From a virus: a stretch of 64,000 nt of DNA. Shown here piece after piece: positions 1 to 64,000 of this stretch. The position numbers and the translations under genes are program-made. How positions within the stretch are numbered: position 1 is the first letter of the stretch; the number at the start of each line of letters is the position of its first letter. The stretch lies in the IMG/VR virus record IMGVR_UViG_3300037587_000923, positions 18,046-82,045 of that record; one strand, written 5' to 3'. The notes under the pieces were generated by a model, which was not told the origin of the DNA, did not search any database, and saw only the letters and a program-made list of their open reading frames with translations.

Positions 1-1
1 A

Positions 2-226
2 ATAACAAACAGGGCTCCGGAAAAGGAAGTTGTTAAGATAGGCTGCGGCACCAGATATGGCCCGTGTGTGACAATCAAACGAAGTGGCGTCGAGTGGACG
101 GAACACAAGAGTATAAATATTAGAAAGGGCATTAAATCAGCTAATATAGCTATAAGAATGCAGGCTAGGCTTGACGCTTATCTTCTTGCCGAAGCTATGA
201 AGAAGGCAGATGGGGCTGGGCTATGA
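2..226 (+). CDS. Partial ORF of the left-end paralog family (C-terminal AYLLAEAM motif)
   Basis: Open frame from the window edge ending ...RLDAYLLAEAMKKADGAGL*; same C-terminal motif as the next three ORFs. Confidence 0.6.
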   Translation: MTNRAPEKEVVKIGCGTRYGPCVTIKRSGVEWTEHKSINIRKGIKSANIAIRMQARLDAYLLAEAMKKADGAGL

Positions 227-561
227 TGTCCGCCAAAGAAATATTCTCAACCTTATTGATTTGTCCTGCTTGTGGATCTGGTAAGTTTGGTGAACTAAAA
301 ATTGGCCGTGACGAATGCTATGCATGTGACCGGTGCAAGAATACATTCAGTTATGATTACTTAACGAGGGCCGTCATGATAAGAACGGGCAGAGAAGAAC
401 GGTTGATGATAATGATAACAAAGGGATTAGGACCACTAGGCTGGTCAAGGCTTGGTGGTTCAGCCATTATTCGTGGTGGTGATCTTAGAGATATCAATGA
501 TCGAATAAACATTAGGTGGGGTGCGTATCTGGTAACCGAAGCTATGAAGAAGGCGGGGTAA
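223..561 (+). CDS. Zn-ribbon protein, left-end paralog family
   Basis: LICPACG...CDRC; C-terminal INIRWGAYLVTEAMKKA. Confidence 0.7.
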   Translation: MMSAKEIFSTLLICPACGSGKFGELKIGRDECYACDRCKNTFSYDYLTRAVMIRTGREERLMIMITKGLGPLGWSRLGGSAIIRGGDLRDINDRINIRWGAYLVTEAMKKAG

Positions 562-565
562 CATT

Positions 566-940
566 ATGAATAATCCAGCTCTAAAACCCAAAGCTGTGCC
601 AGCTTTTCATGGTGCCCTTCTATGTCCTGAGTGTGGGAATGATGCTTACTTTAGCGAGAAGTTTGCCGCCAATGCATTCAATCTCATATGCTCTCAATGT
701 TCGCTTAACATGCAGTTGATGTGCTATGAAAATATAACGAGAGCATCTGTAGTTGCTAAGGGGATTATGAAGTGGTCTATAGCTTTTCATGATAAACAAA
801 GATATCCTCGGTGGATTTTTAGAGGCAGTCCCAAGACTTATCAATACGATAAGGACTTGTTGCGTGAAGTCAATAATAGGATTACTGCTGAGCTATGGCC
901 AGCCTATTTAGTATCTAAGGCTATGGAGGATGCATCATGA
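566..940 (+). CDS. Zn-ribbon protein, left-end paralog family
   Basis: LLCPECG...CSQC; C-terminal WPAYLVSKAM. Confidence 0.7.
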   Translation: MNNPALKPKAVPAFHGALLCPECGNDAYFSEKFAANAFNLICSQCSLNMQLMCYENITRASVVAKGIMKWSIAFHDKQRYPRWIFRGSPKTYQYDKDLLREVNNRITAELWPAYLVSKAMEDAS

Positions 941-1326
941 ACATAAAAGAATTCAATCCATTCGAAGATGTGCTGGTCTGTCCTGAGTGTGGAAAGGACG
1001 ACTTCTCAGTTCTTAATGTTTCAAGAACTGAGAAGTCTATATATACAGCGGCATGTGCTCATTGTAAGATGCGGTTCCTGGCAGAAAGCTATACCGAATG
1101 GCCCAACGATTTTGAGGTCTCTCGTAGGGTAAGGGCGAGAGGGGTCAAAGTAAATTCAAATGACGATAGTTGGGGCATACTATTCTGTGAAGGCAAGGAG
1201 CCTGAGTGGAGATGGATGAGAGGAGGACAGCCCCCTAAAACCAGAAAGGCGTCGATGGCAAACAAAGAGATTCAAGAGCGATGGATTGCTCATTTAGTAG
1301 CAGAAAAAATGATGGAGAGCCAATAG
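937..1326 (+). CDS. Zn-ribbon protein, left-end paralog family
   Basis: LVCPECG...CAHC; C-terminal RWIAHLVAEKM; ATGA overlap with the previous gene. Confidence 0.7.
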   Translation: MNIKEFNPFEDVLVCPECGKDDFSVLNVSRTEKSIYTAACAHCKMRFLAESYTEWPNDFEVSRRVRARGVKVNSNDDSWGILFCEGKEPEWRWMRGGQPPKTRKASMANKEIQERWIAHLVAEKMMESQ

Positions 1327-1333
1327 AGAGGAG

Positions 1334-1531
1334 GTGAATATAGAAATGGCAGAGCATGAATATATAGAGAAGGTTGAGACAGAGCACACAGGCGGCGGAG
1401 TTATGGTCGACTATGTGCACCTGAAGTCTGGTCAGGTACTTGGAGTATCAGACGAGTGTGTGGTGTTATATGAAGATGAAGACGCCGTGCATGAAGGAGA
1501 GCGTAGCGGACAAAAGATCGAGTTGGAGTGA
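1334..1531 (+). CDS. Hypothetical phage protein
   Basis: ORF with GGAGG nearby, coupled to the next gene. Confidence 0.55.
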   Translation: MNIEMAEHEYIEKVETEHTGGGVMVDYVHLKSGQVLGVSDECVVLYEDEDAVHEGERSGQKIELE

Positions 1532-1860
1532 CTATGACAGAGATCTCTCGCCAGAGGAAGTGGCAACTTAAAAAACTACAAGAAGATAATTGTGTAAGTT
1601 GCGGGCATCCTCTAAATAAATACAAGCAGTTTTGCGATGATTGTAGCGCGAAGAAGAGGCGCTATTACTGGAAGAACAAGAAGAGGCTAGAAGATCTTGT
1701 CCTGAGGCATGGAGAGCAGAATCGCAAATGGATAGTAGATGCTTTAGCCTGGGCGAGGATAGAAGTCAAAGAAGGCAGGCTCAAGAGAGGCTTCGATAAG
1801 GAGTTATTTGTTGAAGAGACACTAGGTAGAGGAAGGAGGCCATATGAACGATCTTATTAG
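1528..1860 (+). CDS. Hypothetical Zn-finger protein
   Basis: CVSCG...FCDDC motifs. Confidence 0.55.
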   Translation: MTMTEISRQRKWQLKKLQEDNCVSCGHPLNKYKQFCDDCSAKKRRYYWKNKKRLEDLVLRHGEQNRKWIVDALAWARIEVKEGRLKRGFDKELFVEETLGRGRRPYERSY

Positions 1861-1964
1861 GGATGTAGGCTCGTGGATATTTATAGCTGTCAACTTGACC
1901 ATAGCCGTAATATGTGCCAGGTTTGCGATCGGAAATCATTTAAAAAAGAAAGCGAGGAAAAATC

Positions 1965-2828
1965 ATGGAGAACAATAAAGTTGGTAATGTATTTGAAAAG
2001 GGTGTGCTTGTGAACTTAACATCGAGTGTGTGGGGTGGTAAGAGAAAGATACCATCCTCTTACTTAAATAGGCAGGACGCTGATCCTGACTTCATCACGG
2101 CGCATAAGCTTCTTGTAGACAAGGAGAGCATCGAACCTATAGAGAAGGCCAGAGGTGCGGCAAGGAGTTGGCTTCAGAACAGGAGCCTTCCCTTCCCTAT
2201 CAAAGGAGTACTGTTCGTGCCGAAGGATATCATCGATCGCGTTGATGAAAAACTTCAGGGTTTTCAGGACGACTTCTATGAGAAGGTGAATGAATTCCTG
2301 GAGAAGTACGATGCTATAAAAATACAGTCCAAGGAAAAGCTGGGAGAGCTCTACAATCCTTCTGACTATCCAGACGACGTGAACTCGAGATTTAATTTCT
2401 CGTGGAACTTCTTCATCATGGATTCTCCGGACAACTTAAGCGCTATCTCGCCGGCATTGTATGCCAGAGAGAATCATAAGTTCCAGGTTGCCATGAAAAG
2501 CTTTGAGGAGACAGCCATGGCCACGCTGAGGGATAACTTCGGTAAGATGATAGGTAACATGGCAGAGAAGATGACTGGGACCGGCAAGAACGGCAAGTGT
2601 AAAGTCTTCCGTGATTCCCTTATAGGTAATATCAGGGAATTCATCGATGAATTCGGGTACCTCAATGTGGTGGCTGAGGACACAAAGCTCGAGAGGCTCG
2701 TCGGTATAGCCAAGGCAGCTATAGAGGGCGTCTCTGCCCAGGACTTAAGGGACAACAAGATACTAAGAGATGGCCTCTCTGTCAGCATGGGAGAGATACT
2801 CGAGGAGCTGGAGAAGGAGGACTCGTGA
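1965..2828 (+). CDS. DUF3150-like phage protein
   Basis: RSLPFPIKGVLFVP...FLEKY...LYNPSDYP...F motif pattern resembling DUF3150 proteins. Confidence 0.6.
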   Translation: MENNKVGNVFEKGVLVNLTSSVWGGKRKIPSSYLNRQDADPDFITAHKLLVDKESIEPIEKARGAARSWLQNRSLPFPIKGVLFVPKDIIDRVDEKLQGFQDDFYEKVNEFLEKYDAIKIQSKEKLGELYNPSDYPDDVNSRFNFSWNFFIMDSPDNLSAISPALYARENHKFQVAMKSFEETAMATLRDNFGKMIGNMAEKMTGTGKNGKCKVFRDSLIGNIREFIDEFGYLNVVAEDTKLERLVGIAKAAIEGVSAQDLRDNKILRDGLSVSMGEILEELEKEDS

Positions 2829-3175
2829 ACTGGACAGGCGTGTTAATAGTATGGGGGTTGGTGGGCATCATACTAACTCCCATGCTGCCCAGGCCAGGCA
2901 CTCGACTGCAGGCCACTCTTCTGCTTATCATTAGCGGGCCGGCAGGCTGGTATTTCTTTATCAAGATGACCATACAGCTGTACCTATATGACAGAACTTA
3001 CTGAGGATTCAGCATGCAGAAAAAGGAGGAGGATTAAGATGCTATATTTTATTGCGGTATGCTCTCTTGTTGGAGCAAATGTCTGGTACTATCTTGGCGA
3101 CACTGTTAGCGGTTCTATTTTTGTAGCAACCACCTTTATAGTGATGGCCATAAAAAACATACCACGTTAATTGTC

Positions 3176-3586
3176 ATGCAGAAAAAGAAGAGAACGGTAA
3201 TCTGTGACTACTGTAAAGAGAAGACTATCCTAGTGCCTGACACTAAGGTATACGGAAGGTCTTATGGAGGCAAGCTATGGATATGCGTTCCTTGTGATGC
3301 CTGGGTGGGGTGTCACAAGGGCAGTAAGGACCATGCTCCGCTTGGAAGGCTGGCCAATGATGAGCTGAGAAGGTGGAAAATAAGGGCTCACGCTGCATTC
3401 GACCCTTTATGGAAGGCCAAAATAAGGATAGATAAGTGTTCGCAGTCTGAGGCAAGGAAGGCCGGCTATGTGTGGCTGGCTAATGAATTGGGTATAGAGC
3501 TCAAGAAGTGTCACATAGGATATATGGACGTAGCTATGTGCGAGAAGGTGGTTAAGCTGTGTAAGTCGATCGGAAAGGAACAATAA
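3176..3586 (+). CDS. DUF3268-like zinc-finger phage protein
   Basis: CDYC...CDAWVGCH...PLGRLA...AHAAFDPLW...CHIG. Confidence 0.75.
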   Translation: MQKKKRTVICDYCKEKTILVPDTKVYGRSYGGKLWICVPCDAWVGCHKGSKDHAPLGRLANDELRRWKIRAHAAFDPLWKAKIRIDKCSQSEARKAGYVWLANELGIELKKCHIGYMDVAMCEKVVKLCKSIGKEQ

Positions 3587-3608
3587 AAATTTAGGAAAGG
3601 AGGAGATT

Positions 3609-3926
3609 ATGTCAAGCACATTTAAGCCGGAAGGCGAGTTCGGGTATTCTACAAGATGGTTGTTCTTCATAGTATTTTGCATCATAGTGCTATCTATCGT
3701 TGGGTACTTAGGTATGTATACCAACGTATTTGTAGAGAGAAAAGTCTTTGAGCAGAGCTACCAATATAAGGCTGGCATGGAGCAGCAGTCGGCAGTGTGG
3801 CAGGCGTCTATTGCTGAGATAGATCGGAAGATCACGGATCCTAATCTGACAGCTACCGAGAGAAACAATCTCGAAGCTCAGAGGTCGGCACTTAACATTC
3901 AACTTAACGCAATAATAAGGAGGTAG
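3609..3926 (+). CDS. Membrane-anchored coiled-coil protein
   Basis: N-terminal hydrophobic helix, RBS AGGAGG. Confidence 0.6.
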   Translation: MSSTFKPEGEFGYSTRWLFFIVFCIIVLSIVGYLGMYTNVFVERKVFEQSYQYKAGMEQQSAVWQASIAEIDRKITDPNLTATERNNLEAQRSALNIQLNAIIRR

Positions 3927-3930
3927 GATT

Positions 3931-4488
3931 TTGAAAAGATTTATGATGGTAGTATTGCTACTGGTATCCGCAGTTTTCATGATGGGTATATCTTCTTGCG
4001 ATACTCAGGAGGATAAGGACAATAAGGCAGTGTCAATGCAGCAATCTCAGTATGCCAAAGCCCAACCTGTACCTGTATTCAACTGGTCTCTTGAGCGTCA
4101 CCTGATAGCCCAGCTCTACCAGATCAGGAATATGAAAGCAGCAACTCATTCGGTATGGCGGTCTGACAGGGGTATGATTGAAGGGGATTGTCCGAGTATA
4201 GGCTTTGGGCTTCCCTATGACACCAGCCTGACAAATCCACTTCAAGGAGTGCATGTATCCGGCCAAGGCGGAGTTGCCGCTATAGAACAGGCTGAACCGA
4301 ATGGTATATTCGCCAGCAAGAATACTGCTGCTACGTGGGTGATGTGTACAGGGGCTGCGGGGATAATTGAACCTGTATATGTAGAGGCAAGGGTTACCGC
4401 CTATCCGTATCCGGTAAAGGTCAGCTACGGGACGAATCGGGTGACCAAGGCCGGTAAAAGTACTGTTAAATTAAGAACCTCAAAATAA
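3931..4488 (+). CDS. Putative lipoprotein
   Basis: Signal peptide ending in a lipobox-like ISSC. Confidence 0.6.
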   Translation: MKRFMMVVLLLVSAVFMMGISSCDTQEDKDNKAVSMQQSQYAKAQPVPVFNWSLERHLIAQLYQIRNMKAATHSVWRSDRGMIEGDCPSIGFGLPYDTSLTNPLQGVHVSGQGGVAAIEQAEPNGIFASKNTAATWVMCTGAAGIIEPVYVEARVTAYPYPVKVSYGTNRVTKAGKSTVKLRTSK

Positions 4489-4536
4489 ATCTTTAGCCTG
4501 CCCTTGAATTATCGAGGGCAGCACTAAGGATTTATT
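4484..4536. other. Long intergenic hairpin
   Basis: AATAAATCTTTAG-CCTGCCCTTGA / TCGAGGGCAGCA-CTAAGGATTTATT imperfect inverted repeat. Confidence 0.6.
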
Positions 4537-4553
4537 AAAGAAAGGAGGTTGCT

Positions 4554-4877
4554 ATGAAGCAGCAGATAATTTGCCCTGAATGCAAGGATAAAAACCGGAA
4601 AATGTTCAAGACAGATACTCCATACCATGGCGAGTATGTGAAGTTTATCTCGGGACATGCATTAAGAGACTTTGTGTGTGATCACTGTGCGACAGAAATA
4701 GAGGCAGGCACTGAATGCTGCGCTTTCTCGATATGGGCTGATCACGGCAGACATCCTTACTATCCTTGGGAGCATGAATTTATAGAGTTTATAGACGAGG
4801 AGAGTCTTAAGGTAGCAAATGAAGTCAATGATGTTATGGCAAAGTTAGATAATAAAAAGGAGTATACCGATGGATAG
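4554..4877 (+). CDS. Zn-finger hypothetical protein
   Basis: CPEC...CDHC; strong RBS. Confidence 0.6.
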   Translation: MKQQIICPECKDKNRKMFKTDTPYHGEYVKFISGHALRDFVCDHCATEIEAGTECCAFSIWADHGRHPYYPWEHEFIEFIDEESLKVANEVNDVMAKLDNKKEYTDG

Positions 4878-5472
4878 AGATTATTACAAGATACTTGGGA
4901 TAAAGAAGGGTGCCACGCGAGATCAGGTCAGGAGAGCTTATAGAGTCCTCTCTAAGAACCATCACCCTGACGTCAATGGTGGCGACAGTGATGAGTTCCT
5001 TAAGATAAAGAAGGCTCACGACGTACTGCTTGATCAAAAGGGCCGTAAGTTTTACGATACTTATGGATGTGAGGAGGGAGGCGAGAAGTTCAAGAATGTA
5101 GTAGCGACATTCAGAAATATCATTAAGTCTCTTATGAAAAAATACAGACCGGAAGAGCTCCCTTATCAGATCGAAAAAACAATAGTGTCGACCATAAGCA
5201 AGTATGAGAGTGATATCAGGAGAGCAGAGGAGGGCATCGCGGGACTGGAGATGACATTAACCAAACTAAGAAAGGGCAGTGCCAACAAGGACCTTCTTAA
5301 GTTGGCCACTGAGACACTCATCGATGATAACAAGGCGGCTATAGCGGCAAGCAACAATCACCTCGATATCCTTAATACCATGAAGAAGATAGTCGAGGGG
5401 TATGACATCCAATATCCGGAAGCTTCTCGGCATAATACTTGGAACCTGTCGTCAACGACTGGGACAATGTAG
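4870..5472 (+). CDS. J-domain (DnaJ N-terminal) protein
   Basis: DYYKILG...AYR.LSK.HHPDVNGG...F..IKKA..VL, intact HPD. Confidence 0.9.
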   Translation: MDRDYYKILGIKKGATRDQVRRAYRVLSKNHHPDVNGGDSDEFLKIKKAHDVLLDQKGRKFYDTYGCEEGGEKFKNVVATFRNIIKSLMKKYRPEELPYQIEKTIVSTISKYESDIRRAEEGIAGLEMTLTKLRKGSANKDLLKLATETLIDDNKAAIAASNNHLDILNTMKKIVEGYDIQYPEASRHNTWNLSSTTGTM

Positions 5473-5483
5473 TAGGAGTTGGC

Positions 5484-5771
5484 ATGGCTAACTACTGGGA
5501 AGATATAGAGCACTCATTCAAGGCCCAGATATGTGAAGACGATGAGTTTGCCAAGAAGATTTATGCTGCATGCACCAATATAGAATGGAAACACAACGAT
5601 GGGTCAGTGGGAGGAGAGTCTTTCAGGGCGGCCGCAGCTATCATTGCTATGATTAGAGAGAAGGGGGAAAACTACATGGATTGGTACTGTTGTAGCCCTG
5701 AAGGAGTTGTAGATTGGGAAATAGAGGTAATCATGGCGATGATGGGGTGGACTTTCGACAAGATGAAGTGA
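5484..5771 (+). CDS. Hypothetical phage protein
   Basis: RBS AGGAG before MANYWED; SFRAAA..IA...YMDWYC motif. Confidence 0.6.
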   Translation: MANYWEDIEHSFKAQICEDDEFAKKIYAACTNIEWKHNDGSVGGESFRAAAAIIAMIREKGENYMDWYCCSPEGVVDWEIEVIMAMMGWTFDKMK

Positions 5772-5920
5772 AGGGTAACAAGGAAGAGTGAAGGGGGCTG
5801 ATGGATACCATAATGTTCTGGCTCCATGCAGCCCCTTCTATTGTTTTGTTTTTCTGCTTGCTGAAATTACTGAGGAAGGACAAAAAACCGTGAGCGCCTT
5901 GCCCGGGTAAGGAATAAACT

Positions 5921-6217
5921 TCACTTCTCCTCGAGGCAAGTCTCAGCCTTCTCCATGATATAATCAATATAGTTTTTATCGTAGCAAGCGAGGTCACCAT
6001 CGTAAGGGTGAGGCTTAGGCTCACTGTTGTCAAGTTGAACAACGTCATCAAAGAAACAGTTATCGGCCTCTTCGATAATGAAGCCGATATATTCCTTGTC
6101 ATAACACACCACGTTACTGTTGGCGGGAAATAGAGCAGACTTCCTACTTTCTGGAACTACGCCTTTTCCTCCGAAGCAACCTATCATAGATACTAGACAC
6201 ACGCACATCAACATCAT
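5921..6217 (-). CDS. Putative o-spanin lipoprotein (Rz1-like)
   Basis: Lipobox MIGC, overlaps the putative i-spanin, downstream of holin and amidase. Confidence 0.55.
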   Translation of the reverse strand: MMLMCVCLVSMIGCFGGKGVVPESRKSALFPANSNVVCYDKEYIGFIIEEADNCFFDDVVQLDNSEPKPHPYDGDLACYDKNYIDYIMEKAETCLEEK

Positions 6218-6368
6218 CCTGATTATCTTCAATATCTGCAAGCTCCTCTCTTCTCTTTTCTCGATCCTTAACCCTGGCCCTCTGCCTACCCTCGGGTGTA
6301 TCCTTTGATTTAATAAGATAAGTGACAAGCCCCAGGATACTCGCGATGATAGTAAATATGCTACCCAT
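6144..6368 (-). CDS. Putative i-spanin (Rz-like)
   Basis: N-terminal TM plus charged coiled coil, in the lysis cassette. Confidence 0.5.
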   Translation of the reverse strand: MGSIFTIIASILGLVTYLIKSKDTPEGRQRARVKDREKRREELADIEDNQDDVDVRVSSIYDRLLRRKRRSSRK

Positions 6369-6660
6369 TGCGGCTTAACCACCAATTACGAGCGAGGGAT
6401 AATCCTTTGTCGGCCACATGGACTACGCCTGCATTAGCCGCGACATAGGCCTGCCAATTCTCGGCTGTTATTTTTACTTCCTGAAAGTAGGCCAGTAGAC
6501 CCAAGACAGCGCTTACAGCCACAGTCTCTCCCATGCATTTTATATCAAATGTCTCACCTTTCTTCTGCTTGGACAGGAAGGACCATAACCCTATGCTTAT
6601 GCCGGTTGTAACAGAAAGTGCTACCGCCTTTACCAATACCATCAATACTTCCATTTCCAT
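6361..6660 (-). CDS. Putative holin
   Basis: 99 aa with 2-3 hydrophobic segments, adjacent to the endolysin. Confidence 0.6.
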   Translation of the reverse strand: MEMEVLMVLVKAVALSVTTGISIGLWSFLSKQKKGETFDIKCMGETVAVSAVLGLLAYFQEVKITAENWQAYVAANAGVVHVADKGLSLARNWWLSRNG

Positions 6661-6699
6661 CTTATTCCTCCTTTAGTTTATTGTTTATTTTTTTAAATT

Positions 6700-7296
6700 T
6701 TAATCTAAAGCTCCTTCTTCCTCGTTGCGATAATCAACCATGCCTTTAGTTAACAGCCTGGCTATGAGAAAGGGTGCTGCCGGAGAACTCAAGACCCCTA
6801 TCTCTTTAGTGTTGTCCAGGAAGCCCATCTCTATGAGGGCACATGGCATTTGATATTTTAACTGCCTTAGAACAAAAAAGTTATCCGTTCTCTTTACCCC
6901 TCTGTGTTTATGGTTAGGGATGATGGCGTCTATGCAGGGGACGAGAACATTGGCCAGCTTATCAGAACCTATACTGTACTCAGGCACCCATATCTCCTCA
7001 CCCTTAGCTTCCGGGTCCCCATCATTATCTTCGTCTGGGTCGGCATTGGTATGTAGAGAGAGGAAGGCATCGCCTTTGTTTTCCATAGCGATGTCAGCTC
7101 TACTACTGAGGCTGACGTAGTAATCAAAATCTCTGGTCAGCACAACATCAAAGTTATTAGACTCGAGGAGGGCCTTTGTGGCGTAGGCCACCAACATCGT
7201 GATGTCCTTCTCTCTTATGCCTTTGAATTTTGCCCCAAAAGCTTTCCCTCCGTGCCCGGGGTCAAGTATTATTTTTATCTTCTCACCAGTCAACAT
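6700..7296 (-). CDS. Endolysin, N-acetylmuramoyl-L-alanine amidase (Amidase_3)
   Basis: ILDPGHGG, E.D, VVLTR, FLSLHTNA, P.ALIEMGF motifs. Confidence 0.92.
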   Translation of the reverse strand: MLTGEKIKIILDPGHGGKAFGAKFKGIREKDITMLVAYATKALLESNNFDVVLTRDFDYYVSLSSRADIAMENKGDAFLSLHTNADPDEDNDGDPEAKGEEIWVPEYSIGSDKLANVLVPCIDAIIPNHKHRGVKRTDNFFVLRQLKYQMPCALIEMGFLDNTKEIGVLSSPAAPFLIARLLTKGMVDYRNEEEGALD

Positions 7297-7912
7297 ATAA
7301 TTCTACACCTCCTTCAAGTTCTCTATCGTAACCATACCTCTTGCTCCTGGAATGGTACAACCTAACACCTTTCCACGGCACAATCACCTTAAATTCGTTC
7401 CTGTAATCCCCGGACTCTTTAGGTATAATGTTGTGCTGGTAAGTATATTTTAAACTGTACTCGCCATGGACAGCCTTGACTCTATATGATCCTAAGCCTA
7501 CGCTTTCTGTGCCTACCTTAGCATTGTGTACAAGGTAAGTGCTGAGGGTCCATATGCTCGTCAATTTATAGGACGGGCCTACACCCAGCTCATTCTCCTT
7601 TATGTCCCTGATATTATCAAAGGACGCCTTGTCGTAAAAGCCCATAGACAACTTCTCGTTTATCTCATGAGAAGACTTTATGAGGAGGCTACCTTTGTCG
7701 CCGCACACAACACCCATAGATCTACAGAAAGAGTACTCTGCCAAAAAGCTCAGGTGTTCTACTTTGTCCTTGGCCTTGATCTTAATGGCATTAGCGGCTG
7801 TGCTGCCATTGAGTATGGAGGATAGATCGACGGAAAGCTCTCCGGAAAAGGATGTGGCGGGTAGTATTAGTGCGATGAATATAGCGAGGCATCTAATCAT
7901 CTCAAAGCCCAC
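7283..7912 (-). CDS. Signal-peptide protein, possible outer-membrane beta-barrel
   Basis: Signal peptide, alternating aromatic beta-strands, C-terminal aromatic residue (YVDW). Confidence 0.45.
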   Translation of the reverse strand: MGFEMIRCLAIFIALILPATSFSGELSVDLSSILNGSTAANAIKIKAKDKVEHLSFLAEYSFCRSMGVVCGDKGSLLIKSSHEINEKLSMGFYDKASFDNIRDIKENELGVGPSYKLTSIWTLSTYLVHNAKVGTESVGLGSYRVKAVHGEYSLKYTYQHNIIPKESGDYRNEFKVIVPWKGVRLYHSRSKRYGYDRELEGGVELYVDW

Positions 7913-8280
7913 ACAATAGATGACAACCCAGCGCCTAAGACACCCGAGAATATAACCATCAGTACTGCAAACATTTTGCTTATACCCTCATTTTTTAAGC
8001 TATCAAACTTATCAGTTACCTCTTTGGTGTGGTCCCGCATCATGCCGTAAAGAACGTCAATGTCTTTCCTATTGGTTCCTTCCTTCTCTTTTATGTGAGC
8101 TATGTCTTTTGCTATACCCTTCTGGTCGCCATACATTTCATAAAACTTTACCTGAGCCTCCTCAAGTTTAGTAACGTTGCCCTGTAAAACTTCTGTTGAG
8201 GAGGTAAGTTTTATGATGGCCTCATTCATGGGTTTTACCTCATCACTGATGATACCCTTTATTTTCTCATAGTCACACAT
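7897..8280 (-). CDS. Coiled-coil protein with C-terminal TM (lysis-associated)
   Basis: Heptad region followed by a hydrophobic C-terminus. Confidence 0.55.
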   Translation of the reverse strand: MCDYEKIKGIISDEVKPMNEAIIKLTSSTEVLQGNVTKLEEAQVKFYEMYGDQKGIAKDIAHIKEKEGTNRKDIDVLYGMMRDHTKEVTDKFDSLKNEGISKMFAVLMVIFSGVLGAGLSSIVWALR

Positions 8281-8385
8281 AGTATAAGATTGCTCCTGTT
8301 TTATTTTTGTTTTATTAAAACAACTCTCTCCACGTCATCTGAGCAGCAATAGAATTCGCGCTGTTAGCACTGCTTCCCGCTATTG

Positions 8386-9633
8386 TCAGAATTTCTCACT
8401 CCATATAAGGCTAACTGAAGCATCTGTAGTGGAAGAACTAGCCTCTGCGCTGACAGTTAATGTTTCCCCTGGCTCTAAAACTATATTATAAGAAGATAAA
8501 TCTAGCGTATCGCCATCACTTTTATTTGTAGCGATACTTAAAATAATTTCTCCACCACTTAAAGTTGTTCCCGCAACGTCATAACTTACTACACTTGTAT
8601 TTGCATCAATATCGTTATAGCTTGGACTTCCCCCAAGTGTAGTATTTTTAACTAGCCGGACAATAGCCGGTTTTGTACCATCTACACCATAACTTATAGC
8701 TTTCAAAACAATTTCTACTCTATTGGTCTTAGTGACAAATAAAGATTTGTTTTGAATAGTTATTATATTCGTTTCGGTTGTCGTAACACTTGCCTTGCTA
8801 TTTGAAATAGATTCAATGTTTCCAAGATCCACTTCCTTACCCTCAATACCTCCCATCATTGATGATGTTTGAAGCATTATATTGGTGTCGTTGGTAGTGT
8901 TTACTACTTCTGCATGAAGGGGGAGTGAGGGATTGAAAATAGAAGGATCAGTAAAAGCATTTGCATATTCGATAGTATGGACTTTAATAAACCTACCTGT
9001 AGAGGGCTGCTCTATCCAAAAAGTAATCGCACCAAAACCTAACCACTGATATCTTATCTGATATACATTCCCCTTAGTTATATCAATGAATGGTAGAGTC
9101 TCCGCCCCTACAGCTTTATCAGCACTCCACGATGTTTGAGCCGTCCAATTATCAACGTTATTTTGCCGTCTTAGAACTCCAAATGTATCTCCATTGCAGC
9201 CAAAGAAAAACCCATCGACAGCGTCCCCCACACCTATAATTTGATGCGAGCCATCAATACACGCAGTATATATAGTAGTATCCCTCACAACCGAACCTTG
9301 TCCTTGTCTGTATGTCAAAACACGCCTAGACCAAAGATATGCCTCAGAGGATGATGCCGCCATTGTCTGTAATACAGCTTTAGAATTTGATTGCGTTACG
9401 GTTCCGGAACCTACCGTAGAGGTGTTTACAAATGCGGTATTTATATTATAGGGAAAACCTATTTGCACCTTTGGGGTTATTTCACCTACCAGCAGCTCAC
9501 CAAAAGCTGTTTTAGAAGGCACTATTTGATTTAAGGTATCTTCCGTCGCATAGTCAGTTGGTATAATATTACCGGCATAAGCGTTTATGTTTAAAATTAG
9601 AGAAAATATTATTATAGATAATGTTGCTTTCAT
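8386..9633 (-). CDS. Beta-rich lectin-like or tail-associated protein with signal peptide
   Basis: MKATLSIIIFSLILNINAYA signal; YQWLGFG motif; Thr/Ser-rich. Confidence 0.55.
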   Translation of the reverse strand: MKATLSIIIFSLILNINAYAGNIIPTDYATEDTLNQIVPSKTAFGELLVGEITPKVQIGFPYNINTAFVNTSTVGSGTVTQSNSKAVLQTMAASSSEAYLWSRRVLTYRQGQGSVVRDTTIYTACIDGSHQIIGVGDAVDGFFFGCNGDTFGVLRRQNNVDNWTAQTSWSADKAVGAETLPFIDITKGNVYQIRYQWLGFGAITFWIEQPSTGRFIKVHTIEYANAFTDPSIFNPSLPLHAEVVNTTNDTNIMLQTSSMMGGIEGKEVDLGNIESISNSKASVTTTETNIITIQNKSLFVTKTNRVEIVLKAISYGVDGTKPAIVRLVKNTTLGGSPSYNDIDANTSVVSYDVAGTTLSGGEIILSIATNKSDGDTLDLSSYNIVLEPGETLTVSAEASSSTTDASVSLIWSEKF

Positions 9634-9645
9634 GTCATTGTCTCC

Positions 9646-10059
9646 TTATCGACTTGCTTCGACATTAATGTTAAGATTACCAGATCTCGGCACAACTCTC
9701 AAATTACTAATAACAGGATCTTCGTCAGCAAACTTATAGTATGCTCCGCCTGGAATAGGTATGCCATTCATTGTGCTATTATTATCGAATGTGTAGTTTG
9801 GACTGGCATAGATAATAATACTTCCGTTATTTTTTATCCAACCTTTGTCGGCAGGTACGCCCATGTCCCTCAGAAAGTCAAACTCCAAAGTAGTAGTTGA
9901 AGTCACATTTTCATAGTGTTGTCTGATTATTGATCGATTTACCGAGCTATCAACAATATACCCGGTTACGTCCTTGGATTCAGCCATGGTTGTGAATAGA
10001 AGTGCGATCGCTATGGCCATAAATAATCCGCATGTTAATTTGTAGTCTGTCAGTTTCAT
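9646..10059 (-). CDS. Signal-peptide beta-sandwich protein
   Basis: N-terminal hydrophobic signal, RBS GGAGG. Confidence 0.55.
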   Translation of the reverse strand: MKLTDYKLTCGLFMAIAIALLFTTMAESKDVTGYIVDSSVNRSIIRQHYENVTSTTTLEFDFLRDMGVPADKGWIKNNGSIIIYASPNYTFDNNSTMNGIPIPGGAYYKFADEDPVISNLRVVPRSGNLNINVEASR

Positions 10060-10082
10060 TGAACCTCCTTTATTAGCGTACG

Positions 10083-11111
10083 TTATATTTCACTCAATCT
10101 TTTTGTAGATACCCCAGGTATTACCTTCGATGCCTCGATAAAATTCTCAACGGCAAACCGCACCGTTGCCCCCTGCACGATATCCCAATAAATTAAACCG
10201 GTGACAGAATCATATACTTCCGTTATGTCTACACCAGAATGGAGCTTCCCGTCTATATCGTAAGGTAGCTTGGTGATTACGGCATTAGCGCTTACTGTTG
10301 TAGGTTTCGTTACTCCATCTGGCAAAAAGAGATATTCATAGACTCTACAAACATCAGGGTCAGCTGGTGCCGATATAACCAACGGCGTTCCATAAAAAGG
10401 TGGTGTTGCGTCTGCTGTAACAACTAGGGTATCAGGCACAGTAAATATCACACCAGCTTTTCGGAATACCAGCTTGTAAGTCCCATCATCCAAACCCACT
10501 GTCCACTGTCCATTTGTGTCGGTTATAACTCCACCGAGAAATAAAGACTGATCACTATTGTAAATAGATATCGCTACATCAGCTATGGGGGTAGTAGTCG
10601 CTGTTTCATATAGTTGGAAAGTTATCGCTCTGTCTCCAGTTAACAATGGGTTAGCTGTCCAGTTATCCCTGATCGCCTCCAAGCTATCTGTGGTCTGGTC
10701 AAAAGCTCTGCTTATGTCTTTATTTCTCATTGTATCGAGGAGGCCTCTTATGGTTCCTGTGGCATAGCTTGAAGATGCCGGCACATAAACTTCTCCGGTA
10801 AACTCATGAACCTCAAAGTCTGATCCTACATATGTTCCGGTATTTTGGAAGTAAATCTCATACTCTTCAGAGGTTGAATCAATATGTGTGATATCAATAC
10901 CATAAGCTCCGGCCTGATTGGTTGCGTCAATTTCAGCCATAGCAATGTCATTATACCCCGCCAGCCATGCTATCTTTGTATCATCCATCCACTCCCCGGT
11001 AGATCTTTTCTTGATGGACACGGTAGGCGTTTCACCTGTCACCCCTAGTCCGTTATCGGTTATGAAAAATCTCAGACTGACTGTATCTCCCATTCCGTGT
11101 TTAATATCCAT
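10083..11111 (-). CDS. Tail or virion-associated protein with Ig/carboxypeptidase-regulatory-like domain
   Basis: TDTNGQWTV.LDDGTY.L.F motif; position in the tail module. Confidence 0.55.
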   Translation of the reverse strand: MDIKHGMGDTVSLRFFITDNGLGVTGETPTVSIKKRSTGEWMDDTKIAWLAGYNDIAMAEIDATNQAGAYGIDITHIDSTSEEYEIYFQNTGTYVGSDFEVHEFTGEVYVPASSSYATGTIRGLLDTMRNKDISRAFDQTTDSLEAIRDNWTANPLLTGDRAITFQLYETATTTPIADVAISIYNSDQSLFLGGVITDTNGQWTVGLDDGTYKLVFRKAGVIFTVPDTLVVTADATPPFYGTPLVISAPADPDVCRVYEYLFLPDGVTKPTTVSANAVITKLPYDIDGKLHSGVDITEVYDSVTGLIYWDIVQGATVRFAVENFIEASKVIPGVSTKRLSEI

Positions 11112-12046
11112 TATTCAGTATCCCCTATTTTGGTAAGACTAAGGTTTGTTACAACACTGTATACTATGTCTCCGTCACAGTCAGAAGTATAGCGGAAATC
11201 GAGGCGGTCATCAATATTCAGATAGACGGGATAAACTACACCGGCTACTATTCTTGAGTTTTTTGATATTATCCGTATTTGGTCTAAAGAAATGGCAGGA
11301 TCCTTAACCTGACCACTACTGATATGGGTAATCCTGACCTTTACCGGATTCCCCGCATCTATAAAAGTCCCCGAATGTGGAAAATGATATCTCCTGAAAC
11401 TATCATAGTCATCACCAATATCCTTCATATCGTCAAATACGATAGTATCGGAAACAAAATCTATCCAGTCAGAAGTATTATAATCCCATGCACTCCATTT
11501 TTTATAATGAGTTGTAAAGTGGACATATTTACCCCATACCTCAAAAAATTCCGGAATTTGCTCTGTAGTAAAATCAAATGTATACACAAAGCCAGGTGCG
11601 GCATTTATTTCTGTGCCTATTAACCAATTGTGGTCTGCCTGGGCAAGCAGAGATACACCCCCAGTCAATACCCCCACTTGCCCAGTAGGATCAATACCAG
11701 ATGGATATACAGGCCCGCTAAGCGGCATTATTACTAAACCTTTGTGGGCAGGTAATACGGTGGGACTACCTGCATCAGGAGTCCTGAATATTCCCATGTC
11801 TACTTGATGTCCAGCAGGGGCGAATATAACGGTCTTATATGCTAAGTCATACCATCCTGCTTTTTTAACAACAAGTTGTTTATTTGTGTCGTCATATTCC
11901 AAAAAGTCTGTGCCTGCGACTGAGTTGCCATCAGGTGTAACCCACTGATAATATGTCCCGGCAGTTATTATAGTTACAGGACTGCCTGTGGCATTGTATT
12001 CATACATCCCACCATATATTGGAGAGTGTTTTTCAAGTTCGCCCAT
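11111..12046 (-). CDS. Putative tail fibre or virion protein
   Basis: Translationally coupled within the tail module, beta-rich. Confidence 0.5.
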   Translation of the reverse strand: MGELEKHSPIYGGMYEYNATGSPVTIITAGTYYQWVTPDGNSVAGTDFLEYDDTNKQLVVKKAGWYDLAYKTVIFAPAGHQVDMGIFRTPDAGSPTVLPAHKGLVIMPLSGPVYPSGIDPTGQVGVLTGGVSLLAQADHNWLIGTEINAAPGFVYTFDFTTEQIPEFFEVWGKYVHFTTHYKKWSAWDYNTSDWIDFVSDTIVFDDMKDIGDDYDSFRRYHFPHSGTFIDAGNPVKVRITHISSGQVKDPAISLDQIRIISKNSRIVAGVVYPVYLNIDDRLDFRYTSDCDGDIVYSVVTNLSLTKIGDTE

Positions 12047-12492
12047 CAGAGCACCGCCTTTATCTGTTTAAGACTATCAGTATTGGTATCAAAGCCTGTA
12101 CCTTGTATCGCCGCAAGGGCGGAGGCAAGGGCAGCACCGGATCTATTCTCGATGGAAAATTCAGCTATTACTGCAACCACTGTCTGACCATCAACCGTTT
12201 CGTCTGGGGTCAAAACAACTTTATAATCAGAGCCAGTCGCCCAGAAGCCAATATCTCCTGTGTTGTTGGATGTATCTATATCTACGTGGTGAAGACCGAT
12301 AATAGAATCAAAAGGGCTGGTCATTATAATTCCATTGGTGGTTGTTTTTTGGGCCGCATTTCCGTCTTTATATATTTTGAGATCGGCAGCCTCAAAAGCA
12401 TCAGAGGGAGCTACTGCCCCCCCTCTGGAATCATTGGTAGTGAAATCAAGCCTTATTGTTTCATCTTCTACAAAATCACCCAGGTAATTCAT
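12046..12492 (-). CDS. Virion-associated protein
   Basis: Coupled ORF; ends TDSLKQIK, resembling TDSLEAIR in 10083-11111. Confidence 0.55.
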   Translation of the reverse strand: MNYLGDFVEDETIRLDFTTNDSRGGAVAPSDAFEAADLKIYKDGNAAQKTTTNGIIMTSPFDSIIGLHHVDIDTSNNTGDIGFWATGSDYKVVLTPDETVDGQTVVAVIAEFSIENRSGAALASALAAIQGTGFDTNTDSLKQIKAVL

Positions 12493-13235
12493 ATTATTAG
12501 TCCCCTTTGTGCAAGTCCGTTATTTATAAGTCCGCCGTTAACTATGGACATATTTGCTGCTGATACCAATTCAAATACTGCCCCATCATTCCAAAGTTCA
12601 CCCATCTCACCCTCTACTAACTGACCAACTGAAATGCCCCCATCTGTGAGTTGCCTTGTAAAATAATTAGCCTCATCTAATTCACTTGGATAATATGTTC
12701 CATCATTAGTATTTCTACTAAACCATAAATCATGTGTATTGTGAGCAAGGCTTCCACCTCCGACACTTATTCTTAAATATCCATCTATATATAGCTTGTG
12801 GCTAGTCAAGCTATGACTACATGCTACCCAATGCCAACCCGTACTTCCTATTGCATAACTTGCATTATAAGCTGGCCAAGTTGATCCATTTCCTGCTTGA
12901 AAATAAAATTGGCTTCCAGTAGGATGAAAAAACGTGGCATACCCAGACTTGGAGGGAACATTGTGCTTCCCGATCACCGCTTGTAAAGTTATCAGGTTTG
13001 GTAAATATATCAATCCCACAAAAGTAAATTCATTCTGTTTGAAATCGATATGGTCTGCTACCGCACCAAAGTTATCTATACCGTCCCATCTTCCATTATG
13101 GGAACCCAGTCTTGGATATGAATCATCAAAGATGGCTCCAGTATTGGATATGGGATGATTCCCTTTTGCGTCGGCCCAGGTATTATTAAAACGCCAAATA
13201 GCCCTTGCATCGTTATATAGAACAGCTAAAGACAT
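12489..13235 (-). CDS. LamG/concanavalin-like domain protein
   Basis: WHWVA...KLYIDG...LDE pattern. Confidence 0.75.
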   Translation of the reverse strand: MSLAVLYNDARAIWRFNNTWADAKGNHPISNTGAIFDDSYPRLGSHNGRWDGIDNFGAVADHIDFKQNEFTFVGLIYLPNLITLQAVIGKHNVPSKSGYATFFHPTGSQFYFQAGNGSTWPAYNASYAIGSTGWHWVACSHSLTSHKLYIDGYLRISVGGGSLAHNTHDLWFSRNTNDGTYYPSELDEANYFTRQLTDGGISVGQLVEGEMGELWNDGAVFELVSAANMSIVNGGLINNGLAQRGLII

Positions 13236-13269
13236 TATGCTTCCTCTATACCTCCATCTTCAATTTCAT

Positions 13270-14838
13270 CTAAGCGGCCTGCATTTCTAAATCATTCAAA
13301 GCTTTATCATAAAATCGCAGATTTCGCAAGTGCCCGAAGAGATAATCTGCCGAACCGTTATTGCCTAGGGCGATGCTGGTGCCGCTCCCTGTTACAGAGG
13401 TTGCAGCCTGTTGCGCCTTTCTCGTACCATCCTGCCAGAGATTAAAATTCGTTTCGTTATGCACCATACCGAGGCGATATTTAGTTCTTCCTGAGAGCGC
13501 TGCAGATGTGGTGGAGTTGCTATTCCCATAGAAGACTGACCATTCACCTGAGCCTTCGTTTGCCCTGAGCCTCCTGTGGGTTTCACCCTCTATGCTTATA
13601 ACAGTCTGGACATCAGCTGATCCCTGCTTGCCAAGCATGTCCACATCGATCAACCAAGTCTCGGGCTTGTTCGGCTCTATGATATTGTCTATGAAGGCGA
13701 CGCTGTAATTATCGGCCGTCCTTGCGACAGTTGATGCCGTTGTCGGGATATAACTCGATGCAAAAGGAAGCTCCTCCATTTGCGCCCCCCATGCATAGAT
13801 GCCAGATGAGCCATCGCCCTGATAACTAACTTCTTCATCCGCAGTCGCCATGTAAATCCAGAAGGTCACGACTCCTGATGACGATCCCATGTCTGGGACC
13901 TCTACAGCGCAGCGATAAAAACCGTTGGCAACAGGGGTCATTGATGCAGTAAATCCATCATCGACAGTACCTATCACGCCATTGGCAAGATCAAACCATG
14001 CGTCTGCGGTTGCAAAATCTTTGGTTCTTATTGTTAATCGTGCCCAGGCTCTTTCTCCTTGCTTTAAATACACTGACCCGGCCGCAGGCGCATTATCTGT
14101 TATGGCTGCCGGCAACTGATTAACATGATGCTTTCCATCGGAACCGTCTTCCACAATCTTCTCTGCCGTAGTTGTGTCATCAGGGGCGTCAGTGCTGTTT
14201 GTAACTGTGGAGCAACTCATTTTTGACCAAATCCCATTGTTGATTTCCTCAGAGTAGATCAGCTTATTCTCGCTGGGCCCCTCGATCAGGATCCCGATGC
14301 TATCGTCGACCATACGCTCGTAACGTGGCGTGTCGATAGCGGCAGACTTAACGAGACTATCCTGGGAGTCAATGTATGTGCCGGTTGTTGATCTGGTGAA
14401 GGTCTCTGAGCCTGATAGCCTCAAGGCATCAGCAGCACGGCGCATCGGTATGTGGACAAGGGGATCGGAGATGTTACCGATCATCCCGCTATATAGGGCC
14501 CCCATGTCAGTATCGATCTTATTGAAGGTTTGCTCTCTTAGAAAATCCATAGATCCGGCATCGCCCATATTGGGCAGGGCATAGCTTCGATTGACGCTGA
14601 AGTCTCTCTGAATTACATAACTCTGGCCACTAACAGTTGACCCTGCGTAATTGGATGACAGTGTGATCTGGGTATCGCTATCGACTGAGCCTACTACATA
14701 TGTGGCGTCACCATCTATGCTGAGCTTGAGTATATCGCCGACAGATACATTGGCCAACCATAGAGTACCTGTCCCAGCAACAACAGCAGAACCATTTGTT
14801 ACTGCGGCGACACCGTCCGTATATTGCATAGTGGGCAT
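13270..14838 (-). CDS. Tail fibre or head-spike protein with LamG-like C-terminus
   Basis: TFTRSTTGTY..., GILIEG..ENKL, WGAQ.E....SSYIPT, GHLRNLRFY motifs. Confidence 0.75.
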   Translation of the reverse strand: MPTMQYTDGVAAVTNGSAVVAGTGTLWLANVSVGDILKLSIDGDATYVVGSVDSDTQITLSSNYAGSTVSGQSYVIQRDFSVNRSYALPNMGDAGSMDFLREQTFNKIDTDMGALYSGMIGNISDPLVHIPMRRAADALRLSGSETFTRSTTGTYIDSQDSLVKSAAIDTPRYERMVDDSIGILIEGPSENKLIYSEEINNGIWSKMSCSTVTNSTDAPDDTTTAEKIVEDGSDGKHHVNQLPAAITDNAPAAGSVYLKQGERAWARLTIRTKDFATADAWFDLANGVIGTVDDGFTASMTPVANGFYRCAVEVPDMGSSSGVVTFWIYMATADEEVSYQGDGSSGIYAWGAQMEELPFASSYIPTTASTVARTADNYSVAFIDNIIEPNKPETWLIDVDMLGKQGSADVQTVISIEGETHRRLRANEGSGEWSVFYGNSNSTTSAALSGRTKYRLGMVHNETNFNLWQDGTRKAQQAATSVTGSGTSIALGNNGSADYLFGHLRNLRFYDKALNDLEMQAA

Positions 14839-14839
14839 A

Positions 14840-15019
14840 TCAATTCTCCTTCTTTTTTAGCTTCGCCATCTCTTCCTTTAGCTCCTCTATCTCCTTGTCC
14901 TTCTGTTCCATCTGGACTGTGGCATCTACGAATTTCTGGTTGAGTTCCAGCAACATCTCATCTCTTTCCGCTATAATGCTTGTCAACATCTGTTCTATCT
15001 GAAGTTCTTTAATATGCAT
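14840..15019 (-). CDS. Small coiled-coil protein (possible fibre chaperone)
   Basis: 59-aa ORF MHIKELQIEQ... with RBS AGGAGGAG; below the ORF-track cutoff. Confidence 0.6.
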   Translation of the reverse strand: MHIKELQIEQMLTSIIAERDEMLLELNQKFVDATVQMEQKDKEIEELKEEMAKLKKKEN

Positions 15020-15030
15020 CTCTCCTCCTT

Positions 15031-18000
15031 TTAAGCAGGCGCAAGCGTTGTTGCGGTTCCACTGGTTCCTACATATATCAATGCTCCGTTCTTTGTAGCC
15101 AATCTCCCATAAGTTCCACTTGTACCAGGTGTGCTGCTTTGAGACAACAATTCGATTATCCCTCCCCCTATCGCCCGGAGGGATATATTCCCATCACCGA
15201 CAAGGCCTGGATTTCCTTTCCCAACTACACCTATACTATTTGTGCTTTCCCCATAAACACCATAGTTATCAGTACTCTTTCCCCCAACTCCGCGAGAAGA
15301 AGTACTGAGTCCATAAACACCAAAAGAACTTGTACTTTGGCCTAAGACTCCTGTGCCACTGGTGTTGTCTCCATAAACTCCAACTGTCCCGGCTCCATTG
15401 CCCAAGCCTTTAACTCCGCCGCTGGTGCCAGCCCCGGTGGTTTGGCCAACAACCCCATGGTTAGAACTGCTACTGGTACTGCCTACAATGCCATCATTTG
15501 AGATGCTTAGGGCGCTTATAGCTCGCGCGGAACCGCTTAGGGCACGAAGAGCAATTCTGGTGCTATTGGCAGTGCCGAAGTAGCCGATTATATTGTCTGG
15601 TCCCTCCGTCCTGATCCCTATTGAGACGAGCTCCTCAATAGCTCCATCACCCCTGTTGCCGTAAAATCTCTGCTCACTCAAGGCTTCATCCATCAGGATA
15701 TTTTTTAAAGCAGGGATCACCGTTGAGTTGGTTGGATTGACCAGTAGCCCACTACAGCCTGTCAGCTGATCTCCCGATTTCCCAGTCCAACTAAAAGCAT
15801 CCCTGTCATTTGTCGTTCCCAATACCCACCCACTACCTGAGGTAGGGAAATCAGAAACATCTTGAAGGGCAAGGGTGGACTGTGCTGCCGATATTGAGCT
15901 CGGGTTATAACTTCCTTTCGTATGGTACTTTAAAGACTTAAGAGTTCCAGCCTGAATATCATCAGCATTAAGAGCGCCTCTTATATTCAAGACTGACCCG
16001 TCCCAGCTCAGATAATTAGTAGCATCACCTATCTCAAACTTGGCCTTATTGCTATCACTGTCGTCTATGCCAAGTATAAATCCTGCAGTGCTATCACCAA
16101 AGGCTGTCTTACCAGCCTGTATTGCTACATCACCAGTGGCTTCAGTAATTGCAAGAGTGATAACCTGAGAAGTTATGGTGCCAGCAGTAAGTTTATCTAC
16201 GGCAAGATCGTTTATCTTGGCATTGTTCACCGCAAGGTCTTCTATGTGGGCCGTCTGTACAGCCAGCTCTTGGATATAAGCCGATCCTATTACCTGATTC
16301 GCTATGGCATTCCATGCGAGGTCATGAGATCCACTTATATTGGTAGAAATAATGAACTGGCCATCAGAGAGGATAGGGTTTGTGTCTGAAGTTGAATAAG
16401 TCGTGCCACCGGTCCAGTAGATATATTTCTTGTCAGTATTTCCGCCCGTGATGCTGTATTCGGCACCATCATAGTAAAGTTTATGAGCATTCCACGTTAC
16501 ATAGTTTGCGGATGGCGAATCATCTGTCCAGCTATCTGCATCAAGAATAGGTATCTTCGTAAATATCTTGGAGGCTGTGATGGCGAAGTCATTGATATCA
16601 GTAGGCTCTACATTGAGTCCCTGAGCCGTTCCGTTAGCTGTGTCGGCGGAAGATTCCTGGCCGAACAGATCGACAGTTTTTACTTCAATAGTAATTACTT
16701 CGTCGGCCTCGGCTGTTATTAAAACTTCATTGCTATGTGTCTCTATCCATGAGCCAAAAGCGCCGGCGTCTATCTTATACCTATATTCGTAATGTGACAG
16801 GTCGGCATCTGTACTCTTTGCCCAGCTAAATTGAACGGAATCCATCCATTGACTTGATGCCAGCCCTGTAGGCGTTGTCGGGGTCGGATTCGTAAAAGTG
16901 CCCGTCACAGAGCCAGAGGCATTGTTGTAGATATCGTATGTTTTTAGGGCATAAGTGATGGATGGGTCAGCGCTCCCATTGTCCTGTATATTCTCATCGA
17001 GAGCATAGGCGTACTGTGCGTCTGTAAGCTTTATCTCTTTACTGCCGAGAGTTAGGCTGTGATAATTGAAATCGGTTTCTGTGGCCTCGGTCCATGAAAG
17101 CACGAGATCTCTGCCATTAAAATCTGAGGTGAGGCCTGTTGGATTTGCTGGTGCCGCCTGGCTTATTGTAATTTCGATATAGTCAGATACTCTATTGAAT
17201 TGATTCCACCGCCTGACCTTAAGCGCTACCGTTCCGTTGGCAGTAATTACCAGGCTATCAAGAAAATCTTCATAGCCATCTCCGTAGATATATTCGTATC
17301 TTAGCTCTCTTGTGGTGAAGGAGTGCTGGAGACTGTCTGATATCCATATCTCTACTTCATCGTATAGCCAATAGGGGTCGACGCCTACGCCACCTGCTCC
17401 TTGTAGCTCTCGTCCTGCAGGCTCACGCCCAGCTCCGCCTGTCTGTGAGGCACCCCTCCACTTGATCGCAAAGCGAAGTCCGTCCCAAGTATAGTTCATA
17501 GGGTCTGAGGCGCCTTCAAGTTGGAGGCCTGATGGTGTGGCTGGATCTACGGCTTGGCCATCTATCAGATTGGAGATTATGGGGGCAGTAGAGGCGTCCG
17601 CATAAATATTATTGGTACTGATCGAGACCACTCTGGCAGTCACAGTCTGGCCGACTTGGAATCTCCCTTGAGTTGCATCTATAGTGAAGCCAGTGCCCCT
17701 TGAAGTATCTTCTCCATAGTCAACATAGCTAGAACCTCCATCTGTGCTTATCTGGATTAGCGCCTTGTCCCAGAATATATTATCTTGTGGCAGATCATAG
17801 ATCAGGGTGAGGGTGGGCACGTAAGCACCATCATTATTGAAATATCCGTCTTCGGAAAGCGAGAGGTTAGTTGCATCATCAGGCGTAACAAAAGGCTTAG
17901 GTAGCGTTGTGAAAACTGAGACCTCTGGGATTATATCATTGATCGCATAAAACGCATCGTCGTAAAGCTCGAAAATATACGACACCTCTTCGTTTTCACT

Positions 18001-20490
18001 CTCTGACGCCTCATTAATCCTAAATTCCAAATCCACCCATCCGGGCAGATTGTGTGTTACTTTCACCACATCTCCCACTGTTAGGATCAAGGAGTCCATA
18101 AGCCCGGTAAGTGAACAATGAAGGTTGCCTTCGATGGCTTTTCTGCCTTCCTTCTCCGCAATATTGGCGGCTTGCCGGTATGTTGCTATTGCCCTGCCGT
18201 CTATCTGCTTATCTATGATCCTGTCCACCTTGTCCTGATGATCATAGTCGTTATATATAGCTGTCTCCTCAGGGAATGATTGTATGCCTTGAAATAGAGG
18301 ATAGCCCTTGGAGTAAGTTTTTTGTGGCGTCCAGTTCACCGTTAATGTGGTTGCGGTCTTGGCTGTATAGGTAATAGCCTCAGCTCCTATATATACAGTA
18401 TCTGTCGCATCTTCTAGGGTTCCTTGCAAGTCACCATATTCTATTGAGGTAGTGAGAACTCCTTCGATATATGACGACGTTATAAGTGCCATAGTCTGTC
18501 TGATCTCATGATCTATATATTTAACGATAAACCTATTAGGGGTCTCATTTACATCGTGCTCGAAATATTCAAAGGATCCCTCTTTAATGTTGTCGGTTAA
18601 TATACATTCCCACTTAACCCCATCGGTTTCAGTTACTGTCTGACCTACCGTCGTTGGCCACGTAGGCTCGCCTTCGGTGTCATTGGTAGTGCCAGCAATA
18701 GTACATTTATATGCATATCCATTCGATACGGTAGGCACGACGGTATCCCCGAGCTCGACAATAGTGTTTGATTGCCATGTAGGATTAGAGGCGTCATCGA
18801 ATATGTGGACCGGCAGTTTATTCGCCAACACTGGGTGACTCCAGACATCCTCTATGTTGAGCGTCGCCTTGCCAGCCGTATAGGTCAAGTATCCTCCGCA
18901 CGACGTTAACATATGCGTTATTATTTCTAGGTCATTTGCCTGTTCTGAGATTACAAGATTCATCTTATAATCGTTGGCCGTACAGACTTGTGCGGCATTG
19001 TAGAACGACACGTAATCTATAAGAGACGAATCCAAGACCTTAGATGCTTTCTCTTCCAGAAAATTTAATATGCACCATGCTGGGTTATTTGACCACTGTT
19101 TCACCGTAGGACTACCGCCAGAGTCATATTCTTGCAGTTTCAAGCCTTTGACCGTAAAGACTACATTGCTTGACTGAGGATCGGCATCTAGTTTGTTGTC
19201 AGGAAACCCGTACAGATTACCAGCGTTACCAGAGTTGACGGCGGCAAAGGCCGTCCTGAAATATCTAAATTCACGGGACAAGAATACCCATCCGAATGGA
19301 ACGGTAGGGAAATCTGACGGCCCTATAGAATTATTTGTTTCATCTCCTAATCTTCCCTCAAACCCATAAGTGTCGGCAAGATCTATGGCGCTCCCATTGA
19401 CAGTGCATCCAGTGATCTCATCTATTTCCCCTTCGCAGATACCATAAAGAGCGCTAACCATAGTCCATTGCTTGCTTGATTCAGCTGTAGGTAGTTCAAC
19501 CGCCTTCGCCAGCAATGTTCCTTGGATTTCGCCCTCTCCATATATAATGGAGAGGGCGTCTCCAGATGGCGAGTACCTTGACCTGTAAGACATGCTTAAT
19601 GTTGTATCATAAGAGCCGCCAGCCCGCCTGTTTGCCAGACTTTTTTTGCTATACGAATTATACCCTGAAAATCTAACAAAATTGCTAAACCCTTGACCGC
19701 ATGTCAGGAAGAATTTATCGCACTCTATGATGTATCTTGATGTGCTATCTATAGCTGCAGAGAATGGCGCCTCGACTGTGAACTTCTTAAGAGTTCCGTC
19801 ATAAGCCGACACCTTTCTTTGCGCTCCTCTGTTTGTGCCCGAGAGGATCTTCATGGTTCCCCTGATCCAATATCCGTCAGTAAATACCCCTAATGCTGTG
19901 TCTGTAAGTGTCGTTATGGTGCCACTTGTAGCGGTTCCTCTTGGCTTTCCATTCCCTGAATTGTAACCACAGGCCTCGCCACAAAAATCCCAGTTGCACT
20001 TAGCCGCAAGCCTACGCCATGGGGTGAACGATCGAGACCGGTCAAATGCGTTGACTATCCTGACCTTAATGTCCATCTCTGAGACTCTTGGCTTGTCCAT
20101 GAAACCAGTGAACTGAAGAATCTTGTCATCGGTAGTCGGGTGGCCATCTATGATGGTTCCGCTTGAATCAAGGAAGACTTTATATATCTCAGCTTTTTGT
20201 CCAGAGAAATCACTGGAGGCGAAGTATGCCGACATAGCTTTGTCAACATTATCTATGGTGACATTGCAGTTATCGGTCTGATTCTTCATGTGCGTCTTGA
20301 TAGAAGAGTGGGTAATCCTGTACGAGGTATAGGTATTGCCTTGAAAGGTGAGATCGCTATCATGGTTGGTTAGGCGCAATATACTTATAACACCTGTGGA
20401 TTTATCTTTTATCTCTATATAATACAGCGTGCGAGGAGTAGTGCCTTCCTTGGCTATCTCTGCTGTTATGGCGGTGGAGAGTGTTCTCAT
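15031..20490 (-). CDS. Central tail fibre / host-specificity protein with fused N-terminal hub (DUF2163/BR0599-like) domain
   Basis: 1819 aa; C.W.F...CG; ICEGEID; NPAWC; FN3-like repeats; Gly-rich C-terminus. Confidence 0.8.
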   Translation of the reverse strand: MRTLSTAITAEIAKEGTTPRTLYYIEIKDKSTGVISILRLTNHDSDLTFQGNTYTSYRITHSSIKTHMKNQTDNCNVTIDNVDKAMSAYFASSDFSGQKAEIYKVFLDSSGTIIDGHPTTDDKILQFTGFMDKPRVSEMDIKVRIVNAFDRSRSFTPWRRLAAKCNWDFCGEACGYNSGNGKPRGTATSGTITTLTDTALGVFTDGYWIRGTMKILSGTNRGAQRKVSAYDGTLKKFTVEAPFSAAIDSTSRYIIECDKFFLTCGQGFSNFVRFSGYNSYSKKSLANRRAGGSYDTTLSMSYRSRYSPSGDALSIIYGEGEIQGTLLAKAVELPTAESSKQWTMVSALYGICEGEIDEITGCTVNGSAIDLADTYGFEGRLGDETNNSIGPSDFPTVPFGWVFLSREFRYFRTAFAAVNSGNAGNLYGFPDNKLDADPQSSNVVFTVKGLKLQEYDSGGSPTVKQWSNNPAWCILNFLEEKASKVLDSSLIDYVSFYNAAQVCTANDYKMNLVISEQANDLEIITHMLTSCGGYLTYTAGKATLNIEDVWSHPVLANKLPVHIFDDASNPTWQSNTIVELGDTVVPTVSNGYAYKCTIAGTTNDTEGEPTWPTTVGQTVTETDGVKWECILTDNIKEGSFEYFEHDVNETPNRFIVKYIDHEIRQTMALITSSYIEGVLTTSIEYGDLQGTLEDATDTVYIGAEAITYTAKTATTLTVNWTPQKTYSKGYPLFQGIQSFPEETAIYNDYDHQDKVDRIIDKQIDGRAIATYRQAANIAEKEGRKAIEGNLHCSLTGLMDSLILTVGDVVKVTHNLPGWVDLEFRINEASESENEEVSYIFELYDDAFYAINDIIPEVSVFTTLPKPFVTPDDATNLSLSEDGYFNNDGAYVPTLTLIYDLPQDNIFWDKALIQISTDGGSSYVDYGEDTSRGTGFTIDATQGRFQVGQTVTARVVSISTNNIYADASTAPIISNLIDGQAVDPATPSGLQLEGASDPMNYTWDGLRFAIKWRGASQTGGAGREPAGRELQGAGGVGVDPYWLYDEVEIWISDSLQHSFTTRELRYEYIYGDGYEDFLDSLVITANGTVALKVRRWNQFNRVSDYIEITISQAAPANPTGLTSDFNGRDLVLSWTEATETDFNYHSLTLGSKEIKLTDAQYAYALDENIQDNGSADPSITYALKTYDIYNNASGSVTGTFTNPTPTTPTGLASSQWMDSVQFSWAKSTDADLSHYEYRYKIDAGAFGSWIETHSNEVLITAEADEVITIEVKTVDLFGQESSADTANGTAQGLNVEPTDINDFAITASKIFTKIPILDADSWTDDSPSANYVTWNAHKLYYDGAEYSITGGNTDKKYIYWTGGTTYSTSDTNPILSDGQFIISTNISGSHDLAWNAIANQVIGSAYIQELAVQTAHIEDLAVNNAKINDLAVDKLTAGTITSQVITLAITEATGDVAIQAGKTAFGDSTAGFILGIDDSDSNKAKFEIGDATNYLSWDGSVLNIRGALNADDIQAGTLKSLKYHTKGSYNPSSISAAQSTLALQDVSDFPTSGSGWVLGTTNDRDAFSWTGKSGDQLTGCSGLLVNPTNSTVIPALKNILMDEALSEQRFYGNRGDGAIEELVSIGIRTEGPDNIIGYFGTANSTRIALRALSGSARAISALSISNDGIVGSTSSSSNHGVVGQTTGAGTSGGVKGLGNGAGTVGVYGDNTSGTGVLGQSTSSFGVYGLSTSSRGVGGKSTDNYGVYGESTNSIGVVGKGNPGLVGDGNISLRAIGGGIIELLSQSSTPGTSGTYGRLATKNGALIYVGTSGTATTLAPA

Positions 20491-20909
20491 AATACCTGAA
20501 TAAAGTTAATTGTTACCTGATGTATCGATTCAGACTGCCATGACCTGCCAAGGCTGTCATCGGTAAAGCGTACCGTGTACGATACGTCGTTCCTGGGGCA
20601 TGTAAATGTAAATGAATTAGTGGGGCCCACACAATAGTCAAAGAAGTCAAAGATGCGGCTTATCTCTTTCTCCGAATAGGAATTGAAGGTGAGCTGCCAT
20701 GTCTTCTTGTTGGTGGACCTCTTTGCCCTTCTTCTCTCTTTACCTGACTCGCCTGTTGAGACAAGGACCTTGTATGAGTGACCGTCAGTATATACAAATT
20801 CAGGGACGATATGCTTGCCACCGGGATCTAAGCTATCAGTGAGATGATCCCAATCACGGACCTCATCTGACCAATCGTATGAGGCTATTGCTGGTGTCGT
20901 CTCTGCCAT
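20487..20909 (-). CDS. Distal tail protein (DUF2460-like)
   Basis: ESGKERR...F....G....F.F..P...Y.VRF; directly after the tape measure gene. Confidence 0.7.
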   Translation of the reverse strand: MAETTPAIASYDWSDEVRDWDHLTDSLDPGGKHIVPEFVYTDGHSYKVLVSTGESGKERRRAKRSTNKKTWQLTFNSYSEKEISRIFDFFDYCVGPTNSFTFTCPRNDVSYTVRFTDDSLGRSWQSESIHQVTINFIQVL

Positions 20910-20918
20910 CTTATCCTC

Positions 20919-23900
20919 TTAAGCTGCGTAATTCTTAATAACTTCTTTTGTTTTGCCGTTGTCTTTTATATCTTGCTGAACCACTTCGGTTATGGCGGAA
21001 GGGTTCTCTTCGACTAAGGCCTTGAAGGACTTGGCGTCAACTGCGTTTATGTTGTAAGTGACCTGCGTGGCTCCTTGCTCTTCGCCAGGCCTGAAGCCGG
21101 TACCATACTTAGTAGCTTGCAAGTCGAAGTATTTGTAACCTCGATCACCGCCTCCGCCACCGCCAGCTGCCATGCTGCCACCACCTTTTGCTGACATGCT
21201 GGCGAATGTCTGTGCGGCTATCATTCCAGCGTTTAGGTATCCCATTTTTAATGCGGTAGCTGCCATAGGTATGGTAGTAGGCGGCCCCGGTGGGTTAGCT
21301 AACGCAAGTGCTGCTGCTTGGTGAGCCGAAATTATAGCCTGCCCGAAGGCTGCGGCTTTCATTGCCAAAAAGAGTTTTTTGTTTTTTGATCCACTAGCCA
21401 CATAAAGAATGTCCATAAGACCAAGCGTCATGTTTATGTTATTCTGCATGGCGGAGAATCTCATCTGGTTGGACTGATCTTCTATTTGAGTCTTAGCTTC
21501 CTCTTTTGCTCTCGCTATTTCGACTTCTGTTGCGCCACTCTCGCGCAGATATTCCAGGTAACCATCGCGAGCCAATTTCATTTGGTCTAGCTTGTTCTGC
21601 ATGCTGAGAAGTTCTGAGACTTCAGCTGGTATTGCACCTGCCGTCTGTGTCTCTACTGATGGGACTCCCGCCTTCTGGCCTCGGAGCTGCGCCAATTCTA
21701 ACTCAAGCCTTGCTATCTCGAGATCCTTGTCTTTACTTCCGATCTTCTCTGCTCTTATGGCATCAAGCCTTGCCTGTTTCTGCCTTATGAGTATATTAAG
21801 TTTTTTGTTTTCAAGCTCAACCTCTTTCATCAACCCTTCGACAGGACTGATGGTCTTCATGATCTTTCTGATATTGAGAAGCTTCTGCTCGGCCTCTAGT
21901 TTGAGCTTGGCATGACCGGCCTCTATTTCTCCGAAATCTAACTTCCTGGCTTCGGCTGCTTGAGATTTTCTGAGGTTACCTGTTTCGGAAATTAAATCTA
22001 ATTGTTTAAAGTAGGCCGCGACTATCTTACCCAAGATGCCTTCTTGTTTAAGCAGTTCTACTCTTGCCTCGGGTGATGCAATCTTAGAATTAAGCTTAGC
22101 TGTAACCTTTGCACGCTTCTCTTCGAATTTAAGAAGGGTCAGATTAGTCGTCGCAAGGTCCCTGGCTGTCTGCAGCCCTATCTTTGTGATAGGATCGGTT
22201 TCCTTGAGATCAGCAAGTTTCTGCTGTAGACCTATAACCCCTTTCTGCGCCGCCCTTAAGGCGTTAGAATAATCTTTGGTGCGCCTTGTGAGCTTGCTTA
22301 GGGATACCCTTACCTTGTTAGCAATTTCCTCATAGGCCTTGTAGTCAATCAAGAGCTTCTTCATCTCTTTCTCGAGCCCTTTAGCATCTATCGTGCCGGC
22401 CTTATGTTCTTTATTGATAGCTCTTGCTCTTGCAACAAGCGCATCTCCTGTCTTCTCCAGGTATTTCCTGTAGTCCGCTAAAGCCTTCAACTCATCGGTG
22501 GTAGATCTTCCCAGTATCCCCGATATTGTTTCGGCTGCAAGCTGTCCGGGCTTTGTCTCTGCCAGAGCAGCGAAGGCTGTCCTGAATGAATGAGCTATCT
22601 CACCTCCAACCTTCCCTGCTTCGCTCTTTAGTTCCTTTAGCCGATACGTTGTTTCTTTGACCTGATCGGAAAACTGCTTGATCAGTGATTCCTTTGCGCT
22701 TTTACCAAGATTATCGAATGCTTTTACTTGCCCGGCTAATGATTTTTCTAGTTTTCCGATCCGAACATTATAGGCATCGGTTGACATGCTCATCAGATCC
22801 ATCTGGGCCACGATCTCTCTTATCTTTGCAACCATGGGCAGCTTGGCAATCGGATCTTTAATTTTATCCCACGCCTCGGAAAGCTTAGTGACGGCCTCCT
22901 CGAGTCGTGCCTGCTCTGCCCTTAGCTCAGCAGCTACTTGAGCCTGCCTTCTAGTTTTCTCGATATCTTTATCCTTGGCGAGAGCAAGTTCATTCATCTT
23001 CTTTTTGTTCCTGGTGAACATGGCACCCAGGGCACTCAAAGCACCGATCAACGCTATTGATGCATAAATATATGGATGTTTCGCAAGCACCGCAAGGGCG
23101 CCACTGAAACTAATCGTTGCAATCGTCAATCCCTTAAACATTGTAATAAGTTTCTTGCCATGAAGAACCATTGGGATAATACCGGCCGCAGTTGTGAGAG
23201 CCAAGGCTGCTCCGAGGCCGGTGAGCTTTTCTGCGAGAAAGCTGAGCACAGCTGTCGCGTCCCTGAATCTCTGTAGTAAGAAGCCCATCACGTCAGCCAT
23301 ACCTACAATTGCAGGCACTGCAACATCACCTATTTGTGTAACAGCTATATCCAGCTGGTTCCTCATCTTCATTAAGGCGTTTCTGGGGCCTTCCATTGAT
23401 TTTTTTAAGGCATCGTTAAGCATGTTTTGCTTTGTGATCTTCTTTTCCATATCATCAAATGCTTCACCGGTTGCTATTATCGATGCGGCCAAAATACGGC
23501 CTGCCCTTACGCCAAGGATGTCCATAGACTTGGCAGCGCTGAATCCAGCATCCCTTAATCTCGTTATTATCACAGACATTTTATTCATGGTAGGGTTAAT
23601 ATCGTTCGCACTGACGCCCACCCTCTTGAGCTCTTCTCCAAACTTGGCTGTCGGAGCAACAAGCTGTGTCATTAACTGAGACAAGCCGGTACCTATCGTT
23701 GATGCCCTGATGCCCATATTAGAAAGGACTGCGAGCGCTGCCGAGGTTTCCGCGAGGTTCCTGCCCATGATTGCGCTTGTAGATGCGAGGTAGTTGAAGG
23801 CGGTGCCCAGGTCCTCAACTGTTAGACGTGAGAAGTTAAGTGCTCCGGCGAGTACGTTTCCTATTTCAGGGACCCTGCTTGCTTCGAGGTTCCAGGCAAA

Positions 23901-24872
23901 CATAGCTGTAGTGACAGCTTTGGCAACGGTCTCCATATTCTCGCCGGATACTGTTGTGACGGCCGCAACTGTCTTCATTGCTTCTGCAGTCGCCCTTGCA
24001 CTCAAACCGGCCTGAACGAGCTTAAGGCCCATCTTGGCTGCTTCAGCGGCGGCGAGCGGAGTGGTGCTTGCAACCTCTTTAGCTGCATCGCCTACAAGCC
24101 TTATCTCCTCTTCTGATTTGGCAGTGATGGCCTCTATGTCTTTGAGGGCTTGGTGGAACTCGATGGTGTTACGTGCAGCCCTGGAGAGGGCCCCTGCTAT
24201 AGTGAATATTATTCCGGCAGAAGCAAACCATCTGATCTGGAACTTGGCATACTTACCTATATCAGCAGCGAAGCTACGCACATGCTCCATGTTCTTGATG
24301 GCATCTTTAGGGATGAACTGGCCAGCGGCTAACTGCTCCCGTTGTCCCATGAATTGCTGGCCGGCGCCTCTGGCAATAGATAAAGGTTGAGCGCCTGTTG
24401 CGCCTCCTAGCCCCATGCCCGCCTTTCCGGCCTCACGCATCTTACGAACGTAGCCGTCGAGAAGCTTGACGCCCTTCTTGAGTTCTTGGTTGGAGTGCTT
24501 TTGCTTATTGAGGTGTTCCGTGATGTGTGTTAATAGCGCACGATATTCTTCCTTGGTAGCCTTGACTCCGGTGAGCCCCTTGCGGTAGGCGATGGCGCCG
24601 GCAGCCTCTGCTTTGGCTATCTTCTGAATCATCTCGAGGCGTTGCCTGCCGAGGCCAACAGCCTTCTTGGTGGCTTTGGCGGTTGATTCTGATATCTTAT
24701 TTTGTGACGCTACTATCTGGCTGGATAACTGATTGACATTGATCTTGCCAGCCCCCCCGGCGCCGGCACTGATCTTGTTGAATTCATTCCTAATACCCTG
24801 CACGAAGCCTCTTATTTGTCTAATTGCCGTCTTTGTGTCGGCTAAGACTCTTATTTCAAGCTTCGTGGCCAT
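20919..24872 (-). CDS. Tape measure protein
   Basis: 1317 aa, Ala-rich helical, TP901-type core, C-terminal NINAVDAKSF. Confidence 0.92.
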   Translation of the reverse strand: MATKLEIRVLADTKTAIRQIRGFVQGIRNEFNKISAGAGGAGKINVNQLSSQIVASQNKISESTAKATKKAVGLGRQRLEMIQKIAKAEAAGAIAYRKGLTGVKATKEEYRALLTHITEHLNKQKHSNQELKKGVKLLDGYVRKMREAGKAGMGLGGATGAQPLSIARGAGQQFMGQREQLAAGQFIPKDAIKNMEHVRSFAADIGKYAKFQIRWFASAGIIFTIAGALSRAARNTIEFHQALKDIEAITAKSEEEIRLVGDAAKEVASTTPLAAAEAAKMGLKLVQAGLSARATAEAMKTVAAVTTVSGENMETVAKAVTTAMFAWNLEASRVPEIGNVLAGALNFSRLTVEDLGTAFNYLASTSAIMGRNLAETSAALAVLSNMGIRASTIGTGLSQLMTQLVAPTAKFGEELKRVGVSANDINPTMNKMSVIITRLRDAGFSAAKSMDILGVRAGRILAASIIATGEAFDDMEKKITKQNMLNDALKKSMEGPRNALMKMRNQLDIAVTQIGDVAVPAIVGMADVMGFLLQRFRDATAVLSFLAEKLTGLGAALALTTAAGIIPMVLHGKKLITMFKGLTIATISFSGALAVLAKHPYIYASIALIGALSALGAMFTRNKKKMNELALAKDKDIEKTRRQAQVAAELRAEQARLEEAVTKLSEAWDKIKDPIAKLPMVAKIREIVAQMDLMSMSTDAYNVRIGKLEKSLAGQVKAFDNLGKSAKESLIKQFSDQVKETTYRLKELKSEAGKVGGEIAHSFRTAFAALAETKPGQLAAETISGILGRSTTDELKALADYRKYLEKTGDALVARARAINKEHKAGTIDAKGLEKEMKKLLIDYKAYEEIANKVRVSLSKLTRRTKDYSNALRAAQKGVIGLQQKLADLKETDPITKIGLQTARDLATTNLTLLKFEEKRAKVTAKLNSKIASPEARVELLKQEGILGKIVAAYFKQLDLISETGNLRKSQAAEARKLDFGEIEAGHAKLKLEAEQKLLNIRKIMKTISPVEGLMKEVELENKKLNILIRQKQARLDAIRAEKIGSKDKDLEIARLELELAQLRGQKAGVPSVETQTAGAIPAEVSELLSMQNKLDQMKLARDGYLEYLRESGATEVEIARAKEEAKTQIEDQSNQMRFSAMQNNINMTLGLMDILYVASGSKNKKLFLAMKAAAFGQAIISAHQAAALALANPPGPPTTIPMAATALKMGYLNAGMIAAQTFASMSAKGGGSMAAGGGGGGDRGYKYFDLQATKYGTGFRPGEEQGATQVTYNINAVDAKSFKALVEENPSAITEVVQQDIKDNGKTKEVIKNYAA

Positions 24873-25712
24873 GATTCTTACGTTCCCTTCTTTTTGATTG
24901 TTCGTCTCTTATCTGGCCCCGCTCTCCGAGGATTATATCTCTCCACACAAAGTATGCGTTTGTCTCATCTAATAAAGCAGATGGAAGCCTGGTCGAGGAG
25001 GCCATCTCTCCCCCCTCGACCATCTCTATGAATGTTATGATGTTTACAATTCTTTTGTTAAGGGCTGATATGGGACAGCTCATTAACACTTTCTTGAAGA
25101 TTCTTATTGGCGCTGGCTTGTATCTTCCTTCACAGTTTCTGGTTCGCTGGAGCTTTTTTCTTTGACAGTAGCCGCAGTCCCAGACTCCTGAGTCGTCTCT
25201 TTCTCGGAGCCACTCAATGATGGTGACTCCTTGCCGGAGTTTTTTTCCGTTACCTCATCGGTGACACCGGTTACCTCTTGCACGAGATCAGTCATGAGAT
25301 CGTCCGAGAGTAGCTCTATGTTCTCAGAAGAGAACTTTACTTCGTCTCCCTCTTCATCCTTTATAGTCTCCCAGCCCGACAATGCTATTCGTAGTATTTC
25401 CAGGTTGGTCTTTAGGGAGTTGAGTGATATTCGATAGAGAGCTCCCATGCTGCCTTCGGCTAACTTTTCGGATAACTTTTCGGCTACGTCCTTTGTGTCG
25501 CCTTCTGCCACTATGTTTGCCGGAATATCTATGTCGGAGTTGGACATTATTTCGAGATTTTCAAATCTCGTCAGGCTCCTCAACATAAATACTGGAGCGC
25601 CTTCCTGCCCTCTTAGTTCTTTGGGAGTATACTTCCTTACCTTCTTAGATAGCGCTGTTACATTCATCTCTCTTCTCCTGGTTGGTTGAATGTTAGAGCC
25701 CGGGCTGCTCAT
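24856..25712 (-). CDS. Tail assembly chaperones G/GT joined by a -1 frameshift
   Basis: Slippery A AAA AAC at 25245-25239; the -1 frame is open (LRQGVTIIEW...WDCGYC...) and joins ORF 24856-25089. Confidence 0.8.
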
Positions 25713-25774
25713 TTAAAAGCTGGACGAACCAGGACGTCCACCCAGGCATTGAAACCTGGCTCCTATCTGCTACC

Positions 25775-26965
25775 CTACAGCCAACTCGCTGAATAAATTT
25801 CGTTATCGTATCCCCCGCCCATCGCATCAGAAGTATCGGGCTCACATACGAAAGATACGTCGTACTTGAAGAGCCTCGAGTCTACCGTTACCGGGGTCTC
25901 TATATACCTGATCGTAGGGAACCTAACAGCAAACATGTTGCCTGCAGCTGATCCTGCCACGAGTACCAGTTCCGCCCTGGTATCGGCCCTAAGAGCATCC
26001 TCGATCGTCTTGTTTTCATAGAGAAGAGAGAAGGAGCCCTGTACCTGCCTCTTCGTTCTGATGACCTTTGTGATGCCGCTCGTGGTTACCGCTGTCCTTT
26101 TAAACAGTTCGTTGTTAATCTCGAAGGCAACATCGCTAACATCATAGGTAACCCCGCCAATCGTAACGACCATGAGTGTTGCAACGAGAGGGTCGGTTGT
26201 GTCATATGATGGACCTGTCGGGACAGCATCGCTGGAGTCGTTCGGCACGAGGGTGTTCTTCGCCATAAAGTTGAAAGCCGGGACAATGATCTCGCCTGTA
26301 GCCATGCTCATGGCGAGTTGGCTAATCTTGCAACCTGCGGCTCCAGTCCTCACATACTCCGATCCGTCCGGGTTCTGCTTCCAGTATTTCAGGTAGAAGC
26401 TTTCAAGCTCCGCCTTGTTCAACTTGTAATGATAGCCTGCTCCAACAGCTGCAGCAACAGCTGGAGTTGCTGATAGGGCTGGAGAGACAGTGAGGGTGTC
26501 AGTAGCTATGACTGTAATCCACGCAACCTCATAGGCTGTCCCGCCCCCGCCTGCCGGGTCAATAAGGACCGCATCACCCACCGCGAAGTTTGAGCCTTCG
26601 GTTGCGGTAACGGTAAACTCGGTTGCAGATGTCGCACTAGCTACCGCAGAAGCCGTAGAGGAGTTCCCTACCCCAATCGCTGCCTCCCACAATGGGTCTG
26701 TCTCTGGTGGGGTTGCCGGTGTTCCGCTCCCATGCAGTTCGAAATTCAGCGTCCCTTCCGCATTAAGCTCAGCCCCCCTTACCTGTGCCAGTGTGCTAAA
26801 TGTATCCCTTATTACAGCCCTATCTTGCATCTCAGGGTTGTATGTAGGGATAGCTACCCCTTCGTTATGCTCGATCAGGTCCGCAGCCGCAAGAGTGGGA
26901 TCAGTGCCATATGTCGCTTCCTTCTTTATGCCGAGGACGGATCTCGCCTCTAAATACTCAGCCAT
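25775..26965 (-). CDS. Major tail (tube) protein
   Basis: KKEATYGTDP N-terminus; position upstream of chaperones and tape measure. Confidence 0.8.
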   Translation of the reverse strand: MAEYLEARSVLGIKKEATYGTDPTLAAADLIEHNEGVAIPTYNPEMQDRAVIRDTFSTLAQVRGAELNAEGTLNFELHGSGTPATPPETDPLWEAAIGVGNSSTASAVASATSATEFTVTATEGSNFAVGDAVLIDPAGGGGTAYEVAWITVIATDTLTVSPALSATPAVAAAVGAGYHYKLNKAELESFYLKYWKQNPDGSEYVRTGAAGCKISQLAMSMATGEIIVPAFNFMAKNTLVPNDSSDAVPTGPSYDTTDPLVATLMVVTIGGVTYDVSDVAFEINNELFKRTAVTTSGITKVIRTKRQVQGSFSLLYENKTIEDALRADTRAELVLVAGSAAGNMFAVRFPTIRYIETPVTVDSRLFKYDVSFVCEPDTSDAMGGGYDNEIYSASWL

Positions 26966-26990
26966 CTATTGCCTCCTTTTTATAATTTTT

Positions 26991-27230
26991 TTAGTCTTTG
27001 GATTTCTTCTCGGGTTCAGGCTTAAATGAAAGTATCTTTTTGACACTATCGTTTAGGCATGCCGAAAAGTTATCGTGCTTGCCGGTAAGTACATCCTGAA
27101 GAACACTATCTACATGAGACCTCAACCCTTTCCTGGGCTCCAGATATCCCATTATACCGGAAGCGCACTTCTTTTTATCTCCCGACCTCACCATTTGTTT
27201 CAGGTGATTTCCTATATGCATCTCTATCAT
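26991..27230 (-). CDS. Hypothetical protein
   Basis: ORF with RBS GGAGG in the structural operon. Confidence 0.5.
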   Translation of the reverse strand: MIEMHIGNHLKQMVRSGDKKKCASGIMGYLEPRKGLRSHVDSVLQDVLTGKHDNFSACLNDSVKKILSFKPEPEKKSKD

Positions 27231-27240
27231 AAATTCCTCC

Positions 27241-27945
27241 TTATGGGTTATCTCCTATAGGCTCCCTTCTCCTGACTGCCATGGGTGTCACAAGATAGAA
27301 GCCTCCCTCTACTTGCGGGTTAAAATAAAACCTCGTATCTTGCAGGGTTATGTCCATTATGGTCTCGCCATATGGTACGAGTGCTGCGCTAAGATCTTGA
27401 TCTCTCTGCATAGCCCTTCTTACCATCTTTGAATACAGAGTCTTTCTGGTTTCTGCTGACTCTTCGTCATTGTCATAAAACAGTGTAGTGATAAGAAAAG
27501 GGTAGGTTGCCTCTTCTTTTATATGGGGTACTGTCTTCTGAACCCAATTCTCAAGCATTAAATAAAGGAAGATGCCCCTGGAATCTTCTATATAGTTGAA
27601 GTTCCTTGGCATCCCTTTTCTTATATATATGTGCTCTCCGGTATCGGTGATATTTGCCTCTGCAAAATTATTATAAAGTGTAAGTTCGGTGTCCGACTCT
27701 ACCGACTTAACTCTATACCATGAGCTAGATCCTGCGATTCTTATAGCTCCACCTTTGACTATCTTATCGCCATCAGCGCCTGAGCTTCGTAGTTCGGTCA
27801 AGAAAACTGTAGATGCGCCGGTAACAGTCGGGGATCCATTCTGAAACGTCAAGGTGCCGATCAGGTCGTTTTTGAACTCGGTAATAATATCAGTATCATT
27901 CCTGAGTTGAGTTATAATGGCGTCCTGTAAATTCTCTGCGCTCAT
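27241..27945 (-). CDS. Putative tail terminator with inserted beta domain
   Basis: Synteny; internal GTLTFQNGS.TVTG..T.F insert. Confidence 0.5.
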   Translation of the reverse strand: MSAENLQDAIITQLRNDTDIITEFKNDLIGTLTFQNGSPTVTGASTVFLTELRSSGADGDKIVKGGAIRIAGSSSWYRVKSVESDTELTLYNNFAEANITDTGEHIYIRKGMPRNFNYIEDSRGIFLYLMLENWVQKTVPHIKEEATYPFLITTLFYDNDEESAETRKTLYSKMVRRAMQRDQDLSAALVPYGETIMDITLQDTRFYFNPQVEGGFYLVTPMAVRRREPIGDNP

Positions 27946-28799
27946 TTTTGCCCCCTAAGCCACACCTCGTATTGCTTCATCTCTCTTTCAATGAAGACTT
28001 CAGACACTCCCCTGGCTCGCATTCTATTTATTTCATCTTGAAGGGATACGCCCATTTCTGAAATCTCTGTTTCTTTTTCAAGGGCCTTAGCTTCAGCTTT
28101 TGGTATAGGTATTTCCTCCACCTTCTCTACCTTCTCACCTCCAGTAGGCCTTACCGAATCTTGTCCCTTTATTGCGGCTGTTAGGACTTGTTGCATATCA
28201 CCCACAATCAAGTCTATGTCCTCACTGTCAAGCACCATAAACTGTATTCTTCTTGATGGAGGACCATATTCAAATGTGCCGAGTTTCCCGGATGCTATAT
28301 GACTATATCTTTTTACATATCCAAATAACTGGACAGTATCACCGGGCCCCCAATGTATTTTGGCTGGCCAAGCTCTATCCCCGGACATCACATCGTTGGG
28401 ATCGATCCTATCTTCAGCATCGGGGCCCAGGGGATTTTGTTTCTCCTTTGCTCTACCTGATGGATAATGCTGCTTGCCTTGTGGCCAGGTGCCTCCAAGA
28501 AAAATTCTTGCTTCTTCATCCGAGAAATCTTGACTTATCGAATTGAAAGTTGTCCCTGTCAGGAAGCCCGGATCTCCATCATGGGGAAGTACCGGTATTT
28601 TCTTTTTAAAGCTTTGATAGCCGCTACCCTTTTTAACTTGTGCTGCAAAGCGGGCGGCATACTTCCCCTTAGTTTGCCGGTATGCCCTGCTGGCTCCGAC
28701 CTGGTGAAGGTTGCCGGGTTGCATCGCGGATACAAGCCTGCCGACTGTCTCATCGATCTCTTTGAAGTTAGCGACTATGCCAAACTTTACTATGCTCAA
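27942..28799 (-). CDS. Putative neck or tail-completion protein
   Basis: Synteny; P.R..FM motif. Confidence 0.5.
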   Translation of the reverse strand: MSIVKFGIVANFKEIDETVGRLVSAMQPGNLHQVGASRAYRQTKGKYAARFAAQVKKGSGYQSFKKKIPVLPHDGDPGFLTGTTFNSISQDFSDEEARIFLGGTWPQGKQHYPSGRAKEKQNPLGPDAEDRIDPNDVMSGDRAWPAKIHWGPGDTVQLFGYVKRYSHIASGKLGTFEYGPPSRRIQFMVLDSEDIDLIVGDMQQVLTAAIKGQDSVRPTGGEKVEKVEEIPIPKAEAKALEKETEISEMGVSLQDEINRMRARGVSEVFIEREMKQYEVWLRGQK

Positions 28800-29368
28800 T
28801 TACCCTCCAGCTTTATGGATATCTCATAGATCCCTTTCGCAAAGTAAGGATTAATATTTCCACTTATCTTGAGCTGTCTGCCATCATCATCCACTAGGGC
28901 ACTCTTCCTTGTTATGCCGTTTGGTTGACAGTAAAGAGAATATGTATCATCCTTACCGCCGAAACCCGGCAACACGACTCCACGGTCTGACATCTGAGTT
29001 ATCCCACCATCAGTTATTAAGCATGGGATTCCAGTTATGCCATCGACGAACTTCTTTGTTGTATCATCGAGGATCAAGGTTTTTATAGTATGGTTGCACC
29101 TGAAGAGCTTCGCATTATATTTAAAAAACTCGCTCGCTCTTTCATCTGGAACAAGACCAGCCACCAGGTAGTAAGTGAGGGATCCGCCCACCGTAACTGC
29201 TATGAGATCACCATCAACTACTCCGCTGTCTGTCTCAAACCATGCCTCGTACTCATGGGTAACGGCTTTAAGTTTGGGTTTTATATATACATAAATGTTG
29301 ATGTCGGTTGGGGTTCGCTTGATGACCCCGGCAACGCCAACACTCTGGATTGCATCGTTAACACTCAC
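28796..29368 (-). CDS. Putative head-closure protein
   Basis: Synteny, beta-rich. Confidence 0.5.
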   Translation of the reverse strand: MSVNDAIQSVGVAGVIKRTPTDINIYVYIKPKLKAVTHEYEAWFETDSGVVDGDLIAVTVGGSLTYYLVAGLVPDERASEFFKYNAKLFRCNHTIKTLILDDTTKKFVDGITGIPCLITDGGITQMSDRGVVLPGFGGKDDTYSLYCQPNGITRKSALVDDDGRQLKISGNINPYFAKGIYEISIKLEGN

Positions 29369-29817
29369 TATTCATCATCCCTATAATCATGCCCCACGGC
29401 ATCATCTATCAATCCGTGAGGATCCACTATATTTGTAAACAGATCATCTGCTTCGATGAACAAGTGAGCTGTAGTTGTGTCCTCTCTAGCTGCGACAAAA
29501 GCTGCCTCTATCTCTCTTATTAACTCACGAAGTCCTCTTGCGACCTGACTTAACTTCAGGCCTTCAACGTCGAACTTGGGAGTATGTTTCCTGAGCTGAT
29601 CATGGTAAAAGTACAGGTTCATTAACTCAATGAGCCAATACTGTTTCGTTGCATAGTCTTCGTCGGCTACTGACGCAGGGTTTTCATATCCCGTTCTTCT
29701 GGTTGCGTAGTCGTATGCCTTCTCGTCATCACCAAGCTCATAGGTAGAATCTATCCTGCGACCGTTTGTTAACCCTAGAGCTTTAAGTTCTGTTGTATCG
29801 AGATATTTTATAGCCAT
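29368..29817 (-). CDS. Putative head-tail adaptor
   Basis: Synteny downstream of the capsid gene. Confidence 0.5.
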   Translation of the reverse strand: MAIKYLDTTELKALGLTNGRRIDSTYELGDDEKAYDYATRRTGYENPASVADEDYATKQYWLIELMNLYFYHDQLRKHTPKFDVEGLKLSQVARGLRELIREIEAAFVAAREDTTTAHLFIEADDLFTNIVDPHGLIDDAVGHDYRDDE

Positions 29818-29867
29818 CGCATGCCTTTAAAAGGGCAGCCGGTGAGGGCCGCCCTGTAGTTGATTAA

Positions 29868-30296
29868 TTATTCGCCAGTATCGCCTGACTGTTTTTCGTT
29901 ATCGGAAGTTCCGTCTTCGGACCCACTACCGGCTTCAGTGGTCTTGTTGTCTTCGGAGTCTTTGCCCCCGGTAGGCTCATTGCCTTCACCGGAACCATCT
30001 TCCTTCTTAGGAGGATTCTCCACCATCTCAACGAGCTGCTTCTGGGTGTGGTCGTCTATGACAACCTCTATGCCGTGCTTCTCCTTAATCAGGGCAGCCA
30101 GCTCGGTTTTGTTCATCTTCTCCGGCTTCTTATTAACCTTGGGCTGTTCGGCCTTGGCTTCCTCGCATATAATCATACCGGACTTTTTATCTTTCCTCTT
30201 AGCCCAGTAAGCAAACCTTTCGTAGTTCTTATCTTTCGGTGTTATTATCTGACCGGGGGTCTTCCCGAGTATCCTTACATTAACCTTATAGTCCAC
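29868..30296 (-). CDS. Hypothetical protein with Rho-N/HeH-like motif and acidic tail
   Basis: KMNKTELAALIKEKHGI...TQKQLV. Confidence 0.55.
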   Translation of the reverse strand: MDYKVNVRILGKTPGQIITPKDKNYERFAYWAKRKDKKSGMIICEEAKAEQPKVNKKPEKMNKTELAALIKEKHGIEVVIDDHTQKQLVEMVENPPKKEDGSGEGNEPTGGKDSEDNKTTEAGSGSEDGTSDNEKQSGDTGE

Positions 30297-30324
30297 AACA
30301 ACCTCCCTGGTTTATTGTTCATTT

Positions 30325-30358
30325 AAAAAAAGGGGACGCTCAAAAGGGCGTCCCCTTT
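30325..30358 (-). terminator. Rho-independent terminator after the major capsid gene
   Basis: GGGGACGC-loop-GCGTCCCC followed by a T7 run on the minus strand. Confidence 0.8.
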
Positions 30359-30381
30359 CGCACTAACTATGTCATCAGGCC

Positions 30382-31641
30382 CTAAGCGTGTACTTTCAAC
30401 CTGAACCAGTTACACCTTGAGACCTTAGGCCCACCGTCTATACCAGCTCCTATTTCGAGCTTATATGGCACCTTCTCGTTGAAGTGTGTCCATGTGTAGC
30501 GGCCTGGTAGAGGCCTTGTCCAGCTCGCGCCTTTGATGAGGCTAGGAGTAGACAGCCAGTTGTTTGCGGCTACCCTGTCATTCGGTACTGCCGAGAACAG
30601 AACATAGCCTTCAGGGAGAAATTGCTTGTAAGCAGTTACCCTGTCTCCAAGGAGATAGTTGTTGCTCACTCCAGCGGTGAGGGTGATCGTGTTGCCAGAG
30701 ACACCACCAGTATCTATAGTAACTTCCTCCTCTTCGCCGAGAGTGTTCCTCAAAGTGAGGACGTCACCGGCTACAAACTCAGCCGCATTCACTACTTCAA
30801 GAGTAGTATCGGCTGCTGCTGAAGCTGCGGTAAGAGTTGTCTCCTCTGCATAGAGCCTGTTGTCCCTCTCGATATCAAGTCCTGTCAACGTCTTGAATAC
30901 GGCAGTCCTGTCAGCACTCTTCTCTGTGAGAGAAGGAGCGGCAACAACAGAAGCCTTGGTATCGTCAGCGTTGTAGAACTTCTCCAGGGTATTGACAGAC
31001 ATATACGCCTTCAGTGGGGTGAGCCCCAAAGAGGTCAACATGTGATTCATGGAACCGATCATGTCTGCCACAGGAGTTGCAGAGCCAGCAGTGGTCCATA
31101 CACCGCCAGAAGTCCATGGTGGAGAGGACGCATTGTCCGCAGAATACTTGGCAGGAATGTTGGGGTTGTAGGTATAGTTCACGCCATACCTTGCTTCCGA
31201 ATATGTATCGTTTATCAGAAGTTTGGAAGTAACGTACTCAATCAGGGTGTTGAGCCTAAGGTCGAGGAAATTCAAAGCAGCAGTCTGAAGACCTTCGCCC
31301 CACTTCTCGTTCGGTATCGCAGGGTTTACTGCTTTCTGGAGAACAGCCTCGTCATACTGAACGGCCTCTCTCCAATACCCTGCCGTGTGCTCTTTGTAGC
31401 TTGAGCCAGGTATCGCTACCCTGCTGTGATCTGCACCTAACTGAATAGGTGCTGTACGTCCGAATGCCCCGTTCTGGATAAGGTCTATGATCAGATCCTT
31501 ATCAACAAGCTTCATGGGCAGGAACGCATCTGTAAGCTTGAAGGCGTCTGACGCAGGCACAAACTCGTTGATGGTAGAATCCATCACGGCTGGCCTGAAG
31601 ACTCTAGCCTCCTGAAGCTTTAACAGTTCTTGTCCTGTCAT
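30382..31641 (-). CDS. Major capsid protein (lambda gpE-like HK97 fold)
   Basis: 419 aa after protease and decoration genes; W.....TPVADM motif; followed by a terminator. Confidence 0.8.
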   Translation of the reverse strand: MTGQELLKLQEARVFRPAVMDSTINEFVPASDAFKLTDAFLPMKLVDKDLIIDLIQNGAFGRTAPIQLGADHSRVAIPGSSYKEHTAGYWREAVQYDEAVLQKAVNPAIPNEKWGEGLQTAALNFLDLRLNTLIEYVTSKLLINDTYSEARYGVNYTYNPNIPAKYSADNASSPPWTSGGVWTTAGSATPVADMIGSMNHMLTSLGLTPLKAYMSVNTLEKFYNADDTKASVVAAPSLTEKSADRTAVFKTLTGLDIERDNRLYAEETTLTAASAAADTTLEVVNAAEFVAGDVLTLRNTLGEEEEVTIDTGGVSGNTITLTAGVSNNYLLGDRVTAYKQFLPEGYVLFSAVPNDRVAANNWLSTPSLIKGASWTRPLPGRYTWTHFNEKVPYKLEIGAGIDGGPKVSRCNWFRLKVHA

Positions 31642-31675
31642 TAGTTCCTCCTAATATAAAGGGTTAAGGTTTACT

Positions 31676-32338
31676 CTACGCTGACTGAACGCTTATGAGC
31701 TGAAGAGCCTGATTGTCCGCCTGAACGAAGTAATCAGCGTTGTTGACCTTTGCAATGTTGAATGTCCCGTTAATAAAGCCTTTGCCACCGAACTCTGTGG
31801 ATCCGTCGAACTCAGTAGTATCAAGATTTACCAAAGCCCTTGCGCTAAGCTCTGTACCGTCAGCAAGAACGAGTAGGTCGCTTGTGGCAGGAGTGTTCGT
31901 AAACACTTCACCAGTGCAAGTGATCTTCGTGAATCCTGCTCCAGCAGTTCCGCCACCAGCTGCGCTGACGATATCGATGGTGAGACTTGTCAAAGTTCCT
32001 GCATCAAGAGCTGACTCAGATACATCGTAGAACTTGACGAGATCTCCAACCTTGAACCTCTTCGCCAGTGCATCAGGGACGTCACACACGAAGTTTGTTG
32101 CGTTGGTAATGTCAGTCATTACTGCGTTGCTGAAGAATGGCATTGCATCATATGGAGATGCGGTCGCCCTTGCAAACAGATGTGGTCCCCGGGCAACCTC
32201 TGTGTCAGCAGATGATGTTCCGTACCTTGCGCTAGACCCATCTACAGTGATAGGTATGGTTGAGCCTGGATCCCCTATCATGGCGTCTTCGCCACCCTGG
32301 TTGGTATAAGGTGTTGTTACACCAGGAAATTCTTTCAT
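31676..32338 (-). CDS. Head decoration protein
   Basis: Located between protease/scaffold and capsid. Confidence 0.6.
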   Translation of the reverse strand: MKEFPGVTTPYTNQGGEDAMIGDPGSTIPITVDGSSARYGTSSADTEVARGPHLFARATASPYDAMPFFSNAVMTDITNATNFVCDVPDALAKRFKVGDLVKFYDVSESALDAGTLTSLTIDIVSAAGGGTAGAGFTKITCTGEVFTNTPATSDLLVLADGTELSARALVNLDTTEFDGSTEFGGKGFINGTFNIAKVNNADYFVQADNQALQLISVQSA

Positions 32339-32394
32339 CTTTTACCTCCTTGTTAAGTTTTTGAAGTTATTTATTTGACTTGGCTGTGGCACTG

Positions 32395-33957
32395 CTAACC
32401 TTCTTCGTCAGACCTGCATGTTCCGGTGGCCTTTCTTGCGAGTCTCTTGCCGTCCTCTATGTCGGCAGCCTCTGTTGAGGAACCTGAGCCTTCTTTCTTG
32501 CCGTCGCCACCAAGAATAGAGGTATCAGAACCCTCGAGAGACTTCTCCCAGTCATCAACCTCCGCCTGAAACACTGCTGCGAAAGCTTTGCCTGACTCGC
32601 TCTCCTTAGTGAAGGTCTCGCCCTCCTTAAGGTGATCATTGAAGTCGACCATCTTCTTGGTCTTGGCGTGAATCTTCTCCGGAAGGTCAGACTCGGCAAG
32701 AATACCATCCTGAATAGAATCGGCTACAGCCTTGGCTCCTGCAGTCTCCATCAGGGCGATCTTCTTGGTGCTCTCCTTCCCTTCCGTCTCGAGAGTGCCT
32801 ATTGTGCCTTTAGCCTCTTCGAGTTGAGTAGATATCTTGCTATGGTTCTCTGCAGAAACGTAGCCTTCGCGGGCTTCTTTCTGTATAGCAGATACATGCT
32901 CTGGGTATTCGGATTTCAGTTCCTTTAAATCCATACTTTCCTCCTTTACAGTTTTAGTTTTATTTCCGAGATCCTCTTTTGTGATTTTTGTAATGAGATT
33001 ATCGGGGACATTCGATACTGTCTCTGAGCTATCACCTCCTTTTGAGTTTGTTGATATAGCGCGGGTGCCGGCAGAGCAATCTAAAGAGCTATCGTGTCCT
33101 CCTATAATACTTTCAAGCGTTCCTATTTTGTGGACAAGCCCTCTTTCAAGAGCCTCTTTCCCGTTAAATATTTTGGAATCGGCAGTTTTGGTCTTTGCAT
33201 CGTCAACGGATATCCCAAGATTTTTGGCAATGCTCTCAACAAATATTTCATACAGACCATCAATCTCTCCTTGCATAAGATCCTCCCCTTCTTTAGAGAG
33301 AGGCTCCGCTTCCCTGGCAAGGCCTTTGTACTTCCCTTGATAAATGTATTTCTTTTTGACACCCTCATTCTCATAATATTTACTGTAGTCGTAGTGGGCC
33401 ATAATAACACCCACAGAGCCAATCAGGGCAGTTTCAGAAGAAGCAATAACCTCGTCGGCGGCACTGGCAATCCAATACGCAGCAGAAGCCGCCATGCCAT
33501 CCACATAAGCAGTTATCGGTTTTTCACCACGGTTTTCAAATATGAGATCGGCAAGTTCTTTTGTGCCGTCTATCGTCCCGCCAGGGCTACCGATTAAGAA
33601 AACAATACTTTCTACGCTATCGTCTGTGAGGGCTGCCTTGAAATCATTCCCGACAATTTCCATTGATGTAGCGCCCGAAAACTGCGTCATCATGTTGGCC
33701 TTTTTAAATAAGGGCCCTTTGACGGGAATAATAGCCTTACCGTTGGCGATGGACATTTCATGTGAATGTTCCATCTCACCAAGCATCTGTTCGCTCAACT
33801 CAATACCATGTATCTTGCGGCCGACAATTCCATGGATCTGGTCAAGCCAGCTTGGAGTAATAGCCCATGCGCTTTCGGTAAGCACACCGATCACGTTCTG
33901 ATATAATTGCTGCCCGACGTTTGTTGATAGCGATTTTTTGTGGTCGTTATTCTTCAT
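32395..33957 (-). CDS. S49 (SppA-like) prohead protease with scaffold C-terminus
   Basis: SPGG, MAASAAYWIASAAD, IGSVGV motifs. Confidence 0.92.
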   Translation of the reverse strand: MKNNDHKKSLSTNVGQQLYQNVIGVLTESAWAITPSWLDQIHGIVGRKIHGIELSEQMLGEMEHSHEMSIANGKAIIPVKGPLFKKANMMTQFSGATSMEIVGNDFKAALTDDSVESIVFLIGSPGGTIDGTKELADLIFENRGEKPITAYVDGMAASAAYWIASAADEVIASSETALIGSVGVIMAHYDYSKYYENEGVKKKYIYQGKYKGLAREAEPLSKEGEDLMQGEIDGLYEIFVESIAKNLGISVDDAKTKTADSKIFNGKEALERGLVHKIGTLESIIGGHDSSLDCSAGTRAISTNSKGGDSSETVSNVPDNLITKITKEDLGNKTKTVKEESMDLKELKSEYPEHVSAIQKEAREGYVSAENHSKISTQLEEAKGTIGTLETEGKESTKKIALMETAGAKAVADSIQDGILAESDLPEKIHAKTKKMVDFNDHLKEGETFTKESESGKAFAAVFQAEVDDWEKSLEGSDTSILGGDGKKEGSGSSTEAADIEDGKRLARKATGTCRSDEEG

Positions 33958-35608
33958 TCTTTTTTTCCTCCTCCTCTTCCTCCACTGCCGGAACGGTTTC
34001 TTTTTTTCTGCTGTCCTCGATCAACCTCTTATCTCTTTCTCTATTGAAGTCCTTGACCCCTATAGACCTGGCTGCCCTCTCGTCACTAACTCCTATCTTG
34101 GTGACGCCTTTGTGGTTATTGCCAAGGTATGCCGAAACTTTCCCAGCTATATCGCTCTCAAACTTTACATGGGGAGTTATTACCTCGACAAGCTCGGAGG
34201 GCTCGACATTATCTTTTATGATCTCCTCCTTACCGCCTTCATGATCTACAAACTCTTTCTCAAAGGTAGTTGGGAAGTCGGCGAGTATATGGGCTGCGTA
34301 AAAACATGCCCTAAGGAAATTGTATTGTATAAAGTGAGTGAACTTATGCTGCATGTTCTCTATGTCTATCTCGAGAGGTGACCTGGAGGCGCTTAGCGAT
34401 GAGTGGGTGGAGCCCCTTACATCACCTTGGAACATGTCTTGTGGTGACTGGGCGCCAGCACCAGCTATGTTGAGCAGGTCTCTGTTGTCTCCGTCAAGCC
34501 TAGACATCTGCGGAGCCTTAACGTCATACTCCATACCAGGCATCATGAATAGCTTAGACCCAGGGGTAAGCCTTTTTGTGAGACCAAAGGCGTCCTTCTC
34601 TTCGGCTGTCATCTTTTTGAATATGTGCCAGGCGAGCTTGCCAGCTGCTGTTTCGTTGAACTTGAATACGTTGGTATAGGAAGTGGCAGCCTTCTTGTGG
34701 TCTAGCTGCCATTTGATAGCATTCCAGTATAGATTGATCGCTTCGAGGATTGTTGATAGTTGAGATGTATCTCGGGCATACTCCATTATTCCCGACATGT
34801 TTTTCCAGTGGATGATGAAGCGTCTGTACCCGCCCATCTTCTTGAACCTTCTTTTATTGACTGTAGCTTTTGAGCTCTTGAGTTTGGTGGCATCTATTTT
34901 ATCTAAGACTTTCTTCTCTTTCAAGGGATCATACATTATGTTGATGTCAGGTATGATCTCCTTATCACCTATTTCATAGAATAGGGTTTCAGCAAAGTCA
35001 TCTGGATTGGTTATAAGACCGGTGTTGTTTTCACTATTACTGCCTCCACCTATCCTCGAGGGCTCGAAAGCCCTTACTGTCGCCTTGCCATCTTTATCAA
35101 ATGCCAACAAGAGAAATAGCTCTCCCTCTGCCTGCATCCTTGTAACCCATCCTGGGCTTCTGAAGTAGAGTTGGTTTCTATGTGAATACCAGAGGTCGTT
35201 TAGAAACCTTGATATCTTATGAACAGGTGAATAAAGAGAGAAGCCTGCGCCGGCTGTGTAGTCAGACTTTGAGTTTATACTCGCATTGATAGGGCCAAAT
35301 GTTCTGTACTTGTTCCAGCATTTAATTTGGAGTTCGCGCCATTCAGGCTTAGAGTCTTTACCTTTTCCGTCCTGCTTGGTTGTCTCCTCTAGGTCATCGG
35401 ATTGGAATAATACATTCGTATTTTGCCATGGGGAGAGAGCAAGTAGCCTTAAAGATGGGTCTTCTTTGATTAGGGCTTCCCATTCCTCGCTATTGATAGC
35501 GCCTTCAAAAGCTTCTGGAACCGAGTTGGAGTTCTCTTTATTCTGGCTAGAAGCATTTCTTTTTGCCGGCTTGCGCGGCTGGTTCTTTTTGGTCTTTCCC
35601 TCTGACAT
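33947..35608 (-). CDS. Portal protein
   Basis: 553 aa, first gene of the head module; EGELFL motif. Confidence 0.75.
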   Translation of the reverse strand: MSEGKTKKNQPRKPAKRNASSQNKENSNSVPEAFEGAINSEEWEALIKEDPSLRLLALSPWQNTNVLFQSDDLEETTKQDGKGKDSKPEWRELQIKCWNKYRTFGPINASINSKSDYTAGAGFSLYSPVHKISRFLNDLWYSHRNQLYFRSPGWVTRMQAEGELFLLLAFDKDGKATVRAFEPSRIGGGSNSENNTGLITNPDDFAETLFYEIGDKEIIPDINIMYDPLKEKKVLDKIDATKLKSSKATVNKRRFKKMGGYRRFIIHWKNMSGIMEYARDTSQLSTILEAINLYWNAIKWQLDHKKAATSYTNVFKFNETAAGKLAWHIFKKMTAEEKDAFGLTKRLTPGSKLFMMPGMEYDVKAPQMSRLDGDNRDLLNIAGAGAQSPQDMFQGDVRGSTHSSLSASRSPLEIDIENMQHKFTHFIQYNFLRACFYAAHILADFPTTFEKEFVDHEGGKEEIIKDNVEPSELVEVITPHVKFESDIAGKVSAYLGNNHKGVTKIGVSDERAARSIGVKDFNRERDKRLIEDSRKKETVPAVEEEEEEKKNEE

Positions 35609-35769
35609 TAATACTCCTGATCCACCTTTAACTTTGAATTTTGCCCTTTACTTATAGCTGCACTTTTTGGACAGGCTATTTTAAGAGTGATGGAAGTGCC
35701 TGCAATTACAAGCATTTATTTTTGGATTTAGGCATGCTGAAAAATATAAAAATAATTCCACTTTTCTTG

Positions 35770-35798
35770 TTGACTTTCATTGATGATTAATTTATGAT
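35770..35798 (+). promoter_or_regulatory. Sigma70-like promoter of the rightward arm
   Basis: TTGACT-17 bp-TATGAT in the divergent intergenic region. Confidence 0.7.
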
Positions 35799-35915
35799 GA
35801 TGAATAGTTAATGACGAAGGCGGATAACAATAAAAACAAGAGGGGTCTTTAGGCCTCCGCCTTCATTGAGAAGTTGGGTGGCCAGCCGTTAACATAAACA
35901 ATAAAAGGAGTGAAT

Positions 35916-36071
35916 ATGACTGATATGACTGAGAAAGAAATTGAAGTAGCAGACATCCTGTTAGAGGCAATAGTGAAAACAAGGAGTAAAAGACTATTTG
36001 GTATCACACGAGCAGTTTCTGATTACGCTCAATTTATTTCAGCGGCTTGTAAAAGGGCAAGTATTAATTAA
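35916..36071 (+). CDS. 51-aa ORF flanked by an 11-bp inverted repeat
   Basis: RBS AAGGAG; GGTGGCCAGCC (35877) and GGCTGGCCACC (36078). Confidence 0.55.
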   Translation: MTDMTEKEIEVADILLEAIVKTRSKRLFGITRAVSDYAQFISAACKRASIN

Positions 36072-36170
36072 CTAGAAGGCTGGCCACCGCTACAATAACG
36101 AGCGCCGGATTAGGCAAAAGACACCCTTTCGGGGCCGCGTTGATTAATTTTTAAACCCTTTGAGGTTCCT

Positions 36171-36392
36171 ATGAAATACGCAATAGAACAGAGATTAAGG
36201 TTGATAGATTTCCTTCTCTCTCAATACGGGAATGTGAATCGAAGCGCTATAATGGATTATTTCGGGATCGGGGAAGCGACTGCTACCAGAGATTTCGCTG
36301 AATATAAAAAACTTCGGCCTCGGAATATGGTTTATGACGGCAATGACAGAACCTACTATAAGACACAAAACTTTGAAAAAGAGTGGGTTTAA
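36171..36392 (+). CDS. Winged-HTH protein resembling the N-terminal domain of WYL regulators
   Basis: EQRLRLIDFLL..YG.V.R..I.DYFGI...ATRD..EY. Confidence 0.7.
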   Translation: MKYAIEQRLRLIDFLLSQYGNVNRSAIMDYFGIGEATATRDFAEYKKLRPRNMVYDGNDRTYYKTQNFEKEWV

Positions 36393-36404
36393 TTAGGAGA
36401 TTAC

Positions 36405-36641
36405 ATGAAGTGTAAATGTAGTAACTGTGGCTATGAGTGGGAAGCTAGAAGCGGCATGGAACCAAAGTCCTGTCCTTGCTGTAAGACTTACACCTGGAAC
36501 AAGGGTAAGGAAACTACAAAGAGATGTAAGTGTCTTTGTTGTGGTCATAAGTGGAGTGCTCGTGGAGGGAAGAAGCCAAAGTCCTGTCCTTGCTGTAAAT
36601 CCTATAAGTGGAATAAAAAGAAGGAGGTTGCCAATGCCTGA
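36405..36641 (+). CDS. Double Zn-ribbon protein
   Basis: Two copies of C..CG..W..R....PKSCPCCK...WN. Confidence 0.7.
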   Translation: MKCKCSNCGYEWEARSGMEPKSCPCCKTYTWNKGKETTKRCKCLCCGHKWSARGGKKPKSCPCCKSYKWNKKKEVANA

Positions 36642-36873
36642 GTGGATAATTCAAACTTTATATAGCGCTGCCCTTGGTGCCCTTGGGTGGGCCCTGATAG
36701 TAATATTATGCTACTGCATAACTCTCCTGACCAATAAGCTTTTAACGGCCAAGGTTGTGTTGGCCAACCAGAGGCTCCTTAATATTGAGCTGAAGGTTGC
36801 GGTCGAAGAAGGGAAGGTGGTTAGTATGGAAGAGTATAAAGAGTTCAAGCGTAGAGCTGAGGGGGGACTATGA
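36634..36873 (+). CDS. Small membrane protein
   Basis: RBS GGAGG, MPEWIIQ..., hydrophobic helix. Confidence 0.5.
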   Translation: MPEWIIQTLYSAALGALGWALIVILCYCITLLTNKLLTAKVVLANQRLLNIELKVAVEEGKVVSMEEYKEFKRRAEGGL

Positions 36874-37700
36874 GTAAGGATACTTATCTGGAAGGGTATG
36901 ATGCGGTGGCGGGAAAGAAGGAGTACATTACGTCATCTCAGATAGCTTCATTCTGTGAATGTGGAGTGGAATACCTCCGCAGGTATATTATGAAGGAGAA
37001 GACGGGCTACGGTTCTGCAGCAGCCTACGGAACAGCAGGGCACTATGCTGAGAATGAGATTAGTCTTCGCCCTAAAATAATCACCAAGAAAGATATGCCT
37101 CTCGATGTCGTTCAGGATGCGTTTAGAGACCACCTTCAAAGCATCAAGGGTGATATAAGATGGAACAAGAAAGAGAGGAAGGAGGGCGTAAGGAAGCTAT
37201 GGAGGGGGATGCAAGATGGCGGGATCATCGCAATGGAAAAGCTACATCTTGAGCTTGCCCCTAAAATTCAACCCATCTCCATCGAGGCCAAAATAAGAAT
37301 ACCCCTCAAGGACTTCCCTAAAGATATACTTGGCACTTGGGATATCGAATGCAGGAGAGATATCTGGGACTGGAAGTTTAAGGGTAAGACTCCAAACCAA
37401 GCTGATGCAGACGCCAATATAGGCTTTACTATCTACAATGCTGCCAAAAAAATTAACGATGGTATAGCGCCGCGCCACCTCCATATGGCAGGGATAGTCA
37501 AGCTTAAAAGAGGGCCAAAGACTTTCGACATTATCACTAAGAGGAATGACGATGATTTCCACAGGGTTCTTCTTACTGTCAATAAGATTCAAAAGTCTAT
37601 TGAGGCCGGGATCTTCCTTCCGGCCTCCCCATTATCGTGGAAATGTAGCCCAAATTGGTGTGATTTTTTTGAGACATGCACGGATAGGATCAAGAGGTAG
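36870..37700 (+). CDS. PD-(D/E)XK (RecB/Cas4-like) exonuclease
   Basis: S.SQI..F..C; G...H; GTWD...DWK; C-terminal W.C...WC.F...C. Confidence 0.8.
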   Translation: MSKDTYLEGYDAVAGKKEYITSSQIASFCECGVEYLRRYIMKEKTGYGSAAAYGTAGHYAENEISLRPKIITKKDMPLDVVQDAFRDHLQSIKGDIRWNKKERKEGVRKLWRGMQDGGIIAMEKLHLELAPKIQPISIEAKIRIPLKDFPKDILGTWDIECRRDIWDWKFKGKTPNQADADANIGFTIYNAAKKINDGIAPRHLHMAGIVKLKRGPKTFDIITKRNDDDFHRVLLTVNKIQKSIEAGIFLPASPLSWKCSPNWCDFFETCTDRIKR

Positions 37701-37703
37701 TCA

Positions 37704-38267
37704 TTGCCTAAGATTTATAAACACAAAGGTAAACTCACGGTCAGCATTAACGGGAATCATGTCAGACTAAAAGATCTTGCTAAGGAAGCTGGTATCTCTT
37801 GGGACACTGTCAGAACTCGCCGTTTCAACGGTATGGCTGAAACCCTAGAAATGGCTTTAAAGCCACCAAAAGGTATGGGTCAATAGTACCTTTCTAGTGG
37901 GTATCCAGCTGTTACTATTAACGGAAACCCAAAACACCTACATATCATAGTTGCAGAGAATGCATTGGGTCGGAAGTTGGGAGGAAAAGAAGAGGTTCAC
38001 CATTTTAACGAGGATAGGTGTGATTTTAGAAATAAGAATCTGGTGATATGTGATGGTAGAGAATACCACCTGTTGTTACACAGAAGAAGGGCTGCATTAA
38101 AAGCTACTGGCTATGCAAGCTCTAGGCGCTGCAAGATTTGTAGAAAATGGGACACCTTGGAGAGTGACGATCTTTATATCGACCCTAGCGGCAAGACTGT
38201 TTTTCACAAAAGCTGCAGAAGGCTGAAACGCAAATCAAAACGAAACACTAAACAGGAGGAAGTATAA
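37704..38267 (+). pseudogene. HNH endonuclease interrupted by an in-frame TAG
   Basis: TAG at 37884-37886; the same frame continues ...HIIVAENALGRKL..EEVHH.N.D..D.R..NL. Confidence 0.7.
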
Positions 38268-39403
38268 TGGAAAAAAATAAGGGTCTACAGCTAGTAGATA
38301 AAAAAGAAATGGCAGGGGGTGGTGGCTTTTCTCTTGCTCCAAGTAATCTAGGGGAGGCAATGGAGTTCGCCAAGATGATGGCTAATACAGACATGGTCCC
38401 TCGAGACTACGCTGGAAAACCTGCCAACATAATGATAGCTGTCCAGATGGGAGCCGAGATCGGCCTTAAACCGATGCAAAGCTTACAGAACATATCTGTG
38501 ATCAACGGCAGGCCTAGCGTGTGGGGAGACACCGCAATTGCATTAGTCAGGGTTCACCCTGACTGTGAGTCCATCAATGAATACCTTCTCGATAAAAATG
38601 GTAATAAGACCACTGGTACCGATTACGACACTGCAGTTTGTGTAGTGAAGAGGGCTGGCCAAGACGAAGAGATTAGGACTTTCAGCCTCGCTGACGCCAA
38701 AAAAGCCAGACTTATTGGTAAAACAGGGCCATGGTCTACTCACGAGAAGAGGATGTTGCAGCTGCGAGCTAGAGGTTTTGCTCTCCGTGATGTTTTTCCT
38801 GATGCATTAAAAGGCCTAGCGATTGCAGAGGAAGCTCAAGACTTACCACCTCGAGACATCACTCCTGCCAGGGAAGAAGTATTGACTCCCGAGTTCGATG
38901 TGCCCGTCATAGACACCGGCCGTAGTGTTATGGTTGAGGAGGTTGCCAATGAAGAAGTAGTTGATGCCGCCACTGGAGAGATCACTGAGGGGTCAGAGCA
39001 GAAGTCTGAGTCTGCCAAGATCGAGGATGACGACGCTCTCGATGCAACCGTTACCGGCATGATCGATCGTATTGAGAATATCGGTAATAAGTTCGAGGGG
39101 GATAACTGGCTGACCAAACATAGCTCTGAAATCAACAAGCTTCCGGAAGATGCCAAGGAAGTTGTTATGAACAACTACAAGGGGAAAATGGAAGATCTGG
39201 CATCGGAGGGTGTGGCCAAGGAAGAGGGATCAAAAGGTGACGAAGACTCCCTTGTTCTTGACTACATAAAGAAGCTGGAAAAACCTAAGAGCCTGGAGGA
39301 GCTTGACGCTATATTTGACGAGGCCCAGAATAAAATAAAGACCGGCGCAAAGGTTGTCGCCCTTCGTAAGGTTAGAGACAAGAAGGCACAGGATTTTAAG
39401 TAA
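38267..39403 (+). CDS. RecT-like single-strand annealing protein
   Basis: G.EIGL.PMQSLQNI.VINGRPS.WGD; W......ML..RA..FALRD.FPD.L.G. Confidence 0.85.
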   Translation: MEKNKGLQLVDKKEMAGGGGFSLAPSNLGEAMEFAKMMANTDMVPRDYAGKPANIMIAVQMGAEIGLKPMQSLQNISVINGRPSVWGDTAIALVRVHPDCESINEYLLDKNGNKTTGTDYDTAVCVVKRAGQDEEIRTFSLADAKKARLIGKTGPWSTHEKRMLQLRARGFALRDVFPDALKGLAIAEEAQDLPPRDITPAREEVLTPEFDVPVIDTGRSVMVEEVANEEVVDAATGEITEGSEQKSESAKIEDDDALDATVTGMIDRIENIGNKFEGDNWLTKHSSEINKLPEDAKEVVMNNYKGKMEDLASEGVAKEEGSKGDEDSLVLDYIKKLEKPKSLEELDAIFDEAQNKIKTGAKVVALRKVRDKKAQDFK

Positions 39404-39527
39404 CATTGGCATTGAGGGGCCGCCGGATTGATGGCAACCTCTTTCAAAAACTGAGTGGCGGGGAAAGCCGACTCCTGTAAAAATCAGACAGATGTTTAGG
39501 CGGTCACTCTCGAATAACTGGTTATGA
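39398..39527 (-). repeat. attC-like site A1
   Basis: TAAC..ATTGAGGGGCCGCC / GGCGGTCACTCTCGAAT..GTTA; extra C on the minus-strand left arm. Confidence 0.75.
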
Positions 39528-39543
39528 AACTTGGAGGTAGAAA

Positions 39544-39744
39544 ATGAACACTACAGAGCAACGCATGGCGGCAATATTTAACGAGTGGGCAAAACGTTAT
39601 TCTGAGAACCCTGACGCTTTCGGGCCTATATTTGATGATGAGGGGAAGCCGGTCACCGACTATGGAGTAAGATGCGCACGCTATTTCAAAAAGGTAGCCG
39701 ATGAAATGGACAGCAAGGGGATATTACCCGCACCTGTTTCATAA
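39544..39744 (+). CDS. Cassette gene, hypothetical
   Basis: Bracketed by GTTATGAAAC / GTTTCATAAC (10-bp perfect complement). Confidence 0.7.
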   Translation: MNTTEQRMAAIFNEWAKRYSENPDAFGPIFDDEGKPVTDYGVRCARYFKKVADEMDSKGILPAPVS

Positions 39745-39801
39745 CGCTTGAGGTAAGCGGAACGAGCGTAGCGAGTTTCCCACTTGAGCGAATTGTTATG
39801 T
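39739..39801 (-). repeat. attC-like site A2
   Basis: TAACGCTTGAGGTAAGCGGAA...TTCCCACTTGAGCGAATTGTTA; closely similar to A8. Confidence 0.8.
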
Positions 39802-39822
39802 TGAAACTTTTAACTATAGGAG

Positions 39823-40155
39823 ATGCTGATAATGACACCTGAAATTAATAAAAAATATTTAATTACGACCGATAATTGGTTTTTGGCACCTGATGGGAAT
39901 AGTTATCGCGCAGTATTTGGAACTGTCATAGGAATACAAACAGACGAAAATACATTGGGAGTTAAAACGAATAGAAGCTCGACAAACTGGTATGTTGCTA
40001 TCGGGAATATGTTGATCGCTGGTTGTCAAATACATTATGTAATCCAAGTGGATGAGGTAAGCTTTAACGCACCTAATAGAGAAATAGAGCACGATGGTAA
40101 ATTAACTAAAGAGAGGGAAAGCATAACAAGAATATATAATGCCGATGAAACATAA
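39823..40155 (+). CDS. Cassette gene, phage-type hypothetical
   Basis: TTDNWF.APDG..YRAVFG motif; GTTATGTT / AACATAAC brackets. Confidence 0.7.
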   Translation: MLIMTPEINKKYLITTDNWFLAPDGNSYRAVFGTVIGIQTDENTLGVKTNRSSTNWYVAIGNMLIAGCQIHYVIQVDEVSFNAPNREIEHDGKLTKERESITRIYNADET

Positions 40156-40348
40156 CGATTGAACTAAACTGCGGCGAAAGGAGAATATCATGAAATGGGA
40201 ATGTGGAAATTGTGGACACAAGGTTACTGAAAAAGAAACTGTTGAAGGTGGGAATAAAGAATGGAAATGCCCTAAATGTTCTAATATCAATAAGCATGAA
40301 AAAAAGAAAAGCGCGTTGAGCCGTCAGATTTGAGTGACTGGGTTAGGC
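40150..40348 (-). repeat. attC-like site A3 (loop encodes an ORF)
   Basis: ACTAAACTGCGGC versus minus-strand ACT[C]AAA[T]CTG[A]CGGC. Confidence 0.8.
40190..40333 (+). CDS. 47-aa Zn-ribbon peptide inside the attC loop
   Basis: RBS AAGGAG; MKWECGNCGH...WKCPKCS. Confidence 0.65.
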   Translation: MKWECGNCGHKVTEKETVEGGNKEWKCPKCSNINKHEKKKSALSRQI

Positions 40349-40371
40349 CGCACGAACCTTAGGAGGTAAGT

Positions 40372-40560
40372 TTGGAAAAGCCAGAATATTTAAAAGATGA
40401 ACATTTAAAATATCTAAATGAGCTGAAAGAAACCAAAATGGTACCCATGTTTGGAGCAGCATCTACCTTGAGATTATATTATGATTATCTGACAAAGGAG
40501 CAAGCCAGGAAAATATTAGCCTATTGGATAGACACATTTCAAGAGAGACATGCGGCATAA
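40372..40560 (+). CDS. Cassette gene, hypothetical
   Basis: NMFGA-like motif (PMFGAA..L); GTTAGGCCGCA / TGCGGCATAAC brackets. Confidence 0.65.
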   Translation: MEKPEYLKDEHLKYLNELKETKMVPMFGAASTLRLYYDYLTKEQARKILAYWIDTFQERHAA

Positions 40561-40757
40561 CAATTGAACTGTGCCGCTTGCAAAATTAAAGGAGAAAACC
40601 TATGAGTGGAGTTATAGACTTACCCTGTGGATGCACAATGGATGATTATTCAGGACTAGCACTTTATGTTTGCCAAGCGTGTAGAGAGCGCAAGAAGAGG
40701 CAAGAGACTTCAGAACGCGACAGCGTTTTGCAAGTCGGAACCAGTGATGGGTTAGAC
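40555..40757 (-). repeat. attC-like site A4 (loop contains a gene start)
   Basis: ACTGTGCCGCTTGCAAAA versus minus-strand ACT[G]GTTCCG[A]CTTGCAAAA. Confidence 0.75.
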
Positions 40758-40916
40758 TGCCCCCTTTGTGCGAAGATGGGGCCGAAAGAAGTTTATGAAA
40801 AGTGGGGCTTTGATTATGAAGCAAGATATAAAGACACATGCAAAGCGCATAGACCGCTAATGCTTGAGAGAATGGAAGATGGACTGAACAAGTTGAAAGA
40901 GCTTCTGGCAGACTAA
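40602..40916 (+). CDS. Cassette gene starting inside the attC, Cys-rich
   Basis: RBS AAGGAG in the loop; reads through the arm; GTTAGACTGCC / GGCAGACTAAC brackets. Confidence 0.65.
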   Translation: MSGVIDLPCGCTMDDYSGLALYVCQACRERKKRQETSERDSVLQVGTSDGLDCPLCAKMGPKEVYEKWGFDYEARYKDTCKAHRPLMLERMEDGLNKLKELLAD

Positions 40917-41272
40917 CAAGACAAGCTAAGGGGCTTGAACGAACGCAGTGAGAGAAAGTCCAAGGAGTGAAACGACTGTCTTTGAGCGCCTGGGTTATGT
41001 TTTTTGATATGACAGGGCAAAAAATCGGAGGTTATTATGGACGACATAGCAATAAATGAAGGTCAAAAGATATTTGAAGAAAGATATAAAAAGGGATTTC
41101 CAAAAGTGATATTTGGGGAGACGCACATCTCAATTCCTTGCACTTGCGACGATGGCGGTGGGCCTATTCACTGGGCAACAGTGCAGAACAACATAAGATC
41201 GATAGAAGAACATTTCCGGCATGAGGAGACTTTGCGTGAATTAAGGAAAATGGATAGGGACAAAACATAACG
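40914..41272 (+). repeat. Duplicated unit copy 1 (attC A5 plus 77-aa gene 41037-41270)
   Basis: 359 bp that read identical to 43242-43600. Confidence 0.9.
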
Positions 41273-41355
41273 TTGCCCTTAACCCGCACCTGAGCCAAGT
41301 TCCTATGAAATTGGAGACACCTTTAGGTGTCGGTGGTTCAAGGGCTTGGTTATAA
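41265..41355 (-). repeat. attC-like site A6
   Basis: GCCCTTAACCCGCACCT versus minus-strand GCCCTT[G]AACC[AC]CG[A]CACCT. Confidence 0.8.
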
Positions 41356-41376
41356 AACTTATCTTACGGAGGACTT

Positions 41377-41544
41377 ATGAAAGCTGAAATAAAGAAAGAT
41401 GGATTTATTTGGATAACCGCTGAAGACGCAACAGAGGCATTCGCGCTTAATCATTTAGTGCCAGTTGGTGACAAGGCGGAGGTGTGTAAAGAGTGCAACC
41501 AGGTTAAAATACCCGTTGTTATAGATGCGAGCGTATTAAACTAG
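41377..41544 (+). CDS. Cassette gene, 55 aa
   Basis: RBS GGAGG; GTTATAAAACT / AGTTTTATAAC 11-bp perfect brackets. Confidence 0.65.
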   Translation: MKAEIKKDGFIWITAEDATEAFALNHLVPVGDKAEVCKECNQVKIPVVIDASVLN

Positions 41545-41550
41545 GCAGTT

Positions 41551-41611
41551 TTATAACGAACAAGTTAAAGGGACGCTGGAACAGCGTTCCGCTTTGAACG
41601 CCTGGTTCTGA
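41551..41611 (-). repeat. attC-like site A7
   Basis: GTTAAAGGGACGCTG / CAGCGTTCCGCTTTGAAC; ends in GTTC. Confidence 0.8.
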
Positions 41612-41636
41612 GGCGTGTAACTTAAAAGGAGAAGAC

Positions 41637-41768
41637 ATGAGACTGATAATTTTAACACTTGGAATATGGGCATTGATGCATGTTGGATTTGACTTCGACT
41701 GGATGAGGGTTTTATGGACTATGGGGCTGACTGTTTATGCCGCATGGTATGATTTAATAAAGCCTTAG
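41637..41768 (+). CDS. Cassette gene, 43-aa membrane peptide
   Basis: RBS AAGGAG; GTTCTGAGGC / GCCTTAGAAC compensatory brackets. Confidence 0.6.
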   Translation: MRLIILTLGIWALMHVGFDFDWMRVLWTMGLTVYAAWYDLIKP

Positions 41769-41825
41769 AACGCCTGAGGTAAGCGGAAGCCGGAACGGCT
41801 TTCCGACTTGAGCGATTTGTTAGTT
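41765..41825 (-). repeat. attC-like site A8
   Basis: GAACGCCTGAGGTAAGCGGAAGCC...GGCTTTCCGACTTGAGCGATTTGTTA. Confidence 0.8.
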
Positions 41826-41855
41826 TGGATCTTGACTTTAAGGAGAGGCGACTAA

Positions 41856-42707
41856 ATGGCAAGAATTAAGTATACACAATGTATGGTAAGAGACTGCGAA
41901 AAGCCCCATCTATCTAAAGGCTTCTGTAATAGGCATTATCAGCAAATGTGGAAGCATGGACGCATTCTGCCTGATGCGGTGCCTATTGAAGACTTGGCCG
42001 GAGAGTTATGGGCTGACATTGAAGAGGCTGAAGGGTATCAAGTTAGCAATATGGGGCGTGTTAAGTCTCTTGTGGGCCGTGGCGGGTTAATAAAGCCACA
42101 GATCGAACAAAGGGGGCACATGAATACCCCTAAGAAGCGTGTCTATTTAGACAGGAGGGCAACAAGAGGCTGGGTTAAATTCTTGTATGTTCACCTAGAG
42201 GTAGCCAGGGCCTTTATCCCTAATAAGTTTGACAGCGCCCACACGACCTTTAAAAACGGGGATGCCTTAGACTGCCGTGCTGATAATATCGAATGGTGGT
42301 GGGAGAATCCACCTGTAGATGATGATGGGTTGATTCAGTTTAGAAAGTCGGTTCATTCTGAATTAGGGAAAAAGGTTCTGGCCTTTATTGATGGCAACCA
42401 GTCTGCCCTCGATAGTTTCGTAATGCAAAAGACTGACAAGATGAGGAAAATACTACAGAGTAAATTCAAAGGGGTCTGCGGAGACAATGTAAACGAAGCG
42501 GTGCACGTTGCTTTCAGTGAAGGCATGAGAGACATTAAACGCGGATTGCTTAGGGCAGACACACATATAGAAAACTGGTTCCTTCGGATTGCAGAGAACC
42601 AACTATTGGATGATATTAAAAAGAACAAGCACACTACATCTCAATGGGGCTGCAATGGTAATGGCGACGAGTTCGACAAATTTGATTTAATGGCGGCAAC
42701 AAACTAA
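41856..42707 (+). CDS. Cassette gene: Zn-finger + NUMOD4/degenerate HNH + sigma region-2-like domain
   Basis: C.V.DC.....KG.C.RHY; E.W..I...GYQVSN.GRVKS; VH..VA.AFIPN; NW..RIA.N..LD. Confidence 0.65.
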   Translation: MARIKYTQCMVRDCEKPHLSKGFCNRHYQQMWKHGRILPDAVPIEDLAGELWADIEEAEGYQVSNMGRVKSLVGRGGLIKPQIEQRGHMNTPKKRVYLDRRATRGWVKFLYVHLEVARAFIPNKFDSAHTTFKNGDALDCRADNIEWWWENPPVDDDGLIQFRKSVHSELGKKVLAFIDGNQSALDSFVMQKTDKMRKILQSKFKGVCGDNVNEAVHVAFSEGMRDIKRGLLRADTHIENWFLRIAENQLLDDIKKNKHTTSQWGCNGNGDEFDKFDLMAATN

Positions 42708-42788
42708 CTATGAATTAACCAGTGGCCCGACCAAGCCACACTGAAAACGGACACGCCTCTTGCCATCTGGTTGAATGGCGTGTTATAA
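42702..42788 (-). repeat. attC-like site A9
   Basis: ATTAACCAGTGGC versus minus-strand ATT[C]AACCAG[A]TGGC, the canonical extrahelical pattern. Confidence 0.85.
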
Positions 42789-42812
42789 ATTTTGCATTAG
42801 GAGGGTAATTAG

Positions 42813-43244
42813 ATGAGAGGATATGCGTGTATAGGGTTGGATAACCCCAAGGCGGCAGTTAACGTAGGATCGGCTTTGAGAGCCGCAGGGTGCTATGGGG
42901 CTGCAATGGTGGCTATGACGGGCAACCGGAGCGGAAAGACACCCACTGACACCATGAAGCAGTATCGACATAGGCCGTTGTTGCGCGTTGAAAATTTGAA
43001 AGATGTTATTCCTTATGACTGCGTGCCTGTGGCAGTTGATTTGATAGAGGGAGCTATTCCATTGCCAGAGTATGAACACCCCGAAAGAGCCTTTTATATC
43101 TTCGGGGCTGAAGATGCCACCCTGGGCGAAAGAGTGACATCTTGGTGCAGGGACACTATATATATTCCCACTAACGGTTGCATGAATCTAGCAGCAACGG
43201 TTAATGTGGTGCTATATGACCGGCTTGTTAAGCAAAATTTATAA
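42813..43244 (+). CDS. Cassette gene: SpoU/TrmH-family RNA methyltransferase
   Basis: NPK...NVGSALRAA; IFGAED; IP...CMNLAATVNVVLYDR; 14-bp perfect brackets GTTATAAATTTTGC / GCAAAATTTATAAC. Confidence 0.85.
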   Translation: MRGYACIGLDNPKAAVNVGSALRAAGCYGAAMVAMTGNRSGKTPTDTMKQYRHRPLLRVENLKDVIPYDCVPVAVDLIEGAIPLPEYEHPERAFYIFGAEDATLGERVTSWCRDTIYIPTNGCMNLAATVNVVLYDRLVKQNL

Positions 43245-43600
43245 CAAGACAAGCTAAGGGGCTTGAACGAACGCAGTGAGAGAAAGTCCAAGGAGTGAAA
43301 CGACTGTCTTTGAGCGCCTGGGTTATGTTTTTTGATATGACAGGGCAAAAAATCGGAGGTTATTATGGACGACATAGCAATAAATGAAGGTCAAAAGATA
43401 TTTGAAGAAAGATATAAAAAGGGATTTCCAAAAGTGATATTTGGGGAGACGCACATCTCAATTCCTTGCACTTGCGACGATGGCGGTGGGCCTATTCACT
43501 GGGCAACAGTGCAGAACAACATAAGATCGATAGAAGAACATTTCCGGCATGAGGAGACTTTGCGTGAATTAAGGAAAATGGATAGGGACAAAACATAACG
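43242..43600 (+). repeat. Duplicated unit copy 2 (attC A10 plus 77-aa gene 43365-43598)
   Basis: Reads identical to 40914-41272. Confidence 0.9.
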
Positions 43601-43635
43601 ATTGACTATATGGACATTTAATGTTGGTGTGAATT

Positions 43636-44007
43636 GTGAATAAGTATTATAAGCAAGTAAAATATAGACAGAATCAGAGAGATAAAAAAGAATGTTACCG
43701 TTTAAATTCTACTGATACGATTAGGGAATCTTATTATCAGCCACCTGAATTTAGAGGATTGAGGATATATGGAGATTGTGATCTCGGTTATCTTAGACTT
43801 ATTTACATTTCTCTATGGGAATGTGGACGTTTAGATTCCTATTACATACGCAACGAAAAAGTAGAAAATATTGGTAAGCGTCCAAAATTAAATGATGACA
43901 ATAGCGATTGGTGGATTGACAGTAATGGAAATCGTAAAAAATATGGCAAGGTTAATCTTGATAAGAAAATAAGAGAACTGATGCCGAATATAAGGAGGGC
44001 GGATTGA
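43636..44007 (+). CDS. Hypothetical protein
   Basis: AT-rich ORF coupled to the next gene. Confidence 0.5.
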   Translation: MNKYYKQVKYRQNQRDKKECYRLNSTDTIRESYYQPPEFRGLRIYGDCDLGYLRLIYISLWECGRLDSYYIRNEKVENIGKRPKLNDDNSDWWIDSNGNRKKYGKVNLDKKIRELMPNIRRAD

Positions 44008-44504
44008 TGAATTGCTTCCTAGGTAGGGTATACGACGACAAGCATGCCACTTGCATTTCCTGTATTAGGGCAGGAGAGAAGACTTGTAAGCAGGTCAAGA
44101 AGAAACGTAAGGCCCACGATATTCATACAGTTATGGCTGAAGGCAAGTGGCTTATGTGTACTAAAGACCTCAGAACCCCTAATGACTGGACCAACAAGAT
44201 GTACGGTAAGAAGATTTATAGGGGAGAGAGGTCTGCCTGGGAGAAACAGTTCAGAGGGATAATCCATTTATGGGGTAAGGCGTCAGGTAAGAGGCGCCTT
44301 ACCGTTATACGGTATGTTCCTGACAAGCGGTATCTCATGAAAGATAAGACCAATAGAGAGGGAGCCATGAAGCCTCTTGAGGATGCGCTTGTTAATCAAG
44401 GAGTACTTGTTGACGACAGGGATGAGTTCCTGGAGCGTGCCGACCTCAGGCAAGAGATAGATCCGGCAAGAGTAGGGGTAGCTATCTTAGTGGAGGATAT
44501 TTAG
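44004..44504 (+). CDS. RusA-like Holliday junction resolvase
   Basis: D..N.....K...DAL...GVL.DD motif. Confidence 0.7.
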   Translation: MMNCFLGRVYDDKHATCISCIRAGEKTCKQVKKKRKAHDIHTVMAEGKWLMCTKDLRTPNDWTNKMYGKKIYRGERSAWEKQFRGIIHLWGKASGKRRLTVIRYVPDKRYLMKDKTNREGAMKPLEDALVNQGVLVDDRDEFLERADLRQEIDPARVGVAILVEDI

Positions 44505-44787
44505 GCATGCTGAAAAAAAATTGCCTGGAGATAGTAATATATGACGACAAAGGCAATAGGTGTTGTTTTTCTCTTGACACCCTTTTCATTACTTTGATAG
44601 GGTGCGCTTACATTCCAATTTAACCTTTTGACAGAGGTACGAAGGATCAAATGAAAACCACTTTTAAACATAGAGAAGCCCACTCGAGCCAGAGCAATCT
44701 GGAGCAGGTCCCTTTTGGTCCACCTGTCTGTCAACTCGTGTGGGCTTCTGTGTGTTTAGCCCAATCCCAAAGAAATAAAGGTGTTAT

Positions 44788-45612
44788 ATGAGTAGATCAA
44801 GACGATGTAAGGCCGGGCTGGACTACTTCTCGTTTGATGTTGATTTCTTTGACGACGAGAAAATTGAGTTCGTATCAGCCAGATATGGCTTGAAGGGCGA
44901 GGTAATTTCCATAAGGCTTTTGTGTCGGATTTACCGTAATGGTTATTTTATTAAATGGGGTGATGATGAAAGCTTGCTATTCGCAAAGCGTGTCGGAGAC
45001 GGTGTCACTCAAGAAGATGTTAAGTGTGTTGTTGACGAGCTGTTCAAGAGAGAGTTCTTAAGTAAGTCTTTATTCGATAAATGTGGCATCCTTACATCAG
45101 GCGGAATTCAAAAGAGATATATCCAAGCAACCGAACGTAGGAAAGGTGTGGAGATGATTAAGGATTATATAGCTGTAGACATTACAGATTACGATGTAGA
45201 CATTTTAGAATTAAATGATGACATTTCAAAACAAAGTAAAGTAAAGGAAAGTAAAGTAAAGGAAAGTAAAGAAGACTATAAAATTTCTTTCTCTGAATTC
45301 TGGGAGGTATATCCTAGTCGTAACGGTAAAAAGATAGATAAGCCTACCACTAAAGATAAGTTCTATAAATTAAAACCTTCGGATCTGTCAGACATTATTG
45401 TGGCAGTCCATAACTACAAAGACAGTGAATTAGTTAAACAAGGAATTGGCATTAAAGACCCTCATAGATTTATTAGCAACAAAGACAATAAAGAGTTTTG
45501 GAAAGAATGGATGAAGCCTGAGATTAATAATAGCAAGAAACAAAAGAGCCCATATGAAGCCCAAAACGAAACTAGGGCTTATCATAAACCAATTAAAAAC
45601 AGAGGACTATAA
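44788..45612 (+). CDS. Replication initiator (DUF4373/Lin1244-like N-terminus)
   Basis: GLDYFS.DV.FF.D.KI; LTS.GIQKRY; F.EFW..YP; directly upstream of DnaB. Confidence 0.8.
   Translation: MSRSRRCKAGLDYFSFDVDFFDDEKIEFVSARYGLKGEVISIRLLCRIYRNGYFIKWGDDESLLFAKRVGDGVTQEDVKCVVDELFKREFLSKSLFDKCGILTSGGIQKRYIQATERRKGVEMIKDYIAVDITDYDVDILELNDDISKQSKVKESKVKESKEDYKISFSEFWEVYPSRNGKKIDKPTTKDKFYKLKPSDLSDIIVAVHNYKDSELVKQGIGIKDPHRFISNKDNKEFWKEWMKPEINNSKKQKSPYEAQNETRAYHKPIKNRGL
45174..45272. repeat. Putative replication origin within the initiator gene
   Basis: GACATT at 45178, 45199 and 45220 (21-bp period), followed by purine-rich AAGTAAAGTAAAGGA repeats. Confidence 0.5.
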
Positions 45613-46985
45613 TGGAACAACCTGGCAGATTACCACCACAAGACCTTGATGCTGAACTTTCTGTCCTGGGAGGTTTGGTTGTAGATAGCGATAAATGGGG
45701 CGAGGTTAACGCTATCATCTCTGCATCTGATCTTTACCGACAATCCCATAAATATATATTTAACGCCATAGGCTCTTTAATATCAAAAGAGGAGCCAGTC
45801 GACTTACTTCTTCTTAACTCTGAACTGAAAAACATGGGGGTTCTGGAGGAAAGTGGCGGGACTGGGTTTATAGCACGTATTGCCGATGGTGTAGTAACAA
45901 CAGCAAACATAACCTATTACGCTAATATAATCAAAGAGAAGGCTGTCGCCCGAAATGTTATATCGATAAGTCAGACTGCTATAGCTTCGTTGTATGATGA
46001 CGGCAATGTCGTCGATGTAGTTGACGCCCTTAAGCAATCAGCTATGGGGGTAAGTTTCGATAAAGGTGATGTGAAGGTCCACACCATGAAGGAAGTGATC
46101 ATGTCATCCTTTCAAGCTATCGAGGAGGCCCATGAAAAAGGCGAGCCTATAGTTGGAGTTCCCTACGGATTTGCAGCCCTCGATAGATTTACGGCAGGAG
46201 CTATGCCAGGGGATCTTATAGTTGTAGCTGGAAGGCCAGGCATGGGTAAGAGTTTGTTTACCGGAGAGGTAGTTATTAACGCAGCCCATAATGGCTATCC
46301 TTCTGTATTGTTCTCCGCAGAGATGTTGATGCAACAATATGGCAAAAAAGTGCTATCATCCAGAGCCAGAGTTCTCCATACCAGAACAAGGACCGGTAAG
46401 ATTGAGGAGTCCGATTGGGGTAAGCTTACGAAAGCCGCTGGGTTTTTGTCAGAAAAGAAAGTCTTTATCGTCGACAAGGGCGGCCTGACCCTAAGTGAGA
46501 TTATCTCCACTTCCGAGAAGTTAAAGATGAAGCACGACATTAAGGCTATTGCTGTCGACTACCTCCAGTTGATTAAGATGAAGAAGATACCAGGGGTGAA
46601 GAGGGAGGAAGAGGTCTCTAAGATCTCATACGAGATGAAGAGCCTGGCCAAACGCCTTGAGGTTCCCGTATACCTTCTATCGCAGCTCAACAGGGAAGTT
46701 GAGAAGAGGCCCGACAAGAGGCCTATTATGTCTGATCTGAGAGAGAGCGGGAGTATAGAGCAGGACGCAGATGTTGTTATATTGCTCTACCGCCCAGAGG
46801 AATACTTTACAGACGGAGATATAGACAGGATCTATAAAGGCTGGGGTAGAGAAAAGCCATCTACGATCAAAGACCTCCTCGAGTGCATTATCGCAAAAGG
46901 TAGGGATATTGAAACAGGCACCGTATTCTTGAAATCAGAGATGCGGTATCAGTCTATATCAGACCTTAATCCAATGGGTTTTTAA
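45612..46985 (+). CDS. dnaB: Replicative DNA helicase
   Basis: AGRPGMGKS, VDYLQL, LSQLNR, SDLRESGSIEQDAD. Confidence 0.95.
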   Translation: MEQPGRLPPQDLDAELSVLGGLVVDSDKWGEVNAIISASDLYRQSHKYIFNAIGSLISKEEPVDLLLLNSELKNMGVLEESGGTGFIARIADGVVTTANITYYANIIKEKAVARNVISISQTAIASLYDDGNVVDVVDALKQSAMGVSFDKGDVKVHTMKEVIMSSFQAIEEAHEKGEPIVGVPYGFAALDRFTAGAMPGDLIVVAGRPGMGKSLFTGEVVINAAHNGYPSVLFSAEMLMQQYGKKVLSSRARVLHTRTRTGKIEESDWGKLTKAAGFLSEKKVFIVDKGGLTLSEIISTSEKLKMKHDIKAIAVDYLQLIKMKKIPGVKREEEVSKISYEMKSLAKRLEVPVYLLSQLNREVEKRPDKRPIMSDLRESGSIEQDADVVILLYRPEEYFTDGDIDRIYKGWGREKPSTIKDLLECIIAKGRDIETGTVFLKSEMRYQSISDLNPMGF

Positions 46986-47522
46986 ATGGACTCCCTTCAA
47001 GAATTACTAACGATTGACGGCGACTCAGAGAGTCCCTCTCATGAGATGTATGTAAAACTTCAACATGCTAAAAAGTTGGTTGCCATGGGTATCTTCGCAA
47101 CTGGGGCCATACTTCACTACATGAAACAGTATGATCTCTGGCAAGGATATGCCGACTCCTGGAATGAATTCTGTGCCTCTGAGGCGCATTCATATAGCTT
47201 CGCACACACGGCCATGAGGTTGTATAAGAAGTACGTCCTTGAGCTCAGGCTGTCAGAGGATACTATTGACGCATTGATGGCCCGTGACTATACTTCACTT
47301 GATGCCGCAACTAAAGTTATCACGGAAAAGAATTCTAAGGAGTGGGTAGGTAAACTCCTTACCCTTAGCAGGCAGGATATCACCAAAGAGATAAGGGTCA
47401 CTCAAGGTAAAGACGAGATCCAGCAAACAGAGATAGATAAGGTTGTTATTTTATTCTTCTCTCTAACTTACGAAGAGCGGGAAGAGGCATTACAACGCAT
47501 AAATGAAAGGAGACAAGGATGA
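46986..47522 (+). CDS. Hypothetical phage protein
   Basis: LW..Y.SW.EF motif; operon context. Confidence 0.6.
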   Translation: MDSLQELLTIDGDSESPSHEMYVKLQHAKKLVAMGIFATGAILHYMKQYDLWQGYADSWNEFCASEAHSYSFAHTAMRLYKKYVLELRLSEDTIDALMARDYTSLDAATKVITEKNSKEWVGKLLTLSRQDITKEIRVTQGKDEIQQTEIDKVVILFFSLTYEEREEALQRINERRQG

Positions 47523-47785
47523 ACAAGACCGATATTATCGAGGAGGTTGCGGCCAGGACGGGCCTGCCAAAAAGAAAGATCGGTATCGTGATAAATCAAG
47601 CCTTTGACGTGATAAAGGATGAGGTTGCGGCCGGCAAGAAGGTTACCATAAATACGTTCGGTTCATTCTTCCTAAAACAACTTAAAGGGAAAACGATCAA
47701 GCTGGCCATAGGAGGAGTTCATGATATGCCAGCCGGTGAGGTGCCTAAGTTCAAGGCCGCCCCAGGATTCAAAGAGAGGGTGTGA
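47519..47785 (+). CDS. HU/IHF-family DNA-binding protein
   Basis: MNKTDII..VA..TG; G.KV.I..FGSF; PKFK. Confidence 0.9.
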   Translation: MNKTDIIEEVAARTGLPKRKIGIVINQAFDVIKDEVAAGKKVTINTFGSFFLKQLKGKTIKLAIGGVHDMPAGEVPKFKAAPGFKERV

Positions 47786-47790
47786 GGTCA

Positions 47791-47915
47791 ATATAACATT
47801 GAGTTCAGCAGGACCGGATTGAAAGCAAACACATTGGAAGAGGGAATGAACATGAAAGGCTTTTTGATTAAAATTAAAAACAGTGTTAGGGATCGGCTGC
47901 AACGTGGGGTTATTT
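47791..47915 (-). repeat. attC-like site B1
   Basis: TAACATTGAGTTCAGC / GCTGCAACGTGGGGTTA; minus strand reads GTT[G]CAGC. Confidence 0.65.
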
Positions 47916-48148
47916 GCGAATATGAGGCAGATAGATTATGGATCATTACAAGCTGGAGCTGGTGGAGGCACAACCACGGGATGCCATTTTGGAAGGCAGT
48001 GCGATGGACTTTTATGACCGATGTGTGGGACAAAATAGATAATTTTTATTGTGGAATATGGTTGCAGACAAGGGGCCGCTATTTACATTGGAAAGTTGAA
48101 AAGCAAAAAGTTGAAATATGGAAGCGAATTAAAGAGAAAAGCAAATAA
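47846..48148 (+). CDS. Cassette gene starting in the attC loop, Trp-rich
   Basis: GTTATTTGC / GCAAATAAC brackets; reads through the arm (DRLQRGV). Confidence 0.55.
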   Translation: MNMKGFLIKIKNSVRDRLQRGVICEYEADRLWIITSWSWWRHNHGMPFWKAVRWTFMTDVWDKIDNFYCGIWLQTRGRYLHWKVEKQKVEIWKRIKEKSK

Positions 48149-48185
48149 CCAGACGATGATTCCTTCGGAATATCGCGGGTTATTT
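48143..48185. repeat. Mini attC-like hairpin B2
   Basis: TAACCAGACGATGATTCC-TTC-GGAATATCGCGGGTTA. Confidence 0.55.
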
Positions 48186-48215
48186 GCCGAACACAAATTA
48201 ATAAAGGAGACCAGA

Positions 48216-48611
48216 ATGATAAGACCTATTGTAAAGCCTAACAACGAGCCATGTAATGAGGTTGATATAACCCTAGAAAATGGACTTGCCTACTCACCAC
48301 TACAAGGCAGGGAATGCTTGATCTGGGATCTCATACATACCGTCGAAGCTGCCAAGGTAGAATTCCTTACAGCAAAGCACATCGGATATAACAAGAAGGC
48401 GATGGCGCTATCCCATAGCAATGGGGTTACGATAATGCTAAACCCTACGATAAAGAAGCTTTCCAGAAACAACGGCAAATACTACAAAACAATCAAGGTA
48501 AGCTATTATGCCACAGATGGAAGAGAGCGCACCGTTAAGTTTGTCGGCAAGCATTCGGCTATGGTCCAGCGTGGCTTAGAGATTTTAGGAATAGAGAAGT
48601 ATAAGAAGTAA
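48216..48611 (+). CDS. Degenerate peptide deformylase-like protein
   Basis: LTA.HIG, MLNP.I, I.V.Y...DG, A.VQ....L.GI; lacks EGCLS and HExxH. Confidence 0.55.
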   Translation: MIRPIVKPNNEPCNEVDITLENGLAYSPLQGRECLIWDLIHTVEAAKVEFLTAKHIGYNKKAMALSHSNGVTIMLNPTIKKLSRNNGKYYKTIKVSYYATDGRERTVKFVGKHSAMVQRGLEILGIEKYKK

Positions 48612-48629
48612 GGGTGACAAGGAGATTCG

Positions 48630-50996
48630 ATGGACTTTCTTAATCACATAAAAGAAGTTGAGTGGATAAGCGCCTCCCAATATGCCAAAAAGTATGAGCT
48701 GGACAAACCCAAACTCACCTATTGGCTCAAGAAGAACTTCATCCATCACCAAAAGAAGGAGATATCCCCCGGCCGGCATGGCTATTTAATCCCAGATATC
48801 AAGCCGCAAGACCATCCCAACTTTTCAAAGAAGGGGCCTGACCCCAGGAAGAACAAAGGGGCACGCAAGCCCTACACCAGGAAAGCCAAGTCCAAGCCCT
48901 CCAAGGAAAGAGACTTCGTTCTTGAGAACAGGAAGAAGATCCTCGAGCCATTTCTGGATAAGTTCCTGGAGAAGGCCGACCCTGGGCAGATGTTCTTCTC
49001 AAGCAAAGAGCTGCAAAAGATTATCGACGTACCTAACTCAGCCCTCTTCTCTAGGTGGAAAGAGTGGGGTCTTCGAAGATATAATGCACCGGCCAAGATG
49101 CAGAGTGGTCCCAACAAAAAAGGGATATCGTATTGCTATGCCAGGATGGAATTGGTTAGGTTTCTCTCTGGTAAGCCTATAGATCCCAAAGAGCATAAAA
49201 GCATCGACATGAAAATGGTTGGTGGTCTGGCCGGGGCGGAGGAGGACATCCTTGACGGATGGTACCACTACGACGAAAAGAAGTGTTATCCAATGAACGG
49301 CCATGGCTTCCTGCAGTGGCTCAAAGATAAAGAGGTCAGGATACAAAGCAAGAGGGCCAAGAAGTGGGTACCGATAAAGCTTTTGGACTTTCAGGAAGAG
49401 TTTATCGTTGAGGCCCTGAAGCAAAAGCCAGACGGAGACTTCTGGTACAATCTGGTTATAGCCAGCTGGGAACGAGGTGAAGGGAAGACCATGGTGATTG
49501 CCCTTATAGCCATCTTCCGGTTCTTCAATATGTTCGGTGAGGTAATCAACCTGGCTAGTGAAAGTAAAGAGCTCGCATCGTTTATTCACTACAACCTGAT
49601 CAAAGGTATAATAAACAACACCCCCGAGCTAAGGAAGACACCTGGCCTTCTCGTTCAAGAGAAAGAGATAACGCTAAATAAAGGACCCGGGGATCCGGTA
49701 TGTATTATGAAAGCGGTACCTACTTCATCAGGGCTCCTGCCAGGCACGACATGTGCCGTATTCACAGAGCTCCATAAGTTTAAGAAAAGAGCATTCTTCA
49801 TCGACTTCTGGTCTTCCACAAGAGCCACACCAAACGCCATGACCCTCGTTGATACAACAGTGGCCCCGAAGGGCCACATAGTCCACACGTTATGGGAGAA
49901 GTATTGTAGCGGCAAGGATCCGCTCCTCTACTTCAATCACAAAGAGGATGATATCCGTAATCCCGAGACAACAGCAGACCAACTCAACAGCTTCAAAGGT
50001 ATTATGCTGAAGAATGAGTATGACCTTTACTTCCGGAATAGGTGGGAGGATGCTGCAGGAGGTCTCTTCTCAATAGAGTCCATAAAGAAAATGGGCTACG
50101 CCGGCATTAAGGTTGGTGGAAAAGATATACTTGGCGCATCGCAGGACCTCGACAAGGCGATCGAGGATCTGGACAAGCTTGACCAGGAGAGGTCCACACT
50201 ACTTAGGGGCGGCATTTCCGCTGGCCCCATCACTGAGGCGATAAAGCAATTAGAGGATAGCCTTATCAAGATGGATGACCTCTACAGCCTTCCGGCAACA
50301 GCGGAAGACTTCGACATGCTACAGAAAATGTTTGGGGTGAGTTTCATGGTTGGTGTTGGCTTGGATAGGTCTAAGATGGTCGGCGCCACCCCCGACAATA
50401 CTGTCTTCTCATGTGTAGCCAGAGGTATGGTAGATGAGAATGTGAGCTATTACTTCCTGCTCGATATGTTCGTAACTACCAAGCCGACCTCTATGTTCCT
50501 GCAAGATAAGATGGTAGAGTGGGAAGGTAAGTATGGCTGGATAGATAAGGTCGCTGCAGAGGAATATCAGTCACATGATTTCCATATGTGGTGTGAAGAC
50601 AACGGGTATGAGTCTGAATTTATATCCGCCACATTCAAGAAGCAGGAAGAATTATTTACTTTGATGTGGAGCGTTGTCGATGCCGGCTTTTTGAAGAGCC
50701 CCTCTGTCCCATACTACAGGGATGCCGAGGGCGAGATAAGGCAAGGCTATACCAACAAGGATGATATCTTCAGGGAAGAGCTGGGCGCCTTTGTTCACGA
50801 CCCCAACAAGAAATTCTTCGGCGCCTTGGAGAAGAGAAAGAAGGCCGCCCCAAAAGATGATACGGTATACTCGAGTGGTTGGGGAATTTACGCATGTCAA
50901 GGCGAGAGCCTTGCTGACATTGGCGCCAGGTCAGGTAACACCGGATGTATACAACTTATTGGCAACGACGACACCATTGGAAACTACGATGACTGA
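48630..50996 (+). CDS. Terminase large subunit with long N-terminal HTH-like extension
   Basis: L.DFQ..FI; RGEGKT Walker A; AVFTELH Walker B variant; GLD; DD.V nuclease motifs. Confidence 0.8.
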   Translation: MDFLNHIKEVEWISASQYAKKYELDKPKLTYWLKKNFIHHQKKEISPGRHGYLIPDIKPQDHPNFSKKGPDPRKNKGARKPYTRKAKSKPSKERDFVLENRKKILEPFLDKFLEKADPGQMFFSSKELQKIIDVPNSALFSRWKEWGLRRYNAPAKMQSGPNKKGISYCYARMELVRFLSGKPIDPKEHKSIDMKMVGGLAGAEEDILDGWYHYDEKKCYPMNGHGFLQWLKDKEVRIQSKRAKKWVPIKLLDFQEEFIVEALKQKPDGDFWYNLVIASWERGEGKTMVIALIAIFRFFNMFGEVINLASESKELASFIHYNLIKGIINNTPELRKTPGLLVQEKEITLNKGPGDPVCIMKAVPTSSGLLPGTTCAVFTELHKFKKRAFFIDFWSSTRATPNAMTLVDTTVAPKGHIVHTLWEKYCSGKDPLLYFNHKEDDIRNPETTADQLNSFKGIMLKNEYDLYFRNRWEDAAGGLFSIESIKKMGYAGIKVGGKDILGASQDLDKAIEDLDKLDQERSTLLRGGISAGPITEAIKQLEDSLIKMDDLYSLPATAEDFDMLQKMFGVSFMVGVGLDRSKMVGATPDNTVFSCVARGMVDENVSYYFLLDMFVTTKPTSMFLQDKMVEWEGKYGWIDKVAAEEYQSHDFHMWCEDNGYESEFISATFKKQEELFTLMWSVVDAGFLKSPSVPYYRDAEGEIRQGYTNKDDIFREELGAFVHDPNKKFFGALEKRKKAAPKDDTVYSSGWGIYACQGESLADIGARSGNTGCIQLIGNDDTIGNYDD

Positions 50997-51036
50997 GCGG
51001 GCTAACATAACAGCTTGAGATAAGAGGAGGACGGCA

Positions 51037-51294
51037 ATGAAAGGGACAGTAATGGTGGATGGTGAGGAGTATGAAATAGTACCGTTAAGTGGGGAAACCC
51101 TCAAGGAGCATTTCGGAAAGTTGCTCGATTTGCCGAGAAGTAATCATTGCGTAGATTTAAGGGAGCCAGTGGTTATCGCGGTTAAAAGAAGTGATGGTGC
51201 TACTGAATATTTACATTGCAGCAGTATCGGGGGAGGATGTAGAAGACATGATGGCAAGGGCAATTACTCATTTATTGTTGGAAAAAGAAGATAA
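51037..51294 (+). CDS. Hypothetical protein
   Basis: RBS GAGGAGG after a TAAC half-site. Confidence 0.55.
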   Translation: MKGTVMVDGEEYEIVPLSGETLKEHFGKLLDLPRSNHCVDLREPVVIAVKRSDGATEYLHCSSIGGGCRRHDGKGNYSFIVGKRR

Positions 51295-51438
51295 AACATT
51301 TTTTGTGCCGTGCAATAGACAAGGGCATATATTCCATGAGCATCAAAAGCAATTTGAAAAGATACCTGAATACCACAGGTGCAAAGTATGTGAAAGACAC
51401 CTGAATAAAATTAAAGACCGTTTGTTATAGAGAAGCAA

Positions 51439-51500
51439 ACATAATGATTAAGCTAAACCGCCGCGCCATTTGCGGTCGGATTTTCAGCGCCTTGTTATGG
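51439..51500 (-). repeat. attC-like site C1 (core AAC mutated to AAT)
   Basis: GCTAAACCGCCGC / GCGGTCGGATTTTCAGC..GTTA. Confidence 0.7.
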
Positions 51501-51528
51501 CGCACTTACCCTAAAGAGAAAGGAAAAA

Positions 51529-51893
51529 GTGATGGAAAAAATAGAAGTAAGTTTAGAACCTTTAGTCAGATTGCTTGGAGCAGTGAGTGGGCCACCACAT
51601 TTAATTAGAGAACTTCAGGCGACAAGAGGCCCGTTGGTTGGCGATGACAATCCGATAAATATTTTGATAGATGAATATAACAAAGTGATTAAAAAGAAAG
51701 GAGGTGATGTAAATTGAGTTATTCATTGAATCACCCTTGTGGGGATTGCACCAAGGCGGATAAGTGTAATGATCGACACTTTATCCAAGGTGGAATCAAC
51801 GGGATACATGACGTATACCCGTCTGAAAAAGGGCATCTCGGTAGTGGCACCGTAACTATTGAATGTTCGCAGCATGAAACAAAAGAAAAGTAG
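51529..51893 (+). CDS. Two-gene cassette cargo (51529-51717 and 51714-51893)
   Basis: GTTATGGCGCA / TGCGCCATAAC 11-bp perfect brackets. Confidence 0.6.
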
Positions 51894-51924
51894 TAATTTG
51901 GCGCGGCCTTGTAATGAGGCTGCG

Positions 51925-52048
51925 CCATAACGCTATTATCAGCGGCCGCATTTAGAAAGGAAACTTATGGACAAGAAAACGACACCAGAAAGCAACACAG
52001 ATCAATTAAGCACCGTGGTTAGCGGTCGGTTGCATAAATTGGTTATGA
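51925..52048 (-). repeat. attC-like site C2 (loop contains a gene start)
   Basis: TATCAGCGGCCGC versus minus-strand TAT[G]CAACCG[A]CCGC. Confidence 0.75.
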
Positions 52049-52263
52049 GACCAGGCCCCGGATGGCATCACTTAGGCGGCGCAGTATGGCAACATGATAA
52101 TGGATCTAAAATACATGTTGGTGGCTTGATGGTATACCCCCATAACGGGGAAATAATAAGGCACTGGGAGCAGCTTGAAATAGTGAATAAGCTTATCAAA
52201 ATTAACGGTGGGAATAGAAAGCGTGGATTAATGGCATGGGCCATGAACTTAGCGGTGTCATAA
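51967..52263 (+). CDS. Cassette gene starting in the attC loop
   Basis: Reads through the arm (SGRLHKLVM); GTTATGAGACC / GGTGTCATAAC brackets. Confidence 0.65.
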   Translation: MDKKTTPESNTDQLSTVVSGRLHKLVMRPGPGWHHLGGAVWQHDNGSKIHVGGLMVYPHNGEIIRHWEQLEIVNKLIKINGGNRKRGLMAWAMNLAVS

Positions 52264-52306
52264 CACTTAGCTCTCCGAAGGAGGAGCGTTGAGGTTATGT
52301 TGCTCA
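52260..52306 (-). repeat. Mini-attC repeat copy 1
   Basis: 47 bp identical to 55751-55797. Confidence 0.85.
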
Positions 52307-52464
52307 CGGAATTAACAGAGAGGAAGCATGGAAGACGAGATAGAGGACGGGGTAACAATAAAGACCAACGTGCCAGTCAAGGAGTTTCTTGTCGATGCTT
52401 TAATAAATTTGGGTATGCTCTTGCTGGGAATAGTACTAAGTAAAATATTTTAAGGAGGTTGTGA

Positions 52465-52764
52465 GTGACTGAATTTGATTTCGATATAAATGAGGAGTTG
52501 GAGGAGATCAAGGTAAGCTCCCTCCTTCGTAGCGTTACAGAGAAAGGCAGGGCCCTTCTCTTGAAGAGATTACTGGGGCCCCTTCTGACGCCTGGCATAT
52601 TAACTCCCAAGGAAGCGGCATTCTTCTTCCTAAACGCCGCGCTTGATAAAAGCCCCAAGATGATAGCTAAGAGCTTTAAGTGTGACCTGTCCGGGGTCTA
52701 CTCTATCCTCAGCAAGGCCGAGAATAAGATAAGGGAACATAGGAAAAACAATGAACGGATATAG
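52465..52764 (+). CDS. Sigma region-4/LuxR-like HTH protein
   Basis: LTPKE...IA........V...L.KA..KIR. Confidence 0.6.
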   Translation: MTEFDFDINEELEEIKVSSLLRSVTEKGRALLLKRLLGPLLTPGILTPKEAAFFFLNAALDKSPKMIAKSFKCDLSGVYSILSKAENKIREHRKNNERI

Positions 52765-53383
52765 AGCAAGGATCGATATGATCGGAAAGATATTCGGGGC
52801 ATTAACAGTGATAGGGTTCAGCTATAAAGATAAATTCAATAAAGCTCGCTGGAACTGCCGGTATGAATGTGGTTCCGGGAAAATTGCTGAAGGCTCAAAA
52901 TTACGCAAAGGTGAAATAAAGTCTTGTGGTTGTCTTACGGTAAAATTAATAAGCAAAGGCTTGACCACTCATGGCATGTCAAAAAGCAAAATATATAAAA
53001 TTTGGTCAAGCATGAAAAATAGATGCAATAACCAAAGAGATCCAGCTTATGTTTGGTATGGAGGTAGAGGCATAAAGATCTGTGCCCGCTGGATGAAGTT
53101 TGAGAACTTCCTTATTGATATGGGAGAGCGCCCAGATGGCATGTCTATAGAACGCAAAGACAACAATGGCAACTACGAGCCTGAAAATTGCAAGTGGGCG
53201 ACAAGAGAAGAGCAGGGAAGAAACACAAGCCGTAATGTTTTTATCACATTCAATGGCGAAACACTCCACACATCAGAGTTTGCTAGGAAAGCAGGGATGA
53301 GCCCAGCCTGCTCGCACAGTAGATTAAGGTATGGTTGGCCCATAGAAAGGGCTCTCAATGAGCCGGTAAGAAAACGGCAATAA
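52751..53383 (+). CDS. HNH homing endonuclease
   Basis: KSCGC; W..MK.RC; YGGRGI; SIERKDNNGNYEPENC.WAT..EQ.RN. Confidence 0.85.
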   Translation: MNGYRARIDMIGKIFGALTVIGFSYKDKFNKARWNCRYECGSGKIAEGSKLRKGEIKSCGCLTVKLISKGLTTHGMSKSKIYKIWSSMKNRCNNQRDPAYVWYGGRGIKICARWMKFENFLIDMGERPDGMSIERKDNNGNYEPENCKWATREEQGRNTSRNVFITFNGETLHTSEFARKAGMSPACSHSRLRYGWPIERALNEPVRKRQ

Positions 53384-53551
53384 GGAGGTAAAGTTGAACG
53401 GGAAGAAATCGAAGAAAATTAATGATCTAGCAAGGAGCCTACTCGCGGAGGTAGCTGCCAAGGATATATCAGAAGAAGAGAGGACCCTTGTGTTGAGTGA
53501 GATACGAAAGAAACTAAAGCGAGACTATAAGGCTGGGAGATTGGTGTTTAA

Positions 53552-53830
53552 ATGAAAGACATTGTAATAATAGAGGGCCTCAGGAAAGAAACCTTTCTCT
53601 ACAAAGACGCTATCTCTGAAGCGATAAAGAAGTTGGGGGAGAGTCACCCGGTCGCATCTAAACTTGGAAGGGTTCTCAAGCTGGCCAAGTATCAGCCTAT
53701 TCCTTGTAAGAGATGCGGGCGCACCCTAAGGAACCCCAAGGCCATACAGAGAGGCATGGGTCCCAGGTGCTACGAGATACATATTGAAGAGTCTCAGAGT
53801 GATATATCTTTCAAGAAGGAGACCGTATGA
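53552..53830 (+). CDS. DUF6011-like zinc-finger protein
   Basis: CKRCGR.L.NP..I.RG.GP.C. Confidence 0.7.
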   Translation: MKDIVIIEGLRKETFLYKDAISEAIKKLGESHPVASKLGRVLKLAKYQPIPCKRCGRTLRNPKAIQRGMGPRCYEIHIEESQSDISFKKETV

Positions 53831-54096
53831 GTAAGCGCGAAAAGAGACTTGGACTCCTCTATGAGGATGATATCAAGTATTCGAAAAGTGAAATCGCCGA
53901 GATGTGGTTTCACTACAGGGTGGCCAAGCAGTATGCCTGCATGGGAGACGTGTGTGAACGCATAGCTTCCTTTGCTTTAACCGAGCAGGAATTCACCCAG
54001 ATGGATTATAAAGAGAGCGTGCCCTCAAACAGGTCTCCTTACTGGATAGAGACCATTGAAGTGCCAAGGGGCTTCGCAGAGAGGGAGATTTATTGA
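53827..54096 (+). CDS. Hypothetical protein
   Basis: Coupled ORF. Confidence 0.5.
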   Translation: MSKREKRLGLLYEDDIKYSKSEIAEMWFHYRVAKQYACMGDVCERIASFALTEQEFTQMDYKESVPSNRSPYWIETIEVPRGFAEREIY

Positions 54097-54407
54097 TGAT
54101 AGGTTTTCCTAAAGAGAAGACGTTTAGGTCAGAGGAGTATAAGGATTATATCCGGTCGCTCCCTTGTTGTAATCCTAATTGCCCCAATCATGGCCGCTTA
54201 CCTAGCGAGGCTCATCATACTGAAAAATCCGGGACTGGCTGTAAAGGATCTGACCTTAGCTGTATTCCTCTCTGTTGTCATTGCCATGTGCCTGGCGTTC
54301 ACACCATGGGTCACATCACGTTTCAGCAGCGCAACAATGTGGACTTCAACAAAGTGCAAATCAAGTGTTTGTCTGGCTTTATAGAGAAGGAGTTGATTAA
54401 TGATTAA
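54093..54407 (+). CDS. DUF968/HNH-like nuclease
   Basis: R.E.Y..YIR.LPC...EAHH...G...K.SD...IPLC..CH. Confidence 0.75.
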   Translation: MMIGFPKEKTFRSEEYKDYIRSLPCCNPNCPNHGRLPSEAHHTEKSGTGCKGSDLSCIPLCCHCHVPGVHTMGHITFQQRNNVDFNKVQIKCLSGFIEKELIND

Positions 54408-54765
54408 GGATGTAACCCCGGTAGTATTCTTAGTTGATAATAAAAAACACGCCATAACCCTTAATTCGTTTGAGCTTGTATATAAGAACTCTCCCATGGA
54501 GCGCACCGAGATAACGGGAGAGATATCGTTTATGGCCGTAGACCACCAACAGAAAATACTAATATCCAAGCCCATGCTAGTTATTCACCTAGGGACCTCA
54601 GTGCTAACGGCTGTCATTAAGGAATACGCTATTCTCCACAACAGCTTGATGAATTCTGGTATGACATCAGCTGCCACCTCATCAGAGTGTAGAGTAGAGT
54701 ATGAAGTTATAGACGAAGAAGAAAGAGACCCTTTCATCGCAGCAGTGGAGGAGGCCGTCTCGTGA
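54400..54765 (+). CDS. Hypothetical protein (C-terminal FIAAVEEAVS)
   Basis: Coupled ORF. Confidence 0.55.
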   Translation: MIKDVTPVVFLVDNKKHAITLNSFELVYKNSPMERTEITGEISFMAVDHQQKILISKPMLVIHLGTSVLTAVIKEYAILHNSLMNSGMTSAATSSECRVEYEVIDEEERDPFIAAVEEAVS

Positions 54766-55052
54766 CATTGGAGCTTTTTAAAATACCAGAGCATGTCAAG
54801 GCTCGGCAAGCCAACCCCAACCCTATGGTGAGGAAGGGCGGAATCCTCAAAGGATATAAGTGTGGTAAATGTGAGCATCTCCTAGTCACCGAAAGCCCGG
54901 CAGGTAAGAGATTTTTCAAGTGTCGCCATAGGGGCGTTACTAGCGGAGCAGCGACAGACCACAGAAAGGGATGGGATGCCTGTGTATTGTATTCCGAGGA
55001 AGGCGAACTCCCTTTCGTCACAGAAGTCAGGAGGGCCAGTGCCAGCCACTAA
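54762..55052 (+). CDS. Zn-finger phage protein
   Basis: CGKC.H...KC......ATDHR..W.AC. Confidence 0.65.
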   Translation: MTLELFKIPEHVKARQANPNPMVRKGGILKGYKCGKCEHLLVTESPAGKRFFKCRHRGVTSGAATDHRKGWDACVLYSEEGELPFVTEVRRASASH

Positions 55053-55293
55053 ATCTAATTACGGCAAGAAGGTCGAAAGTCTCGATGACCTCCATAAGCT
55101 AGTCCAGGCGAGGAGGGCCGTGATCTGTCCCGGGAACAACGGCGCCATAGTACCAAATACAAACGTGGCAGCAGCGTGGGTCTTTAACTTAAACGGAGGC
55201 TCGTTATATAGAGTATTTAAAGCCGGCCTCTATACCTACGAGAAGGTCGATAAGTTTATAAAGGCAGTCGAGGAGGCTGTTGAGTCAACATAA
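54976..55293 (+). CDS. Hypothetical protein (C-terminal FIKAVEEAVEST); stop codon forms the cluster D entry site
   Basis: ORF track; true start probably the downstream GTG. Confidence 0.55.
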   Translation: MPVYCIPRKANSLSSQKSGGPVPATKSNYGKKVESLDDLHKLVQARRAVICPGNNGAIVPNTNVAAAWVFNLNGGSLYRVFKAGLYTYEKVDKFIKAVEEAVEST

Positions 55294-55498
55294 CATGGGA
55301 ATTCAGGGGCTTTTGCCGACAGGAGGAGATGGAAAGATGGATAAGTGTGAAAATAAAAAATGCCCAGACAATGATGACTGGTGCAGTAAAGGATGCAGAA
55401 GTATAAGCATGAGCATGTCGATAGGCCATTGCCCAGATTACCTTACAACTAAAAAAGATCCATCGGCAGAAAGTCCAGCCTGCAATGTGGGGTTATAA
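55288..55498 (-). repeat. attC-like site D1 (loop encodes a 53-aa Cys-rich ORF, 55337-55498)
   Basis: ATTCAGGGGCTTTTGCCGA / TCGGCAGAAAGTCCAGCCTGCAAT. Confidence 0.75.
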
Positions 55499-55501
55499 AT
55501 T

Positions 55502-55747
55502 ATGTGTGATTGGAATAACACGGTAGTTTTGGAAACTGCAAGCGGAAAGAAAGTGGACGTTGATGGCTGTATAGCACCCCTTGTAAGCGCCTTAAATGCC
55601 GCTGGCATAGAAACGATAGCTTGCTGCTGTGGACACGGAAAACGCCCCGGCAATATAGCATTAAAAGACAAGAGAGAATTAATTATTGCACCAGACTACA
55701 AAACAGGGAGAGAAATTGACAGGGCGTTTCCCCCTATAAACGATTAA
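55502..55747 (+). CDS. Cassette gene, conserved-looking hypothetical
   Basis: VD.CIAPLV.ALN.AGI.T.ACCCGHG; GTTATAAATTA / TAATTTATAAC brackets. Confidence 0.7.
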   Translation: MCDWNNTVVLETASGKKVDVDGCIAPLVSALNAAGIETIACCCGHGKRPGNIALKDKRELIIAPDYKTGREIDRAFPPIND

Positions 55748-55750
55748 TTT

Positions 55751-55797
55751 ATAACACTTAGCTCTCCGAAGGAGGAGCGTTGAGGTTATGTTGCTCA
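55751..55797 (-). repeat. Mini-attC repeat copy 2
   Basis: Identical to 52260-52306; partial third copy at 56111-56129. Confidence 0.85.
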
Positions 55798-55907
55798 ACT
55801 TAAGATAGGGGCATGAGGCCCAGAGGAGGCAACCAAACTCAAACAATACCGTGTTGGCGGTCTGTTTGAACGCTTGGTTGGGCAGCATTTAATGAGAGGG
55901 GTAAGCG

Positions 55908-56078
55908 ATGAAAAGAGTAGAGTATAAGTACGACATTGACCAGAAAGTAAAAACACCATTTGGAGAGGAGGGTATTGTTTCGATGCTTGGCTTTGATGAA
56001 GCTGGCAATCAGTATCATGTGAAGACTGCCAATGACAGCCAGTGGTTCAAGGAAAAACAACTCACCGAAACAGATTGA
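55908..56078 (+). CDS. Cassette gene, 56 aa
   Basis: GTTGGGCAGC / GCCGCCCAAC brackets; preceded by a half attC (minus strand CCCAACCAAGCGTTCAAACAGACCGCC). Confidence 0.6.
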   Translation: MKRVEYKYDIDQKVKTPFGEEGIVSMLGFDEAGNQYHVKTANDSQWFKEKQLTETD

Positions 56079-56168
56079 TGCATTCTGGGCGGTGGCTAAG
56101 GCTGCCGCCCAACACTTAGCTCTTCGAAGCAATATCGCCCACAAACTTTAGCAACCAGGAGGAAGAGG

Positions 56169-56771
56169 ATGAAGAAGAAAGCAGATAACGTAACAGAGGA
56201 ACTTTGCAAGAAACACCTAGCTTGCAAGCTCAGCAACGATGAGCTGCTTGAGGTAGGCCGTGAGCTGGGCAGGAGAGAGAACGATAAGCTCGCTCTGGAC
56301 GACGAGAAGAAAAAGGCCAATGCCGAGTTCAGCTCCAGAGAGAAGAGCATCAAGGCCGACATCGGCGTTCTTATTCACAAGATCAATACCGGCGAGGAGC
56401 ACAGGGAGGTCGAGTGCAATAATGTGATCAACTGGTCTGATAGGTCGAGACAGATCATCCGTCTTGATACCAACGAAGTTGTCCGGACAGATACCGTCTC
56501 TGAGGCCGATTGCCAAACTCGTCTCGATCTCAAAGAGAAGGAGATGAAAGAGGCCAAGAACGGACCATACGGTATATGGAATGGCGAGAAGTTTGTGGTG
56601 GACGACAAGAACGAAAGGCTCGAATACACCACGGTATCAGCTGCAGCCAACTATCTGGCCATGATGAGAAAGGAAGAGGGCGTGACTCTCACTGTTGAAC
56701 CTATCTCCTCCAAGGATCTAACCGAGAAGGTCGGTGACCAGACGGAAGAGAGCGATAAAGATAAAGGGTAG
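56169..56771 (+). CDS. Hypothetical phage protein
   Basis: L...L...E; G.E.R.VEC; R.DT.E pattern. Confidence 0.6.
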   Translation: MKKKADNVTEELCKKHLACKLSNDELLEVGRELGRRENDKLALDDEKKKANAEFSSREKSIKADIGVLIHKINTGEEHREVECNNVINWSDRSRQIIRLDTNEVVRTDTVSEADCQTRLDLKEKEMKEAKNGPYGIWNGEKFVVDDKNERLEYTTVSAAANYLAMMRKEEGVTLTVEPISSKDLTEKVGDQTEESDKDKG

Positions 56772-56820
56772 AGGTCTGCAGGGATGAAGGTACTTTTACC
56801 CAAGATAACTGAGAAATTAG

Positions 56821-58061
56821 TTGACATTTATTTCTCACAAGATTAATATTGTTTTTGTGAAAACAAGATATACATTTAGGTTTTATCCTACTCAAGAGCA
56901 AGAACAATCTCTTGTCAAGACTTTCGGTTGTGTTCGTGTTGTATATAACAACGCACTTCGAGCCAGAATCGATGCTTGGCATAATGGTGAGAAAGTAAAC
57001 TATAACCAGTCTTCTGCTGCGCTTACACTTCTTAAAAAAGAAGCTGAATTTATGTGGCTCAATGAAGTGTCCTGCGTTCCTTTACAGCAAAGCCTTAGAC
57101 ATCTACAAGTAGCATTCAAAAACTTCTTTGATAAGCGGTCCAAGCATCCTACTTTTAAGTCTAAGCGATCCAGGCAGAGCGCTGAATATACTTGCTCAGC
57201 TTTTAAGTGGGATAGTGGCAATCGAAATCTCACCATTGCCAAACTTGGTAGACTTAAAGTGAAGTGGAGCAGGAGCTTCCAGAGTAACCCCACTACAGTC
57301 ACGATATCCAAGGACTGTAGTGGGAGGTACTTTGTTTCGCTTGTTCTCGATGAAGCTGTCGACCTTATACCTATGACCGGGAAGAGTATAGGTATAGATG
57401 TTGGCATAAACCGTCTTGCTACGCTTAGCAATGGCGAACGTATCCCTAACCCAAGGCATACAACGAAGTTTGCCAATAAACTTGCCAAAGAACAGAGGAG
57501 GCTTGCCAAAAAAACCAAAGGAAGCGGGAGATGGAACAAGCAGCGACTCCGTGTTGCAAAAGTTCACGCCAAAATAGCAGACTCTCGCAAAGATCATTTG
57601 AATAAAGTTACTATCGATTTGGTTAAGCGCTTTGATCTTATTTGTATCGAAGACCTGAATGTTAGAGGCATGGTAAAAAACCATCGCCTTGCCAAGCATA
57701 TCTCGGATGTTTCCTTTGGTACTTTTAGGGCAATGCTCGAGTATAAAGCCCTATGGCATGGCAAGGAAGTGGTTGCTATTGATCGTTTTTTTCCCTCCAG
57801 CAAAAGATGCTCCGCTTGCGGGTTTGTAGCATCCAAAATGCCTTTGGATGTACGTGAGTGGACATGCACAAATTGCGGTGCATGTCACGATCGTGATGAA
57901 AACGCAGCACACAATATACATGCGGTCGGGCAGACCGTCAAAGCACGCGGAGAAAACGTAAGACTTTCTTAGGCTTCGGCTTAACAAAGCAATTTTCTAT
58001 GAAACGTGAACCACTTAATAGCTAAGTATTAAGACCCCTCGACTTTCAAGGGAGGATGCCA
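56821..58061 (+). mobile_element. tnpB: IS200/IS605-family (IS1341-like) TnpB-only element
   Basis: CDS 56857-57972 with GIDVG, IEDL, DRDENAA and Zn finger; right-end hairpin CCCTC..GGGAGGATGCCAA; promoter TTGACA-17-TAATAT. Confidence 0.9.
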
Positions 58062-58175
58062 ACTCTGCGCTGATCATTCCAAGCGTACCGAAGGTATGGA
58101 TATTATAGAGACTTGGGAGTGTAAGCAGAGCGTTATCAAGCTGAACCAACCACAAAGACCACGTAAGAGGTAATC

Positions 58176-58511
58176 ATGCAGGAAGTTTTAGTCGAGCCAG
58201 AATCTATATCAGGATATTGCGAGCCATTCAAGACCGATTACATTACGGTAGATAGCTGTAAGGCCAGAAAGGTAATTGCGGTCCGAGGCAGGGATACTAC
58301 CTTGAGAAGATGCAAGAAGTGTCCCGGTCTTCTCGAGAGCAAGGGGAGCAATAAGCGTATAGGGCAATCCAACACAGAGCCGCCAGCCAGACCCTCACGT
58401 ATAGGTTGGTGTGATGATTGTCGTAAGCACCACTCTAAATGCACGAGGTTCAGCGTCAACATGAACCTGTGTTCGGCTTGCTATCAGAGATCGAGGCGGA
58501 GGGAAAAATAA
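58176..58511 (+). CDS. Cys-rich hypothetical protein
   Basis: Multiple CxxC motifs. Confidence 0.55.
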   Translation: MQEVLVEPESISGYCEPFKTDYITVDSCKARKVIAVRGRDTTLRRCKKCPGLLESKGSNKRIGQSNTEPPARPSRIGWCDDCRKHHSKCTRFSVNMNLCSACYQRSRRREK

Positions 58512-59017
58512 TGGATCTATTTGGATACAAGTCAGCCGACTTTTCGGCTTGCAGAAAATACCGGTATACACTATGGCGCTGGTGGGATAAGTCCAAGCCT
58601 TATGCTATGTTCGTTTGCCTTAATCCCAGTATCGCAGATGAGATCCAGGACGATCCTACTGTCCGGAGATGCATTAACTTCTCTCGTGACTGGGGGTATG
58701 GGGGTTTTGTAATGACAAATATCTTTGCATACAGGGCCACGGATCCGAAGGAGATGAAGAAGTATTACGAGAACCTCGGCCCTAAGGAATTGACTACCGA
58801 TCTGGCCAGTAATGCCGTCCATCTTATCAAGCTCTCAAGGAAGGCAGGTGTGATTGTTGCTGCATGGGGGACGCACGGAGCATTTATGAACAGAGGAGAC
58901 CGGGTATCAAAACTGATCCCAGGGATGAAGTGTCTCAAGATAACAAAGGGCGGCTTTCCTCAGCACCCATTGTACCTGGCGAAGGATAGTGAGCTGATAG
59001 ATTTTAATGGGAGGTAA
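58511..59017 (+). CDS. DUF1643 family protein
   Basis: YRY.L.R.W; LNPS.AD...DDPT.RRC; N.FAYRATDP; AAWG; P.HPLY. Confidence 0.88.
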   Translation: MDLFGYKSADFSACRKYRYTLWRWWDKSKPYAMFVCLNPSIADEIQDDPTVRRCINFSRDWGYGGFVMTNIFAYRATDPKEMKKYYENLGPKELTTDLASNAVHLIKLSRKAGVIVAAWGTHGAFMNRGDRVSKLIPGMKCLKITKGGFPQHPLYLAKDSELIDFNGR

Positions 59018-59019
59018 TT

Positions 59020-59457
59020 GTGGCAATACTAAACTACACAACATCCATATCTACCGAGAAGACCGCATCAGAGATACAGAAGAAGCTGGCGATGGCCGGA
59101 GCCCAAGCGGTGCTATGTGAATACGACGAAGACGGCGTTATGAAATCTATGTCGTTCCGGATTGGGACACAACATGGTCTCGTTTCATTTAGGCTGCCAG
59201 CCAATATCGCGGGGGTTTACCATAGTCTCGAGAGAGACGATAAGGTTCCGAAGAGATACAAGACTTCTGACCAAGCTGCAAAGGTGGCATGGAGAATACT
59301 CAAGGACTGGATCGAAGCACAGCTCGCCATCATAGAGGCAGGTATGGCGGAGATGACAGAAGTATTCCTTCCTTATGCTCAGGACAGGGAAGGCCGCACT
59401 ATGTACGAGGTATTCAAAGAAGGTAAATTGAAGATGATTACTGAAGGGAGGAGCTAA
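59020..59457 (+). CDS. Conserved-looking phage protein
   Basis: NYTT.I...KT..EIQ; QA..VAWRI.KDWIEAQ.A. Confidence 0.7.
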   Translation: MAILNYTTSISTEKTASEIQKKLAMAGAQAVLCEYDEDGVMKSMSFRIGTQHGLVSFRLPANIAGVYHSLERDDKVPKRYKTSDQAAKVAWRILKDWIEAQLAIIEAGMAEMTEVFLPYAQDREGRTMYEVFKEGKLKMITEGRS

Positions 59458-59672
59458 TGGCCGTATCGTTTAGCTGTAAATGTGAGGAAAGGAAGAAGCC
59501 TGTAAAGGAACGCAACTGGGCCGTCTGGCAGCGACATTGCCACCACTCAGCCTTTGCCGGTTACCACAAGACCCCTTCAGACTATAGCACCGTAAAATGT
59601 TATACATGTGGTGCTATCGGCAGAACGAAGGCCGCTTATGTCCATAGCTTAAAGGACGCAACTTTTAACTAG
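59457..59672 (+). CDS. Zn-finger phage protein
   Basis: SAF.GY..TPSDYS...C..CG...RTKA.YV. Confidence 0.65.
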   Translation: MAVSFSCKCEERKKPVKERNWAVWQRHCHHSAFAGYHKTPSDYSTVKCYTCGAIGRTKAAYVHSLKDATFN

Positions 59673-59681
59673 GAGGTAACA

Positions 59682-60545
59682 TTGGACGAATTTACTAGAA
59701 GCTGGATAATAGAAAACGGAGTGCCGATCGTGCAGAGCTATGGCGACACCCTAACAATAAGGGCCCTGCACTATAGACTGGTTGCCATAGGCATGACCAA
59801 CTCCACTCAACACTACAAGAGAGTCGTAGCTGCCATGGGTAAAGCCCGGTGGGACGGCTTGCTTTCTTTCGATGCTTTCAGAGATCTCGACAGGGATGTG
59901 ATAGGCGAAACTAAGTATGAAGTTACCGACGTCGACGAAGGCATAGCGGAGGCAAAGAAGCAAATAGGTCTCTGGATGAAGAACTACTACAAGAACAGGT
60001 GGGAGAATCAGCCCAAGTACGTGGAGGTCTTTATAGAGAAGAAGGCCCTGCAAGGTGTGTTCGAGGGGCCATGTCGGAGCAATAGGGTGGCGCTCGCTCC
60101 CTGCAAAGGATACCCCAGTCTGACGTATATGCATGACGCCGCTAACCGTATGATAGGAGCGGAGTCACAAGGCAAGGAGACTATCATCCTGTACTTCGGT
60201 GATTACGATCCGAGTGGTGAGGATATCCCTCGGAGTATCCAAGAGACCATGCTGAGGATGGGAGCTGATGTCCGAGTGGAAAGGATCCTCCTTCTCGAGG
60301 AGCACGTCCGGGCATGGGGCTTACCACCTGCTCCAACCAAACTGACTGACTCCAGGTCAAAGGCATGGAATGGTCTCGGTCAGGTAGAGCTCGATGCGGT
60401 TGAACCAAACAAGCTCAAGGATATAGTAAGCGATGCGATCGACGAACACTTCGATTATGGTCTGTACGATGAGCTTAAAGATCAAGAGGAGGAGGAAGGC
60501 GAGCAGTACAAGGAAGAGCTTAAAGAGTTTGTGAAAGGATTGTAG
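59682..60545 (+). CDS. Topoisomerase VI-A-like Toprim domain protein
   Basis: T.R.LHYRLV; EVFIEK.AL; KGYPS; YFGDYDPSGEDI; ELDA. Confidence 0.8.
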   Translation: MDEFTRSWIIENGVPIVQSYGDTLTIRALHYRLVAIGMTNSTQHYKRVVAAMGKARWDGLLSFDAFRDLDRDVIGETKYEVTDVDEGIAEAKKQIGLWMKNYYKNRWENQPKYVEVFIEKKALQGVFEGPCRSNRVALAPCKGYPSLTYMHDAANRMIGAESQGKETIILYFGDYDPSGEDIPRSIQETMLRMGADVRVERILLLEEHVRAWGLPPAPTKLTDSRSKAWNGLGQVELDAVEPNKLKDIVSDAIDEHFDYGLYDELKDQEEEEGEQYKEELKEFVKGL

Positions 60546-60555
60546 AGGAGGGACC

Positions 60556-60953
60556 ATGAAGAAGTTTCTATCAGTACTGGCGGATGAGCTTAGGACTGAA
60601 GGTGAGAGGATAGCACAACAAGGCGATGGCCTTATGGGAGTAGTGGGGGTGGAGGCGGCTATATTCGGGACTATATCCGGAACAATGGGTGCTCTGGCCA
60701 ACTGCATCGAGCTGCACTGGAGAAGATCGACGATGAAGATATATGCATTAAGTGTGGAGGTCAAAATATCCATGTGGGTTTCCACAAAGATCTCTATGCT
60801 TGTGGTAGTGGCGATTCAAGGGAACATCTCCACTACACCTGTCCATGCGGACATAACTGGACAGAGCCCACTAAAGACGCTGCAAACTATAGCTCAAATG
60901 CCAGCGATATGGAAGCCGGCACGCTAAAATCTTCTAATTGCTCAGTTAAATGA
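60556..60953 (+). pseudogene. Probable frameshifted Zn-ribbon gene
   Basis: After ...ALANCIE the -1 frame encodes AALEKIDDEDICIKCG...EHLHYTCPCGHNW. Confidence 0.45.
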
Positions 60954-60990
60954 AATTACTTTTGCACATCTTTTTCAAAGGAGTCTCGAG

Positions 60991-61855
60991 ATGACAGAGG
61001 GTGAACGTATCGCCGAGGAAGTCTTCAACACCATGGATGGTAAGGTCAAGTGTAGGAATTGTGGTAAGTGGAAGCCTCAACGGAACATACTTCCTGCCGG
61101 GGTATGCTGGGCATGCATAATAATACCCATAGAGAGTACGCTTGGTATAGAAGTAGAACCTGCAAAAGCAAGGACTAGGCTGATGGGAGACTTCAGTGCG
61201 AAAGTTATACACACAGGCACCCTTATGAAGAGCATCAAAGCATGACTGACGACGAGAAGATAGCAGAGGAAGTGAGTGAAGCTATGAAGGAACTTATAGT
61301 ATGCCCTCTCTGCAAAAAGGAATTCAGGAAACCGGATGAGGAAGATGACACCCTCTTTCTTGATGGAAAACCCTGGTGTGGGTGCCTACCTTTCTGATAT
61401 GAGTAGAGATCAAGACATAGCGGATAGAGTTTCCAAGACTATGCTTGGGTACAAAAAATGCCCTAAATGTGAAGATCTCTTCAATCCACTTGCTCTGACT
61501 TTAGATCTCTGCCCTAAGTGCTTTGAGTTAGTTAAATGGGATGGCCCAGGCTCTAATCCGATGCATAATATCATAGAAGCAATAGTGGAGATGAAGAAGA
61601 ATATTGGATAGAGATCAAAACATAGCTGACGAAGTCTATAGGGCCATGTCGGGGCTGAAGATCTGCAGTCGATGCAAGAAGGAGTTTAAGCCTATAGCTT
61701 CAGAGGATATCTGCTGCATGCTCCCAATGGAAGTTGCCGCTATGGCAATGGCTCACGCCATAAAGAGGGCTGGTGTTTCATCAGTACAGGCGGCTAGGGC
61801 CTTTGAGGGAGTGAGTAAGGCTATGAGTAAGATAACTATAAACAAGGAGGATTGA
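60991..61855 (+). CDS. Four small paralogous Zn-finger ORFs (60991, 61242, 61399, 61604)
   Basis: Shared N-terminal IA.(E/R)V...M..C..C motif. Confidence 0.65.
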
Positions 61856-61856
61856 T

Positions 61857-62240
61857 ATGGGAGTAGGAATGCCGGAGCACTTATTGCTTCATGAGTTTGG
61901 GTCACAGATAATGGGAGCCTTCGATGAGGTACCCTATCATGTGGGGTCGTCTTTAACCAAGAAGAGGGGCTGGAGAGATGTGGACGTGAGGCTGATGCTT
62001 CCTGACGACAAGTACGAAGCCATGGGGCTGGGTGACCCTAAACATCCACACGAAAACCCGAAGTGGGTGTCGCTGGTTATGGCGTACTCGGCTCTCGGCC
62101 GGCAGATAACCGGTCTCCCTATAGACTTCCAGATACAGCAGTTTACTCTGGCCAATGAGCTATACCCCAAAGGAAAGACCAGAATAAGATCAGCTATAGG
62201 GTTTGTTCCGTTAAGGATAGAGAGGCTAAATAGTAAATGA
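61857..62240 (+). CDS. Nucleotidyltransferase-like protein
   Basis: VGSS....WRDVDVR; TGLPIDFQIQ. Confidence 0.7.
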   Translation: MGVGMPEHLLLHEFGSQIMGAFDEVPYHVGSSLTKKRGWRDVDVRLMLPDDKYEAMGLGDPKHPHENPKWVSLVMAYSALGRQITGLPIDFQIQQFTLANELYPKGKTRIRSAIGFVPLRIERLNSK

Positions 62241-62752
62241 GTGGAATGTTCGGGCAGAAGAGGGAGCAATCCAAACACAAGAGCGTTGAGTGGTATACGC
62301 CCGCCTGGGTATTCGAAGAGCTGGGATTAGAATTCGACATGGATCCAGCCAGCCCTCACGATATGGAGAGCCAGGTACCGGCCAAGAAAAAGTACACTAT
62401 CTTCGACGACGGGCTCAAGAAGCCTTGGTACGGGAGAGTATGGCTGAATCCTCCCTACGGCCCTAAGATATCAGTGTGGATGCGACGCCTCATTCAACAT
62501 GGTAATGGCATCGCCTTCGTCTTCAGTCGTACTGACGCCCAGTGGTGCCAGGAGGCTCTTAAGTCCGCTACCGCAATACTATTCTTGGCCGGCAGAGTTG
62601 AATTCATACCGGGTCTCGAGAACCAGCACAAGAAGAGCCGTTGCGGCGCCGGTACCGTCCTCTTCGCTTTCGGAGAAGAATGTGCCGAGGCATTGAAGAA
62701 GTTAAGCGATCGAGGCGTGTATATTAGGAAGGGGTCAAATGCCCGAAAGTGA
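62237..62752 (+). CDS. Phage DNA N6-adenine methyltransferase
   Basis: EWYTP, F.MDPAS, DGL..PW.G.VWLNPPY. Confidence 0.88.
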   Translation: MSGMFGQKREQSKHKSVEWYTPAWVFEELGLEFDMDPASPHDMESQVPAKKKYTIFDDGLKKPWYGRVWLNPPYGPKISVWMRRLIQHGNGIAFVFSRTDAQWCQEALKSATAILFLAGRVEFIPGLENQHKKSRCGAGTVLFAFGEECAEALKKLSDRGVYIRKGSNARK

Positions 62753-63516
62753 AGGACCCTTCACGAGCGGTACAACATTGACCGAGGAGGAAATTGCTGA
62801 TGCAGTCGCCGGTACCATGATGGGCTATGAGGAATGTTGTGAGTGTCACCGATATTTTCCTCCAGCTAATCTTATTAATGCTACTACATTGGCCATATTC
62901 CCAGACAATGAGATACCGTTCAAGGCATGTGGGCTATGCTTTGATAAAATAGTTAAACGTGGTGATGCATGGCCGAGAGAGTGAACACAACCGACGAGAG
63001 TGTAGCTGACGCAGTGGCGGCTGCGATGGCTGGGAAAGATTGGTGTAGCGCTTGCTGTAAATCCTATGAGCCAGGACTTCTTTTAGATACTAACCAGGAA
63101 AAATCAGTGTGCCCCTATTGTGGCTTAGGCCTCCTCCTGGTGACAACAATGATCAGCCCGGCCGATATTCAAGAACTATATTCCTTGCTAGGCCCGAACT
63201 GGGTCAGAATGAGGGCGGCATGTGACCTGTTTAATAAAGGATTTAAGCTTACAAGGGTGCGGTCAATGATTTTGGCAGGGAAGATATGACTGACGACGCT
63301 GAAATAGCAGCAGCTGTTTTCGGGGTCCTTGCCGATGAGAAGCAATGCCCTCGCTGTAAAGAGTTCTTTCCTGACAAGGAGCTACGGTTCCGCTATGAGG
63401 AGTGTGACTATGATCACACCTTGAAGAAGAGTATTCACTGTTACCCATGCTTCAAAGAGCATTTCCCGGGCATGATAGGCTTCAACTTGGAGACAGACTA
63501 CATAAAAATAAAGTAA
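62739..63516 (+). CDS. Three more paralogous Zn-finger ORFs (62739, 62969, 63286)
   Basis: E(I/V)A.AV...M.G...C..C motif. Confidence 0.65.
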
Positions 63517-64000
63517 TCTCCATCATTCCCTATCCCTTAATCCCTATCCACAAAGAAGCCCACCATATCCTCCCTGTACGAACACCCCTACCTGAATACC
63601 AATACACCCCTAAAGCCATCTAAACCGCTTAGAACGCAAATACGGAGTTCACCCCCTATTTAACCCCTCCTCACTGATCAGATAGTTAAAAACCATGGAC
63701 AGTCCACGATTTACACCGCGAAAACACTTCTAAAACCCTACAGGAAAGGGATGGGGAAACCCTACTGCAGAGCTGATCTCTGGACATGACATTGCGGTGA
63801 AAATTAAGGAGAGTCCTATAGGTTGAGAGCAGTGGCGGTATATCAAGTCAGATAACGGGGGGTGATTATAAAGAATAATCATGCCCACATAGAGAAAACA
63901 AATAGTAGATATATAGAAAGTAAATACTTAAAAAGAAAGTGAGGAGTTAAGATGTTCTATTCAAAGAAAAAGTCAGTCACAAGCCAGATAAAGGAAGTAA

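Follow-up and report, generated by a model that had tools for sequence, protein, structure and literature searches.

A cassette-sized exact duplication in an attC-like array of a marine sediment phage

The locus described here raises the question of how one small gene, together with the hairpin upstream of it, came to stand twice, base for base, in a phage genome. The repeat-bearing DNA comes from a phage from marine sediment, represented by an 82-kb (82,045-base) IMG/VR virus record with a completeness of 72%. The window, the 64,000-nucleotide stretch of this record that was analyzed, is part of a tailed-phage contig. Its phage genes encode a PDDEXK exonuclease, RecT, an HNH/NUMOD4 endonuclease, a SpoU methylase, a RusA-like protein, a replication initiator, a DnaB-like helicase and a head maturation protease. 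The repeat sits in the phage early/recombination region (RecT, HNH, SpoU and replication genes), where a cluster of attC-like sites is placed between RecT and the replication genes. Bacterial integrons are known to shuffle their cassettes, and phages have been reported to carry attC clusters, but evidence of actual rearrangement in phage genomes is scarce.

Comparison with other phages gave the following results. A distant-mode blastn search of 39400–44100 against 50,697 phage records returned 0 matches. RecT matched 2 IMG/VR loci at 27–28% identity, which are unhelpful as relatives, and a 110-aa protein encoded in the cluster had a single marginal IMG/VR match of 26 residues. When 15 window proteins were compared by tblastn with the collected loci, none was found outside the phage's own genome.

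The exact repeat and its ends

A repeat search followed by base-by-base extension bore out the exact duplication claimed by the initial annotation. Copy 1 (40914–41272, + strand) and copy 2 (43242–43600, + strand) agree at 359 of 359 bases; they start 2328 bases apart, and the identity has no leftward extension. The base 5' of the copies differs (C at 40913, A at 43241), as does the base 3' of them (T at 41273, A at 43601). The ends claimed for the repeat, from the T of TAAC to the G after the next TAAC, were recovered. The left-end TAAC carries a stop codon, which belongs to a 104-aa ORF at copy 1 and to the SpoU gene at copy 2, and the right-end TAAC carries that of a 77-aa ORF within the repeat. 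The repeat corresponds to one unit of an attC and its downstream gene, bounded by two AAC triplets. This cassette proper occupies 40917–41270 (354 bp) in copy 1 and 43245–43598 in copy 2; a shared TAA to its left and CG to its right complete the repeat.

TAAC occurs at a frequency of 0.005 per base in 39001–44000 (25 in 5000). The chance of both repeat ends falling on TAAC is approximately 5e-5, a rough product that allows 0–1 base of slack at the right end. Only one other exact repeat of at least 25 bases is present in the whole record; it is 47 bp long and likewise begins at ATAAC. The ends had also been read as evidence for a unit of attC plus gene cut at AA|C. The unit stands, but the cut is not mapped to AA|C because 4–5 bases are common to each end, and the crossover is located only within the shared TAAC on the left and TAACG on the right.

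The 77-aa ORF lies at 41037–41270 in copy 1, with GGAGG upstream, and is an open reading frame again at 43365–43598 in copy 2 (both + strand). Its product belongs to no Pfam or PHROG family. Among 5.8 billion proteins it retrieved itself and one homologue (66 aa, 58% identity), and it had no match in IMG/VR. In the Atlas nothing usable was obtained by features, and the best structural TM was 0.51.

Between the copies lies a 1,969-bp block (41273–43241, + strand) of four units, namely a 55-aa ORF, a 43-aa ORF, the HNH/NUMOD4 endonuclease and the SpoU methylase, and every unit has its own attC-like site upstream. Copy 2 stands at the outer end of the array, next to an AAC site that has no hairpin, and copy 1 is five cassettes inside. 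The hairpins downstream of the two copies had been described as different. Copy 1 is indeed followed by a strong one (E5, 41266–41356, + strand) that begins at its right end, with a folding energy of -18.4 kcal/mol (z -4.14, 0 of 200 shuffles as good). After copy 2, however, there is no hairpin at all: the stretch 43594–43680 has a fold z of +0.86, and 157 of 200 shuffles were as good. What is found there is a half-site, ATAAC followed by GATTGA, at 43594–43653 (+ strand; 8.9 and 6.0 bits with the models R1 and R2 used below). This half-site is possibly a candidate entry site, attI- or attG-like.

An exact repeat of this length might be a product of assembly. Short k-mers cannot span 359 identical bases, and the same graph fits a one-copy genome in the order 104-aa gene, repeat and 123-aa gene, accompanied by another molecule or strain, such as a circle, in which the repeat is joined to the 1,969-bp block. 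T4-type phages are described as forming small circles by exchange between intergenic elements (PMC2839356). The contig evidence makes an artefact improbable. In the probable source run, independent k=31 contigs reach exactly 30 bases into the repeat at three junctions (..40943, 41243.. and ..43271) and end there with no competing branch, and the path through both copies uses each edge once. Three of the four repeat junctions are thereby confirmed; the junction of the repeat with the 123-aa gene falls outside coverage, with no source-run contig on 43644–44367. No contig of this run joins an end of the 104-aa gene, of the SpoU gene or of E5 to any other sequence. The depth of the block between the copies (79 and 81.5) is close to that of the flanks (91.8 and 82.9), a match that a by-product circle would hardly produce. 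The inner contig of the repeat has a depth of 116.4 compared with 79–92 in the flanks, and thus not the two-fold value of about 170, which is in favor of an artefact, although contig depth is not equivalent to copy number.

Contigs from other runs contain parts of the same unit in other surroundings. These runs (X2–X4) contribute small shares only and served to show which sequences individual contigs link, not to indicate habitat. In two other sediment runs (X2 and X3), the first 69–77 bases of E4, the attC-like site of the repeat, are unchanged and a different sequence stands before the (T)AAC. On the right side too, after G|TTA, the E4 hairpin of other runs leads into different sequence (loose ends at 40993 and 43321). 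Different neighbors on both sides of the E4 hairpin are not predicted by a simple unit of attC plus gene. An internal AAC at 40938–40940 was considered as the true start of E4 and rejected, because the break falls at the first (T)AAC in each of four different left contexts and the model also aligns R' there. The closest relative of the SpoU gene (contig L032, 86% nucleotide identity) is similar over 42762–43245, and the similarity ends at the C of TTATAAC.

Homology of the hairpins to attC sites

The intergenic hairpins are relatives of integron attC sites. Model R1 was built solely from the window sites E2 (39740–39802), E6 (41552–41612) and E7 (41766–41826), all on the + strand. At E <= 10 in 117,387 bases (the window, locus L003 and plasmid R100), it gave 5 matches: the 3 training sites, the window stretch 51440–51501, and the bottom strand of the aadA1 attC (43 bits, E 2e-8). 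The latter, which belongs to the Tn21 integron of R100 (NC_002134), is the only non-window match of R1 in 50 kb of R100, and model R2 scored it at 54.6 bits. Direct comparison with the aadA1 attC bottom strand gave 64.5 for E2 and 65.5 for E7, as compared with 33 and 36 in the other orientation and about 28 +/- 4 for shuffles (28.1 +/- 4.0 in the case of E7). The R box, both unpaired central spacer halves and the L box with its bulged G are common to E2, E7 and the aadA1 attC, and mean column identity in a 4-sequence alignment is 76%. A degenerate pattern of the site type retrieved 19 metagenome contigs, in which R1 gave 50 matches forming classic one-strand cassette arrays of up to 10 sites.

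Five sites in 39.4–43.6 kb have R2 E values <= 0.017 in a 132-kb search, which identifies this stretch as a CALIN, an integrase-less cluster of at least two attC sites. They are E2 (54.8 bits), a 199-nt attC homologue at 40151–40349 (20.6 bits, E 0.0025), E6 (17.8 bits), E7 (41.2 bits) and E8, upstream of SpoU, at 42703–42789 (21.2 bits, E 0.0016), all on the + strand. The loop of the 199-nt site contains a 47-aa Zn-ribbon ORF whose Pfam Zn-ribbon matches are below cut-off. The weaker sites are E1, E4 (twice) and E5. E1 (39399–39528, + strand), a weak attC-like hairpin after RecT at the left end of the array, has 8.9 bits with R2, a fold z of -1.09 and no bulges. E4 in copy 1 (40912–41001, + strand) scores 6.4 bits with R2 (E 6.4 over 18 kb; fold z -0.63). 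In copy 2 (43240–43329, + strand) it scores 10.3 bits on the + strand, compared with 0.8 bits on the - strand (E 0.013 in a 551-base search). Its boxes are R' = (C)TAAC at 40913–40917 and R'' = GTTATG at 40994–40999; pairing is limited to TAAC with GTTA, and the R2 alignment shows a bulged G.

In attC sites, the R box pairs 5'-AAC-3' with 5'-GTT-3' within RYYYAAC / GTTRRRY, the cut separates the A from the C of AAC, and bottom-strand geometry places the extrahelical bases on the arm opposite AAC, as set out in Nivina et al. 2016 (PMC5027507). In the window, E2, E5 and the site at 52260 show pairing of ATAAC with GTTAT, and E6, E7 and E8 show pairing of AAC with GTT. The extended consensus is loosely kept (e.g. 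GTTATGT). Bulged bases lie on the + strand 3' arm, opposite 5'-AAC, in E5, E6, E7, E8 and the 52260 site, with three bulges in E6 and one bulged base in a constrained fold of E5, which has only 7.1 bits with R2. The hairpin features of E2 were judged through its homology to E7.

Further motif searches gave little. The 20-base motif of E2 and E7 occurs in one locus among the viral contigs, without a model match. Three genome loci with this motif were taken as chance (best model match E 0.073, with about 4 such loci expected by estimate). A 26-base stretch of E4 retrieved nothing from the metagenome contigs, nor did a degenerate two-part pattern from the viral contigs.

The + (coding) strand of the window is the attC bottom strand, and each unit reads attC then gene, the reverse of canonical arrays. 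Of 31 intervals in the metagenome control arrays, 25 had their longest ORF opposite the model strand, 2 had it on the model strand and 4 were unclear. In the aadA1 cassette of R100, likewise, the gene is on the top strand and upstream of its attC. The window ORFs with family support (the 110-aa protein of phrog_22562, HNH and SpoU) are, in contrast, all on the model's strand and downstream of an attC, and the window units do not have the canonical form of a top-strand ORF followed by its own attC. With the + strand as the attC bottom strand, the AA|C cut therefore coincides with the stop codon of the preceding gene. TAA followed by C ends 9 of 12 cluster genes, compared with 4 of 48 elsewhere (Fisher p 8.5e-6).

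The hairpins lie between co-oriented early-operon genes and on the transcribed strand, a position that could also suit elements acting in transcription or at the RNA level (processing sites, terminators or PeSL-like promoter/terminator cassettes, for example), with the likeness to attC being incidental. In a similar setting, the PeSLs of T4-type phages are described as driving modular shuffling (PMC2839356). This explanation is very improbable for the window. Promoter-like sites number 17, compared with 17.5 +/- 4.9 in shuffles, and terminator-like sites 9, compared with 6.6 +/- 2.9; both are at chance level, and no + strand terminator-like site is one of the elements. An Rfam search of the elements found no family. 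The elements are homologous in sequence and structure to a proven attC and to classic-array sites, and they differ mutually in sequence, unlike PeSLs.

Origin of the second copy

The duplication had been attributed to a recent excision and reinsertion or to repeated capture. The attC homology, the bottom-type + strand and a layout like that of published copy-and-paste products all agree with excision and reinsertion, but the record contributes no integrase. We consider it probable, at about 0.6, that one cassette was duplicated by integrase-type "copy and paste", with the integrase acting in trans and probably belonging to the host. The CALIN comprises about eleven small units, each made up of C, attC, ribosome-binding site, ORF and TAA. 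An integron-type tyrosine recombinase, provided in trans and probably of host origin, would have cut out or copied the 354-bp unit with the 77-aa ORF in the form of a single-stranded circle. The circle would then have re-inserted at a second AAC, the original being kept through replication. A five-cassette circle inserted beside a resident copy could give the same product. We infer that an integrase made the event, that it was host-derived and that the half-site was the entry point. Counting against copy and paste are the weak E4 within the repeat, the half-site rather than an attC after copy 2, a crossover located only within 4–5 bases, the different right-hand neighbors of the E4 hairpin in other runs, a repeat depth that is not two-fold, and the adjoining RecT and exonuclease as an alternative route.

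No integron integrase is encoded in the 82-kb record, which is 72% complete, and the gene could lie in the missing part. The record's only tyrosine recombinase lies at a distance of 21 kb; its TIGR02249 score is 27.1 bits, where the cut-off is 265, and it aligns with IntI1 over residues 2–179 only, at 24% identity. By count from the translation, it has about 83 residues between the box I Arg and HxxR, compared with about 131 in IntI1; this spacing suggests that it is without the IntI-specific insertion. A complete integron, with an intI carrying the IntI-specific extra domain beside an attI and an array, was thus not found. TIGR02249 had no match in a set of 5 related viral records, of which only one reaches 90% completeness. 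By tblastn, IntI1 (from R100) found only the phage recombinase and a 37-residue piece in locus L005 among the collected loci and the genome, and it had no match in the metagenome arrays.

General recombination of the phage might also have produced a real duplication, by RecT/exonuclease annealing, by unequal crossing-over of co-infecting order variants or by microhomology template switching. The ends would then be on TAAC merely because TAAC is common to all gene boundaries here; with 9 of 12 genes ending in it, TAA plus C is the microhomology most often on offer. The means are at hand, with RecT and a PD-(D/E)XK exonuclease 1.5–4 kb upstream, no integrase in the record and an E4 that is poor as an attC. 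Related phages in other samples have the same modules with other neighbors, as this route would have it. General recombination nevertheless appears unlikely. RecT-type annealing normally uses far more shared bases than the 4–5 that are common to each end. A crossover between order variants in the 1,969-bp block would still need an earlier cassette-level move, and in the source-run contigs the 104-aa gene, the SpoU gene and E5 have no other junctions at their ends.

Two other candidates were dropped. Homing does not produce direct repeats, and the HNH homing endonuclease was not retained as the maker of this one. IS200/IS605-type hairpin transposition, considered in view of a TnpB gene at 56821–57972, was set aside since the elements are attC homologues.

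Known systems and the reversed array

In the arrays that integrase copy and paste is described as producing, the duplicate occupies the first position, and large chromosomal integrons are described as commonly carrying duplicated cassettes (Loot et al. 2012, PMC3458562; Souque et al. 2021, PMC8024014). The products described there, like the repeat, consist of an identical whole cassette including the attC and end at the AAC crossover. The published aadB-blaVEB-1-dfrA5-aadB product has the same layout as the window, with one copy outermost and the other several cassettes in. Compared with the integrons in these accounts, the phage array has no intI, no recognizable attI and no Pc, and its gene lies downstream of the attC. 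The cassette-sized exact duplication ending on the recombination triplet suggests that integron-type copy and paste acts on phage genomes, and its ends on AAC would be natural evidence of recent activity.

CALINs have been described in phages by Qi et al. 2023 (PMC9892861), where IntI1 recombined 5 of the 6 phage attC sites that were tested. These are, as here, integrase-less attC clusters whose cargo includes a methyltransferase; the text of that paper, its supplementary tables aside, mentions neither arrays entirely on the bottom strand nor a duplicated cassette. Cassette insertion by integrases is also reported at attG, that is, at GWT sites of the genome outside any att site (Loot et al., bioRxiv 10.1101/2022.09.11.507474). 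As described there, insertion needs a short GWT (= AWC), and the site after copy 2 offers a hairpin-less AAC. That work concerns E. coli and IntI1-3, and the half-site is a candidate target only. The PeSLs of T4-type phages (Arbiol et al. 2010, PMC2839356) resemble the window elements in being stem-loops between genes in plastic parts of phage genomes, where shuffling of small genes and formation of mini-circles are described. PeSLs are characterized there by a conserved promoter plus terminator and recombine by homology, whereas the window elements are diverse attC homologues and do not carry a conserved strong sigma-70 promoter with a terminator stem-loop.

The mobile unit of the window, an attC with its downstream gene, is the reverse of the textbook cassette. 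A unit of attC, ribosome-binding site and ORF could insert behind any gene ending in TAA-C and leave that gene intact. If confirmed, this would be a simple rule for slotting small accessory genes into phage operons, and phage early regions would be a second arena of integron-type exchange, with homing endonuclease and RNA/DNA methylase cargo. A tentative extension, to which we give somewhat less than even odds, is that phages keep their own pool of reversed-polarity integron-type cassettes and that the duplication is a fresh product in nature of a host integrase or of an unrecognized phage recombinase. The sources returned by a literature search, as far as they extend, describe no phage array in which every gene lies on the attC bottom strand. 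In IMG/VR, three other contigs (L045, L049 and L056) have the same layout around SpoU genes, which suggests that the reversed system is widespread; contig L040 has canonical polarity.

The exact repeat and its boundaries

The record is classed as a linear tailed-phage contig, 72% complete, in which the minus-strand half of the window carries a head maturation protease among other large genes. A + strand gene run begins at about 35.8 kb with a PD-(D/E)XK exonuclease and RecT, followed by a series of small ORFs, an HNH/NUMOD4 endonuclease (41856-42707, +), a SpoU methylase (42813-43244, +) and then a RusA-like protein, a replication initiator and a DnaB-like helicase. Between RecT and copy 2, TAA followed by C ends 9 of 12 genes; for the other genes of this strand, the count is 4 of 48 (Fisher p 8.5e-6). 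Behind most genes of this stretch comes an imperfect hairpin ending in GTTAT or GTTAG and, after a brief spacer, a strong ribosome-binding site.

Repeat search and base-by-base extension were used to compare copy 1 (40914-41272) with copy 2 (43242-43600), and 359 of 359 positions were equal, which confirms the identity reported in the initial annotation. Identity cannot be extended leftward, and on either side copy 1 and copy 2 have unlike neighbouring bases. The window corresponds to bases 18046-82045 of an 82,045-base virus record, and the whole record contains one further exact repeat of at least 25 bases, which is 47 bp long. The left end of identity is the T of a TAAC that includes the stop codon of a 104-aa ORF in copy 1 and of the SpoU methylase gene in copy 2. 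The right end is the G that follows the next TAAC, and this TAAC includes the stop codon of the repeat's own 77-aa ORF. TAAC is rare in the region (0.005 per base), and chance placement of both ends on this motif is therefore very unlikely.

When cut at AA|C, the unit carrying the 77-aa ORF is 354 bp long (40917-41270 = 43245-43598), and the 359-bp identity adds to this unit a TAA at its left end and a CG at its right end. This agrees with the original description of the unit as an attC with its downstream gene. The TAA and C are common to the sites, and the extra G is a one-in-four coincidence. The repeat ends fit an integrase crossover and are compatible with the proposed cut at AA|C, but they place it only within TAAC(G). 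Similarity to L032, the locus of the closest SpoU relative (86% nucleotide identity), extends over 42762-43245 and stops at the C of TTATAAC, and identity in the 47-bp repeat begins at ATAAC. Contigs of two other sediment runs match the first 69–77 bases of E4, the hairpin inside the 359-bp repeat, with zero differences and carry unrelated sequence until just before (T)AAC. These other boundaries coincide with the same AAC triplet.

In the case of E4 itself, the signal is weak (6.4 and 10.3 bits, fold z -0.63; 0.8 bits for the other strand in a targeted search). In contigs of the other runs, the sequence past the right end of the E4 hairpin differs as well, which is not predicted by a simple attC-plus-downstream-gene unit. 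The differing right flank may mean that E4 belongs to a set of almost identical sites, or that sequence was exchanged at both of its ends.

Similarity of the hairpins to attC

The attC of the aadA1 cassette of plasmid R100, taken from the R100 record, served as the reference. Two of the intergenic hairpins, E2 (39739-39802) and E7 (41766-41826), were aligned on their + strand with the bottom strand of this attC and scored 64.5 and 65.5, as compared to approximately 28 +/- 4 for shuffles and 33 and 36 for the opposite orientation. The R box, both unpaired-spacer halves and the L box with its bulged G are common to the alignment. A covariance model (R1) trained on E2, E6 and E7 only was searched against 117,387 bases comprising the window, the recombinase locus and R100. 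Five matches were obtained at E <= 10: the three training sites, the bottom strand of the aadA1 attC (43 bits, E 2e-8) and a window site at 51440-51501.

A degenerate pattern of the E2/E7-type site matched 19 metagenome contigs, in which R1 gave 50 matches. The matches form arrays on one strand, with as many as 10 sites in a contig and a spacing of a few hundred bases. These short contigs (L011-L029) are classic one-strand cassette arrays with sites of the E2/E7 sequence type; in the DNA examined they contained no integrase and no protein in common with the phage cassettes. A second model, R2, was built from the 50 metagenome sites; as these had themselves been detected by means of the phage sites, R2 does not count as independent of the latter. 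It gave 54.8 bits for E2, 54.6 for the R100 aadA1 attC, 41.2 for E7, 21.2 for E8 (+) and 17.8 for E6 (+). Additional + strand homologues were scored at 51440-51501 (R1 26.6, R2 26 bits; AAT replaces AAC), at record position 15456 (R2 23.6 bits) and at 40151-40349 (199 nt, R2 20.6 bits, E 0.0025). No Rfam family matches the hairpin elements, and promoter and terminator scans over them were at chance level. As judged from sequence and model scores, the hairpin elements are predicted attC sites and, since no integron integrase lies nearby, the cluster is a CALIN.

Several further features of these sites were observed. The HNH/NUMOD4 homing-type endonuclease is one array unit, with an attC homologue on each side. 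Within the loop of the 40151-40349 site are a ribosome-binding site and an entire 47-aa CxxC...CxxC zinc-ribbon ORF (40190-40333), and a contig of run X4 matches 40153-40341 at approximately 94% identity, with other sequence at both flanks. The 47-bp repeat (52260-52306 and 55751-55797) is a 40-nt mini hairpin in which ATAAC pairs with GTTAT and the 3' arm is bulged; its copies have weak attC scores under R1 (10.7 and 11.7 bits). The site at record position 15456 (15456-15995, 2 kb before the window) is a solitary E2-like homologue scoring 48.9 bits under R1, in which AGC replaces AAC; an ORF and a further AGC...GTTATG remnant come after it, and it lies approximately 0.9 kb upstream of the phage's Xer-like tyrosine recombinase. 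More weak candidates were seen at 47792-47916 and 56.1 kb which, with the 51440 site, indicate that attC-like sites are scattered over 39–56 kb and do not form one block.

Orientation of the phage units

Constrained folds placed bulged bases on the + strand 3' arm, opposite the 5' AAC, in E5 (41266-41356), E6, E7, E8 and the 52260 site. Nivina et al. 2016 (PMC5027507) describe this geometry for the bottom attC strand and put the integrase cut between the A and C of AAC. Because of these 3'-arm bulges and the bottom-strand match in aadA1, the window + strand is the bottom-type attC strand. Among 31 inter-site intervals of the metagenome arrays, the longest ORF is opposite the model strand in 25, on the same strand in 2 and unclear in 4; these arrays have the canonical layout. 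All phage ORFs with family support are on the model's strand. With a bottom-type + strand carrying the supported ORFs, the order in the phage unit is C, attC, ribosome-binding site, ORF, TAA, and the cut at AA|C falls on the stop codon of the gene before.

In IMG/VR, 40 relatives of the SpoU gene were found, and a search of 41 loci with R2 gave sites at E <= 1 in 5. In L045, L049 and L056, bottom-type sites lie directly on either side of the SpoU gene and on its coding strand; in L040, the SpoU coding strand is the top strand. Whole-record scans of the SpoU-relative contigs gave 8, 3, 3, 1 and 1 sites at E <= 0.01. The upstream site of L056 has G, T and T bulges with four-base spacing.

Cassette duplication by integron activity is known, as are CALINs in phages (Qi et al. 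2023, PMC9892861). The reversed unit, with attC before its gene and the cut at the stop codon, is new, as is natural evidence that such attC-plus-gene units move inside a phage genome.

Origin of the second copy

One copy of the repeat lies at the outer end of the array and the other copy lies five units further in. Integrase "copy and paste" (Loot et al. 2012, PMC3458562; Souque et al. 2021, PMC8024014) produces this same layout, and duplicated cassettes are described as common in large chromosomal integrons (PMC3458562; PMC8024014). The opposite order of events, or insertion of a five-cassette circle beside a resident copy, would give an identical product. Different hairpins had been reported downstream of the two copies. 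This did not hold; a strong hairpin follows copy 1 (z -4.14), whereas the sequence after copy 2 folds no better than shuffles (z +0.86). Under integrase copying, the AAC site behind copy 2, which lacks a hairpin (43594-43653), could be an attI- or attG-like target, for which attG-like insertion (Loot et al., bioRxiv 10.1101/2022.09.11.507474) provides a precedent.

No integron integrase is encoded in the 72%-complete record or in any of five related viral records, one of which is at least 90% complete, and its source would have to be the host or the missing 28% of the genome. The sole tyrosine recombinase lies 21 kb away; its TIGR02249 score is 27.1 bits (cut-off 265), and it aligns to IntI1 in its first half only. 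The IntI-specific insertion appears to be missing from it, on comparison with the IntI1 spacing. RecT and the exonuclease, which adjoin the array, offer a route to duplication without an integrase. The unit and its ends are borne out, and the interpretation in the initial annotation is partly supported; the exact cut, the enzyme and the copy number are inferred.

An assembly artefact had been named as the finding that would overturn the duplication. Evidence came from contigs of public runs on the region, among them independent k=31 contigs of the probable source run, which cover three of the four junctions. The three junction contigs stop exactly 30 bases into the repeat (ending at 40943, depth 91.8; starting at 41243, depth 79; ending at 43271, depth 81.5) with no competing branch, as a true two-copy repeat predicts, and the 1,969-bp inter-copy block is as deep as its flanks. 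A one-copy genome accompanied by a 2.3-kb circle would yield the same graph, and the repeat-internal contig has a depth of 116.4 and not the approximately 170 of two copies, although contig depth is not a copy number. An artefact is considered improbable.

Elsewhere in the window, a 19-base exact repeat is a possible binding site for a regulator; one copy (35726-35744) is in the divergent promoter region and the other (44499-44517) immediately precedes the replication genes. A TnpB-type gene at 56821-57972 encodes OrfB_IS605 with a Cas12f1-like TNB domain (phrog_506, E 2e-131) and is followed by 466 ORF-less bases that may be a guide RNA region.

Follow-up and report, generated by a model that had tools for sequence, protein, structure and literature searches.

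A repeated 47-nt hairpin at accessory-gene seams of a phage looks like a shrunken integron cassette-shuffling site

The phage record IMGVR_UViG_3300037587_000923 derives from marine sediment and is 82,045 bp long. The window analysed here is a stretch of 64,000 nucleotides of this record (positions 18,046 to 82,045), and positions are those of the window unless they are given as genome positions. Downstream of the terminase gene, accessory blocks and backbone genes follow each other on the + strand, and a 47-nt element (the 47-mer) recurs among them. The features of this region are:

50997..52464, + strand: accessory block 1; besides 5-6 small ORFs it carries E12, the first copy of the 47-mer and a 41-aa ORF; missing from the related phage G001
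51001..51011, + strand: orphan left box CTAACATAAC, 5 nt downstream of the terminase stop
51438..51503, + strand: attC-like site E12, in the accessory block after the terminase gene; 33.4 bits in the independent model described below
52260..52306, + strand: copy 1 of the 47-mer, starting within the stop codon of a 98-aa ORF (TAA 52261-52263)
52465..54407, + strand: backbone genes between the copies (99 aa, 53 aa, DUF6011, 89 aa, DUF968), collinear with G001
52751-53383, + strand: free-standing HNH endonuclease gene, which interrupts the backbone stretch
54408..58438, + strand: accessory block 3, about 4 kb versus about 230 bp in G001
55279..55294, + strand: partial inverted repeat of copy 2's right arm, within the last codons and stop of a 105-aa ORF; candidate "left arm" of a split site
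55751..55797, + strand: copy 2 of the 47-mer, 3 nt downstream of the stop of an 81-aa ORF
55792..55884, + strand: attC-like site E13, whose left box GCTCAA|C coincides with the end of copy 2's right arm; right box GTTGGGC; 12.2 bits
56111..56129, + strand: remnant copy, in which the left box and the adjoining 17 nt of the body survive with 1 mismatch; 3' arm replaced

After the orphan box come AGCTTGAG and, immediately adjoining, a ribosome-binding site; the box marks the left seam of block 1. Where this block would be in G001, the terminase gene overlaps the homologue of the 99-aa gene. Copy 1 lies in an insertion hot spot immediately downstream of the terminase gene, and in a relative whose terminase is 28% identical, two attC-like sites scoring 22.2 and 32.5 bits occupy the same post-terminase place. 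Block 3 contains, in this order, ORFs of 121, 96, 105, 53 and 81 aa, copy 2, E13, a 56-aa gene, the remnant, a 200-aa gene, a solitary tnpB and a 111-aa ORF. E13 and the 56-aa gene (55908-56078) form a cassette-like unit that ends with ...CCCAA|C at the remnant copy, and a strong hairpin downstream of the 56-aa gene (56086-56110) directly precedes the remnant. The sequence-only reading had put every occurrence of the element at a cassette run's right end. This is roughly the case for copy 1, which is separated from the backbone at 52465 by 158 nt with one 41-aa ORF, but not for copy 2, which lies in the middle of the 4-kb accessory block.

The occurrence of the 47-mer at 52260 and 55751, and partially at 56111, was borne out: 52260-52306 and 55751-55797 are exact copies on the + strand (47 of 47 identity), with sharp edges and flanks that are unrelated throughout, and the 19-nt remnant agrees at 18/19 nt, or at 18/20 if extended. 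Two matches to the 47-mer were obtained in 0/100 shuffles, and no other left 19-mer, stem 18-mer or right 20-mer of the element was found on either strand of the 82,045-bp phage contig when up to 4 mismatches were allowed. The unitig depth of the 47-mer (179.7, with flanks at 89.5 and 95) equals two full copies. Both full copies and the remnant are intergenic and lie on the gene strand, with a start codon 22-111 nt downstream. A 262-nt contig from a second sample, which belongs to another study, covers copy 1 with 100% identity, and the backbone pieces in that sample are about 86-87% identical. No recombination joints were found in the contigs of two runs.

Copy 1 has a left box CATAAC, a spacer of 5 nt, a stem of 7 bp, a spacer of 6 nt and a right box GTTATGTTG. 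The stem, which had been described as about 7 bp with one extra base, indeed consists of 4 bp, a bulged G on the 3' arm and 3 bp, closed by a GAA loop. The predicted fold has -6 to -8 kcal/mol (-7.7 for copy 2 alone) and z-scores of -1.4 to -2.5; a real attC used as control did no better (z -0.45). Since the full copies are identical, there is no covariation against which this fold could be checked. Together with position 55798, copy 2 makes a unit of 44 nt, from C55755 to A55798, with the edges TATAA|C and CTCAA|C. The latter edge is also the left box of E13, and the remnant begins at the end of the E13 cassette, CCCAA|C.

It is the family context that gives the 47-mer its meaning. The phage carries a family of intergenic hairpins that open with YATAA|C at the stop codon of the preceding gene and close with GTTAT. 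A first covariance model was built from four of these phage sites with a hand-drawn structure, which leaves 84.5% of positions paired in the four sites versus 35-46% in slid controls and includes 5 compensatory pairs. This model matches three junctions of a real class 1 integron array with 33.4, 16.4 and 14.1 bits (about 33 bits for the blaBEL-1 attC), all three on the strand opposite to the cassette genes, and BLAST gave a match to the same class 1 integron attC with E = 0.01. A second, independent model was built from six sites outside the window, namely three real attC, one site elsewhere in this genome and two from relatives. All of its 17 matches in the window are on the + strand, 6 of them with E < 0.1 and 10 at E < 1. 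Judged by sequence and modelled structure, the phage family is attC-like, as it is tied to real integron attC by covariance models in both directions. The cassettes are inverted, because 17/17 matches in the window lie on the gene strand. An exact duplication of 359 bp, running from TAAC to CATAACG, corresponds to a single "site plus gene" unit with a crossover box at either end; its seams, those of copy 2, E13 and the remnant, and those of a further mini-hairpin, M0, are all at AA|C.

Several observations connect the 47-mer to this family. Its outer boxes (CATAAC or TATAAC, and GTTATGT) pair over 5-6 bp and deviate at one R position from the inverted RYYYAAC / GTTRRRY boxes of the integron attC consensus (PMC9892861). 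Its predicted inner part, in which spacers of 5 and 6 nt enclose the 7-bp stem and its bulged G, may or may not correspond to the attC scheme of an inner (L-box) stem with extrahelical base(s) and unpaired spacers between stem and outer boxes (PMC4889954). The same outer boxes are present in sites that score against real attC, and CATAAC, TATAAC or ACTAAC forms the left box in 9/13 listed family sites. The right box GTTATGTTG occurs four times on the + strand, each time closing a family-type hairpin (M0, E2, copy 1 and copy 2), with a shuffle mean of 0.45 per strand, and the 47-mer can be aligned to site E2 at both flanks. With the first model, the copies score 13.6 and 12.9 bits and are the top non-training matches in the 64-kb window, where the background reaches 12.7 bits (12.5 in control loci), so that the 47-mer with about 13 bits is at the top of this background. 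The independent model did not list the 47-mer in a whole-window scan at E <= 10. In small-window scans it gave copy 1 5.4 bits on the + and 7.5 bits on the - strand and copy 2 2.5 bits on the - strand, with only the outer boxes aligned; the 47-mer is therefore without strand preference in this model. Known attC are about 57-141 bp long, and the 47-mer is below this range with 44-47 nt from box to box. Lastly, copy 2 alone has an AA|C box at the right edge of identity. The sequence of copy 1 is CTCAC here, and a unit of 43-44 nt therefore requires the loss of 1 nt.

We read the 47-mer as a gene-less mini-site of 43-44 nt between the AA|C crossover boxes of the family. It looks like a shrunken integron cassette-shuffling site placed at accessory-gene seams, for which a role as insertion pad is only a candidate. 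The explanation we favour, with a confidence just short of even, is that it is a miniature, probably an internal-deletion derivative, of the attC-like family that separates the accessory genes, and that it serves as gene-less seam unit of a CALIN-type system rather than as attI. A CALIN is defined as a cluster of two or more attC sites that lacks a nearby integron integrase (Cury 2016, PMC4889954), and CALIN arrays have been reported in phages before (Qi 2023, PMC9892861). Around the 47-mer there are 10 sites at E < 1 on the + strand and no IntI above the cut-off in the 82-kb record; the array is classified as CALIN-type because the integron integrase is absent. Like CALIN attC, the phage sites lie between genes and form imperfect hairpins in which unpaired spacers separate the AAC...GTT outer boxes from a bulged inner stem; small cassette-like genes lie between the sites, and several sites score against real attC in both directions. 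The 47-mer differs from CALIN attC in its length of only 44-47 nt, its 3-nt loop and its escape from the independent model, and the phage array differs in that its sites lie on the gene strand, with inverted cassettes, and in that some cargo genes have homologues in the backbone of a related phage. The nearest likeness among gene-less integron cassettes is that of a recombination site without a gene between crossover points (10.1101/2023.11.21.568050, PMC6557892), but the phage unit is practically the site alone and has no predicted promoter.

This reading implies a possible mechanism. What the phage sites match is the bottom, recombinogenic strand of true integron attC, yet they sit on the gene strand. 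The mobile unit would therefore be a site together with the gene that follows it, and crossover would take place at YATAA|C, in the stop codon of the gene before. The repeat would be a gene-less unit of 43-44 nt between crossover boxes that was recently copied (two exact copies, one decayed). We infer that the single-stranded + strand could fold into the outer-box stem, the unpaired spacers and the 7-bp stem with its bulged G, and that an integron-type tyrosine recombinase would cut this folded strand at AA|C. The enzyme would most likely be supplied by the host, and less likely be the Xer-like one of the phage itself. The unit could then act as a seam at which neighbouring cassettes are joined or lost through site-by-site recombination.

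The 82-kb record, with a CheckV completeness estimate of 72%, contains no integron integrase, and it encodes one tyrosine recombinase:

genome 16848-17849, same strand as M0: sole tyrosine recombinase gene, 53-56 kb from the copies

This enzyme scores 26-27 bits against TIGR02249 (cut-off 265), its best family is XerA-like (55.8 bits), and it has 21% identity to a plasmid IntI1. In this enzyme 83 aa separate the box I arginine and HxxR, versus 131 aa in IntI1. It was rejected as an IntI, as it is below the TIGR02249 cut-off and lacks the extra domain that is specific to IntI and lies between boxes I and II. G001 encodes a homologue with 41% identity. At the attachment site of CTX phage, a hairpin of single-stranded phage DNA makes the duplex that is cut by a Xer-type tyrosine recombinase. 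The only recombinase of the phage described here is likewise Xer-like; this resemblance is a lead only, and action of the enzyme on these sites is purely hypothetical.

The sequence-only reading assigned the attI role to the mini-hairpins, as resident acceptors ("landing pads") that were once complete palindromic sites, with cassettes inserted at AA|C of the left arm. This idea finds partial support in the split arms reconstructed at copy 2 and at M0. The segment at 55785-55799 is the reverse complement of 55279-55294, about 460 bp upstream, at 15/16 positions with one extra T, and matches to this 15-mer with at most one error have a genome-wide mean of 0.03 on both strands in 200 shuffles. 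Joining 55275-55293 to 55754-55803, as if the intervening DNA were excised, gives a continuous self-complementary hairpin of -15.4 kcal/mol. The unrelated mini-hairpin M0 (genome 15956-16004) is a cleaner split site than copy 2: about 500 bp upstream of it lies an arm that is complementary at 11/12 positions, the two arms enclose exactly one attC-like site (40.3 bits) together with one gene, and M0 itself lies 0.85 kb upstream of the tyrosine recombinase gene. The E13 cassette, moreover, lies exactly between copy 2 and the remnant. However, the 461-bp block left of copy 2 has no attC-like site at its start, and the "left arm" of copy 1 (51004-51011), although present, is merely the generic 8-nt AACATAAC box common to other sites. 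The empty junction was not found in G001, the one relative examined as DNA, and no empty allele is known, because both the 47-mer and M0 are missing from the matching loci of G001. The independent model, too, fails to recognise the 47-mer. Known attI are double-stranded sites beside intI, not hairpins; the copies are 53-56 kb from the only tyrosine recombinase gene, whose product is not an IntI and is conserved in G001. The likeness to attI and attG is limited to cassette insertion at a G|TT (= AA|C) triplet outside the cassette's own attC, and attG, with consensus GWT, is described as recombining as double-stranded DNA, as attI does (10.1101/2022.09.11.507474), which differs from a hairpin-forming palindrome far from any recombinase gene. 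The split arms at copy 2 and M0 thus stand, the attI role is unsupported, and we consider resident acceptors unlikely. Bolder, and decidedly improbable in our view, is the proposal that the phage lineage has its own IntI-less analogue of the integron, in which a conserved Xer-like recombinase would capture inverted "hairpin plus gene" units and insert them at minimal hairpin acceptors (the 47-mer and M0, as stripped-down attC/attI precursors), favoured at fixed hot spots such as the post-terminase position.

The 47-mer could also be a PeSL-type regulatory cassette, that is, a repeated intergenic stem-loop that acts on transcription or mRNA, with modules shuffled only by ordinary homologous recombination between copies. 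The intergenic position on the gene strand 22-111 nt before a start codon and a GGAGG string hidden in the stem would suit such a role. There is precedent in the hyperplastic regions of phages, which are shuffled via short repeated promoter-terminator motifs (PMC2839356, PMC4122927), and gene-less integron cassettes can carry promoters (10.1101/2023.11.21.568050, PMC6557892). The PeSLs of T4-type phages resemble the 47-mer as short repeated intergenic stem-loops at accessory-gene seams, but they are described as strong sigma-70 promoters and terminators that work through homologous recombination (PMC2839356), whereas a scan of 50500-59500 found no sigma-70-like promoter or intrinsic-terminator-like site on any copy; the 10 promoter-like and 10 terminator-like sites in these 9 kb are not above shuffles. 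Rfam gave no match in 50000-60000, the motif is not conserved among relatives, and regulation leaves unexplained the AA|C seams and the attC-type family boxes at the edges of the 47-mer. A PeSL-type role therefore seems doubtful.

A smaller chance is given to a functionless scar, left when a decayed attC-like site, now inactive, was recently duplicated nearby or copied by gene conversion. This genome and its very close kin are the only ones with the element, in just two full copies and a remnant; the 47-mer goes undetected by the independent model, one copy has already decayed, and so have its neighbours, as E12 has the left box CATAAT instead of CATAAC and only a half box is left at 51001. 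Against such inertness, the full copies are identical with sharp edges amid unrelated DNA, stem and bulge are kept, and copy 1 is unchanged in the second sample, where backbone pieces have diverged to about 86-87%.

A small non-autonomous IS200/IS605- or REP-type element tied to the nearby tnpB is very improbable: the 47-mer is a short imperfect hairpin with a bulge and tnpB lies 0.7 kb from the remnant, but the record has no Y1 transposase (no match to PF01797), the tnpB flanks (56772-56856 and 57973-58175) are by eye unlike the 47-mer, and its boxes are those of the attC-like family.

That 52294-55294 is one 3-kb multi-gene cassette, as alternatively suggested by the sequence-only reading, is refuted and retains next to no probability, since this stretch, although flanked by direct repeats, contains five conserved backbone genes whose order after the terminase gene is the same in G001, a phage without the repeat. 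The HNH gene and the ORFs from 54400 on are all that this stretch has beyond G001. Further downstream, the 200-aa gene of block 3 has a homologue in G001 at another place.

The sequence-only reading had taken a repeated 47-bp hairpin element (the 47-mer) for a resident landing pad in the attI role. This is partly supported: the 47-mer belongs to an attC-type cassette system and marks its seams, but the attI label is wrong and activity as an acceptor is unproven. The 47-mer occurs identically at 52260-52306 (copy 1) and 55751-55797 (copy 2), both on the + strand, and a remnant copy at 56111-56129 shares 18 of 19 nt with it, which bears out the repeat as it was first noticed; all three sit between genes, on the gene strand. 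Both strands of the 82,045-bp virus record, of which the window covers bases 18046-82045, contain no further copies of its left, middle or right third at up to 4 mismatches. In the predicted stem a bulged G of the 3' arm separates 4 bp from the 3 bp next to a GAA loop, in line with the earlier description of about 7 bp with one extra base; since the copies are identical, they offer no covariation by which to judge the fold.

The cassette system itself is evident from a family of larger elements. Elements of 60-190 nt separate genes between RecT and 43620, and again past the terminase gene; they start with (C/T)ATAAC at the stop codon of the preceding gene and end with GTTAT. The site at 39738-39806 has a weak BLAST match (E = 0.01; 77% over 57 nt) to the DNA separating blaBEL-1 from aac(6')-Ib4 in a class 1 integron array of a Klebsiella plasmid. 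The structure drawn on four aligned sites has an outer stem of 6 bp, unpaired spacers of 6 and 5 nt, and an inner stem with a bulge on the 3' arm, with 84.5% pairing versus 35-46% in slid controls and compensatory pairs (n=5). A first covariance model, trained on those four phage sites, matched three cassette junctions of the real plasmid array (33.4, 16.4 and 14.1 bits), each time on the strand that runs counter to the resistance genes. The phage + strand is thus the counterpart of the plasmid strand opposite to the cassette genes, taken here to be the recombinogenic bottom strand. Compared with the usual cassette layout, the phage genes are inverted. A second, independent model was built from six sites outside the window (three real attC, one from elsewhere in the genome and two from relatives). 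At E <= 10 it gave 17 matches in the window, 17/17 on the + strand and 6 with E < 0.1, and these include every site noticed earlier. Lastly, an exact 359-bp duplication (40914-41272 = 43242-43600) spans TAAC to CATAACG, that is, one site and the downstream 77-aa gene with a crossover box at each end. Together, the family, its models and the duplication validate the wider picture of a cassette array given by the sequence-only reading.

The phage array resembles a CALIN (a cluster of attC sites without an integron integrase nearby) in having attC-type sites while no integron integrase was found in the record. Integrase-less attC arrays in phages have already been described (PMC9892861). Such clusters are rare in phages: that paper (Qi 2023) reports 17 CALINs in 21 phages. 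A 143-aa cassette gene (42813-43244) lies between two attC-like sites here; its homologue in a 79-kb IMG/VR relative (G001) is 74% identical, stands at another genome position (2595-3017) and has no flanking sites there.

The 47-mer shares the plan of this family. Its left box is the family's CATAAC or TATAAC and its right box an extended GTTATGTTG, a 9-mer that occurs four times on the + strand, every time closing such a hairpin (shuffle mean 0.45 per strand). Both flanks align to E2, one of the attC-like sites of the phage, and the spacers of 5 and 6 nt and the bulged stem follow the order of the larger sites. In the 64 kb the two copies were the top non-training matches of the first model (13.6 and 12.9 bits), but the background of that model goes up to 12.7 bits in the window (12.5 in controls), and the 47-mer scores no better. 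The independent model misses it (copy 1, 5.4 bits on the + and 7.5 on the - strand; copy 2, 2.5 on the - strand), its alignment covering the outer boxes only, and at 44-47 nt the element is below the length of any attC known to us. Since boxes and layout are shared but the element is short and missed by the independent model, we file it as a putative miniature or decayed relative of the attC-like family and not as a proven attC. Its weak fold energy is uninformative and was dropped as an argument against the attC reading: a real attC control (z = -0.45) did not outdo its own shuffles either.

The seams are visible at the edges of the copies. Identity between copies 1 and 2 starts at ATAA|C in both, AA|C being the proposed crossover box. 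Copy 2 ends in CTCAA|C, which the independent model aligns as the left box (GCTCAAC, 55793-55799) of the attC-like site E13 (55792-55884); with a model score of 12.2 bits, this seam is tentative. An earlier placement of that box at GGCAAC (55827), from the minimum-energy fold, was replaced by the model alignment. E13 with its 56-aa gene ends in CCCAA|C, behind which the 47-mer body begins again for 17 nt, as the remnant copy. Three AA|C boxes therefore mark the places where copy 2, the E13 cassette and the remnant copy adjoin. Such a pattern would be expected if a cassette entered between two tandem 44-nt units. At the corresponding right edge, copy 1 has CTCAC, one nucleotide fewer. A strong GC-rich hairpin at 56086-56110 (-12.5 kcal/mol for a 61-nt stretch), with no T-run behind it, lies between the 56-aa gene and the remnant copy and adjoins both. 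If the 44-nt unit still obeys the crossover grammar, it would be the smallest attC-type site seen, and a simple substrate for studying the minimum requirement of integron-type recombination and the origin of attI and acceptor sites. If it is inactive, it would be a record of such sites decaying and freezing accessory genes into a phage backbone.

A reading of the 47-mer as a regulatory cassette like PeSL (PMC2839356) fits its position. Still, a promoter and terminator scan gave nothing on the 47-mer copies, and the reading is at odds with the AA|C seams; an Rfam search gave no match.

The proposal that a longer palindrome preceded copy 2 is supported by the arm at 55279-55294. As first claimed, 55785-55799 is the reverse complement of 55279-55294 (15/16) plus one extra T, where 200 shuffles averaged 0.03 such matches genome-wide. 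However, the 461-bp block from this arm to copy 2 starts without an attC-like site, which is not what simple cassette insertion predicts, and the supposed arm of copy 1 (51004-51011) is a generic box alone. A second mini-hairpin, M0 (genome 15956-16004; L014:117-165), outside the window, is a cleaner case. It has the right box GTTATGTTG and, some 500 bp upstream, a complementary arm (11/12; genome 15441-16004 with the arm, window -2604 to -2041; L047); the interval contains a single attC-like site (40.3 bits) and a single gene, of 139 aa. The tyrosine recombinase gene follows 0.85 kb downstream of M0. Its stem differs from that of the 47-mer but the plan is the same: outer boxes, short spacers, a 7-8-bp stem with a bulge on the 3' arm, and a 3-nt loop.

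The record is that of a marine-sediment phage, with a terminase-like 788-aa protein encoded at 48630-50996. Synteny rests on G001 (L001, L043-L046), the closest relative compared in DNA, which has 60% terminase identity and is collinear almost throughout. The 99-aa gene found here at 52465 has a homologue in G001 that overlaps the terminase gene there, and the next genes are homologues of the 53-aa, DUF6011, 89-aa, DUF968 and DUF1643 genes. It follows that the stretch between the two 47-mer copies is mostly backbone, which refutes the alternative that 52294-55294 is a single 3-kb multi-gene cassette. Three stretches are extra compared with G001:

50997-52464, extra stretch with copy 1 close to its right end
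52751-53383, free-standing HNH endonuclease gene (phrog_374, E = 7.6e-65)
54408-58438, extra stretch holding copy 2, the remnant copy and a solitary tnpB

The HNH gene sits between two backbone genes, and G001 has none at that place. The solitary tnpB (56821-57972) encodes OrfB_IS605, Cas12f-like TNB and HTH domains and has a promoter-like TTGACA-17-TAATAT at 56821-56849. Upstream of the window, an ORF at genome 12663-13487 has a 59%-identical G001 homologue at the matching place.

Evidence from sequencing runs came from Logan contigs. In the source run the 47-nt unitig has a depth of 179.7 versus 89.5 and 95 for its flanks, which corresponds to two copies per genome. Recombination joints were not seen in the Logan contigs; in those examined from the source run the interior 52411-55618 is almost uncovered, a gap from which nothing can be concluded. 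A run from another study contained a 262-nt contig matching 52208-52469 at 100% and a 211-nt contig matching part of the HNH gene at 100%, while the terminase and 99-aa genes were represented by pieces of about 86-87% identity. This mosaic, seen in a few short contigs, suggests recent exchange of accessory pieces. The HNH part concerned (52867-53077), identical in a second sample with a diverged backbone, shows the pattern expected of a homing gene. That the 47-mer is a functionless scar would agree with the decay in its neighbourhood, but this fits less well with the exact identity of the copies and with the 100% copy in a diverged relative.

The one tyrosine recombinase of the record (genome 16848-17849) was rejected as an integron integrase (TIGR02249 26-27 bits, cut-off 265). 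Its best family is XerA-like, and the single PDB entry that it matches by sequence is an XerC-like recombinase. It has 21% identity to a plasmid IntI1. Its box I arginine stands 83 aa from HxxR; in IntI1 the distance is 131 aa, so that the IntI-specific domain has no space here. The gene is kept at the same place in G001 (41% identity), and a tyrosine recombinase search found no match in viral_contigs or genome_contigs. As a conservative guess, the enzyme acting on the sites is a host IntI; the record is estimated to be 72% complete, so an absent gene is possible. The record encodes no Y1 transposase, which makes it unlikely that the 47-mer is an IS200/IS605-type element.

Relatives were gathered with a terminase alignment (5 + 8 loci). 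The terminase as a single query found no match in viral_contigs or metagenome_contigs, nor did a 200-aa protein search find relatives; the closest terminase protein (P0001, 95% identity) is encoded on a 74.9-kb contig. For the 47-mer itself, its exact 26-mer and a gapped pattern of its two ends gave 0 matches in viral_contigs, a 22-mer gave 0 in genome_contigs, and a fuzzy search of loci L001-L013 returned chance-level matches alone (2-4 mismatches). The generic pattern CAACATAAC-N20-50-GTTATGTTG gave 26 loci in viral_contigs, about the number expected by chance from our own arithmetic, and was dropped; 11/26 were one unrelated 65-nt family and the remainder plain hairpins.

The attC-like sites recur across the phage lineage: relatives at 60%, 34% and 28% terminase identity have them. 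They occupy conserved hot spots, lie on the gene strand and partly come with phage-type cargo. Three phages at 34-60% terminase identity have such a site 0.8-1.5 kb upstream of the terminase gene (window 47790-47916; G001 63695-63756, which is L046:3695-3756; and L002:2405-2484), with left arms that are alike (ATTGAGTTCAGC). Its kept position so near the terminase gene could also reflect a packaging-related role. The groundwater relative at 28% (L012) has two attC-like sites directly past the terminase gene (2105-2164 and 2698-2760; 22.2 and 32.5 bits), with the terminase stop codon within the left box. The 181-aa ORF enclosed by the pair is encoded on the opposite strand; this orientation is the one usual for cassettes and differs from that in the phage studied here.
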